A stretch of 64,000 nucleotides of DNA from Harriotta raleighana (taxonomy: Eukaryota), in assembly GCA_050575255.1 (NCBI GenBank), contig JBNZDD010013577.1, forward strand, positions 88,228 to 152,227. Direction: 5' to 3'. Below, piece after piece: positions 1 to 64,000 of this stretch. The notes beneath the pieces were generated by a model, which ran no database searches, was not told where the DNA came from, and saw only the letters and a program-made list of their open reading frames with translations. How positions within the stretch are numbered: position 1 is the first letter of the stretch; every line of letters begins with the position of its first letter. The translations under genes and the position numbers were made by a program.

Positions 1-1084
1 TGGAATTTAAACACGTATGGAGTGTAAGAGGAGGTAAAGGATACAACTTCACAGTCTCAAGTTTTCATTAAAAATTGCGAAGAGTGTGACTACATCTAAT
101 CTGAGAGATTGTCTCCATGTTATCAGCCCAAGAATACCAGAGAGAAAAAACAGTTACAAGCGTTTTTTGCCTGATCTAAGCACAAATTGATGCCACTCCA
201 CACCTGAGCTCCACACCTCTTTGCCTTCTGTTTTATTTCCCCATTTGTACAATTTTTCTGTCATAAAATAAGTACATAAGAAACACCTTCCTGGCAGTCG
301 AATGCACATATGACCCAAACTACCTACACGCTATATCTCATAATGTTATTTTCTGTCCCTTCAATTTTTTCTTTTTCCCTCCCTCTTCAATTGTTCAAAT
401 TTCCTTTCCTTTCTCACCCTGGCAAATATTGTACCATTGTCCGAATTCTCCGCCTAAAAAACATCCCAAAGCTTACAAGTTGCACTGGCCACAAATTGAT
501 GGCCACATTTGCCAAAATAACAACTTTTATATTAAATTCATGTTTGTGAGATATCGTTATGAACAAATTATCAAGTTCACCTACAAAATACAGTCATTGC
601 AGTTTACAGTATATCCTGTGAAGTGCTTTGAAATGTTCTGCTGACTTGAAAGGCACTATACTAAAAGGGAGGATTATTTACTTTTTATTTTTTTCAGATC
701 ATTATCCCCTTTTTGATTGAGTCATTAATTAGGTTCCGGCTGCCTTGTGATTTCAATGGATATTCAGGGACCAGGACTATTTCAAAGAAATGCAGAGTTT
801 TTCTCCCTGTTAACCTTGGTTCATGTTCTCCATCTGAATTTAAATCAATTGGCTAGGCATCTCATTGTTGTATGGGTGCATTCGCTGGGAAAGATTAGCT
901 GATTTCCTTAATAACATTACCTCTATTCCTAATTAATCCATTTTTTTAAAAACTGCTTTAAGATATTTACTTTATGTGAATGACCATAAGTAGATGGGTT
1001 CTGCTAACTCGTTTTTTGAGGTAGAGGTGGAGCTGGAATGAGGTAGCGGTGGAGCTGGAATCACGAGGAATTTGGAGGAGTGTT

Positions 1085-1155
1085 CAGTGTGTTGGCAGTG
1101 TGTAACGTGCTGTGTTTGCAGTGTGTAAGGTGCTGTGTTTGCAGTTTCAGTGCTG
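1085..1155. repeat. Short minisatellite, about 22-bp unit, about 3 copies
   Basis: gtgctgtgtttgcagtgtgtaa-type units. Confidence 0.6.
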
Positions 1156-1994
1156 CGAAGACCATAGTAACATTCATTAAACGCGCACTTGTATTTTTCC
1201 CTTTCATAAAGCAAGGTCTGGTATTTGCTTAGGCTGTTTTGCAGCTGCAATGGGGTTTAGTCCAAAAACAGCACAGTGTTGATCTAAACCTCATTCTTGT
1301 GTGAGCGCTGACTTTAGAAGGTATTGTTCCCTTTTATGAGCACCAAGTAACAAAGCTGATCCTAGCACAGCAACCCACACCCCACCCCCCTCACCAGCCA
1401 AATGGCTTGTGGGTTTCACTGACTAGCTCTGCAGTGGAAATCTTTACAACAGTGTATTTATAGAAAAAAAACGCAACCATCCTGCAGGCCTTATTAATTA
1501 ATTAATGGTCCATGTTAACACCAGGATAAGATAAACATGTAATGAAAGGGTAGCACATGCTTAGTATAACTTCACTGGACCTGGTGCAGGATTGATGTAT
1601 TAGGTTGGTTTTAAAATAAGTATTAAAGTCAAGCTTTAATTCTTTTAAAATAAATATATATTTTACCTCCTTTCTGCAGCTTGGCACAGTTGATAGCTCT
1701 TTCTAGTACAAGGTCAGATAGTTTTCTAAATATATTTTGAAAGGTCAGGAATCAGAAGCTGGTGAGGCACTGCATTAATAATAATAATACAGTAATAATC
1801 ATCCTTGCATTTGATATAACGCCTTATCAGACCGTTGAGCTGCCTCAAAGTCCTTCTCAGACTATACTGTAACGTGTGGTGACTGTATTTTGTGGGCAAA
1901 AATGTCTGTGGAAGTATTGTATGACTTGGGGAAAAGCTGGTATATGGCTGAGGAAGTGTTGCGCAGGTGGTGAAGTATGGATTTATACACTTGC

Positions 1995-2085
1995 CAATCA
2001 CATGGTTAGTCTCCGGGAGGCAGATCACTTGATTCAACCTTGGTCCATTCCTGTGCTTTTGAAAGGTATCGATAGACTCGGATAC
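1995..2085 (-). CDS. WD40 gene coding exon 6 (VSESIDTFQKHRNGPRLNQVICLPETNHVI)
   Basis: Acceptor ccgattgcag| in phase 0 after exon 5; the likely donor is non-canonical TTG|GCAAGT, so the 3' boundary is uncertain. Confidence 0.65.
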
Positions 2086-5000
2086 CTGCAATCGGTTTGA
2101 TAGTGAAAGATAATATCACTGAGAGAGTCCATGAAAGGCAAATTTCATAAGTACAGTATCTACTGTGGATCTATGCCAGTTTGACAGAGGGGACAAAGCT
2201 ATTCTCTCTCTGACAGGCAGAGAAGAATATAGTCCGACAGCAGCATTAACAACAGCAAACAACAAAATGACATTTATTGAGACTCACAATTTCTCCAGAA
2301 CTCGGATCAAACAGAGTGGGGACTCTAACCCCACTGCAGATCCAGATGACGTTCACACATGGCACAAAGCACAGGCTACTGACTGTTCCTGGCAGGTGGT
2401 GTAACTTCTGGATCAGCTGTCCGTCCTGCGACCAGACTTTTATGGCTCTGTCAAAGGAACCGGTCACCAGTCTGTTGAATTCAGAGGAATTTGTTACAAG
2501 ATGGCAAACCACTCAGTGCCAGCCACTGCAAGTGAACAGTCTCCCTAACTGCTCTGGGGGCAGGTCATCTGTCACAGGGGATTTATTTTGTTTTTAGCTC
2601 CTTAAGGTTATCCAGAAGCTCAGCCTCAATCACGACAAAGCTATAGAGCTCAAACAATGTTTGCTAGATGTTGGGGGGTAATGATTTTGTTTGCTCCCTG
2701 GTACAAAAACTCCGGGAAGCAGTCTTTTAATGTTTGCTCTCTCCCAATCATTCTTTTTTTCAAACACTTTTATGTCCTTTAGGGTTTTATTATCTTTCCT
2801 GACGACAGTTTAATAGCAGTTATAATACTGGAATACAGTTTTTAGCATGATGTTTTTCATTTGTTGATAAGTTCCTTTGTAGCGCACCGAGATGCTGCCC
2901 CGTGTGAAGGGCGTTACATAAATGCAAATTGCTGGTGTCGTTTACAGTTCTCTCTTGACTCTGTCACTGTTCGTACTTCGTCAAAAAAAACATTGAATTG
3001 TAATATTGTCTTGTTATATCTCGAGCAACTCTCCACTAATAACCCCTAACACCAACTCCAAGGTACACCTACCCTTGCTTAATCCAGAAGTGACTGACCT
3101 GACCAGCTGATAAGTTGTGGGTCACTCACACTCACCGTGTGCTCTCGTGCTCCTGTACAAGCAGTAGACATGTGATGCCAGCCTCGTGGGCGCTGGCGTT
3201 GCAGTACACCACCTGAAGAGGTTTGTTGCTCGGGTTAGAACTGGTTTCATAAACGACCAGCTTCTTGTCGTACCTTTTCAATGGAGAACAGATGTGATAA
3301 GAATAATCCTTGCATTTGATATCGCACTTTTCAAGTCTTCTAGCTGTCTCAAAGTGCTTCACAGAATAAACTGTAAAGTGAATTGTCTGTAATATTTTGT
3401 GAGCAAAATGCGGCAGCCAATCGTGCACAGCAGTGACCCACAAACAATCATGGATTGAAATGACATTTTTTTTATTATTAGGCATGTGGAGTAAGGAAAC
3501 TTGCCCAAGATTGCACTGTGCCTGAAATTGAAACCAGGTCTCTCGCTTGTAAGGCGAATGCTTTAATCACTGTATTACAGGACTCCACTGTATTTGTTCC
3601 TTCAAGTCTCTATCCTTCACTTACCTTCTTGCCTCTTTCAAGTCACGACTAAAGACTTTACTCTTCAACTGTGCATTCGGACACACTCCCACCCCCACTA
3701 CTCTCCATCCCTCCTGGCCCCTCTCCCCTGTCCAACACCATGGGAGATCTTTCTGATGTGAAGGCCACTAACTTCATGTTGTTGCTGTTGTACCTTCATA
3801 TTCCAAACACCAACTGAATGCCGAATGGATGTTCAACCCTGATGACAAATGCTAACTAAACAGCAAATGCCAATTCCCAGTGTCCTGGCCCACAATCGTT
3901 CAGATATATTATTCATTCACAATTCCAATTGTTTGTGGGACCTGATGGGTTTGCCTATAAAAAAGATCACTGCATTTGAATGAATTGCTTCCAAAGTGCT
4001 TTGAGATGGTCTGAGGTGAAAAGATATAAAATGCAAGCTCATTCTTTATAACTGTCTGGATTCCACAGTCTCAAAAGAACACTTATTGTGGCCTTATCCT
4101 ATCCACATCAGTGTGTTATGTATCCTGTTGATGAAATCATGGCTCAGGCTACATTTCACAACAAGTTCAGATCCTAGGTTCATGCTCAAATGCATTAGTG
4201 AGGTCAGAGGTGCTGTCCTTTGTAAGAAATGTCTCAAAGTGCTTAAAGGTGGCGGAGTCTGACACCGAGCCGGTGGAAAGTGGATGTGACAACAACAACA
4301 ACAACAACAACAAAATTACATTTGTATAGCGTCTTTCTCATCGAGAGGACATCCCAAGGCACTAAACGATAAGCACAGTCAAAGAGGAAGGTTTTGAGTC
4401 ATGATCTAAAAAGGGGAATGAGAGAGAAAGGCGAAGGGATCGGGGAAGAGAGTTCCAAAGCTTTGGGAGGCAGTGGTAATAATGATAACATGGTATTAGT
4501 TTAAAAAACAGGGAATAACTCTTGGTTCCCTTTTTGATATTCCTCCCTTATCCAAATTCATCACAGCAGACAATCTAGTCATCATCTCTTTGCTGGTGTG
4601 GGACGTTGCTAATGGGGATCAACTGCTATTCATATCAACATTACACCAGTCACTACCTTTTGAAATAATGCTGCATGAGATATGTTGTTTTGATGAAGTG
4701 CAATATCAAAAGTGTTTCTTGTATTATTATGAGTATTCTCCTGACAATTATCTTGACTATTATCCATGCTGTCCTTTAACTCCTCTCCACAGGTTTCACA
4801 CTATTATTGTGCATTACAGTAGTGCTACAAATTGGGACCGTCATCTAATCTATGATCCATTCAACTCCTCATGAGGATCCCAACATTGTTTTTAGTCAGT
4901 TAGTGTACTTTTGCCAGCCGGGAGACTGACACGTGCAGAAACTTATCACCATGTCTAAGAGTATGCTAAACTGGTGTAGATTTCTATTGAAAGTACTGTC

Positions 5001-7292
5001 TTGGACATTCCAGCAGCCAAATCCCCTGCCCCAGCTCTGGCCCTCAAAGACCTGCCGATTAAGTCAAATTTAGTTTCCTGTGAACAGATCGTGACTAGGT
5101 CTCCCTATGACTCTAGTTTATTCAGACCCAACATATTCATAGAATCATAACATGTTAGTTTGTAATCTTTGACTACATCAAAAATTGTTTGTTAGTAACA
5201 CTTTGAAGCATCAACAGTTTTATTTAGTGCAGTACATACCCAACGGAGTATACGCGTGTGTCCAGGCAGACCACACATGACACAACATCACTATGCCTGT
5301 GATCAGAGAAACTTCTCTGGAGGTCAATCACGTGGCCAGATTCCTTCTTCTCGTCCAAAGGAAAGATTCTCAGATGCTTTTTGAAACCACAGATGATTTG
5401 GTGGCGTCGGTGGCAGATTGCCATACAAAATACAGCAGCATTCAGCTGGGAACACAGGAAGGACTTAATCAAATCAAAATTCACTAAAACCAAGGGAAGG
5501 TTTTAAATCTGTTATCACTTACAGTGATATACTGTAATCAGTTACAGCATGCCCAACACAAATTCCTCTCTGTTACTCTATCACAGCCAATACTGTAATA
5601 ATAATAATCCTTGCATTTGATTTAGCGTCTTTTCACATCTTCTAGATGTCTCGAAGTGCTTCACGGAATATACTGTAAAGTGAATTGACTGTATATTTTG
5701 TTGGCAAAACGCAGCAGCCAATTGTGCACAGCAGTGTCCCACAAACAGCCATGGATTGAAATGACCAATTTTTTTTTTTGAGGGATTATTATTATGCCTG
5801 TGGAATAAGGCATAATAATAATCCCTCAAAACAATCAAACCCAAGTCTATCGCTTGCAAGACAAAGTGTTCTAATCAGTGAGCTGCAGCTGAGCTATTTC
5901 TTCACGTAAATATACTTTCATACCATTCCACACAGCATTTGGGATGTAGTCCTTGCAGTTAACTTAAAAGGAACATGTCTAAGTGAAGTGAAAGTTAGGT
6001 GCAGGTCTTACCACAATCCTGTCAAACACAGTGGCTGCTACGTTCCATATCACTAATGTGCCATCGTTGGATGCTGAGAAGAGGAGCTTGGGTTCAGCCC
6101 AGTACAAGAACTGTGTGATTATGCCATTGTGCACCTGGCACACAGAAGTCATTTTTCCAGTCTCTAAATCCCACCATTTAATAACACCGTCTGAAACGGG
6201 GGAAAAACAGAACTCGGAAATGTACTGACCTGGAAAAGATTTGGCTGCTCCCAAAGTGATGAAAACATGTTATTTCCTCATTTCCCTGAATACATTTATG
6301 TGTCAAATAACTAGCTTTCTTGAACTTCACCTCCAAACTCTCACTGTAAAATAATTCAGCATTCCTTCTTTGCTTGATTTTGATATGTTTAGTTGTTTAA
6401 CCTACGGTGTATATTGTCAAAATATCTACACTTACTCCATTACAACTGACCGTGGCAACAATAACAATAACAAAATTACATTTGTACAGCGCCCTTTCAC
6501 GTCGGGAGGAAGTCTCAAGGCAGTGAACTTTTTTAACACATGAGAAGACACGAGTAAGCAAATGTGGTTTATAATGTACATTTGGGTGGAGGGGAATGGG
6601 AGGGTAGGAATCTTTATCTTTCTGTCTTGTAAACATTTCAACTTAATTAACCTCTGTGTTTCCGGGTCAGTGCACTCTGATCTAATCATCCCAGCTCTGA
6701 CTGTAAGATTATGTTCCCATATTTTGGAAAACTCTCTGGAAAGGTAGAATTGACCTCCCGTGTAGCTTGTCAATTCACTTTCTTAGTTTAGAAATCTTAA
6801 TTGGAAACTCTAGAAATTATGAATATAACCAGAGTCTACCCAGCCTCTAGCTGTCAAAACTGTAAATCAATGAAATGCAGAAGTTCATAGAATCATTCAA
6901 TATTGCAGCACAGAACAAGGCCATTCAGCCTATCGTGCCGGCTCTTTAGAAGAACTATCAAATCAGTCCATCTCCCCCACTCTTTCCCCATATCCCTGCA
7001 AATGTTTCCTTTTCAACTACCTATCCAATTCCCTTTTTAGAAGTTGGTAATTGAATCTTTTACCACCGCCCTTTCAAGCAGCGCAGTCCAGATTGTAAAC
7101 AACTCTCTGTAAAAAAAAAAATCTCTTCATCTGGTTCTTCTGCCAAGTATCTTGATAAGTGGTTAGTGATGGTTTCTCAGATTTCTTACCTTCAAAACCT
7201 GTTAGGAACTCTCTGCGTGCTGTGTGGTAGCCCAAGGCACTCACTGACCGGTTGTGGCAGTCTGCGATTGTCAGGTGTTGCTGCATAGACAT
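1995..7292 (-). CDS. Uncharacterised WD40-repeat protein, 5' part (6 coding exons; gene continues left of the window)
   Basis: Exons 7190-7292, 6012-6190, 5240-5445, 3136-3273, 2288-2471 and 1995-2085 join in one open frame with matching phases (1,0,2,2,0). WD40 signatures include FLTGFEDGVIKWWD, LFSASNDGTLVIWN, VYSVGYDKKLVVYE and LVTGSFDRAIKVWS. Confidence 0.88.
2288..2471 (-). CDS. WD40 gene coding exon 5 (LVTGSFDRAIKVWSQDG...DPSSGEI)
   Basis: Acceptor ttcctctgaattcaacag|, donor ATT|GTGAGT; 184 nt. Confidence 0.88.
3136..3273 (-). CDS. WD40 gene coding exon 4 (YDKKLVVYETSS...AHEAGITCLLLVQEHESTR)
   Basis: Acceptor tgttctccattgaaaag|, donor ACG|GTGAGT; 138 nt; phase fits both neighbours. 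Confidence 0.85.
3297..3586 (-). mobile_element. tRNA-derived SINE (Deu-like core, L2-type tail)
   Basis: Head GGAGTCCTGTA..., core ctgctgtgcacgattggctgccgc, tail aagtgcgatatcaaatgcaaggattatt; ends about 24 nt from a WD40 acceptor. Confidence 0.85.
5240..5445 (-). CDS. WD40 gene coding exon 3 (LNAAVFCMAICH...RVYSVG)
   Basis: Acceptor ttcctgtgttcccag|, donor TGG|GTATGT; 206 nt. Confidence 0.88.
6012..6190 (-). CDS. WD40 gene coding exon 2 (DGVIKWWDLETGK...VFDRIV)
   Basis: Acceptor ttttcccccgtttcag|, donor GTG|GTAAGA; 179 nt. Confidence 0.9.
7190..7292 (-). CDS. WD40 gene coding exon 1 (MSMQQHLTIADCHNRSVSALGYHTARREFLTGFE)
   Basis: ATG at 7292 with an in-frame TGA just upstream; donor AAG|GTAAGA; 103 nt, phase 1. 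Confidence 0.85.
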
Positions 7293-8710
7293 TCCACTCG
7301 ATCACTGTGTTTGCGTCCTGCACCAGTAACTCAACCTCAAACTCTTTGAATCCTCCTTAAACCCGTTAAGAATCACTCAGATAATGGAAGCGTAGCTCTT
7401 GTGTTTCTCCAGTGACTCTATTTCAAATAGAAACCCAACTTTGGATATAATAATAATTCTTTTGAAATAACCTTTTTCACCTTGTCTGGACGTCTCAAAG
7501 CACTTCACAGAGTATAATTTAAACTGAATTGACTGTACATTTTGTGGGTGAAACGCGACAGCCAATTGTGCACAGAGATGTCCTGCAAACAGTTGTAGGT
7601 TGAGTGACCAAACTATTTAGGTCAATTAAGGGATTATTACCTCTGGAAAACCAATCCACTAATCGACTAACAAGTGGGTTCCTACTTACTTTTCGGTAAA
7701 CAGTGGCGTGTAACGTAAGAAAACATGCATAACATTTCGTCCTGACTGGCATTGAACCTGGGTCCTCTGGCTTGCGAGGTGAGTGCTCTAAGCTAAAGGA
7801 CTTTTTATAGAATATATATAAGAGAGCTTTGAAAATGCTGCATGGCAATTCTGGTATTTCAGTGCAGAAGTTGAGTTTGGCAGTTTCCAGGATTGTTCAA
7901 CAACATCCTGATTTGTAGGCATGGAAACAAGACGCTAAATCAACCAAAGTCACCAACCCGTGTCTCACTCTGGGTCTTAGTGCCTTTCCTGTTTCTTAGA
8001 AACAACCGATGTAAAAAACAAGTGCCCACCCACCTCTGTACATAAATTAAATGTTTGAAAGAACATTTCACGCTGGGCCTTATGGTCGGAGAAACCAGGG
8101 ATTAACAAGCATTAACATAAAATGATATACAAAAGAATTTAAGAGGAACTACTTCACCCTGAGGGTAGTGAGTTTGTGGAACTCATTGCCTGAAGTGACA
8201 TTGATGGATTAAAAATGATAGGGCCATGATGCCAGGCCCACACTCGGAATGACCCGAGAAAATATACAGTGAATTCATATTGTAGTGTATTCTGTAAAGC
8301 GCTTTGAGCTGTCTCAAGGACATGATAAGGAATATATCAAATGCAAGGATTATTATTATTATTCAATGGTGCATTGGAATATACTGTACGAGAAATCAGG
8401 ACATTTTCTGAGAGCCCTCATGTTCGGCTACCAAGCACCTCCCACAAAATCGCATCCCTATTTTATCTCACAATCCGAAAGCCTAAAGGCGAGCCAGTCT
8501 GCCACTGGGCCCATTACTTATAAATAGAGCATCTGCAAAGTGTGGTTGAATCAAATAGTGTAGATGCATTTCAGAGAAAGCTAGACCTTCACATGGGGGA
8601 GAGGGAAGAGAAGGTTATGGGAGAAAAGAAGGAATGGGTGAAGACCAGTGTGAAGTATAAAACTGAGTGAGATGTTTTCTGTACTGTACAATCTTTATAA
8701 ATCTATGTTT

Positions 8711-8950
8711 GTCCTGTAGCTCAGTGGTTAGAGCACTCACCTCTCAAGCGAGAGACCTGTATTCGATTCCCAGCAGGGCAAAACCTTGAGCAGGTTTTCT
8801 TACTCCACACACCTTTTGATAATTCCATAAGAAAAAAACCAATAATAAATCGGTCACTTCAATCCACAATTGTTTGTGGGACACTGATGTGTGCAATTGG
8901 CTGCCTGGTTTCTCCCCCAAATACAGAGTCAATTCACTTCACAGTATTTT
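8711..8950 (+). mobile_element. tRNA-derived SINE (5' and core)
   Basis: gtcctgTAGCTCAGTGGttagagcactc (A box) ... attcgattccc (B box). Confidence 0.85.
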
Positions 8951-9864
8951 TGCCTTTCACTTCGGAAGGACGTCTCAAGGCGCTGTACAGTAAAGTAGGG
9001 ATCAGAGCAGGGGGGAGGGAAGGGTCAGGGGAAGGTAAGTAGGTAAAATTGACTGTATATTTGTGGGCGAAAATGTGGCAGCCAAAAGCGCACNATTCGA
9101 TTCCCAGCAGGGCAAAACCTCGAGCAGGTTTTCTTACTCCACACACCTGATGATAATTCCATAAGAAAAAAAACAATAATAAATCGGTCACTTCAATCCA
9201 CAATTGTTTGTGGGACACTGATGTGTGCAATTGGCTGCCTGGTTTCTCCCCCAAATACAGAGTCAATTCACTTCACAGTATTTTTGCCTTTCACTTCGGA
9301 AGGACGTCTCAAGGCGCTGTACAGTAAAGTAGGGATCAGAGCAGGGGGGAGGGAAGGGTCAGGGGAAGGTAAGTAGGTAAAATTGACTGTATATTTGTGG
9401 GCGAAAATGTGGCAGCCAAAAGCGCACAGCAGTGTCCCAGAAACAGTCATGGAAGTGCAGTTAGGGGAGAAAGGGGGTAAAGGTGTCAAGGGGAGCAGTT
9501 GAGGTAGGGGGAAGGACAATAGGAAAAAACAACTGTGTATTTGTAGGCGAAAATAATGATATTGCAATAATGATATTGCAATAATCCTTGCAATATCAAA
9601 TGCAAGGATTATTATTATAATTATATTTAGACTTGTGTGTCCTAAACGTCGAATCTCTGAACCTGTGCCTGCCACCAGGAGGGAAGAAAAACACTTTCCC
9701 AGTGTTTGCCCACGTGCAGTGAGATTTATTATTGGAGGCTGTTTGCTCGGGCTGCTCTCAACGTGTACAGTTCCTCTGATAACGTCACTGCACTGTTTGC
9801 CCTGTGTTGCAAAGCACATCACAACTAATACATCTGTATTTGTAGGCTGCACGACTTTCCAACC

Positions 9865-9927
9865 ATGCTGGGTGATCACTGCGTCCAAGTGAAGCACTTT
9901 TATCAATCAACGGAGAAAATTACAAAG
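9865..9927 (+). CDS. Candidate first coding exon of a long RGS14 isoform (MLGDHCVQVKHFYQSTEKITK)
   Basis: aaccATG start, strong donor AAG|GTAAGA, phase 0, in non-repeat sequence; no homology support. Confidence 0.35.
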
Positions 9928-12900
9928 GTAAGAGCAGCATTAAGTATATCCTCTCTGGGTTTTACAGAAGCCAAAAAAGGTTTCATTTGTAGCATGGTTA
10001 GCAGTGGTATTTTAAGCAAATATGCAGTATCTAGCGCTGAGGATTCAAAGGTCCACCTGACAAACATTTATCTGGCTGAAGTGAATTGCTCTTTTGCATT
10101 TGCTAGAACAACCTTCAAGAAAGGAAAACAATAATAAATTGGTCATTTCAATCCACAACTGTTTGTGGGACACTGCTGTGTGCAATTGCCTGCTGCATTT
10201 TGCCCACAAATATACAGTCAATTCACATTACAGTACATTCTGTGAAGCGCTTTGAGACGTCTAGAAGATGTGAAAAGCGCTATACCAAATACAAGGACTA
10301 TTATTAGGTGGTGTTTTCTGTTTTTTCTTTTTAACAAAATGCATTTTGCATTTTTGTGAAACATTAATGATGGAGGTAAGCGGCCAGGATAGGCATCAAC
10401 TGCTGGTTATGGAGGATTGTGGAATAGATCTCATGGCAGGTGTTATATCCATTATTTGCTTCTACAAAAGTAGAACAAGTTTCTGCTTTAGATGGCTGTC
10501 CTCCCACTCCCCCGGCTTGGAGTCATCCACCATTGTCAAGCGCTGTGGGATGCTACCCTGCGTGAGATGCACTATATAAATGCAAGTTGTTGTTGTTGTT
10601 GTTGAACGGGATTGGGCTAGGTACAGATTCCGATGGAAAATTGTTCTTTGGGGGCACAAGAGTTCCATCTTCCATTCATCACTAGGAAAATCATTTACTT
10701 TTTACAATGGGATTTCCATTATAGCGAGTTAACTATTTTAAGCAATCGGTTTTCAACACCCAATTGAGTTCCGTGGTGTCAGTGGTTAAATATAGGGAAG
10801 GAAATCGTAAGATGAAGTTAGATCAAGTAAGTGATTTTGGATATACATAGATATGAATATTGCAGTAATTGCTAATTTATGAGCAATGCAATCAGTAAAT
10901 CAAAATCACAAAATATTACATTCCAATAAATAATGTTTCTGCTTTGCTATTCAAATTGTCAGACTGAATTCTCATTCATTTACATACATTGTATTTTTCA
11001 TAATACAAACCAAAGTTTCAAGAATATAAAATAACCACAGAACTGGGACTAAAAGCACGTTGTTTTAATGCTAATGTTTCATTTTGTAAAGTTCTATAGC
11101 TGAGTGGTGTGGTGTCCTGTAGTTCGCACTTCGTAAGTGAGAGACCTGGATTCAATTCCCAGCAGGGTGAAACCATGGGAAAGTTTCCTTACTCCAAATG
11201 CCTGATAAAAATCTCCAAATAATTTTTTAAAAGAAAAATAAATAATAATAATTTGGGCACTCAATCCACAAATGTTGTGGGATACTGTTCTGCATAATTG
11301 TCTGCCATATTTCCCCCACAAATATACAGTCACTACACTTTACAGTATATACTGTGAAGCGCTTTGAGACATCTAGCAGACGTGAAATGTGCTATATCAA
11401 ATGCAAAGATTTTAAAAATATTATTTTTCCTCTCCACTTCATCTTAAAAAAATTTAATTAAATTTTAAAAAAAGTTTTTATTGTTGTTGTTTTTGTTATT
11501 ATCAAAAACAACAAAATTGCATTTGTAGGACCTCTTTCATGTCGGGAAGATGTCCCAAGGCTCTGAACTGTCAGGGGTCAGGACCAGAGCATAGGGGTGC
11601 AGGGTTGGAATGAGTGAGGGCGGAGAGTTAGGGAAGCGGGTGAAGGCACGCATATCATATTGATATGTCTGAAACTGCTTCACATTCTTGGTAATAAATA
11701 TGACTGTGTATTTGGAGTGAATGAATAATTATGATGCATACACTCAGATTTGTGGATAGAAGAGATTTTTGGGGGTGAATAGGGTTTTACCCATTGCCCC
11801 ACTTTCTCTTCCCCCTTCTCACCATCAAGAGAAGGCGACTTTACCCTTCCATTCCTTACACCATGACATCTTGAGCAATTGAATGGGCCTGTCTCACCTG
11901 GCAAGAACTGAAGGCAGTTCTATATTCCCGTTTCTCCGCTACTCTTTGATCCTCTTGCAGATCAAACTCCTCATATCTGGACCCTGTCCCATCCTGATCA
12001 CAGCCAATAGAGGGCCAAAGGCAAAACATTCCTGTCAGTCCCCACGTCCCTATCACGTGGAGGTACAGGTTGTCCGATTCCTACATCTGGACTTCAAAGA
12101 CTTTGTGAGGTATAACACCTAACAAGTAATTGAAAAGGCACTTGGCCTCAGCCAAAAAGTCAAGAAGTGAAGAATTAAAAAGGGGAAGTTGGGAGAGGCT
12201 GCCTGTTTATATACATTGTCTGTGATGTTAAAGGTATGGAATGTGACAAGGAAGTTTAGGGGACTGGGGAAAGGTAACGTAAGTCACTGATTGGCTGCTA
12301 TAGGATAGAAAAGACTGGAGCAGGACGCCTGGTGACTGACCAGCACCTGGTCAAAGTGACCAGTCTTGTGGAAGGGCAAAGTCAGACAACAACAACAAAG
12401 TTACACTTGTATAGTGGCTTTCACGTCAGGAGGACGTCCTAGGGCGCTGAAAATTATAGGCTCAAGTCCCATGTTGGGACTTTGAACTCAAGAACTGACA
12501 TACCAGTGCTGCACTGTTGTCCCGCTGACGAGATATTCACCAAGGTATCGACTGCCAGTTCAGATGGATGCGAAAGACCATGCACTGTTTGAGAAGAGTC
12601 TCTCCAGGTGTGTTGGCCAACATTCCTCTAGATAAAGGTGACCCATATTAGTACTCCCTACTATGTCACTTCCTTTATAGTCTGTGTGTGCAGGAAGTGT
12701 CACTGATGTCACTTTGTTTGTGAAGTATCATCCTCGGTGATGTTCGCACAAAGCCAGGGAGCCATGTTCCTCGCTGAAGTTGGCCCACAATGGAGCCTAC
12801 AGTCCTGTACACAAGCAGTGAGGGCACTCTAACAGAGCTCTTCTCCTGTAATGACAAACAATGGAAAATCTTAATGCTTCCTAATTTGTTTTGCCTTATG

Positions 12901-15900
12901 CATTAGCCAGTTTTAAATAAACACAACTAGTAAATTGCACTCAGGATTTTTGCTGCAAGCAGTTCCCTAGCTACACAGATAATGATAGCACTTGGGGGAA
13001 ATTCAGATTAGCCTGACGTGGGCAAGATTATTGCTATGGCAGCCACATTATGTAAACAGGGAGTGATTTAGCTGGTCCACATGCTAACCACACATTTTTG
13101 TTGTGGTTCATGTTAACAAGGTTTTTTTCAGCACAGGAACACAGGAACACTTGCATTTAAATGGTGTCTTTTATGTAGGATAACACCTCACAATATTTTA
13201 CAAAGAAGTGAATCACCAAGCTAGGAAGCAGCAATAGGGTTTTTCAGGATGTTGATCAAAATGCAGTCAGAGAGGCAGGTTTTTGAAAGAGTTTTCAGAC
13301 TAGAAGAGAAGGATCGAGATGAAGGGATATTGTGCAAGAGTCTCAGAAAGCAAGGGATTAAGGCTGTAAACTTGGTCATCAATGTTAGGACATAGTGGGG
13401 AGGGCAAGGAGTAGCAAGCCTGCGGCAACAACAACTTGTATTTATAGAACACTCCTCACTCACGGTAGTCGCTCGGAGTTTTGTAGTTGAACAAAGAGGA
13501 TTGATGTGCTGGCAGAAGATTGAGCCCAGTAAGGATGAGGTGTAGTAGGTATGTAGAGCTTGGTGGGGGAGAGGATATGGGCAAGTGTTCAGTATGGGCT
13601 GGAGTTTGTAGAGGGTTGGAGTGAGGATGTTTGGTTGGAGTATGTTTTCCATGAAATCTCATCTTGAATTAACAAGTGCAATGCCAGCTACCCATAGTTA
13701 CAATCCTGGTAGTTATAAACTCGGGATTCCATATGATAACGGTGCTCCCAAATCCCAGGATTTATGGAAGAGTATTTAGGGAATGTAAACTACTTTTTAA
13801 AAAAAGCAGCAAGGTTTCTTTCTGCTCATCGCTGTGTTTTATTTCTATCTCTCTTTCTCTCTATTTTTTTCTTGAGTAATTTCTGTAGAAAAGCAGCAAA
13901 ATCATTGACTACTTCCAACATTGGGAACCAACATCTTTTAGATGTGATTCTAAACAGCATTCTTGTCTGTCTGTTCAGGTCGACGCTAAACATCTGAGGC
14001 ACTATTCAAAATGACAGGCGAGTTTTTCCGCAGTGTCCTGACCAACAACCCTCTGAATAAAATTGGTCAACCACTTCATGGCTGTTTGTAGGTCATTGCT
14101 TTGTGAAGAGTGGCTGATCATCTACAATTTGCACAGTCACTATCCCTTCCAATAAATTCTATGAAGCACTTTGAGACATTTAGATAATGTGATAAGATAT
14201 TATATCATATACAAGCATTTAAAGAATACAATAGTAATCCTTGTATTTGATACAGAGCCTTATTACAACATTGAGATGCCTCAAAGCGTTCACAGAATAT
14301 GCTGTAAAGTGAAGTGAGGGTATATTTTGTGGATGAAACCCAGCAGCCAATTGTGCACAGCAGTGACTCCCAAACAGTCATTTATCCTTTATAACTTCTC
14401 ATTCTTTTCAGACACAGACAATCTGGGGGGTGGGGGTTGAACAGGAACAAGTGAGGTTTCTGCTCATTTTGAAGCTGAGTTGGACTGGACAGACTGGACT
14501 GCTGTACACCTGACAACAGACCAATTGTCAATGAGAGTGAACTGATGGAATGTGATCGGTGATGTCCTTGCACTATGAGTAGAGAGTTATACGGTTTTTG
14601 TGCCTTGCTGTGGAGAGCTTTGCCTGTTACTTCCTAGTTTAAGAACAGCTGCAGGGCTCACTAACATTGCATGTTTTTGTTGGTTACGAAACAATAATCA
14701 TCCCTGAGATGGTATGTCAGTGTTCTGGCTCACAGTTCATTTGTTCGTCTGTGTGTAAGATAATCTTAGGGTGGAATACAATGTGACACCTTAAAAATGG
14801 TTGGTTGGTTAGTGCTGCCAAACAACTAGGTCAGAAGCTCACAATTCATTCTCTTTTGAGTTAGCTAATCTCAACCAGGGTAGTACAGGGTAGTGCCACA
14901 CTTGACTTCAACAACAATAACAATTACACTTGCATAGTGTCTAGGTGGTTAGGACTAAGAGGGCTGAAGAGTGGGGAGAGTAGGGATAAGAGGGTGACTG
15001 AAGGCACGGTTAAACAGGAGGGTCATGAGATGGGTCTTGAAGGAGGTAAGGCAGGGGGCGAGCTGGAGTTCTAATGGGTGGGGACAGAGAGGCTGACTTA
15101 AGCCACTGTGGGTGGGCTAGGCAGGAGTAAAATTATCCTGGGCTTTGGATCCCTATCCCTCCACTGGAAATTGTGGATGTCCATTAAACTCAGGATCAGC
15201 CTTAGCTTTGGAGCCCACTTCTGGCCAAATACTTTGCAGATACTCACCATGGAGATTTGAATAATGGGCTCGTTGGTATGGAATTCAACACCTTCAGAAG
15301 ACAGTTGGGGGCCAAAAATAATGATAGAATAGATGCTATGGACAGTAGAAATTTGACAATTTGAGAACTATCTGGTCTTGATGATCCATCCATCAATTTC
15401 AATTTATCCTAAACTCCTCTGCATAGTCTCAGCCTTTGCCAGGCTCCACTATCTCCCATTAGATCAATTCTAGGGGTCTTCATCGCCAGAATCCTTCCAT
15501 ACTTTAGCACCTTAATATCTCTCTGACGTTTTCCTACGTCATACTCTCTGTTCATCTTCTCTGCCTGGCTAAGTCAGGCTTGCTGCACAACCCGCCCTAT
15601 CCAGGCAATCATCAGTGGCGAAGCTTTCAGTTTCTACTTCCCCAAACTTTGTAATTCACCCATTTTGGCCCCTCTTTATCCTCAAGTCTAATAATAATCC
15701 CACATATATACAGTCGATTCACTTTCTACAGTATATTCTGTGAAGCGCTTTGAGACGTCTAGAAGACGTGAAAACGCGATATCAAATGCAAGGATTATTA
15801 TTATTAACATAAGTCTCGTCTAAAAACTACCTTTTCTAACATGGCTACAACTTGTATTTACATAACATCCTTCACGCGGGGTAGGTTCCCAGAATGCTAT

Positions 15901-16539
15901 CACTATGGTCATCTGCCCCATCACCTCCCCTCTCTCCTACCTCATCATTGTGAAGCATTGGACATGTTAACCAAAGTGAAGGACGCTCTAAAAATGAAAG
16001 TTGTTGTTGTGTTACAAAATGAGTGATTGGCCCAAAATGAGTGGGAGTTCCATCCCGATCATGTCTGCACCTGCCAGCAGGTCAGGATCACACAGCATAG
16101 TGAGGCAGGGGTGGAGAAGGAGGTTGGTGACCTGTAACTTCCTGCATTTCATCCCAGTATAAAAGGACAAGCCGCAATATTCAATTACATATATTTATGA
16201 GTCAGTCAGACAAAAAATTAATGGTTAGACAAATTATTTTTTGTAATTTGGTGTGCCCTGGGTTGTTTTGTACATTAGATCTAAAAGTCTCTTATTCACT
16301 TAGAGTGGAAATGAGAAGTTTCCTGTGCTATGAATCTACAGAGGCTGGTTTCTGCTGTTCTGTGGTGCCTGCACAGCTGGGCGGGTCTGTCTGCCACTAC
16401 TGTTTCTCCTCTAATGTTGTGTCTGACTTTTGTGTAATAAATTGAATATTCCTGTTGTACCTCTTTGGTTTTGGTTCCTGTAACAACAGAAGACCTTTGT
16501 TTGTACTGGTTTTTATAACAACTGTTTCCTCTCCAACAG

Positions 16540-16659
16540 AGGACTGGGCAATTTAAGGAACTACCAAAGCGGTTTGGGCAGGAATTCCAGCGCTCCCCCT
16601 GCCACAGGAGGCTGGGCAGAGCAAAGGCGTTTGGTGGCAATCCACTGGAGAAGCTGGAG
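16540..16659 (+). CDS. Putative upstream alternative RGS14 exon, RGS12-like (RTGQFKELPKRFGQEFQRSPCHRRLGRAKAFGGNPLEKLE)
   Basis: tgtttcctctccaacag| ... GAG|GTGAGC; 120 nt, open, phase 0/0; resembles recalled RGS12 QRTSARRSFGRSKRFSITRSLDDLE, which precedes SATVSDGE. Confidence 0.65.
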
Positions 16660-19600
16660 GTGAGCAGAATCACAGAAATTATATCTCAGTAGCTGGCTAT
16701 TTGGCCCAATGCGTCTTATCTGGTGCTAGATCAAACACTGGAGCTAACTGCTTTAATCCGCATGTCCTGATCATTTCACGTAGCCTTTACTTCTATCCGA
16801 CTGTTTATCCAGTTTCCTTTTAAATGTTGTTGTGGATTCAGTCTTAATCGTCACTAGCCGTAAGCTATTTTTTCCTGTTTTGTTTATATTCAAGTGCTCT
16901 AGCAGTGCCGTGCTCTTGTTAGATAGTAATAATAACAATGCTTGGAATTGATATAGCCCCTTGTCATGTGGTCGAGATATCTCAGAGCCCTACACAGAAT
17001 ACACTCTAAAGTGAATTGATTGGTATAGACAAAACCAATTTCAATATCCCACAAACAGTCATGGATTGAATGAGCAATTTTTTTTAACGGATTATTACCT
17101 CAGAAATTGATCCGTCAATTGACCAATAAGAGTTTAGACTTACTGTTAGGTAAACAGAAGAGTGTGGCATAGGGAAACCTGCCTTGTGAGGTGAATGGTC
17201 GAACCAATATGCTACATGATACCCCTGGAGTACAATTGTGTTTAGGTCACACCCTGCCTCACTTTGACTGAACTGTACCCAAAGTGCAGTTTTGACAGCT
17301 GGGGGTGGAGTGGTGGAGGAGGGGTGGTGCAGTTCTGATCAAAGTAACCTGTGACTTCAAGGCCCAGGATCTAGAGCCAGTGAATATCAGAACCCTAGTC
17401 ACACGTGTAAGAGGGATGAGCTATGAGGAATGACAAGTTTAAACTAGGGTTCTTCAAACTGAAAGAAACATCCCAAAGATATTCCAGAAGCTGACTTTCT
17501 AGAAGTACATACAAGATGTTAAATGCGATCAGCAAATAATAATAACAATAACAATCCTTGCATTTAAAATAATAATCCTTGGATTTTACCACCTTGTCAC
17601 TTCTTTGAGATAAAAGTATTCATAATAATATTATTACTAATAATCCTTGCATTTGATAAAGTATTTTTCACATCTTCTGTATGACTCAAAGCGCTTCACA
17701 GAATCTGTTGTAAAATGAATTGACTTTAAAGAGATGTCTCAAATTATACACCGCAGTGTCCCACAAATAATTGTGGATTGAGTAACTACTTTATTATTTT
17801 TTGAAGAAATTAATACCCCTGGTAATAGCGATCCACTAATCGACTATCAAACGGGTTCCACTTACTGCTAGATAAGCAGAGTTGTGCGGAATAAAGAAAC
17901 TTACCCAGGGAATTGAACCCATGTCTTCTCGCTTGCGATGCAGAATGCAGAAGAATACTTCCAGGCGCATCAAGGCAATGGGAAAAGAGGACAATTTTAG
18001 TACAGACACCCAGAAGTGTTTCTTTATGTGAGTGTTCATGGTTGGAATGGGTTAGCAGAAAGGGTCAGGCCAGGACACAAGACTTGACTATAAAGCAACC
18101 TAATGCTAAGAATGGGAAGGCAGTAGATGTGTACATTCTAAATAGTACTGTAGTTGACGGTCCATAAAATGCCAAACAGTATCAGTGTCTAATGGGATGT
18201 GATCACCAGTCAGTACTTCTCCATCCACTGTGAATACAAGCAGAAAGTCAGCTTGCTTAAAAACACCAGTCAATTTTTGTGACATGGCTGGCTGACTTTA
18301 AAGTCATCAAATTGTTGTTCATGTCACTTCCTGTGCTTGGACATGGAAGTGAAACTTCCTTCTGAAGCGATGTCCTATTGAGGCAAGGTGACCAACTTTG
18401 TGTTTGCATTTTAAGAATTTTGTTAATAAATAAATATTGGCATTTACACCCAAACGCATATTTAAGCAATCGTCCATTGCAACAAAGTGTGTTTTATTGG
18501 CATTCTATTGAATTCTGGAAAGATGAAATCAAATGGGTCCAAATGCCCTTTTCATCCATAACATTTATATGAACTTCAGATCCCTATTTGGGTTCTGATG
18601 GTTGAACATAGATCTGGATGACTTGGATCCATTTCCTTCCCCACACCCGATCAAACAGTCTCCCAACACTTGCTGTCTAGACTTGCGGATAGGTATTAAC
18701 CCTTGAAAAAGGAAGCGGCTTTATTAATGGAACAAGGAAGCTACAGAGCAAGGCAGAACAAGAGAGCAAGAGAGGAGGAAATGGAACACAAATAGGATTA
18801 TATTTAAACTCAATAGCTCAGAAAATGCTTGGATATCCTGGGATTGTCCCAGACGAGGTTCGATATTCTGACAGGAATAAAGGAACAGGAGACTATGAAA
18901 GAATTCAGCTTGTTTGCTTTCCTATTGTGTCACACCTGGTCACACACTGTTCCCTCCTCTCATCACCATCAGAAAGTGACCTTCAGCTTCCATTAATTAT
19001 AAGCAAATTGTGTTAACCGTCAGTAAGAGTGGATTAGATAGAGAAACAAATATTGTGAACGATTGTGGGCTATATTAAGGTGTGAGAGTGTGCATTGTTT
19101 CTCTATTTCCTGCCACTGCCAAGAGCATGTCAAGTGTAAGGCGAGTGCTCTAACCGCTGAGCTACAAGACTTGTATCGATGTTATTTCTTCCCACATGAA
19201 CAATTGCAATTGTTTCCTCACCTGCTCCCTGTGGCATTTAGTCAATTCTTGACCAAGGCATCATATTCTTGACCTGGACACCCAATAGGCAAGTTACCTT
19301 TTTGTTTTCTGGGTCTGGTTTGCACAAAACGTGATCTGGGAACTGAATAGTCAAATTCCTTAATATCCCAACTTGTCTGCTACTCTATCTCTTCTTCCCT
19401 CCTTCCCGGGAAGACTGTTGGATTGCCTCTGTGTACAACATTCCTTTGCCTATCTCAGACATCACTTGGGTTTCCATATCATCTCTCTCCAGAGGAGAGA
19501 AATTGCTGGAGAGAACCAGGGATGTCTGCTCCTGCTCCATTAGCCAACCACAATTTCTGGCCCCTTTCCTAACGGAGACCCAGTCCCCTCCCAAGACTAG

Positions 19601-20740
19601 CCACTCGTTGACCACTTCAGCCTTGATTTCTCTACCAACTTGCAGTTATTGAAGAACACCTTGTCCTTACTCCACCTGCCTAATAATAATCCCTCAAAAA
19701 AAGACAATGATAAATTGATAATTTCATCCACAACCGTTTGTAGGACACTGCTGTGTGTGATTGGCTGCCGCATTTCGCCCACAAACATACAGTCAATTCA
19801 CTTTGCGGTGTGTTCTGTGAAGTGCTTTGAGACGTATAGAAGACATGAAAAGCGCTTTATCAAATGCAAGGATTATTATTAACTTTACAAAGAAAGATAT
19901 ATAAATGGAAATTGTTTTCAAGCTTCTATTTAAAAAAAACAAGTTAACACGTTATTATTTTATCCATTTTGATTAAAGAATGATCACTAAATACTTAACT
20001 CAGGAATTAGTGGAGCTGGAAACATCTATTAGAAAATTGTCACACACTCTATGACTGTTTGTGGGACATTGCTGTGCAGAATTGGCTGCTGTGTTCAGCC
20101 ACAATATACATACTGTTACATCATTTTACAACATTGCCTGTGAAGAGCTTTGAGACATCTCAATGACGTTATAAAGTACAAGGAATATTATTATTATCTT
20201 CTCAAAGGAGAAGTTAATATTTACACCGGGTAATTAACAACTGGAACAGGTTACCAGGAAGGGTGGTTCATGCTAGAACACTTGACTCATTGGAAAAACA
20301 GACTGATGATCTAATGGAAGTGGGGTTAGTGTTCTGGAAGGATGAGAACAAATGGGTTGAAGCGTTTTTTTCATCCAAACCTCTGTTGTGAGTTTGTTAC
20401 AGTATATTGACAGTGCCATTAACCCAAGAGTACTTTGACTCATTGCAACTGTGTATATTACAGTTGCTCATTTCCTTCACACAGTCAGGCTCAATGACTC
20501 TCATAGCAAAATTTTCCCCTGATGTCAGCATTCATTGTTTAAACACAATTTGTTTTCACATTTGCATAGAGAGGGGGAAGGAAGGTGTTCAATTCAGGTT
20601 GCGGATGTGCTAGCCTTGCAAATAAGTTAAATGATCTCTTTCATTTGTATGTTCATTATTCGTTGTAGGTATCAGATAGGTTTAGTTGGCAGTGCTTTTG
20701 CCTCTGATTTAGAAGGTTGTGTGTTTAACCATTCATTTGG

Positions 20741-21340
20741 TACAGTAAAAGCCCATTTATCCGGCACCCACAGGACCTGGCCAGTGTCGGTTAAATGGCT
20801 TGCCGGTTAAATTTTTTTTAAAAAAAATGTTTAATTAAAAATTATTTTAACTCATCCATATTAATAATANAAAAAAAAAAAAAATGTTTAATTAAAAATT
20901 ATTTTAACTCATCCATATTAATAATAGACTAAATAACAACAGATAATAATATAATTTTCCATGGGTATTTTATTGTAAATATTGTACACTATATCACATA
21001 AATAAGACTAAATACAGTAATAACAGATACTGTTATAAAAGAATATTGTATGGGTACTTTATTGTAAGTATTGTATACTGTACCATATTAATAATAGACT
21101 AAATACACAAATAACACTTACTATAATAACAGAATATTGTATTAGTACTTTATTTTTCATACTTAACTTCTACAATTGTGGCCCCCACGGGAGGAAAAAA
21201 ACGGCAGGATGATTTTCAGACTATACTAGCTGAACGTCGACATACCTGCACAGTACTCTCGTGCGACAATCGATTCATTAAATGCGCCACCACTATTCTG
21301 CTGGATAACGTCTGGTTAATCGGATGGGGACTTTTTTTGA
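20741..21340. mobile_element. Possible Tc1/mariner (pogo/Tigger-like) non-autonomous remnant
   Basis: TA|CAGTAAAAGCCCATTTATCCGG terminus, AT-rich internal repeats; the right TIR is only degenerate. Confidence 0.4.
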
Positions 21341-22381
21341 TGTGCAGGTTATACAGGTCTTCTGGTTCCTCGGGTCACGTAATCCCTGATTGGTGATCTC
21401 CTCCCACCGTGTTCATCATATGTGAAAAGCACTGTGTATGTATGGCAGGGTGAAATGTTGGGCAAGTTTCCTTACCAAATGCCTGTTTATCTCGCAGTAA
21501 GTAGAATTTAAGAAACATAAGAAATAGGAGCAGGAGCAAGTCTGCCCCACATGTAGGAACCCGGTTGTTAGTCGATTGACGGATCGCTTTACCGGGGGTA
21601 ATAGTTTAAAAATATTACAAATGAGTCACTCAATCCATGACTATTTGTGGGACACTGCTGTGCACAATTGGCTGCCGGGTTTCACCTATAAAATATAAGA
21701 CAATTCACTTTACAATTTTCTGTGAAGAATTTTGAGACATCTTCAAGATGTGATAAAGCGCTATATCAAATGCAAGGATTATTCTTATTCTTATTAATAT
21801 ATCAGAAGATTAGAGTTTGCATATAAATGGGAAGCAGATTGCAATACAGAAACACTCATACTGCTTTAGGATGCCAAATGTTGATACATGTGAAACACAT
21901 TGCTGGAGGTTTTCCTTTCCCTTCCAAATGTACGGATCTGACAACTCCAATTTAGTTGCAATCCAAGCTGATAGAGCCACATTAAAAGGCAACGTAAGAC
22001 TATGTGGGGTGTATTGCTTTCCAATTGGCATTTTCACATTGTTCAAACTCATTTTGTCAATGGTTCCTTTATTACACATGGGGAATTAGCTGCCTAAGCT
22101 GTTCAGACTACCACTCCCTTTACAACCAAATACCTCATATAATAATAGTTCTAAAAAAGCAGACGAGATCATTGAAATTAAGGGGTGGCTCACAAAACTT
22201 AAGTCATTACTTCCTTCTGTGGTCTGTTACCATGGCAGTCCTTCCTGAGGCTAACAGGAAGAGTGACAGCTGTACCGGAGGTAGGACACATTTTTGAGCG
22301 GATTTCATCAATGTACAGCCGATCACCTCTTCTCAGCCAGCCACTTTCAGTTGAAATTATCAGATGTTCTAGATAAAAGAC

Positions 22382-22420
22382 ATGGCAGGAAAAACAAAAT
22401 GCATGGTGAATGGGCGTTTG
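22382..22420 (+). CDS. RGS14: RGS14 canonical coding exon 1 ([13 protein letters not shown])
   Basis: gacATGG start, donor TTG|GTGAGT, 39 nt phase 0; resembles MPGKPKHLGVPNGRM. Confidence 0.8.
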
Positions 22421-25400
22421 GTGAGTGCAACAGCTTTGAACCATGCAGTTCGGTATTAGCTGTTTTCTGTTCCGCTAACAGGAAAGGAACAGTTTTCAGT
22501 AACCTGTACTAATCTTAAACTGTCTTCAGGTTAGATGTACGTTGTCCTTTTTTTAACCGATGTGTTTATTTGAACTTCGGAGGCTCTCCATAGCCTTTAA
22601 TTCTTTTTCGTCCATGCTTGAAAACTGGAGAGATAATAACTTTCCCTTCTGCAAGTGGAATCTATACCAAGGAGACTTAAAATTAGTGCTAGGATAGTTG
22701 GAGATGAAAACAAATCTTGACTCAGAGTTGTGAGAATATGGAATGTACTTCTCCTGAAGTCATAGAGGCAGAATTAGTTTCAATGTTTCAACAGAAAGCT
22801 ACTAGGGAAGTACAGGTCTGCCTGATAAAAATCTCTCGAAAAAAAGTTAAATTGCTCATTTCAATACATGACTGTTTGTGGGATACTGCTGTATTTTCCA
22901 ATTGGCTGCTGTATTTTGCCCACAAATATACAGTCAATTCACTTTACAGCATATTTTGTGAAGCGCTTTGAGACATGAAGATGTGAAAAGCACCATATCA
23001 AATGCAAGGATTATTATTATTATGGAGTTGTATGGGCAAAGGATGAGGAGAAGGGATTGAAAGATCTGCCCATGGTCTAATATTTTGGCAAAACAGATTG
23101 GATAGCTGAATGGTTGTCTTATTTTTTGTTCTTTTATTGTGTTGTGGCAATATGAATGAGTTAATACTGCAGAAATGTGGACTATATATGTTAGAAGCAG
23201 CTATTTATCTATTAGATCTCTGTTTCCTATCATTTGCTGGAATGTACATGTGCTGATAGTACTTTACTAGTTTCTTGTTATTCATGTGTGAATCTTGAGA
23301 ATGAATGTCGTTAAAGTACTCAACCACAGGGTGTGGAGTATCACTCACCGAACCCCATCCTGTTCTCACCCCACATCCGTTCACATCGATTCTCCAGCAC
23401 CAGGGTGTGTGTGTTTGGGGGTGGGAGGGGGGATGGGTTGGGAATGTTTTTGCGATAGCAATCAGGAGTAGAAATTTGTCTCAATTTCGTCTTCCTAATC
23501 CACGCACATCAATCAGAATCTCAGCAAAATTATCATAGAATCATAGAATGTTCCAGCACAGAAGGAGGCCATTCGGCCCATCGAGTCTGTGCTGACTCTC
23601 TGACAGAGCAATGTCACTTTTATTAACCCCAATCACCAGCTTTCTCCCCATAACCCTGCAAACCCGTCTTCCCCAGATACCTATCTAGTTCTCTCTTAAA
23701 AGCTGCTATCGAAGCAGATCATTCCAAATTCGAACAACTCTCTGAGTGAAAAAAATTATTCTAACCTCCCCTCTGCTTCTTTTGGTAGATATCTTAAGAC
23801 TGTGACCTCGGGTCACAGACACACCTACCAGCGGAAACAGCTTTTCCCTATCCAGCCTGTCGAAACCTTTCATGATCTTGAAGGCCTCTATCAGGTCCCT
23901 GCGTAACCTTCTCTGCTCTAATGGGAAAAGTCCTAACTGCTCCAGCCTGTCCTCATAGCTAAGGTTCCCCATTCCTGGAATCATTCTTGTGAATTGCCTC
24001 TGCACCCTTTCCAATGCCTTAATGTCCTTCCTGAAGTAAGGTGCCCAGAACTGGATGCAGTACTCCAGCTGAGGCCTAACCAGTGTTTTGTACAAATTAA
24101 GCATAACTTCCCTGCTCTTAAACTCTTATGCCCCTACTAATAAAGCTCAATACACCAAATGCCTTTTTTACTGCCTTATCTACCTGCCCTGCTACCTTTA
24201 ATGATTCACTTACTTGAACACCCTGACCTCTCTGTACGTTCACCCCCCTTAAGATTGAGCTACCAAGACTATATTGCCTCCTATCATTTTTCCTACCTAA
24301 ATGTATGACCTCACACTTATCCACATTGAAATCCATCTGCCACATGTCAGCGCATTCCACCATTCTGTGTATGTCTGCCTGCGGTTGGATACAGTCCTCC
24401 TCACTATTTACTACCCTACCAACTTTGTATCATACAGATTAGCAATTCATAGGGTTGTCCACCAGTTCATTTTCTATTCCTATGTTTTCAACTTTACCAT
24501 TTTTTAAATCATTCTATGACTCATGGGGCAATTCACTCCTTGTGATTTCACTCCCAGTTCATGACTGGTTAAGAATATAGAAAAATACAAACAGGCACAG
24601 GGCATTCAGCCCTTGAGCCTATTCCATCAATTTCTTAGATCCTGGAAGATCTTTCAATCCCAATGCTTCAATCAAGTTATGAGGAGACACCGTTCCCCCT
24701 CTCCCCCTCTCCCCGTTAAATTGTTGAATCCCAAACCGTTAGCTGCCATTGGCAATTTGCCATGTTTTGCCAACAAATATACAGTCAATTTTCCCAGTTT
24801 CCTTCCCCCTACCCCAACCCCTCCCGCCTTGCTCTGGTCCCTACCTCTTTTCCCCACTTTATTTCCTCTTTTCTTCTCCCTACCCCGACCCCTCCCCACC
24901 CTGCTCTGGTCCCTACCTTGGGACGTTGTTGTATTCTGTGAAGTGCTTTGAGACGTCGATAAGATGTGGAAAGTGCTATATAAATGTAAGGATTATTATT
25001 ATGGAGCACGATTGCCGGTAGTGCCTTCAATCTGCCTCTGCCAACACAGATGATTCCAATACTTTGGCGCCAATTTAGAGAATTTTGCATCAAATTTATG
25101 CAAATAATATAATTAAAATTTTGAACCTTACGTTTGTACCCAGGGTTCAGAAAAAATAATTTCCCTCAATCGGAAGTTTAGCTTCTGCATCTTATCATTG
25201 AATGGGACTTTTTGTCTGGTCACCTGGTTGCTTGACACATTCAGAAACCATGCTTGAGAGTATCTAAACCTGACTGAGAGTTTCACATATGCATGCTATC
25301 TATTAGACCTAGAATATTGTGTGTGGTTTTGGTCTCCTTATCTAAAAAAGGATATACTGTACTCACCTTAGATGGGGTAAGATTCACTAAATTGGTTCTT

Positions 25401-28400
25401 GGGATGAGAGGATTGACCTACGAGGAGAGGTTGAGTAAACTAGGCCTTTGTTATGATGATAATAATAATCCTTCCATTTGATATAGCGCTTTTCTCGTCT
25501 TCTAGATGTCTCAAAGCACTTCACAGAATATACTGTAAAGTGAATTCACTGTATATTTGTGGACAAAATGTAGCAGACAATTGCGCACAGCAGTGTCCCA
25601 CAAACAATCGTGGATTGAAATGATCAATTTACTTTCGTTTTTTTTGATGGATTATTATTAGACGAGTGGAGTAAGGAAATTTGCCCAAGGTTTCAATCTG
25701 ACCTGCCTGGATTCGAACCCAGGTCTCACACTTGTAAGGCGAGTGCTTTAACCACTGAGCTACAGGAGTACAGGAATAAGATATTCTCTAGAATATAGAT
25801 GAATTAGAGATGATTTTATAGAAACCTGTAAAATTCTTAAGGCCTTGACAAGGGTGGATGTTGTGACACTGTTTCCCCTGGTTGGAGAATCTAAAAATAG
25901 GGGTCATAGTTTTAAAAAGATGACCTTTAATCCTGAGATTGAGTTGAAAAAACATTTCTTCACTCAGAGGGTAGTAAATTTATTGAATTCTCTACCCCAG
26001 AAGGCTGTGGAAGCCGTAGAGGATTGATCCAATTGATTCCTTTCAATGGTAAGGTGCCACTTGCAATAATGAACTTCTGTGTTGCATTGTCAGTGATGTA
26101 TCCTTTAGATAAGATTTTATGTTCATGTGGATGTTAAGATCCTATGAAAATTCAAAAAGCGAAGGTAGTTTCTCCTTATGTCCTGTTCAGAAAAAACTCC
26201 ATCTGTACCCGGCCTAAATTTACTGATCTGAAGCAGTACTAAACTGTGAGTTACTCAGGCATTGTCTTACAAATTGTCTTGTAATCACAATAGATGTGGA
26301 TGCAAATTAAGAAGCACTTTACAAAGTAAAATTGATTAGAACTGAAAATGAATGTTGTCATGTAGCAAACACCACAGCTAACCTGTGTGAGAAATATCCA
26401 TTCAATGAACAGCAAAAGTGCCGGGTATTCAAATAATTTGAATTTGGAGGTACATGAGGAAGGGGGGATATAAACTAGGAGAAACATTCCGCATTTCTTT
26501 GAAATAGTAGCAGCAAGGCTTCCCTTTACCTGAATCATAAAAATATTCAGAAGTTATAAATTAATAACATAATGTGCCAATAGAAAATAGAAAACTTTTG
26601 TTGAATACTTTTTGTTTGATGCTCTTTTACTTCTGTAAATATTTTCTCTAATGTACTATTTCAGGTGGCAAGAAGGGTAGCAACTGTAATTCTCCTTCAT
26701 TGTCAATATTTCCTGTCTATATTGTCTATATTTCCTTTTGCAACTTCCATTTTCTCCTACATTGTCCTGAATAAGGGATCTCACAGTAATATCTCAGTCA
26801 CTCACTGCTTAACACCTTCACCTCCCAAGTATCTGTCCTCCCTATTATATACCCTAAAAGTGATTCTATGCAATGATCTCCCAAGGTAACCATTCAATCT
26901 TATCTCAACCCTCTGACTTAAAAAAAATCTTTTCTGATCTCATTTCCAACAAGTTTAACTCTGGTTTTAAGATGAAAAACATTGTTTTGGTTCCCCTATC
27001 TGGTTTGTCAATTTCCTTCATTACAAAAACACCAATTTAACATAATTAGGTCACCTCTTACAATGAGCTGTGAGAATATAACCCAATCATCTACATAGCC
27101 TTTCACTGAGCAGAGCCCGTTCATCCCAATAAGACTTGAATTTCCTCCGCACTGCTTGTGTCGAGAGCTCCTGTTGCTCTGATAATGCCATCGCTGACTG
27201 TTTAAACGGATGATTAAAAAAAACTTGAAGTTGAAGGGATGCAGCATGAAATTGTGGTTAAGAATGTTACTTGCTGATAACAAAGCTATTTCAAGGAGGA
27301 TCACTTGGTTTGGTCATAGTCATTCTATTTCCAACTTTGAATTTGCATTTACACTCCATGTTTTGTGGGGCCCCATTTCATTACCCGAACCCCAGTATAA
27401 ACTGTCTGGCAGTTTATACTGGGGTTCGGGTAATGAAATGGGGCCCCACAAAACATTTCTTTGTAAATTTTTAAAGGCTATGAAGTNCCATTCAAACTAG
27501 ATTTTCCCTCACTTCTATTCATTTAATCATTATTATTATTTATCCCATCTGACTTTTAGTTATTGTCTGAAAGGCCTTCTACTGGCCTTCTACTGTGCTA
27601 TAAATTTCTATGGTTTTATATCTAGCTCCTGCTTTCCTTTTACTGGGTTCTGGTTCCAGAGCCTGCAAATGCTTTCTAGTCCCTCAGTTTCAGCCCATGG
27701 AATCTTTTCTGAAATGTCCAAAAAAGCAGATAGATTCTTGATTTTAATGTTTCATCTGTAATGTTTCTTCCCAATTCTCCTGTTCTCCAAGTTAACACCG
27801 CTGGCTAGGACATTGCTCTGTATGGATCAGCTTCTGCATTTACCTATGAATAGGTCCATGGAGTCCTGTAGCTCAGTGGTTTTTTAAGCGAGTGACTTGG
27901 GTTTGATTCCAGACAGCACAAAACCTTGGGCAAGTTTCCCTACTCCACATGCCTGATAAAAGTCCTTTAAAAAAACACAACAATAAATTGGACTTTTCAA
28001 TGCACGGCTGTTTGTGAGACACTGCTATGTAAAATCCGCTGCTGCGTTTTGTCCACAAATATACAGTCAATTCACTTTACAGTATAATTTGTGATGTGCT
28101 TTGAGACATCTAGAAGCCTTGATAAGGCTTTTTCAAATGCAAGGAATATTACTGTATTACTATTATTTAGTAGTCAGTACACGCTACAGTAAAAGAATGG
28201 CTTTGAGACATTTTATTTATGTCTAGAATAAATTAAGAGATATGCCTGAAACTATCATAATTCTAATCTTTAAAGTTTTACAGTGCATCAGAAAGCCTGA
28301 AAGCACTTTACTAAATTTGCTGTGAAGTAAAGTAATTGTATGTATGTGGGCAGCAATCATTATGCTAATTTGCAATGTGCCACAAACAACCAGGAAAGTC

Positions 28401-31400
28401 AATGATCAATTTATGTGGAGGAGTATTGGCCAGGACACTGGTAGCAACTCCAGGCTTTTTTCAAACAGTTTCATAAGATCTTAACAGCCAGCTAAAAAGT
28501 AGATGGAACTTCAGTTTAATGGCACCTCTAATGTTGCAACCCCCATCCCCCATGTTGCACTGAAGTGTCAGTGGATTTCAAGTTGCTGAACATCTGATGG
28601 CAGCACGTAAGGGCTAAGAGCTCAAGTTGCTGATGCTTGAACCCACAACTTTCTAATCTTGAAGCAGAAGTGCTATGAACAAAATGACAACTTCACATAT
28701 GAAGTTAAAATGATAGGATAGGGTTAAAATGGTATTCAAGAGCTGTCTTATGTTCTTTCCCATTTAAAGGAGTGATTCAAGAATTGTTCCGCTAATTTTT
28801 AGGGTGGTTCATTTTACAGATTTCCACAATCGGTTAGCCAGAGAAAATTTTTCCTTGGTTTTTGAGAAATAGTAGAAAATTGGGGCCACAAAAAGAATTG
28901 GTAAATTCTCGATTTATTTTCTGATTAATTCCTAAAGTGCTGCCTAGGCACATGGTAAGTAGACCACAGAGGGCAACTTGTTTTATGAACCCTGTATTCT
29001 GAATCTGGATTTGGTAGAACTACTGTATATTCAAAATCAGGTGACCTGTTGACCTGCATACACGTTTAATGCCAGAGCAATGAGACCCTGAGATATTTGG
29101 TATGTGCTTGAAAATCTAATGGCAGCATGTAAGGGCTATTGACTGATTTGGGGTACATGAGTACACAGATGTGCCTTGTACAGTAATGTTAATTCCATGA
29201 TGAATGAGGCTAGCTTGTTCAGAAATGGATTTTGTAATCTACACATATAATAATATCAATTGTGTTGCTACAGTACCAAGCTTTTGCTTTATAAACTCAA
29301 CAATGATGCCAGTCTCCAATTGATCCAGATCTGACATGACAATATCTTTGTGCCAGGCTTGCACTCTGGCTTCACGACAAGCTGATTCAATCAAATGATA
29401 ATCTGTTTTATTTTCTGCAAGATCTCTGATGTAATGTTTGGCTTGGTGGATAGCATTCTTACCTCTGGGTCAAGAGGTTGTGGACTTATTTCCCATCTCC
29501 GCTTAAACTCACTGAATAGGCTCACTTACATTACAGTATGTTTTGTGAAACACTTTAAAGGACTATATCACATCAAGGCTTACCATTATTATAGACTGAT
29601 CCAGTGCAATAGTGGGAGAGGACTGAATTATAATAATCCTTGCATTTGATATAGCACTTTTTACGTCTTCTAGGCATCTCAAAACGCTTCACAGAATATA
29701 CTGTAAAGTGAATTGACTCCGAGGTGCTCTCTTTTGAATGAGATTCAGATCCAAAGTCCTGTCTGGCTAATCTTGAAGTGGACATTAAAGATTCCTATTT
29801 GACATTATTTGAAAAGAGATGTACATTTATCCCTGTGACGAGGGATAACTAGCCATGAATGACTTAGATAAAATGGTCATTCGTGGCTAGTTATGGAACT
29901 TATGTACAAAACAGCTGCAATGCCTGGAAAGTAATCAGTATTTTGTAATTACTGTAAAAAGTTTTGAGACATTTTGATTTGATAAGATACTATTAATAAT
30001 TGTATTCATTCTTAGCAATACTTATTCATGAGCCCATGCAAAGGAAAAGTATTGGTGTGTTTAGAGGATTGGGATAGATGGAACAAAGCATTCAGGTTAG
30101 CACAGATGCTTTGTTGGAGATGCAAGTACAGGCAGTAATGATCAGGGACTGACTTGCCTCCCACAGTGTCATTGATTTCAATCGTTCTCTTGTCCCTATC
30201 TAAGAGGCTGATTTTCATACCAATCTATGTGCAGTGATCTAATGGGTTCTGTGCTCTGACACATGTGGACTTTCCATTTACACATGTAAACTGCGCATCC
30301 CACCACATTGTGTAGGATGGTGTTTTGCTAGAGTTTGTGTATTTTGCCCAGGATATGCTCTTTGCTGAAGAAAATACCAGTAATGACAATGGTTTTGATT
30401 TCACAGAGACCACTCACGGTCGGTGTTGACAAAAGCAGAGGCAGAACACAAACCACATTGTGAAGTCTAAACAAGTGTGGGGTGTGGATGTCCATCTTTA
30501 GTAACTGTGCAGTGGGGAACTCCACAGCGAGAATTTCCAACACAGCAACAAAATGCTCACATCTTCACACCACCCTTTGATTTAGAATCCAAGTGGGTGA
30601 TCGGTAAATCTCTAACCTTCCAGTCTTGGAAATTTATTCAGTTTGTGTTTCATGTGTGAATCAGGGGAGGAAGGGGTAGGGGAAATTCAGCGTTAATTAT
30701 TAATTTGGTTACTCGTTTGACTCTGCATGACTCCCAGGAAGGAGATAGATTCAGGTTTGTTCTGTTTGATTAGTAATTTTGTTTACTTTGTAAATAACCA
30801 TTCAAAGCAAACTGAGAGTTTCCCAAATATACTCCCGACTGTACATTAAAAAAAGTTCATCTAGACTTCTGAAAGGTGTTTGACAAAGTACCACTCAACA
30901 ACAACAACTTGGATTTATATAGCGCCCTCAATGCCAGATGGCGTCTCAGAACGCTTCACAATAATGGATTCGGGTGAGAATGTGGGCAGCGTTCACTCCT
31001 TCACTGGGTATCAAGGTTAAGCAATATATATAGATTTGAAAAATGGCAGAAAGGATGGAACAGAGAGTCATTGATAAGGAAGTTAGGTCAAAATAGAGAA
31101 GTATTAAATGGAGTGATTCGGGGATCTATACTGGAAACCTCATGTTCTTTGTATATATTAATGGCCTGGATTTGCAGATCTAGTGTAAACTAGTCATGAG
31201 TTATACAATCCTTCCTTAACTAGGGAAGAGTTAAGGTAAGGATTATGTAAGGTGATCAAGAATTGTGGAATCAGAGAAGGGAGCAAAAGTCTTATAAAGA
31301 CTACATGGTTTGATGACTGAGCAAAGTTCAATATAGATGACGCCAGGAACTACATCATATAGGAAGTAAGAATAGGAAACACATATACTCCATGGCTGAG

Positions 31401-34400
31401 ATAGAACGTGGGACTGATTAGAAGTTGCCAAGTGGGAAGCTGAAAGAAATCTAGGCATTGTTTATTTCCTTGTTTATTGCCACTTCACACCGTGGATAAT
31501 ATTGAGTGATTCATAGCTCAATATGATGATGAAAGTTTGAGGTGGCAAAAAGCTATTTGGTGCTCTGGTCAGACAGTACCAATAATAATACTAATAATAA
31601 TAATAATTCTTGCATTTGATACAGTGTTCTTCACATCTTCTGGATGTGTCAAAGCACTTCACAGAATGTACTGTAATGTGAATTGACTATATTTATGTGC
31701 GAAATGTGGCAGCCAAATTACGCACAGCAGTGTCCCACAAACAATTGTGAAATATTCAAGAGTGCAATGTACTGTACTTGTCCCCGCAATATAAGACAGC
31801 AGCCCATCTAGAGGCAGTAAAGAAGAAAGCAATGATGATGAATTTTAATGCTATATGAATGAGCTAAGAGTAACAATTAAAGATTCTATGATTCTATTCT
31901 ATGATTTTCTATCTTAAAAGGATATTTCTCAGTGGGGACCTTATAGATTTGAATAACATTTGAAATATATAACAATAATAATATACTAATCCTTGCATTT
32001 GATATAGTGGCTTATCAGAACTTCAAGATGTCTCAAAGTGCTTCACATCATATACTGTAAACTATAGTGACTGTATTTTGTGGGCAAAACGTGGCAGCCA
32101 ATTGTGCACAGCAGTGTTCCACAATCAGTCATGGAGTGAATGACCAAATTATTATATTTTTTGAAGAAATTGAAAAGGTAAACAATACTGTACTTTCTGA
32201 TGTGACAAGAGGATAAAGACTTAGATTGCGAAGAGCAATTTCATGACAGACACCAGAAGGAAATTAACAGCTGGAATAGGATACCAGGAAGACAATTGAG
32301 GCCAGAATGCTGGATTAATTTCAAAACCACCTTAACACGGTATGGAGAAGATGATAGCATGGGTATCATTTTTCCCACAAAATATACAGTCAAAACACGT
32401 TACAATATATTCTGTGAAGCGCTTTGAGTCGTCTAGAAGATGTGAAAAGCGCAATACAAAATGCAAGGATTCTTATTATTCTGTAAAGATGAGATCAAAT
32501 ATCTGAAGGGCCTTCTTTATTTAAACCTATCTGGTGATCATGTGATCTGCAAAGAGCAGTTTGGGAGTCCTGTGGAGCTACCTGACAGAGGAACCAAACC
32601 TCTCAGAATGGTATACAGGATCGATTTCCATTGTGTAATGAACTCTAATGCTATACATTGCCAAAAATATATCCTTAGAGTGAAATTGTTCAGTGAAGGC
32701 CTTGTGTCTTTAGTGGACAATAAGGATCTCATGCTTCTAGTCAAAAACAGAAGGGAGTTTCTCCTGTGTACTCACCAACAATTCTTCGGATAAATTGATC
32801 TTGCATTTCTTGACTATTATGTGTCAATTGGCTGCCAAATTTGTCTAACCATGAAATAATTATCTGTGAAGTGCTTTGAGGGATTTCTACATTATAGGCA
32901 CAGTATCAAATGCACACCATGCAAATGAAAGTATAATTAATACTGAACTGACTTGATTCTGATTATCCATTGCCAAGAATGTTGCTTTAAGTCAGCTTAG
33001 CCCACATCGGTGTCATGATCTGCTCTGTCTTCCCCCACCTCCACAACATCACCCGACTCTGCCATTGCCTCACACCGTAGGCTACCGAAACTCTTATACA
33101 CTCATTCATAACATCCACTGTTGACATTGCAAACTCTCTGCATGTCTGCCTCTTCAACTCCTCTCTACACAGGCTTCGGATCATCCAGAATTCTGCAGCC
33201 TGTGTCCGTACCCACACCAGGCCCTCTGATGCCTGTAGCCCCCATCCTAATCCGAATACAATGGCTTCCCATCACACAGAGGATACGGTTCAAGATTCTG
33301 GTCTTCACCTTCAAAGCACTCAATGACCTAGCTTCCCTCTACTACGATGACCTGCTAACCCTTTACTTCCCTGCCCATTCCCTCTGCTCAGTGGACTCTG
33401 GCCTGCTTCATAACCCCCATCTCAACCACCCCACCATCCCAGAGTTTCTCTGCCTCGCCTCCTCCCTTGCCTCCTTCAGGACGCATCTCAAGACCTTCCT
33501 CTTCGACTGCTGCTGTAATTTACTTTTGTTGTTTTGTTTGTTGTTGTTGCTTTTCATCATCTCCCCAGCTCAGGTCCGAAACACTGACTATCCGTCATCT
33601 TGGTATGTCCTCCCGACATGAAAGGTGCGATACTAATGTAATTTTGTTGTTTTTCTTGTTGCCTCTGCACTCTCTTCCCAGTTTCAGGTCTCAGCTAAAG
33701 ATCTTTCTCTTTGACTGCACCTTCGGTCACTTTCCTCCCCCTGCCTTGGTTCATCCCTGGGATCCGTTATTGTGAAGCGCTCTGAGACGCCGTCCGGCGT
33801 GGAGGGCGCTATGTAAATCAGCGCCTTGAGACGTCCTCCTGATGTGAAAGGCGCTCTAGAAATGTGATTTTGTTGTTGTTTAAAATCAAAGTTGTTGTTG
33901 TTGTTACCATCAGTCCCACTGGGGGAGCTATCAGTGTATATTGCATTGGTGGTGGATTCAGTGCAGGCTGCTCAGTTGCAAAGTTCTGGATTGTTGTTTG
34001 CTCACTGACTAAATTACCGGCCTGCTGTCTGTAAAGTTCCTTGGCATTTGAGGATACTGTGAACCAGAAATCCTTTGTTATGCTTCACTTCCTGTAATTT
34101 GAACTTACAATGAGCTTTAATAATTGAGACTTGAACATTAGAGATCTGGTGGAGATCAGATTCTCCTGAGGATTCAAAGCTGATGAAAACAATCCCAATG
34201 TGGAACATGGAGGAACATGATTATTTACAACAAACACACTACATGTGCAGCCATCCTGCACAATAATACTATTACTGTACTACTAATAATAATAAGAATG
34301 ACGCATGCATTTAACATAGCTCCTGTTTTGTTGAAATGCTTCACCTGACATTTGTTCTAAAGTGCTTTTTAGGCACATATATCAAATCGTTTATGTGCAG

Positions 34401-37400
34401 AAAAATCCACAGCAATTAAGCAAATTATTGGCCAGGACACCTGGAGAAACTCCATCGTTTTCAAGTAATGTCATAGAATCTTTAATATCCAGTCAGGTGG
34501 GTTTAATGTCTCATCCAAAGAATGGCATTCTCTAACAATACAGTATTTCTACTGTCGTGCCAATCTAAATTGTGGGCACAGACTCGATGGGCTGAATGGC
34601 CTCCTTTTGTGCCATAAGATTCTATGATTCTAAGTCACAATGTCAGGCCTGAAGCCACAACCTCCGACTCAGAGTTCCAGGGTCAGGGATAAAGGCAGCT
34701 GCTACTAGGTATAGTTCACTGAAATAATTTTTTCTCATTTTATATTTCTTAATGAAGTTCATAATGAAGAATAATAGTTCTGTGAAGCCATCTCAAAATA
34801 CATGTTTTCAGAATGAAGTTACCCCCAGTCAGAGAAAAGTGCTGACAGCTGCCAATCAGATTTAAAAATTAAGAAATGCAACAAAATTGATCCTAAATTC
34901 TCAGTCAAAGTCATCTACATTTTTACACCTTTTGGGGGGATATGGTCTCATGTGTGCCTTTCTGCTTATTTGATCTCCTCCATCTCCAATTCTTACTCTA
35001 CCATTTTCTCATTGCAGAAAATGAAAATGAGAAATAGTCTATTTCTTAAACGAGTCCTGTAATATTTCCTGGTATCTACAAGCTTTAACTTTCCCATTTC
35101 TGAGCTAATCAATGCCTTCTCTCGGAAGGTATTGTTCTAGCTTAATTCTTTTCATCCTCTTAAGCATTTTATATATCTTTACAATACCGATCTTTTTCAT
35201 TTTCAAAGCACTTCATTTACTCGCTCCTCTCTATTTATCTGACCAGTTTACCCTGCAATCCACCACCTGCTACCTCCATTCGGCTTGCTCCAGCCACCTG
35301 TTTGTCTCTCGTACCCAACTCTCCACCATCGTTGGGTGTGCCTTGAGCCACTAAATAACAATAATAATAATCCTTACATTTATGTAGCATTTTCCACATC
35401 TTGTCGACATCTCAAAGCGCTTCACAGAATACACCAACGTCCCAAGGTAGGGAGCAGAACAGGGTGGGAGGGGAGGGGTCGGGTTAGGGAGAAGAAAAGA
35501 GGGAAGTAAGGGGGGAAAAGAGGTAGGGACCAGAGCAGGGGGGGAGGGCTCTTGGTAGGGGGAAGGAGAGTAAGAAAATTTACTGTATATTTGTGGGTAA
35601 AATGCAGCAGCCAAATTGCGCACAGCAGTATCCCACTATTCCCTGAAACTCTAGAACTCTTTCCCTTGAACCCTCAGTCTTGCCCTCTTCCTCCCCACCT
35701 TCAAATTCTGCTCAAAGACCTACCTTATAGATTGTGCTTAACAATCACTTCTCGCTCTGGCTCAATGTCAGATTCCACCACTGCCAAGCACCCCGGCGTG
35801 GGCTCATAAATGCAAGTTGTTGCTGCCACCGCTGTTGTTGTTGTTTTAAAACTAAAGAGCCCTAGATGATATTAATTAATCTAAAAACGGTCATTGCTTT
35901 TCTCTGCTCTGCATCTAAAACCTAAGCAGTCCACCTATGTTGCATTGACCATAATTGCATAAATTACACTCAGGCCAAAGCAAAGCACATTACAGCAAAT
36001 TGGGATCTTGAACTCAACTAACTCTGTGAATTACCCCCCACCACAAACACCCCCCGCACCCCAGCAGCTGTGTGAAGCACTTTGACATGTCCTCCTGGTG
36101 TGAAACACACTACATAATTTTTTATAATAGACAAAAACAGAAATTGCTGGGTAAACTCAGCAGGTCAGGCAGCATCCATAGAGAGAGGAAAGTGAGTCAA
36201 CATTTCAGGTCCACGACCCTTCATCAGAACAGATGAAGGGTTGTGGACCTGAAAAGTTGACTTACTTTCCTTTCTCCATGGATGCTACCTGACCTACTGA
36301 GTTTTCCCAGCAACTTCAGTTTTTATTTCAGATTTCCAGCATCTGTAGTGTTTTCTGTTTTGTTTATAATTTTTTGTATTGCATTTTATTACATAGTTCA
36401 ATACATTGTGTTCCTGAAACTAGACAAATGTTAAACAGTCAGAGCATTTTCAACTGTGTCATAAAGATATTTGTGTAATGTTTCCTGGAATGCAAATCAG
36501 GTGCAAGACCCTCTAGTTCTTGTTTGCTTCACCCTCAGATCTTTGCCTTGTAGCTTTGTGTACTGAAGAGTTTATTCCCCATAAATCTTGTATCAGTGAT
36601 TGGCTTTAGTACATTTTAAATCCTACAGCTACACGATAGTCTTTGACAAATCAAAGTGCACCAGAGTAATGTCGTAAGCTATTGATGAGAGTTGTATAAA
36701 CACAATAAATGTATTAAGAGGAAACCTGGCCTGACTAGAATGGGAGGCGTAGTTGTCCTACCACACCCTAACATCCTTTGTCTGTCTTAACTATTCTATT
36801 CTCTATTATTCTATGTCAGTCCCATGTTGGGACTTTGAGCTCGTATTATATGCTGACACTCANTATTTACTATTCTATTCTCTATTATTCTATGTCAGTC
36901 CCATGTTGGGACTTTGAGCTCGTATTATATGCTGACACTCAAAATGCATTATGGGAGATGCTATCCTTTGGATGAGACATTACATTGATTTATATATGTC
37001 TGTTCAGATGCACTTTAAATGATATTATTTGAAAGGGGAAGAGAATTTCCCCTAGAAGAAATTCCCTGGCCAACAATTTCCTAGTTAAAAATTATAGGTA
37101 ATTCTCTTCATGGTAGTTTGTTGGGCACTGTTGTGCACAATTGGCTGCTGCAATCGACTACAAATATAGACATACATTTTAAACTGTGTTCAAATTCAAA
37201 ACGTATTTATTATTTTTTCTAAACATCTCAAAACTGTGGAAATCCTCATGCCACACAGTCTTCGCTTTCTCCTACATTCCTCAGGCTTTTTAAATCCAAG
37301 TTTAGTGGAATTCAGGCACCTCTCTTGATTTCTTGTCATTCCTACTCTTTCAACCTTGGTGGTATCCTGTCTTGTGGCCTTTGATTTTGTGCCTTGGTTT

Positions 37401-40400
37401 CTCAATATGAAAATCCCCAAATTGCTGCAAATATATTTATACCATGGACCTTAGAAAAAAGAAATTTTCATAGGGCCTTATCATACTGAAACATCTCAAA
37501 ACACATTACAGGAATTGATGTCAAGTGTTGCTACCTGCTTTGGGGGACAAACATGGCAGTCATTTTGCAAAGCAAGTTCCCATAAACCCCTATTAGTTGA
37601 ATGACCAAGACATCTAAGGTTTGTTGGACGACACAAGAGGAAATTCTCTTTATCTGTCATGGGATATTTAGAATCCATTCGAAAACTGGCAGGCAGGTTT
37701 AATGGATTTAATGGGTTTAATGTCTCTTTCAAAGAACTGCAACTCTTGCAATGCAATGCTTAGTTAGCAATGCAGTAGAGTGTCAGCTTCAACTGATCTT
37801 AAATCTGACATGGGGTGTGAAACCACAATTTTATGGTCCACAGGTAAATGTTCTAAGCAAAACTGCCGCCCTTATCATCAAAGTACATGTTGGCCGTCAG
37901 TGATACAGTGTTACAATACGCATCCTGTTGAGGTACTCAGATGAGACGGTTTGTTTTACGTGCCCTTCACATTATATGAAAGAGGAAATGATTGCAATAA
38001 CATCCTTTGTCTGTCTTAACTTACCACAACCTGCAGTAAAGATTTCACACAGCTTCTCGGTTACATTAACACAATTGGCTTTTCAAACTTTAAGTACATT
38101 TGACAGTTAACTGGTGGCTAATTCAGTTTTTTTGCTCTGGTGTGATGAAAAGAAGTGTATCAGTCTTTTAGAGTCAAGTCATTAACATTTTCAACTGATT
38201 CCATACCATTCAGTCTGAGTGCAGTGCACTGTATACAATTATATCCATATATGGATTACAAATATTTGACAGATCTCAAATCTGTCTGTTCATTTACTGG
38301 TTTTGGTCTCCAGAACTGAATCAAACATCATATTGGTATGACTTTTGACCAACTTGAGTTGGACCATTTGAACTCAAGAAAGTTTCTTACTGTATCTCCT
38401 CTAGTCAGGTATTTTCCTTTCAAAGCAGATTTGCATACTAATATAGGGTTCACAAAAATAGTTTGGATAAACAAGGCCTTTTGACCATTTGGTCTCATCC
38501 TTCAAAAATATACAAAGACTTTTAAGGCATTAATTTGTTTCTCAAATTAGTCCACTGTCCTGTATAAGTCCCGGGCTGGTTAGGTACAAATTCCGGAGTC
38601 CGGCAGGCATTGGGATAATAATAATAATCCTTCCATTTGGTGTAGCGCTTTTCACGTCTTCTAGACATCTCAAAGCGCTTCACAGAACATACAGTAAAGT
38701 GAATTGACTGTATATTTGTAGACAAAATGAGGCAGCTAATTACATGCAGCAGTGTCCCACAAACAGTTATGAATTGAAATGACCTTTTTTTTCAGGATTA
38801 TTAGGCATATAATATATATAATATATATTATACATATATAAAATATACTATCAGCTTTTTAAAAATGCTGTCTTTTAAAAAAGAGTGATAGGTATACAAG
38901 GTAAGAAAGTCAGTAATCTAAAACTCAATATTTAATCTGCAATTTAATTAATTATTCCAAAATCTTGAAATGTTGACATTGTGACCAATTTTTAAAAAGT
39001 GGAATGCATTAGAAAGGGTTTACTGTAATCTAAAAACATAACCTGAGCAGAACATTTACTCGATAAATGTGCTGCATCATTACGTTCATGGCAACTCAAT
39101 TATATTTCCCTGCCTATTCTCTATACCCTCATTATCCTTTCTTGCCTTTGGCTGGAATTCTACATATGGCATCAAGTTCAGGAAATAATGTGTAACATTA
39201 CTCACGTCATCACACTGGCTGTTCCTGGGGATGAGGAAGTGTAATGTTCTAGCAGATGTTTTGATAGACAGATTATCTTGTCCCTTTGTTACCTACAGTA
39301 CATGGTTTAGATTAGCATTGTCTGTTTAATAACACTCTAGATTGCTTGCGTTGTATGTATGTTACTCCTGGAAATTAAACGGAAATGAAGTTGTCGTATT
39401 TGCCCATGACTGTGTTTGCTATCACTACGCCATCCTGACGTGAAAGGCACTGTATAACTGCAATTTGTTGTTATAGCACTGAATGTTATAATCTAACTCA
39501 GTTAATTGCACTCTGGTAGCTGCTGGATTCTTGCCTGCCCCCTAAATTTTTCTCAGTTGCAATCTCCGTGAGGTTGTGCCACTGGTTTCCATTTATCTTC
39601 ATTTAGGATTCAACTCATTCCAGACAACCCCCCATTAACTGGTCTAGCCTTCCAGATCCTGCCGATGAGCAGTGCCCTGGAATACAACAAACCCACCTGC
39701 CTTAGCTCCAAATGGACCTTGCTTACCCGCCACCACCAACAACCTGGATGGATTCACAGGAGCGTTTGTTTAATCATTAGCGGGGCGTGTTACATACGAA
39801 TGTGGTCTCTGTCTCTATTGATCATCATTATCCTGTCAGAGCTAAACTCTATAAATGATTCTACAAATGAAACCATCTTTTCAAATCCAGTGCATGGAGT
39901 TTCATCACACTGACTTCACAGCAATGTTTCAGCTTTTAGCACCATCTGCTGTTGGAGAATGACAGTCTGAGAGTTGCTTTCACTTACTTGTATTTTCATC
40001 TTCTGTTCTATTACACATTGGATTTCTTGCTGCATACTGTGTTTCTGGACACACTGACACTTCTCTACCTGATGTCCGGAGACTTGGATAAAACCATAGT
40101 TTTAGTGCAGATTTGGCATGGATTCAACACTGCATTTGGATTTTGCAGCAACAGGGAATCAGTCGTAAGATGTCCAGCGTATTAGCACAACCAGGCATCA
40201 TAATGTGCTTTTCAATGTTTACCTACAAATACTCAATCACACCACTCACAGAAACTTTGTGTAGCACTTTGAGATGATATTCACAGCATATCCTGTGAAG
40301 CACTTTGAGACGTCTAGAAGACTGAAAAACACTATATCAAATGCAATGATTATCATTATTATGTTGAAGCTTTGGGTGCTATAATCAAAGACTTAGAACA

Positions 40401-43400
40401 AATGCCTCATCAACTCTGAGTTAACGGGTCCAGGGAATTATCACAGGCATCTAACAGGTCAACTAAGTGATGTTTCACAACAGGAGTGATCACATTGAGT
40501 TTCTTGTGAAATATTGCAATTTTACACATACTCTATTTTGTGCTCTGAGACAGAATTGGTGGGAGACTTGCAGATCTGAATTCTAGCATGAGAGCACAAA
40601 TGCTTTAAAATTATTTTAAATGCAAAATATAATGGGCTTTTAGTTGCTGCAGTTACGTTTATGAATATCTCTCACCTTTGCCTTTGTTCTCTTGCAGGCC
40701 ATGGCTGTTTCTGATGGAGGTTAGTATTGAAAACCTGTGTGATGTCGATGGAAATGATCTGTGGTAGGATTGAGTGTTGACAGCAGTAATGTTTACATGA
40801 AAAATGGTGAATTTATTGGTTGACTGCTAAATTTAAGAGAACAATAAGCATTATTATTATCTGAAGATATAACCTCAGCCTGTAGTGTACCATTCTGCTG
40901 CACATCTGATTTCCAATAAGATTGGCAGGGGTTTAAATTCATGGGCAACTGGCACCAACATTGGGGAAGACAGGAGCTAATCCAAAGGAATGGGCTCCAC
41001 CTCAATAGGGCTGGGACAAATGTCCTGGCTACGCAAATAAATAGGGAGGTAGAAAGGACTTTAAACTACTAAGGGGGGGGAAGATAAAAACATGGTCAGG
41101 TATAGTCCATCACAGTTAAACTTGGGATCGACCAAAGTGGGAGAGCAGATTAACAAGGGAGAAGAGCAAAGTGTGTCAAGCAGGGAAAGGAAGTGATAAG
41201 GTGCTGGGGAATAGGGCTAATAGCCGGAAGTCAGAATTAAGGGCGCAATATCTGAATGCACGAAGCATTCGAACAAAATAGATGAATTAAATGCGCAAAT
41301 AGAGACAACCGGTGTGATCTAGTAGACATCACTGAGACATGGTTACAGGGTGATCAAGGATGGGAACTAAATATTCCCGGGTACATAGTATAGGAAAGAT
41401 AGGCAATGTGGTAAACAAGGAGGGGGAGGGGCTGGGGGTGGCCCTGCTAATAAAGGATGTGATAAAAACAGTAGAGAGGAAAGATTTTAAATCTGAAAAG
41501 CAAAATGTAGAGTCAGTATGGGTAGAGGTACGTAACTTCAAGGGGCAGAAAACTANNNNNNNNNNNNNNNNNNNNNNNNNNNNNNNNNNNNNNNNNNNNN
41601 NNNNNNNNNNNNNNNNNNNNNNNNNNNNNNNNNNNNNNNNNNNNNNNNNNNNNNNNNNNNNNNNNNNNNNNNNNNNNNNNNNNNNNNNNNNNNNNNNNNN
41701 NNNNNNNNNNNNNNNNNNNNNNNNNNNNNNNNNNNNNNNNNNNNNNNNNNNNNNNNNNNNNNNNNNNNNNNNNNNNNNNNNNNNNNNNNNNNNNNNNNNN
41801 NNNNNNNNNNNNNNNNNNNNNNNNNNNNNNNNNNNNNNNNNNNNNNNNNNNNNNNNNNNNNNNNNNNNNNNNNNNNNNNNNNNNNNNNNNNNNNNNNNNN
41901 NNNNNNNNNNNNNNNNNNNNNNNNNNNNNNNNNNNNNNNNNNNNNNNNNNNNNNNNNNNNNNNNNNNNNNNNNNNNNNNNNNNNNNNNNNNNNNNNNNNN
42001 NNNNNNNNNNNNNNNNNNNNNNNNNNNNNNNNNNNNNNNNNNNNNNNNNNNNNNNNNNNNNNNNNNNNNNNNNNNNNNNNNNNNNNNNNNNNNNNNNNNN
42101 NNNNNNNNNNNNNNNNNNNNNNNNNNNNNNNNNNNNNNGGGGGATCTTATTGAAACATATAAGATTCTTAAAGGGCTGGATAAAGTAGACACTTGAGGGA
42201 CTGTTTCCCCTAGTAGGAGAATCTATAACTGGTCCCAGTCACAGTGATTGGTCACAGTCTTAAAATTAAGGGTCAGCCTTTTAGAATAGAGTTGAGGAAA
42301 CATTTCTTCACTCAGAGGGTAGTGAATTTATGGAATTCACTACCCCAGAAGGCTGTAGATGCTCATTCCTTGAACATTTTCAAGGCTGAGATTGATAGAT
42401 TTTTTAAAAATAGAGGGATTAGGGGATATGGAGATGGTTCAGCTAATTAGAGTTAGGTCATAAGATCAGCCATGATCTTATTGAATGGTGGGACAGGCTT
42501 GAATGGCCTACCTACTCCTGCTCCTATTTCTTATGTTCTTATTCCCTTGACCACTGGCTCAGTTCCCACATCAGAAATCATGTAGTCTAATGTTAGGGGT
42601 GCACTGCATTGTTGGATGTGGTGTCCTTCAGATGAGGACACTAGTTTGCTTGTTCAGGTGTTTGCTAAAGGTACCATAATAATAATTATTATAATCCTTG
42701 CATTTGATATAGTGCTTTTCACATCTTCTAGATGTCTCAAAGCGCTTCACAGAATATACTGTAAAGTGCAATGAGTGTGCATTCTGTGAGTGAAATGTAG
42801 AAGCCAACTGCAAACAACAGTGTCCCACAGACAATAGTGGATTGAATTGACCAATTTTTCTCAAAAAATTTTTGAGGGACTGTTATCATGCTTGTGGAGT
42901 AAGGAAGCTTCCCCAAGGTTTTGCCCTGCCTGGAATTAAACCCAGGTCACTCGCTTGCAAGGCAAGTGCTCTAACCATTGAGCTACAGGACTCCCATGGC
43001 ACCTTGTGAAAACAGTAGGGAGTTTCATTCAAATGTTGAACCCAGCATGCTCACAAGGCTCTACAGATTATTTAGTAGTTATTATTTTGAGTTTCAAACT
43101 TTGCGAGACTGGGCTGACAGTACTAAGGTGGGACAAACAGCTTATGTCAAGGTGTGAACCATGTTTAAAGGTGGTTACAAAACACAGCATGGCAGTATGG
43201 CTTTCCACTTGTCTAGTTTGAATTCAATTTGTCTACTGTGGGTGGGGCTCACACCCATCTAGGGAAGTACCTCTAAGGCTGTGTGGTTTCAGGCTACTAA
43301 AGACTCCTCTTGTTAGCCCCTCACTGCGCTTTGTAGATTCAATATGAGAGCTTGGCCACTGAATTATAACTGTCTTGTCAAACGCTCTGTATAAATTGTG

Positions 43401-46400
43401 TCACTAAAACTAACTTCAAGGCCTGAATTTTTGCTCTCTGATAACTAGAGATGTTGTACTCTTATAATGGTGAGATCACAAAAGAGATTTGGAAGCAGAA
43501 GGCACTTTGACCCATTTGCCTTGTTTAATCTTAATCTTTCAGAATAACTCATATTGTCATTGAGGAATAATGAGCAGTACATAGTAGTTTTTCAGAATGA
43601 TAGTATTTTATTGTTAAAAATAGATTTCTTCGTAAATGACATGTTATGAAAAAACAAATGATCTTCTCTGATGCAAATGGAGATACTGTTTACAACAGCA
43701 ACAGCAAATTGCACAGCGCCTTTCATGTCAGGATGACATCCCAAAGACACTGGACAGTCAAGGATCTGCATCCAATCCCGGTTGGGATCCGACAGGGCGT
43801 GTGGGGGGAGAAGGTGTAGGAAGGTGACCAAAGGCACAGTCAAAGAGGAGAATCATGAAGGAGGCATGTGAATCCTAATCCAAATCCTGAGAAGTTTACC
43901 ACAAGAGTAGAACATTATTTTGCTGCAGTTAGTGTGTTAGGCCCAGCATTTCCTCCTTGCTGAAGAATATTCGCAGGATCTTTTAAATCCAGGTGAACAG
44001 GCAGATGAGACCTCAGTTTATAATAATAATAATCCTTGCATTTGAGATAGCACTTTTCACGTGTCAGAGAGCTTCACAGAATATACCGTAAAGTGAATTG
44101 ACTGTATATTTGTGGGTGAAATAACAATAAAATTACGTTTATAGAGCGCCTTTCACATCGGGAGGACATCCCAAGGCCCCGAACAGGATGGTTTGGAGTA
44201 GGGGCAGGGGGAAGGAGAGTAGGAAAGGGGGGAAAGTTAGGAGGGGAGCAGAAGGCATCATCAAAGAGCAAGGTCTTGAGACTTGGCAGCCAATTGCGCC
44301 CAGCGGTGTCCCACAAATAGTTGTGGATTGAAATGACCAATTTTATCATCTCATCCAAAAAGAACGGCATCTTCAACATTGCAGAGCACTTCCAGCACTG
44401 CATTGGAGTACCAGCTCACACTGAACACAATAGAGACACCTGCAGCTGGCCACTTTCATCGCTGCTCCCAGCAGCCAAATAACCAATGATGGCAATTTTC
44501 CATCCTGCGTGTGTATGAGACAGTTTCTTTGCCCCCAGATAATAATAATGTTATCCTGGCTGTCAGGAATGTTGATATTGAATAGAAACTAGAGATGACA
44601 CCAGCACCAATCTATCAATGCCAATTATTTACTTTATGTAGGGCACCTATGTGTATGTGTACATACATTGACACAGGGTACTTAATGAATCACGCTGAAT
44701 GAAGTGATACTGACTATTACCTGTTTGGGATCAGTCACTTCCGTGTATTATTTATGCGTGGGAGAAAGAGAGAAAGCAGAAGTCATTTGAGAACTCTGAA
44801 AGTCTGCGTGCTGAACATGCTGGCGTACACTTCACTGATCATGTTTAATTTAAGACGTTTAGGATTCTTCAAAGTCCGAGGTAGTTTTACAAAGTCTGGT
44901 GAGTGTCAGTTTGTGTGCTTACTGTAGATTGTAGAAGTCGATAGCTTGGGAATATTATATAATCAATACAATAGAAATTGACAATTATATAGCATCTTTC
45001 ATATTGGAAAGCTGTCACAAGGTGCTGGACGCTCTAAAGTTTGCACCTAAGCAAGGTGAAGGTGGGTTGTGGGTGGGGGGACGGTTAAATGGCTGAAGGT
45101 GCGGTCCAAGAGGAAGATTTTGAGACAAACTTTGAAGCAAGCCGAGGGAAGGCGTTGAGTCAAAGATGGTTCAGGAAGAAGTTCCAGAGGGTGGTGGCAG
45201 ATACCTGGAAAGCTTGACTGCCAATGATGAGGTGGGCAGCATAGGGGCTATGAAGCAGGCTGGTACCCGCTGAGCAGAGGGAGATGCCATATTGGTAGGG
45301 TGTGAGGTGGTTGCAGACATAGGATGAAGCAAGACCATGGCGGGAGTTTAAGGGTAAGACGAGGGTATGGAACTTGAATGCTTTCTATGTTCATTTGGGA
45401 GAACAAATTAAGTTCCGAGCTAATGAGTGCTTGATTATTGATAGCTATGGTTCTTATATATTCAGAAAGTTTTTATAATAATAATCCTTATGTTTGATAT
45501 AGAATCTTATCAAATTGTTTGAATGTTTGAAAGCGCTTCACAGTACTGTACATAATAGTCAACTATTTTACCAAGTTGTCAGCTTGGCTCAGTGGTAGTT
45601 AACTTGTTGTGTTCTGTTGTTGGAGGTGCTGTCCTTCAGATGAGACGATAAACCAAGATCCCACCTGCCTGTTCATGTGTACATTAAAAATCCGAAGATA
45701 CTATTCGAAAAGAGGACGGAGTTTATTCCACTATCCTGGCCAACAATCTCCTAAATAAAATTGGTCACTCAGGTCATGGCTTGTTTGCACAATTGGGCTG
45801 CTGTGTTTGTCTACCATTACAGTCAATCCATTTCACAGTAAATCCTAGAATGTGCTGTGAGTTCCCCTTTAAATGTGATCAGATGCTATATCAAATGCAA
45901 ACATTATTGTTATTATTATCGGTTTAATATCTCATCCAAAGGAAGGGACCACTCAAAATTTAGAGCTTCCCTGGAACTCTATTGGAGTGTAGTTTTAGTC
46001 TATGAATTTAAATTCTGTCGTGGAATCAAATTTTGACAGAAAATTATTCCACTTTATTAGTGTAGGCAAGATTAGAGTTAACAGGTGCCAAGCCTCACTA
46101 TAAGTTCTAGGAGCTCCCAGGTCCATCCCTATCGCATTTAGTGCTATATTGAGACGTCCTCCTGACGTGAAAGACACTATACAAGTGTAATTTTGTTGTT
46201 GTATATAGTGGAATGATTAAAATACCTTTCAGACATCAAATCATTTGTTTAAGTGTTGAATAGTCAGGGAACTGTATTATCTGCTGCTCTTTAGTTGGAT
46301 CCATTTGTATGGTCCATTTAGTGTGGGTGATGGCAGGGAGGGAAGAGGTCATGAGAATAAGAACATCTTGCTATTTCTTCTTGATGCTGATATGGGATAT

Positions 46401-49400
46401 ACTTTACCAGAATCTTTTCCTGTCTCCTTTCATTGTTTACGTGTACACAAGTGAGAATGATATTGGCCTTATCCTTTTTACTTTGTAGCTTCACTCCTTC
46501 TGTTCGCTCAGTTCAAAATTGCAGCATGCACACTACATCAAAATCTGCTTTGACTTTTTGTTTTGACTGGCCAGATGTCTGACACCTGAACAAACCCATC
46601 ACATGTTTACAAGTCTTCAAACGAAACAGAGCTCCCTGCTTGCACACTTGCAAATTCCCATGCAATGGAATGTGTACTCTCTGCCTGGAGGGACTTATGA
46701 CGTTTACCTAATTCCAGAGAGTATTCGACTTGGGTGGGGTCTCAGAGTGTGCGTTGGGGAACTGCTGTAGTTTAACACCAACAAGATTACACTTATAGAG
46801 CGCCTAGGTGCTGAAGGTGCTGAAATTAACCAACTAAAATCGCAAAGCTTGCCATTGTAATCATTGTTGTCCAGCTAGGACTACCCTTCCCATTGGGGCT
46901 TTGGCTGCTTTGACTGTTAGTAGATTGCACAGTTAACCCTCGTCAATTACACAAAAATTTGATGCTTTTGTTTTGTCGCATATACTTGAATTCACAATCG
47001 ATAAAGTTGCGTTCGACGAGAGTTAACCATATTGGAGTAGTGTTCTTGCAGGGTTGGAGTGATGGTAATCTCCAATTATTATCAAGAATGAGTATTTTTA
47101 AATCCTGGACTTCTGGTTGCTATATCTTTTTTAAAATCACATAAGTTGAGTACCGCTGGTTACGTGGAGTATTGATGATAAGATTTAAGATTCAGTTCCT
47201 TCTATCATGCTCGCGTCAGTCCGGACGGTTCCTGTTTGTGGCATGCTATATCACATTCCTGGCCAAAGTGGGGCTTTTGGCTGAAGGAAAGGAAGTAAGG
47301 CTAAAATTTATATTGAAATAAATCAGATGAGTCAAACAAGCCTTCACCCCCGCCTGTTTCCATCTCCACAGCGATCCATTAAAATGATAGTGTCAGATGA
47401 CTCAGGTGACACATGAGCTCACAAGACTAGATTGACAGTGAGGCAGTGGAGGGGGAGGGGGGGGTTGCTGTATTGGCATTGCCATTCTTTAGATGCGACT
47501 TTAAAACTGTCCAATCCAACTGTCTAATACAGTAGAATGTCCAACGTATAGTGATACACCATGAAAATGAAACGTTTGTTTCTGGTGTGTGTGAGAATTC
47601 AGACTGTCTGAGTTTGAACTAAATCAAAACTGACACTCCCAAATAGTGATGAGTATATGTTACATTGTTGAAGCCAGGACTGTTTGTTTACAAGGCGAGT
47701 GCTCTAACCACTGAGCTCCAGACTCATATTGCTGGGGATCGCACATGCCTATTTGATTACATTTTGTATAATTTTTGTGACTAATTAAATCAGCCACGAA
47801 AAATACCAATTATAAGGTAACACAATAGATCAGAAATTAAACCTTCAACAACTACCTTCCCTCTCCTGCTCTGTTTGCCCCCTCTCTAACTAAAAATGAC
47901 AACTTACATTTATTCAGTGCCCTATTTGTGGGGCAGTGTTTTGGAGTGCTTAACAGTGGCGGAGACTGATGCTGAGATGGTGGGGAGGTAGGAAGTGGCT
48001 ATAAGCACAGCCGAAGAGGTTGGCCTTCAGTGGGAGTTAAAAGTGGTGAAGGAGGGAGCAAGTCAAAGGGATTGGGTGAACGAGTTCCAACGCTTTGGCG
48101 TGCAGTGGCTGAAAACTGGCTTTCAGTCCCATTTAAAAATGTTAAGCACGAAGCATATTTCAACATGAAGGGCACTAAAGGGCACTGTTTTTGTACAACA
48201 ACAACAAAATTACATTTATAGAGCAGCGCCTTTCCCATTGGGAGGACGTCCCAAGGCGCTGAACAAGGCGGGATCCGAGCAAGGGAGAGAGACAGGGCAG
48301 AGGGGCGGGAGAGAGTTAGGAAGGGAGAGAGAGATTTGGGAGGGCAGCAGAAGACACAGTCGAAGAGGAGGGTCTTGAGGCCGGCCTTGGAGGAGGCGAC
48401 GGAGGGAGCAAGGCAAAGGGCAAAGGGATGGAGTTCCAGAGTGTGGAAGCAGAGAGGCTGAAAGCCCGTCTGCTAATGGTAGGGAGGGTCGGGCGGGGGA
48501 CATGGAGCAGGCTGTAGCTCTCTGAACAGAGGGGGCGGGGAGGACAGCATAGGAGAACAGCAGGTCGGAAAGGTAGTTCGGGGGCAAGGCCGTGAATGGC
48601 CTTGAAGGTGAAGACGAGGATCTTGAATTTGATCCTTTGGGGGATGGGGAGTCAATGGAGCTGGCGAGGGTGGGAGTGATGTGGTTGCAGAGCTTGGTGC
48701 GTGTGAGGACACGAGCTGCAGAGATCTGAATGATCTGCAGCTTGTGAAGGGAAGAACCAGGAAGGCCGACGAGGAGGGAATTTCCGTAGTTGAGCCTTGA
48801 TGTGATGAATGCATGGACATGGGTTTCAGCAGCCTGAGGGATGAGGCAGTGGCAGAATCTGGCGATGTTGCGAAGGTGGTGGAAGGCAGTACTAGTCCTG
48901 GCGCTGATGTGGGGGAGGATGGACAGTTCAGGGTCGAATGAGACACCCAGGTTGCTGACTAGCATAGAGAGGTGGAGTGTAGCCTTGGATGCTTATAGTG
49001 TCTGCGCCTGAGGTGCGAGCCAATCAGGAGGGCCTCAATCTTGCGGACATTCAGCTGGAGAAAGTTGTTTTTCGTCCAGGACTCAATGTCAGATAGGCAG
49101 GCAATTATGACTCTGGTAATCGTGGGTGGAGGTTGGAAGCGGAAAGGTAGAGTTGGGTGTCATCCACATACATGTGGAAATTTACCTCATGTCTGCGGAT
49201 GATGTCACCGATGGGGAGCATATAGAGTGTGAAGAGATGGGGACCAAGGACAGAACCCTGAGGAACGCCACAGGAAACAGGGCTGGAGGAAAAGCCGTTG
49301 GTGGACACGAAGTGTAGGCAGTGTGAAAGGTAGGACCAGAACCAGGCGAGGACAGAACATTGAAAGTTTAGGTGGGAGGAGAGGTGGTGGAGGCAGTACA

Positions 49401-52400
49401 GGATAGAACTGAAATCAACTTACCGATCATTGTACCTTTTCTGAGTGATTGATGACATTAAAATCTATTTGCCTTACGATAGAGAGGGGATATTAAAGAA
49501 TCAATCTTATGCTTTGATTTCGAAGTAAAATGCTTTTCCTTGTACATTTGCCTTCCTCCTTTGGATTTATCTAAAATTCTAATAAATTGGCTTCTCATCC
49601 ACTTGTAGTTTGTAGGACATCACGGGCACAATTAGCTGTTGTGTTTATACTGTACCTCCTTAACACCATCTATTTAATTTCCAGTGAATCACTGTTTGTA
49701 AGGGACTTTGAGGCTTTTTTTTGTGTAGGTGTATGCAAGTTGTTAGTCTGGAATCCTATGACTTTCAGTAAGTAACCAAAAAAAAAACAACAAAACCAAT
49801 TTACGGTTTACGGAGTGTTTATAATGATAAGATAACATGATAGTCACACATTTGATTTGATTTGGCATTTGATTGTTCCTATTTAACATACCCACTTCTG
49901 CTTGTATAGCAATGTTTCACATGATGTGTGGTCTCAATCTTGCAGTTGCTCTAAAATGTGGATCCACCGGGTAACTCAGTTGAGATTTTTGGGACCTTTC
50001 CTTTGCTATTTGAATTCTAGTATGTCCACTCAGCCCTTTTTTGGAATATGTACAGTCAGTAAAGATGTATAAACATGGAAGGTGAGACTCAAAGTCTCAT
50101 GAGTCAATATACTGTAACACACAGGAGTTTGTTTCTTTTACAAATAGAATTTACCTTGTGAGGTAAACTAGATTGATATCAACAACAACAATCAAATTAT
50201 ATTGATAGAGTGCCTTTAATGTTGAGAGGACATTCGAAGGCGCTGAACAGTTAGATCGGAACCCAACTGGCGGGGAGGGGGGGCGAGGGGGAAGGGTCAG
50301 TGTAGGGGCGGGGGGAAGGAGAGTAGGAAATGGGGGAGAGTTAAGAGGGCAGCAGAATGCACGGTCAAAGAGGAAGGTCTTGAGACCAGCCTTGAAGGAG
50401 GAAAGTGAGGAAGTGAGACAAAGGGATGGCGGGATGGGGTTCCAGAGAGTAGGGGCAGAGAGGCTGAAAGGTTTGGGCATGGTACATGGAGCAGGCCAGA
50501 GCCCACTGAACTGGAGACGGGCGAGGGTGGGAGTGATGTGATCGTGGATCCTAGTGCAGGAGAGTACACGAGCTGCAGAGTTCTGAATAATCTGCAGCTT
50601 GTGAAGGGAGGAGTTTCGAATGCTGAAGAGGAGAGAGAGTTCCCATAATCGAGTCTAGATGTGATGAATGGGGATTTAAAATAAGCCTACTTAACATTAA
50701 ACCTTGGGCAAGTTTTTTTGCTCCACATGCCTAATAATAATCCCTCAAAAAAAGCAATAATAAATTGATCATTTCAATCCGCGACTGTATGTGGGACACT
50801 GCTGTCCGCAATTGGCTGCTGCGTATTGCCCACATATATACAGTCAATTCACTTTATAGTATCAAACAAAACACAAAATACTACGGATACTGGGAGTTTG
50901 AAACAAAAACAGAAGTTGCTGGGGAAACTCAGCAGGTCAGGCAGCATCCATGGAGAAAGGAAAGTGATTCAACGTTTCGGGTCCAAGACCCTTCGTCAGG
51001 GTCACTTTCACATTTACTCACTTTCCTTTCTCCATGGATTCTGCCTGACCTGCTGAGTTTCCCCAGCAACTTCTGTTTTTGTTTCACTTTCTAGTATATT
51101 CTGTGAAGCGTTTTGAGATGTCTAGATGACATTAAAAGGCGCTATATTAAATGCAAATATTATTATTATTATTATGCTGATGGTATACACTGAAAATATG
51201 TTGGACCTGTTAGGTATACAGTATAATGTTTACAATACATATCAAATGTACTATATCAAATGCAAGGATTATGTCCCACATGTAAACTTCTTGTATGCAT
51301 AGAGTAAAAACTGCTGTATTCCTAAACCTGCTCTGTTTGTTTTTTAAGGCCTGGATGAGTCAAACATTTCTGTAAACCTTCTTTTGTTATTTGTAAATGT
51401 GGAACTTGGCCTCTCTGATCTTATTCTTGGGAAACCCCCGTATAACTCACATTATGTTAGAGCAGTATCCCCTGGATGAACTCTGAAATTTTCAGTCAAC
51501 TAAATAATCCAAAGTAAACTGATATACAAGCAAAATTCAGGGTGTGGCTGTCATGTTTGGGCACCACCAATATTCAGATATTGGAGAGGGGTTGGTAATA
51601 CAAAACAAATTTTAAAATGTTAACCTACATAGCGAAGTGANATATTGGAGATTTTGTTGGTAATACAAAACAAATTTTAAAATGTTAACCTACATAGCGA
51701 AGTGAATGTGTTTGGGAATTTTAATCCTCATTCTCTGTATTGGTACACCTTTTCATTCGAACTCTGTAACTCATAGAGACTGTTATATTGATATTGGATA
51801 ACTATAAAGGATCTGTTTTTCACAGAGTTGAACATCACTGAGGTGGAAGGGTATGTGAGCGAGCAGGTGGTGAACATCAATGCCAGTTTGCCCAGTGTCC
51901 AGAGCAATGAGTGCTATATTGAGAGAGCGGTGGCCAGCTGGGCAGTGTCCTTTGAAAGACTTCTACAGGACCCCATTGGTGTCAAGTATTTCACTGTGAG
52001 TATTGAATGCTGGAGTCCAGCATTGTCATGCTTTGATCTCCAGAAGAGTTCTGTTCATCATTACTGTCACAAGTGCTCTAGATACATCTATGTGTTGAGG
52101 AGACAAAAACAAGAGAGGGCATGGAACCCATTACATCATTATCAGTTACATAATTTTTTTGTTGCATCATTATCAGTGGTGTTTGACACTAACCAAGACA
52201 AATAATCCTCAATAGTAACAAGAACTTGCAGCCTCTTTCATGTGAAGTAATATCTCAAAGCACTTGAGAAACCTAATTGTGGCAACAAATAGAGAAATTA
52301 GAGATTTAACACTATTGATGAAAGGTCTAAACTGTTTTATTTGGTGATATGTTGCTTTGGTAGAAACTCATTTCTCTTCAAAGTGCAATATTTGAAATTG

Positions 52401-55400
52401 TGCTAACTATTATAATGACAATAAATTATGTCTAGTTTGGGAAATAAGGATTTTCATGTTAAAACGATTCAGGCAGGAACATTTATCTGCTAGCAAGGAA
52501 ATTATATACAAAATACTCAATTGCTAAATTTTACAGTGAATCCTGTTTGCGATGCCATCCTGAGGTTAAAACTGGTCTATTTATTGTCTCTCTCTTTTTC
52601 AGGCATTTTTAAAAAAAGAATTTAGCGCAGAAAACATTCTGTTCTGGCAGGCCTGCGAGTCCTTTCAGCAGATCCCAGCAAGTGACTCAAAGCAAGTAAG
52701 TCTCTAAGTGCCTTCACCAAAAGATTAATTAACGACTGGAACAGGGTATCAGGAAAGGTGGTTGAGGCCAGACACTGAACTCTTTTTTTTTAAAAAACTT
52801 GATGCTGTGAGGTGGATAGGGAATGTTAAGGTGAGTGATCTGGAAGTAAGAAATGAGATGGGCCGATAGGCCTTCTTCATCCAAACCAATCTTGTGATAA
52901 GTGCAATGATTGACTTTTTCCCAATAAATATGATGAAGAGTTTGGTGATAAAATTAATAATTGCTGCAGTTCGTGTTTAATGTGAGCATTCCTAGCTTCC
53001 CATGAAACTGCTGTAATACCTGCTTGGCCAATGTTCACAATGGCCCAGTGCTTGCTCTAACTTTAATTGTGTTCACCTTTGGTACCGGTGAACAGCTATC
53101 TGTTTTGTCAGTTTGAAATCTTTTCTTTCCTTCTGTTTCTAGAATTAGTTTCTGGGCTGGATCCATTTAGCAGTTGCAAAACTTCACATTTTCCCCAGAC
53201 CAGAACATTTTATTTTGTGCTTGAAATTGAGACAAGTCAGCGTATTACAGCAGATTTAGTATTACTGAAAGCTGTGGTGATTTGATTATTTGTTCACTGC
53301 ACGTTCTTTCTCTTTCTCACCTTCTCTCTCTGTATACAGCTTGCAGAGGTAGCTCGGGAGATCTTTAACACCTACCTGTCCAGTAGTTCTCTGAGCCCCA
53401 TCAACATTGACAAGCAAGCTCAGCTGGAGGAGGATGTACTGAACTCACCCACTTCAGACATGTTTAAGGCACAACAACTTCAGGTATTGTCTGTCGGTCC
53501 CAGCCATACTTAAGATTTCTAACCCAATCTCTAGAAGCCATTACATGGAGAGACAGTCTCTTCACAGAATAGCATTCAACAAAGCTTTTAGTTTGTTTCT
53601 GAAGACATGTTGTGTTCGAAATGTGAATTGCGTCTCTAGTATTTGATGTGATGACAACAATGACAGCTGGCTTGTCTCCTTCCCCCTAATAATGAAGACA
53701 ATTATTTCTCAAATATTTAGTTGGGTTATGATCAAATACAGGATATACAAATGATTGAAATCAGACCTAATGGATTTGGATGGTGAAGTGACAATATCTT
53801 TGGGTCGTATTGTTTGTGTCTACATCATGTTCTCACTCCAAGTCCTAGTGACTATGAACATTCGAAGATCAGGGGAAGTGGTCAATCAAACCCAAAAGCA
53901 GAAAAGGCACATGTGACATATCACAGTGTGGTCACAATTATCTCACATCAGGATAAATAGTTGAAGAGAAACAATGTAAGAAATCGGGATGGGAAAGAAC
54001 AGAGAATTGGAATTGGATTGTGTAACTCAATTGAAGTTATATGCTGTACTGTAATTGGAAGAAAGTATATAGCTCCATTACAACAGAGCAAATGGCCTTC
54101 TACTGTGGGTCATGTCTATGGTACATCTGCTTATCCTCTTGTCATATGATCTTTATCTCTGGGAGAGAATTCCATGCTCTGAAAGGAACGATCCTTATTG
54201 TTTGGGGTTTGTGCCCAGTCAAAGTGATCTCACAAATTACACCAAAACACTTGGTGTTTAGTATTTTAGTATTAGTAAAATACTCTTGATTTATTGAATC
54301 CCACAAGCTTCAATATATAGTATATATATTCCCATATTTAGAGCATTCGACACAAGCATGCCCATAATCCTTTTACAGCAATTGATAATATTATATCAAT
54401 ATAACTTTAACAAGGTCTAATACAGTATACCATACTTTAAGATATCTAGTGACTGAGCCTCAATACTTGGGCCACCAGGGATAAACAAATAGAGTAACCT
54501 TACACCAAATTCACATCTCCTCAAAGTTCCTGAGATTCAGAGTTTTATAATTAGTAATGTTAGAGTCAAGTGTTAAAATTCCAAACCTTGACAGCTCCCG
54601 TATAACTCCACTCTAGGATCTTGAATTCGATCCACTGGGGGATGGGGATCCAATGGAGCTGGGCATGGGTGGGTGTGATGGGGTGGCGGAGTCTGGTGCG
54701 GGAGAAGACACGAGCTACAGAGTTCTGGATGATCTGCAGCTTGTGAAGGAAAGAGCTGGGAAGGGAAGGCCGATGAGTGGGAAGTTTCCGTAGTCAAGAA
54801 TTCATTGGTGAGGGTCTCTTTAAGCGCTCTGAGACGCCGTCCGGCATGGAGAGCACTAAATAAATTGAAGTTGTTGTTGTTGTTGTCTCGGAAGCCTGAT
54901 GGGTGAGGCAGTGGCGGAGTCTGGCAATTTTACAAAGGCGGTGGAAGGCAGTGCTTGGTGATGACAAGGATGTGGGGAAGGAAGGACAGTTCAGGGACAA
55001 ACAAGACTCAGGTTCTTGAATGGCTTTGTTAGTTGGAGATTGCAGCCGTGGAGGCTGATGTGGCCAGCGCCTGAGGTGCGGAGGTGCTGACGCAAGCCAA
55101 ACAGGAGGGCTACAGTCTTGCTGACATTCAGCTAAGGAAAATTATCCCTCATCCAGGGCTCAATCTTAAAGTATGTAACAGACCATGTAATTCCGAACAT
55201 CTGTGCCTCTCTCCCTGAATCCAAACACTCACCACATTAACCGCTTACTACCATACACCCTGTTATTGTCATTGAGTCACTGTTATAATGACAGACAAAC
55301 AGCATTATTAATGGCTATTTGTTTGTAGATCTTCAACCTGATGAAGTTTGACAGCTACGCCCGTTTTGCAAGGTCCCCACTTTACCAACAATGCATGTTG

Positions 55401-58400
55401 GCTGAAGTTGAAAGCCGACCTCTTCCTGACATTGAGCTATGTAAACAGAGTCCAGTTTCGGAACACAAGAGTAATGGGAATGGCTCGAGCCCCTCCGGTT
55501 CCAAGAAGGTAAAACCTCCCCTATTCTATGTGAAGCCTTCTACATTCAACAGGACAGTTGAATGTAGATGGTTTCATACAGGAATTGTATTATGTGGTTG
55601 TTGATGGAAAGAATATTCAGTTTTGATAGTTCCTTATTTTTCAATAATTGGTTGGATTTTCCAATTTCTCCAAATTAAAAAAACAAAATTCCCTTTAGTA
55701 AAGGTTCTTTTTCCTTTTTTTGTTTTAAACTACAAAAATAGCCAACTTCCACATGAAATGTTTGCAGACAGTACCTCTGATTTGCATCGAATAGACATGG
55801 GATGGTATATGGGAAGCGAGTTCCACCCCAACCTTATGGCCCAGAAGTTAGCACATTTTTTATTGGCTCCTTTACAATAAACATTAAACACATATCAACA
55901 TGATCCAACAAAATAAGAGATTTGAAAACCACACAACACTTAAATATATTGTACAAAAAGGTTGTGTGTTCAAATCTCCATCCCCCATCAACTCCCCATT
56001 GGTTCTTAATAGTTTAGGCCGTAAGCTTAAAATGTAAAGAGAAAATGCTGAATACAAGAGAACTAGATGATTCCTCTTTCCTTTTCAAGATTGTACTCAT
56101 TTGAGTTTCTTGAGCAGCTGAGCAGTATGAACATTATGGGATATAGGGAAAGAGCTGAAAATAAACATGTAGCAGAGACTCAGATACCATCAGCTAAATG
56201 GCTTTCTTCCGTGCTGAAATTTTTTATTTCTGTAGGCATTATAAAAGTGCAAGTTCCTTCTTTTTTAATAGACAATAGTGTGCGTAAATTTACTGCTACT
56301 TCACAGATAAAGTGAAAATAAATACAATAATGTTTCCATCTGATTTGTCGTCTACAATTAAAATGATTTAAAGTGCTTCGCAGGTTATTATTGTAAAGTG
56401 ACTGTAAGATTCAAGGGTCTGGTTTAGTATTTCTCAGGTATGTTTCAAAGTTAAAGCAATACGTTGACCCTGCCTACTGTCAGAAACCATTAATGCTGGT
56501 TGAGATGAATATCGATCCCCCTTGTTATTAGGAACATACTAATTGTCAGCAGGAGGCCATTCATTCCATTAAGATTAAAATAATAATCCTTTGTTTTGAT
56601 ATGGTTGATATGGCAGAAGCAGAAACTCAAATCAGGCAAGTCATTTTCTGGGAGCAATCTGGAAAGCTCTGAGAGAAGAGGAGGAATTGTAGAAAAGCCC
56701 ATCTGGAGAAGTTCAAGCAAGTTAACCAGGAGGAAAGAGAAGAGGGACTCCTTGGGAGGTTAGTGAGTGGATGAATTTACAATGATCTAAATCATGAGAA
56801 ACTATAATTGATAACATAACAATTCTTGCATTTCATATAGTGCTTTAAGTCTTCTAGACATCTCAGAGAACTTCAGAGAACATACTGTAAACTGAATTGA
56901 CTATATTTGTGGGAGAAATGTGGCAGCCAATTGCATACAGCAGTGTCCCACAAACAGTCGTGGAGTGAAATAATGTTATTATTGTATTTTCCTGAGGGAT
57001 TAACTCCATATGCCTCTGTATACCTAGCAGTAAGTAGGAACCCAATTGTTAGTCGATTGGCAGGTTGGGTTTCCAAGGATAATAACAACAACAACAAAAT
57101 TACACTTGTAGGCATTATAAAAGTGCAATTCTCTTTTGGGGTAGAATTTTCCACCCCATGTTCAAGGACTGAGCATCTGTAAACCTTTGGGGTAGAATTT
57201 TCTACCCCAAAGGGCTGTAGATGCTCAGTCCTTGAACATGTTCAAGACTGAGATTCACAGATTTCTTGTGGATAAAGGGATTAAGGAATATGGGATAAAG
57301 TGGGTAGGTGTAGTTAGAATAGATCAGCCATGATCTTATTGAATGGTGGGGAAGGCTCAAGGGGCTGAATGGCCTACTCCTGCCCCTAATTCTTAAGTTC
57401 TTATATATAGTACCTTTCACGTCAGGAGGACATCCCAACGGACTGGACAGTCACTGTTTCAGACCTGAGCTGGGGATGGTGGTGGAGGGAAGGGGGGGAT
57501 TAGGAGTTGGCGAGCAGGTTGGTAAGGGGTTAGGAGGTCAAGGATGTAGAGTGGAGCGAGGTTGTGGAGGGCTTCAAATGTGAGGACCAGGATCTTAAAT
57601 TGGATCTTCTGGATGATGGGAAGCCGATGCAGTCGGGCAAGGATGGGGGAGATGGGGTCATGGAGTTTGGAACAATAGAGGACACGGGCTGCAGAGTTCT
57701 GGATTATCTGCAGCCTGTGGAGGAAGGAGTTGGGAAGGCCAGCAAGCAGGGTATTTGCATAGTCGAGCCAATTCTTTTAACAAATAACAACAACAAAAGT
57801 TTGGTCATCAGATGATCCACCTGATCGTATCTATTAAATAATCAATCTTATTGTTCTAGTCATTTTGATTTATGATTAAAAGACAGTGATGTTATATTTA
57901 TCAGACACAGGTGTAGGGGAAAGGATGGAAAACGAATGAAGAAAGAACAATTGTCAGTGATTGAGGAAGAAGGGAGTGAATGAAAGGGGAAGGGAAGGTG
58001 GGGGAGACAAGTGTGAACAAATGTGGCAGTTGAAGTAAGAGAGATCTAAAAGGCAGAAAAGAGAGTAAGTACACAGACGACAAAGAATAGACAGAGATAT
58101 ACTGAATGTTAGTGACCGAGTATATAAAGGAAAGAGTCAGAGTATGAGAGAACTGTGGAATGGGGAAAGAACATGTACGTCAATTTGCAAGACACACAAA
58201 AAGAGACAGACAGAGTGATGACACAAAGACAGAACAAACCTAGAGGGTGATGGGATAGGGATAGAAAAGGGCACAAAGACAGGAGCCGAAGGAGACAATG
58301 TCAGAAATACACTTGGAGACAAACAGGAGAGAGACAAATTCACAAATAAAATATAGTTACACTTTCTTCCAAAAGTTTTCTCAGCAGACCTTTGTTCCTA

Positions 58401-61400
58401 GGTAAACCTTCTCCTTATTGCCCACCCTGAGAGAGGCTATTTTACCAGTTTAATCTGTTTTTCTTCTTTTAGCAGAATTTACAGAAAGCAATGGATTTTC
58501 CCTGACCCGTCGAGAATCACAGGGATCAGTCTATTCCACAGCCAGTGTTGAACTTGGCTTCCTCAGCTCTCTCACTGCCAGACCCGAGAAATCAGAGGTA
58601 CAACAGCACAACCTGAAAGTCCCACAATTGGGGTTTATGGGAACAGGAAGAGGCCTTTCAGACCATTAAGCATATTCCACTGATTTATTGGAGCAATCCA
58701 GATCTTTTATACAGCACGGCAAAAGGATCATAGAGAGTTCTTTATCCAATTAATAAAGTACAAGAAAGCAGCACAGATTATGATAGGGATTAGGGGTTTA
58801 GGGATAAGGAACATTTTCGAAACTTGGGTCTGTTTCTTCTCAAGCAGAGAAGATTGAGAAGGGATCAAACACAGATCTTCAAACAAGTTGAAAGGCTTTG
58901 ACAATGAGTTATTCCCGCTGTTGATGAATTGCTGGACAGGAGGCACAAAATTCAGAGAAGAGTTAAAGGAAAGGTTAGAAGGATTTTTCTCATGAAGAGG
59001 ATTAGAACCATGAGTTGTTGTTGAAGCCCGACTATTACATTTAAAGTGATTGGAAACACAGATGGATAGGAATATTTAGAGGGTAAAATACAGGGATTGT
59101 GATAAAGGTAGTTGGATCTCATGGAGGAAAGAGCAGCATTATTGGTTTAATGGCTAAATGGCCCCCTTCTGTGTTATGAATATAATATTAATAATACAGT
59201 ACTCTTAAAATTGCTGTATGTTATTCACCTTATCATGTTTTGGTCATCAGTATATTTATTTTCAGTTTTTTGGGTGATTGTCACTTCTCTACTGATGGCA
59301 GTGACATATGCTGGTGTCTGAATCATGTGCACCATACTCTCCAGTACTTTGTCCAGGTGACCATTCCTTATGTTGGAATAGGGATCATAACTGCCTCTAG
59401 ACTGTTTAATGATTTAGGACAAGAACAAAGCCTGATCCAATTCAAAATCCCTGCACTTTATTACAGAAGTCAATGAATGGTAATTAAAAGTCCAAGTAAT
59501 GAATCTCTTCAGCACAGATTGTTGAACCCTATTTCATTGCCATGACTTCTATAGACATTAATTGTCTGTCTATAGAATGATGATTCAATCTGGTATTGTC
59601 TAGATCTATACCACTGTTGCTCTTAACACCTGAGCATTAGACTCACCTCAGGACCCTTTATGTTGCACTCAATATTGACCTAATGGAAGCTATAAAAACA
59701 ACTGGCATTTTTTTTAATATGTTGTGGTGATCTGGTTAGCAGAAGGAGTCTGCACTCAGATTGCTCTAAAAGCATTTAATTAGAAACGTACACATATTAG
59801 CTCTTAGTGTGGATGAGTGAAAATCGATGGAATTTTAATGTAATCTTTCCTTTCTGGCACAGAACGAGAAACCGATCAGTAGTGTTGCAGAGACGGAGAA
59901 AGAGCAATTGATAAAATATTGTTGCATTTACCTGCCTGATGGAACTGCCTCCTTAGTCAAAGTCGGTGCAGGTCTGACTATCCGAGAAGTGCTCTTCAAC
60001 ATCTGTGAGAGACATAGAATCCCAATGGCTGCTACAAATATCTATCTAGTCAGAAATGAGAAGGTACACTTGACAGTTTGTGATGTGGTGACTGATCTCA
60101 GAATTTCTGAGTAATAAAGAGCAAATTAGAATCCAAATTCTGATCTTCCTGCACTTGTTCTCTTCCCGAACTGGGGATAACATAGGGACAGATTATTGAC
60201 TGGAAATTCTCCCTATTGGAAGTTTGCTAATGAATATGCCCTGGCTTCAAGTGAATGGTTTCTAACAGGAAACTTGGCTGCCTTTTTTTCAATAAAAATT
60301 CATCTACAACAACAACAACAACAAAATTACACTTGTATAGTGCCTTTCACATTGGGAGGACGTTGCAAAGCACTGAACAGTCAGATCGGGACCCGAGCAT
60401 GGGGGGATGGGTCGGGGGTATGGGGAGGGGGAAGGAGAGTGGGAGAGTGGGAAGAGGTGGGAGCCGAAGGCGCNTGCAAAGCACTGAACAGTCAGATCGG
60501 GACCCGAACATGGGGGGATGGGTCGGGGGTATGGGGAGGGGGAAGGAGAGTGGGAGAGTGGGAAGAGGTGGGAGCCGAAGGCGCAGTTGAAGAGGAAGGT
60601 CTTGAGAATGGCCTTGAAGGAGGAAAGGGAGGAAGCAAGGCAGAGGGACTGCGGGATGGAATTCCAGAGTGTCGGGGCAGAGAGGCTGAAAGCCCGGCCA
60701 CCGATGGTTGGGCGGTTAGGGCGCGGTGGACGCGGAGCAGGCCTGAGTCTGCTGAACGGAGGGTGCGGGCAGGCTGCTAGGGAGACAGTAAGTCAGAGAG
60801 ATAGGCCGAGGCAAGGCCGTGAATGGCCTTGAAAGTGAGGACGAGGGTTTTGAATTCGAGTGAGAGATTTTAGTGAGAGATTTTTATTTGATTCACAGCT
60901 GTTTTTACAACTTTTTAACTTTAACATTTTTACTTTTAAAATGATCTTCAGCCCAGTCAGTATCTGGCTAAGAACTATACTGTGCTTACTGAGTATAGTA
61001 CAGAAATCCAAACGAGGCAATCATTCCAATTTGCTGTGTTCTGGAGTCGTGCAACAAAGTACTGTTTCTTCAAAACTGTTAGTCTGCATGAATTATGCTC
61101 ATTCTCTAAAGAACATATCTGTAAAAGATTGATCCTTTTCTCCCTTATTAACTTCAGAAACCACTGGCGCTAGACCAGGACAGTCTAATACTGAGTGACC
61201 AGGAGCTGCGATTAGAGAAGAAAGTACTTTTCGAGTAAGGATTCTATCTCGTTGCCTTTCCTCAGGTTTTGTTTTTAAGGAAGAAATTTATTGATATTGA
61301 AGATGGCTTTTCTTTCCATATAGAGTATAGAATCATAGAATCATAGAATTTTACAGTACAAAAGGAGGCCATTTGGCCCATCTAGTCTGTGCTGGCTCTT

Positions 61401-63255
61401 AGAAAAGAGCAACTCAATCCCACTGCCCAGCTTTCTCCCCATAACCTAACAGACCCGTTCTCCCTAAATAAATATCGAATTCTATTTTAAAAGCTGTTAT
61501 TGAATCGGCCTCCACCACCTTTTCAAGCAATGCATTCCAGATTCGAACAACCCGCTGAGTGAAAACATTTCTCCTCAGCTCCCCTCTGCTTCACTTTGAA
61601 ACTATTTTAAATGTGTGACCACGAGTCACAGATTCGCCCACCAGTGGAAACAATTTTTCCTTATTCACCCTGTCGAATCCCCTCATTATTTTATAAATCT
61701 CTACCTCCTCTCAATCTTCTCTGTTCCAGAGAGAATAAACCTAACCTATCCAGCCTTTCCCATAACTGAAGTCCCTCAATCCTGGTACCATTATAGTAAA
61801 CCTTCTTTCCAATGCCTTAAGTCCCTCCAGTCCCTCTGACCCCTCCCTTTCCACTTTCAAAACAAACTGGACTTATACACTTATCCTTTCCCCACCATCC
61901 CATGTGCATTTCCCTTCCCCCCCAGCTCCCCTTCCTCCTATTGACATAGCGCTTTTAATGTCTTGTCAGCGTCCCAAAGCTCTTCACAGCGTATGCTGTA
62001 AAGTGAATTGATTGCCAGTTGTACAAAATGCTTTGAGCCATTCTTGCAACATAAACAAGCATTATAACCATATAAATTATATTGCATCAAAACTTATTTA
62101 AAGGTAATGATTTGTATATATATATATATATGGCAAACAATGATCTTGGCTATTGTCTCCCATTTGCAATCAGAAATCTCCAAGATTACCTACACTGCAC
62201 TATATTTCGAATAGGTGGGGTTATTCTGTGGAGTTCTGCAGCTCAGTGGCTAGAGCACTCGCCACACCTTTGAGAGACCTGCGTTTGATTCCAGGCAGGG
62301 TGAAACCTTGGATAAGTTTCCTAACTCCACACAGCTGATAATAATCCTCAAGAAAACAAAATTGATCACTTCAATCCATATGTGTTTTGGGACACTGATA
62401 TACGCAATTGGCTGCCGCGTTTTGCCCACAAATATGCTGACAAGACATTAAAAGCGCTATGTCAATGCAAGTGATCAGCTCTCTCTCCCCACAACCCACC
62501 TTCANCATACGCTGTGAAGTGCTTTGGGACGCTGACAAGACATTAAAAGCGCTATGTCAATGCAAGTGATCAGCTCTCTCTCCCCACAACCCACCTTTAG
62601 TTTACTGAACTGGTGGCCTATTTTTAAGCATCTTTCTGTCTTGCTGAATGGAATCCCAGCTAAACACATTACATTACACTAATACTGCATCTAGCAGTAA
62701 ACAGTGAACATGGAAGGTGATAGAAACCTCAGCAGTTTGAAAATTGTGACATTGTTCCAGAGACCCACTGCACCTTTGCCCTTGTCTCCTCTCATCTTTC
62801 TCCATCCTCCTCACTCACATGAACCCCACCACTTACTGCCTTGATCCATACCTACACAGCTCCCGATTGCCTAACAATATCTCCTTGCCACTTTACTATT
62901 GATATCATCAACTATTTCCTAACCTGCTGCACAGTACAGAACTTCCCTCCCCCAACCTAAACCAGTGAATAACTAAAGACAACTTTGCATTATTGAGTGA
63001 TGGATATCACATTGCATAAGCTGTTTTTCACTCCATTGTGTTATAGTTAGAAGTTGAATGTTTGATTCCCAGTTTGGGAACATTTGCTGTTATACCTCTG
63101 TTCACTTTTCAATTTTATTTATTTTTAGGTTAGAGCTGGTCCCAATCAACAAGAAGCTGTGGGTGACAGCCAAACCCAACAAAACAGTGGCCGAGGCTCT
63201 CCATCCATTCCTCATCAAATACAAATTAAATGCTAAGGAGGTGGAGGCTAAACTA
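22382..63255 (+). CDS. RGS14: Regulator of G-protein signaling 14 (RGS domain + RBD1 + start of RBD2; 3' exons outside window)
   Basis: Eleven exons join in frame. The N-terminus [21 protein letters not shown] matches recalled human RGS14 [69 protein letters not shown] and LDQD..IL.DQE favour RGS14 over RGS12. Confidence 0.9.
23534..24430 (-). mobile_element. CR1 LINE, 5'-truncated (RT C-terminus and 3' tail)
   Basis: [47 protein letters not shown]; (ATTCTATG)n tail. Confidence 0.92.
25300..26030 (+). mobile_element. CR1 3' fragment interrupted by a minus-strand SINE (about 25458-25767)
   Basis: [16 protein letters not shown] before the SINE; [14 protein letters not shown] and FFTQRVVNL after it. 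Confidence 0.85.
27358..27456. repeat. Perfect 47-bp inverted repeat with 5-nt spacer
   Basis: atgttttgtggggccccatttcattacccgaaccccagtataaactg-tctgg-exact reverse complement. Confidence 0.95.
27860..28168 (+). mobile_element. tRNA-derived SINE, near full length
   Basis: ggagtcctgtagctcagtgg head, core and tail. Confidence 0.85.
30840..32340 (+). mobile_element. Highly degenerate CR1 RT remnant with nested SINE/L2 tails
   Basis: Decayed [18 protein letters not shown] and KFNID motifs; attctatg tail. Confidence 0.55.
32990..33905 (+). mobile_element. L2 3' fragment(s) with stacked tails
   Basis: [32 protein letters not shown]; several tgtgaaaggcgct...gttgttg tails. Confidence 0.85.
36130..36365. 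mobile_element. Second copy of the palindromic element, opposite orientation
   Basis: Same arm sequence (aaactcagcaggtcaggcagcatcca...); near-complete fold-back centred at about 36229. Confidence 0.75.
40698..40719 (+). CDS. RGS14: RGS14 22-nt microexon (AMAVSDG/E)
   Basis: Long pyrimidine tract ...ctttgttctcttgcag|, donor GAG|GTTAGT; the VSDGE motif is shared by RGS12 and RGS14. Confidence 0.88.
40920..42545 (+). mobile_element. CR1 LINE: end of esterase-type ORF1, start of APE endonuclease, N-gap, RT 3' end and tail
   Basis: [10 protein letters not shown]...NGLHLNRAG (SGNH-like DGLHL motif), [36 protein letters not shown], ttcttatgttctt tail; gap at 41556-42138. Confidence 0.88.
41556..42138. 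other. Assembly gap
   Basis: Run of N. Confidence 1.
42677..42994 (-). mobile_element. tRNA-derived SINE, full length; representative of dozens of full or partial copies (e.g. about 5597, 7450, 10130, 11095, 17630, 19680, 21620, 22820, 31590, 38615, 50700, 56815, 62230)
   Basis: Head GGAGTCCTGTAGCTCAATGGTTAGAGCACTTGCCTTGCAAGCG, shared core and (ATT)n tail. Confidence 0.88.
44817..44898 (+). CDS. Putative internal alternative first exon of RGS14 ([27 protein letters not shown])
   Basis: Two in-frame ATGs (44817, 44841); donor CTG|GTGAGT; phase 1 matches the exon at 51826; ETS-type CACTTCCG at about 44736. Confidence 0.55.
48195..49400 (-). mobile_element. L2-clade LINE, 5'-truncated
   Basis: [66 protein letters not shown]; (TTG)n tail. 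Confidence 0.92.
50180..50670 (-). mobile_element. L2 3' fragment
   Basis: [12 protein letters not shown]...[16 protein letters not shown]; caacaacaa tail. Confidence 0.8.
50863..51086. mobile_element. Palindromic non-autonomous element with hammerhead-like core, nested in a SINE
   Basis: About 69-bp arms (50899-50967 / 51018-51086) with one mismatch; flanking ttcactttatagtat / ttcactttctagtat duplication. Confidence 0.75.
51826..51995 (+). CDS. RGS14: RGS14 exon: linker and start of RGS domain (ELNITE...[22 protein letters not shown])
   Basis: ttttcacag| ... ACT|GTGAGT; 170 nt. Confidence 0.95.
52603..52695 (+). CDS. RGS14: RGS14 RGS-domain exon ([31 protein letters not shown])
   Basis: ctctttttcag| ... 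CAA|GTAAGT; 93 nt. Confidence 0.95.
53340..53483 (+). CDS. RGS14: RGS14 RGS-domain exon ([29 protein letters not shown]...DMFKAQQLQ)
   Basis: Pyrimidine tract + tacag| ... CAG|GTATTG; 144 nt. Confidence 0.95.
54600..55160 (-). mobile_element. L2 fragment with a nested short tail element (about 54805-54886)
   Basis: [17 protein letters not shown]; similar to the 48195 copy. Confidence 0.75.
55329..55508 (+). CDS. RGS14: RGS14 exon ending the RGS domain ([28 protein letters not shown]...GSKK)
   Basis: ttgtttgtag| ... AAG|GTAAAA; 180 nt. Confidence 0.95.
56617..56758 (+). CDS. RGS14: RGS14 linker exon ([12 protein letters not shown]...KEKRDSLG)
   Basis: ggcag| (weak tract, tandem acceptors) ... 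GAG|GTTAGT; KLKSGKS resembles RGS14 KLKPGKS; phase 0 to 1 fits. Confidence 0.8.
57410..57790 (-). mobile_element. L2 3' fragment adjoining a plus-strand CR1 tail (about 57190-57402)
   Basis: Similar to other L2 copies; gatcagccatgatcttattgaatgg...ggcctactcctg CR1 end. Confidence 0.7.
58473..58597 (+). CDS. RGS14: RGS14 linker exon (..[32 protein letters not shown])
   Basis: ttcttcttttag|cag| acceptor, donor GAG|GTACAA; conserved RRESQGS motif. Confidence 0.9.
58620..59180 (+). mobile_element. Degenerate CR1 3' fragment
   Basis: [12 protein letters not shown]-like and FF.MKR-like remnants; aatggcccccttctgtg terminal motif. Confidence 0.55.
59863..60063 (+). CDS. RGS14: RGS14 RBD1 exon (NEKPISS...[14 protein letters not shown]...YLVRNEK)
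   Basis: tttctggcacag| ... AAG|GTACAC; 201 nt. Confidence 0.93.
60305..60860 (-). mobile_element. L2 3' fragment
   Basis: caacaacaaaattacacttgtatagtgcctttcac tail; G-rich 3' UTR on the plus strand. Confidence 0.8.
61158..61234 (+). CDS. RGS14: RGS14 RBD1/RBD2 exon ([25 protein letters not shown])
   Basis: aacttcag| ... CGA|GTAAGG; 77 nt, phase 2. Confidence 0.93.
61330..61830 (-). mobile_element. CR1 3' fragment
   Basis: catagaatcatagaat tail; similar to the 23534 copy. Confidence 0.8.
63129..63255 (+). CDS. RGS14: RGS14 RBD2 exon ([28 protein letters not shown]...AKL)
   Basis: tttatttttag| ... CTA|GTACGT; 127 nt. Confidence 0.92.
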
Positions 63256-64000
63256 GTACGTACTTAAACAGCAAGATAAACATCCCATAGAAACTGTTGT
63301 TATCCAGGTGACTGTATACATTTTGAATGCACGGATGTCTGTTCAGGTGGAAGTTAAAGATCCCATGCCACTAGAAGAAAAAAGAAGGGAGTTTCTTCCA
63401 GTTCCCTGGCCAACAATCTTCTAGATTAATTATACATTCATCTCTTGGCTGTTTGTGTGAACTTACTGTGCACAAACAAACTACCACTTTTGCCTACAAA
63501 ACAGTCTTCACACTTAACAAAAATTACCATTGAGTGCTTTGATACATTTTAATCTGGTGAGGTGCTATAACAACCTCTTGAACCCTGGGAGACGGAGCTG
63601 GAGCTCTGTGATCTAATAATTCCCAGAAAGCTGTTGAAAGTTAAGTTGAATTATCAGTTCTGTATTGTGCTTTTTTTTCTCACTCAAGATAAAATATCAA
63701 TTCACTGGGAGGTACGACTTCTAACATCTCAGCTAAGAACTGGTGAAATACCTCAACTGAGGCAAGCATGGAGACATCTTAAATCTGGGGTGTAAGATAT
63801 CTAAGTTGTTATTGGTTTGGAACCATACCAACTTACTTAAATTGATTCGGAGCTCCCACATTGGGTTAGTTACATTATCCATTGATTAGCTGAGCCATAC
63901 AGGGCATGGTCTATGCTACATGTCTAATCTCAGATGGGCAGGAATTGGCCCCAATCCTTTTGGGTTTAAAGATGGGTGAAACTTGGACTGAGTTCCTGAT

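Follow-up and report, generated by a model that had tools for sequence, protein, structure and literature searches.

An upstream coding exon of RGS14 in the chimaera-like fish Harriotta raleighana and its probable homology to the RGS12 exon that precedes the microexon

Canonical mammalian RGS14 begins with a short first exon and has the microexon and core in common with the gene described here. The locus raises the question of whether RGS14 of some vertebrates keeps, upstream of that short start, a coding exon inherited from the common ancestor of RGS12 and RGS14, and of what the resulting protein would look like. We analyzed a 64,000-nt stretch of the H. raleighana assembly, hereafter the window, that contains a candidate exon of this kind at positions 16540 to 16659 of the plus strand. 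Overall, the exon is real, ancient, and modest. We think it quite likely that the locus as a whole is explained by an exon of the ancestral RGS12/14 gene that follows an upstream ATG exon and leads into the microexon, giving a basic, aromatic N terminus of 61 residues that likely serves to localize the protein.

The exon and the long isoform are already present in automated RefSeq models and are not new as annotation. We found no description of a long fish RGS14 isoform or of a link to RGS12 in the literature within our coverage, which excludes most subscription journals, and the accessible portion of a review (PMC12017852) mentions neither a long RGS14 form nor the RGS12 link.

The RGS14 locus and its upstream exons

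The core exons of the gene (51826 to 63255, plus strand) encode the RGS domain, the linker, the first Ras-binding domain (RBD), and the start of the second, and match RGS14 of the elephant shark Callorhinchus milii (C. milii) at 69 to 91% by tblastn. The gene continues beyond the window, so that the RGS and RBD regions are covered by window exons and the GoLoco motif lies outside; the C. milii protein contains RGS, tandem RBD, and GoLoco matches in Pfam without PDZ or PTB. In a tree of 31 rows, the 17 RGS14 rows form one side of a branch with 100/100 support, and the window sequence falls inside this group as sister to C. milii (100/99). The core-exon match and the tree together therefore identify the window gene as RGS14 of a chimaera-like fish. 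At 58473 and 58476, two acceptors in tandem with a spacing of three bases match a one-residue difference between C. milii isoforms X1 and X2.

The upstream exon is preceded by AG and followed by GTGAGC, is open in frame 0 for 40 codons (120 nt, phase 0/0), and encodes a basic and aromatic peptide. The canonical short first exon, whose coding portion spans 22382 to 22420 on the plus strand (13 codons with a phase-0 donor) and matches the start of C. milii isoform X3, lies 5,723 nt downstream. The open phase-0/0 exon about 5.7 kb upstream, as originally predicted, is borne out by a splice-site scan of positions 9928 to 40690, in which matrices trained on sites of the same gene (10 acceptors and 9 donors, with this exon left out) were applied to all open phase-0/0 AG-GT pairs of 45 to 300 nt, and its pair ranks first of 876. 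Taken singly, its acceptor ranks 25th of 1,865 AG dinucleotides and its donor 9th of 1,731 GT dinucleotides. The acceptor score of 7.8 is good but not outstanding relative to the training sites (6.2 to 15.1), and a stricter, hand-made scan did not pick this acceptor up.

The original prediction was right about this exon and overlooked its ATG-bearing partner, a 21-codon first coding exon at 9865 to 9927 (plus strand) with a strong, Kozak-like start context and a phase-0 donor, GTAAGA. Nineteen of its 21 residues are identical to residues 1 to 21 of C. milii RGS14 isoform X1. The same isoform is the sole match, among six candidates, when the 40-aa exon peptide is used as a query (35 of 40 residues identical, 88% over the full length), and all seven residues of the 22-nt microexon (40698 to 40719, plus strand), which starts in phase 0 and is common to the long and short isoforms, are identical as well. 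Joined, the three window exons give 68 codons without a stop, 61 of them identical to C. milii, so the predicted junction with the microexon keeps the frame. Because the first coding exon lies at 9865 to 9927, the long form has a 61-aa start in place of the 13-aa start.

The exon does occur in the longer RefSeq models, as expected of a long RGS14 isoform, but that isoform starts at 9865 and is merely 48 aa longer; in C. milii the two forms are 780 and 732 aa. The C. milii cluster has five members, three with the segment, X3 with the short start, and one fragment. Isoforms X1 (XP_042195943.1) and X2, together with XP_007889710.1, have the same two upstream exons and the same junctions as the window, differing by species-level substitutions only, and are automated RefSeq predictions. 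This supports the reading, drawn from sequence comparison, that the exon is a conserved coding exon of RGS14 used in a longer isoform.

Under this reading a promoter near 9.8 kb would replace the one at 22.4 kb, and the transcript would take up both upstream exons through splices from 9927 to 16540 and from 16659 to 40698, skipping the short first exon at 22382 to 22420. The frame is seen in the window itself and the splicing is predicted from RefSeq models of relatives; we regard the upstream promoter and frame-keeping splicing, taken jointly, as very likely.

The gene appears to have a third alternative first exon, at 44817 to 44898 on the plus strand, which runs from an ATG to a phase-1 donor compatible with the exon at 51826. 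It lies downstream of the microexon, is strongly basic and aromatic, and matches the N terminus of Heterodontus RGS14 isoform X1 (67% over 24 aa, E = 4e-10); it is also present in Heptranchias models, and no such exon occurs in the five C. milii cluster members examined.

On the minus strand, several candidate exons between 2288 and 6190 belong to a WD40-repeat gene, with Pfam WD40/beta-propeller matches for 5979 to 6269. Open minus-strand stretches near 7190 to 7370 and 11900 to 12030 might be further exons of this neighbor, in which case the RGS14 ATG exon would sit within one of its introns. We also note an assembly gap of N at about 41560 to 42140, within a retroelement-like stretch, and local tandem duplications at 8700 to 9380 and 60250 to 60790, each joined at a single N, which may be assembly artifacts.

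Relationship to RGS12

The segment before the microexon in RGS12, which we take to be RGS12 exon 3, adjoins the microexon on its 5' side just as the exon segment does in RGS14 proteins. The RGS12 junction peptide cited in the original prediction agrees with the corresponding junction of a bonobo RGS12 record (P0094). From 96 RGS12-type records, 87 gave 40 residues before the microexon, and the 67 unique peptides were used to build a profile hidden Markov model (HMM). Against this HMM the window peptide scores 8.2 bits, a value equaled or exceeded by 4 of 2,000 shuffles, and the gar RGS14 peptide scores 18.1 bits (0 of 2,000, as also for sturgeon). Eight of nine RGS14 peptides have at most 4 of 2,000 shuffles scoring as high, the Chanos peptide giving no signal (843 of 2,000). 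In pairwise comparisons of the window peptide, the number of shuffles scoring as high, out of 5,000, was 1 for shark RGS12, 2 for gecko, 3 for a teleost, 22 for bonobo, and 63 for a bird. Alignment of the RGS14 and RGS12 exon alignments with hhalign gave a probability of 94.7 (E = 6.4e-8), and a fish-only RGS14 alignment gave 89.9 (E = 1.7e-6). Four read-through peptides of teleost RGS12b contain Q, 40 residues, and V, which is the pattern of a 120-nt phase-0/0 exon with boundaries inferred from protein.

The exon might nevertheless be real and unrelated to RGS12, its likeness reflecting basic composition. Blind searches that start from RGS12 fit this alternative, in that they do not find the exon: when the window is split into 2,174 six-frame segments, the RGS12 HMM places it 4th (E = 0.63, not significant), and tblastn with five RGS12 proteins gives no match to it. 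An HMM built from seven fish RGS14 peptides alone ranks it 1st of the 2,174 (E = 0.013). A composition effect is hard to reconcile with scores that beat composition-preserving shuffles, with the agreement in position, phase, and length, with the gar and sturgeon peptides, which bridge both genes at 0 of 2,000 shuffles each, and with hagfish and lamprey, where a similar segment in the same place has 38 and 15 of 2,000 shuffles scoring as high. It is already largely refuted, and we consider it improbable. Taken as a set, the shared position, phase, and length and the bridging gar peptide make homology with the RGS12 exon at this junction highly likely. The proposed alignment to RGS12 accordingly stands at the profile-profile and shuffle level, but not in the blind search of the window.

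The suggestion that the exon is a remnant of the RGS12/14 ancestor's long N terminus is upheld as to homology, but not as to a PDZ/PTB extension. A PDZ/PTB profile built from 14 RGS12 N termini found neither domain in the 64,000-nt window (best E = 2.8) nor in 87 RGS14 records (best E = 1.3; records were searched by name and included proteins of up to 1,365 aa). In Pfam searches, two RGS12 proteins contain both domains, and C. milii and gar RGS14 contain neither. The only N-terminal tblastn match of the five RGS12 proteins to the window is weak (E = 0.86), lies on the minus strand, and was rejected. A PDZ/PTB exon farther upstream, which the original prediction had suggested looking for, is thus absent from the window and from the 87 records, and the isoform starts at 9865. 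We also considered whether the exon at 9865 to 9927 derives from the terminal part of the RGS12 PDZ-PTB exon and rejected this, as 197 to 1,999 of 2,000 shuffles score as high.

An RGS12-like, full-length RGS14 would be expected if the exon at 9865 were internal and a complete PDZ-PTB exon preceded the window. Such an arrangement would suit the acceptor at 9846, which is weak (score 5.5), has a branch-point-like motif, and is followed by an open frame up to the ATG. We consider it very improbable given the profile results above, the strong ATG context at 9865, the WD40 gene on the other strand at 2.3 to 6.2 kb, and the observation that every long RGS14 record begins 6 to 50 residues before the exon. 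We hold it very likely that PDZ and PTB are not part of the long RGS14 isoform. The acceptor at 9846 lies 19 nt before the ATG, and a further, noncoding exon may lie upstream.

RGS14 would then correspond to an RGS12-like gene minus the PDZ-PTB exon, with this exon and the internal starts kept. The two genes share the homologous pre-microexon exon, an alternative internal start that skips it, and the RGS-RBD-RBD-GoLoco core, but in RGS12 the exon follows some 620 residues that include PDZ and PTB, and in RGS14 it follows 21 unrelated residues. The cut that separated RGS14 from its RGS12-like ancestor would accordingly lie upstream of this exon and not at the microexon. By analogy, the multiple starts of RGS14 mirror the arrangement of RGS12, whose short form from residue 667, RGS12(667-1447), is described in excerpts of PMC12919419 as arranged like RGS14. 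As far as the accessible text of PMC9581478 goes, RGS12 localization changes with the choice of N terminus, and the mouse short form (Rgs12-204) persists when exons 2 and 3 are deleted, and its localization at junctions is lost.

Distribution of the segment among vertebrates

Sequence comparison indicates that the long isoform is not special to cartilaginous fishes, being found in gar, sturgeon, and teleosts and probably in amphibians. An N-terminal region search, of which the best 120 of 341 matches were examined, recovered ray-finned RGS14 with an equivalent segment of 41 to 42 residues in gar, Hoplias, Colossoma, Conger, Chanos, Xyrauchen, and Salmo. Cluster representatives searched with a profile yielded 93 matches, 23 of them RGS14-like, and four of these have the segment: an eel-like fish, a sturgeon (whose record bears an unverified flag from its source), the frog Pelodytes, and axolotl, where three of five models include it. 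A search with the gar N terminus matched gar itself alone (1 of 41 candidates).

The long models of gar (XP_006632025.3), teleosts, Pelodytes (KAM8972027.1), and axolotl (XP_069507637.1) all consist of a short first peptide, a basic segment of 40 to 42 residues, and the microexon, and in gar and axolotl short RGS14 isoforms coexist with them. The first peptides of gar, teleosts, and amphibians have no significant relation to that of the chimaera (at best, 76 of 2,000 shuffles score as high). The Pelodytes and axolotl segments have diverged much from the chimaera segment, with 26 to 28 of 2,000 shuffles scoring as high against the RGS12 HMM and 223 to 482 of 2,000 against a fish/chimaera HMM. 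Because these scores are weak, the amphibian match rests mainly on position, length, and composition, and we describe the segment as probably present in amphibian RGS14.

In other chondrichthyans the expected conservation of the exon holds for C. milii (35 of 40 residues), but not in annotated shark and ray RGS14, where 0 of 40 protein records (as opposed to genomes) have the segment. At the protein level gar RGS14 has the segment, as anticipated, but the partial coelacanth record does not. It is also absent from the single Pyxicephalus record, from the one mammalian RGS14 record (rabbit, P0250), and from all four lungfish records, and no reptile or bird RGS14 was identified among the records examined.

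Hagfish and lamprey RGS12/14-like records have the similar segment noted above behind a short N terminus. Four RGS12-type and cyclostome records (P0089, P0182, P0269, and P0202) lack PDZ/PTB and have their start at this exon or a short distance ahead of it, the first of these, Cebus RGS12 X3, right at the exon. These four records suggest that the ancestral gene may already have had a start upstream of the exon.

Properties and putative role of the segment

The segment has no Pfam family, and no solved structure extends over it, since PDB sequences cover only the start of the RGS region. All 21 segment peptides have a net charge of +4 to +10. We computed a basic-hydrophobic score in 19-residue windows with the threshold of 0.6 given in the accessible part of PMC6960411 and scale values taken from general background; this score is largely a count of K and R and does not distinguish lipid binding from nuclear import. 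It ranges from 0.61 to 0.91 in all 18 stored proteins, with C. milii at 0.61; the window peptide, at 0.58, falls below the threshold, and the short RGS14 starts score 0.26 to 0.33 (3 of 3). Specific positions (F, R, RR, GR, and L) show little or no variation among chimaera, fish RGS14, and RGS12 sequences. An amphipathic helix was rejected, the hydrophobic moment of the segment peptides not being consistently above that of shuffles, as was a conserved PKA-type site, since the window peptide lacks the KR-x-S motif of six of seven RGS12 peptides.

Mammalian RGS14 reaches the membrane via G-alpha-i, according to excerpts of PMC8268017. We tentatively propose that the segment is most likely a putative electrostatic membrane tag, although we hold this at less than even confidence: it would bind acidic membrane lipids and place the G-alpha-i GAP/GDI scaffold at membranes without G-alpha-i. 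In RGS12, lipid binding maps to residues 9 to 406, outside the pre-microexon segment, in the available text of PMC6691989.

The same exon and isoform could instead supply a nuclear import or retention signal that shifts the balance of RGS14 shuttling. The titles of two studies by Chatterjee and Fisher (2000 and 2002) reportedly tie RGS12 splice forms to nuclear targeting, and these studies may map signals to the pre-microexon RGS12 exon. RGS14 does shuttle through the nucleus, with three or more presumed nuclear localization signals (NLS) as well as an NES, and RGS12 also enters the nucleus (both from the accessible part of PMC5608220); most fish peptides contain arginine clusters. The window and C. 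milii peptides, however, lack a three-basic run or a KR-x-KR pattern by simple pattern search, and the conserved aromatic positions would better fit a lipid or protein interface than a plain NLS, which makes a nuclear signal rather unlikely in our judgment. A docking or autoinhibitory motif retained from the ancestor, which might engage calmodulin, a kinase, or an acidic surface of the protein itself, would account for the near invariance of F, R, RR, GR, and L, which is more than charge alone needs, and sites of this type can bind proteins rather than lipid, as stated in excerpts of PMC6960411. Such a motif has neither a Pfam family nor a structure to its credit, and the KR-x-S of most RGS12 peptides is missing from the window peptide; we consider it unlikely. 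The probability left over after the membrane, nuclear, and docking readings falls to a segment without function.

Returning to the membrane tag, a broader version, which we regard as possible though doubtful, is that RGS12 and RGS14 share one exon as a so far unrecognized ancestral targeting module that is older than jawed vertebrates and would allow membrane placement without G-alpha-i. RGS14 would then have retained the exon under a promoter of its own in chimaeras, ray-finned fishes, and amphibians, with independent losses in mammals and in sharks and rays, and the 40 residues before position 667 of human RGS12, which have no assigned role, would be a functional module. As a 40-residue segment whose conservation extends from hagfish and lamprey to RGS12 of mammals, and outside any Pfam family, it is a candidate functional module. 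The N-terminal form present in fish and amphibian RGS14 lies outside mammalian studies; if it does bring RGS14 to membranes without G-alpha-i, zebrafish and amphibian RGS14 biology would rest on an isoform that mammals lack. The weight of these points is limited, as the isoform is already annotated, adds 48 residues, and contains a segment whose role is putative.

The peptide of the third first exon has a basic-hydrophobic score of 0.85 in Heterodontus. Other alternative starts in RGS12 and cyclostome homologues (P0125, P0193, P0266, and P0232) are likewise basic and aromatic, with scores of 0.44 to 0.66, which gives a hint that the exchange of charged N-terminal tags may be habitual in this family.
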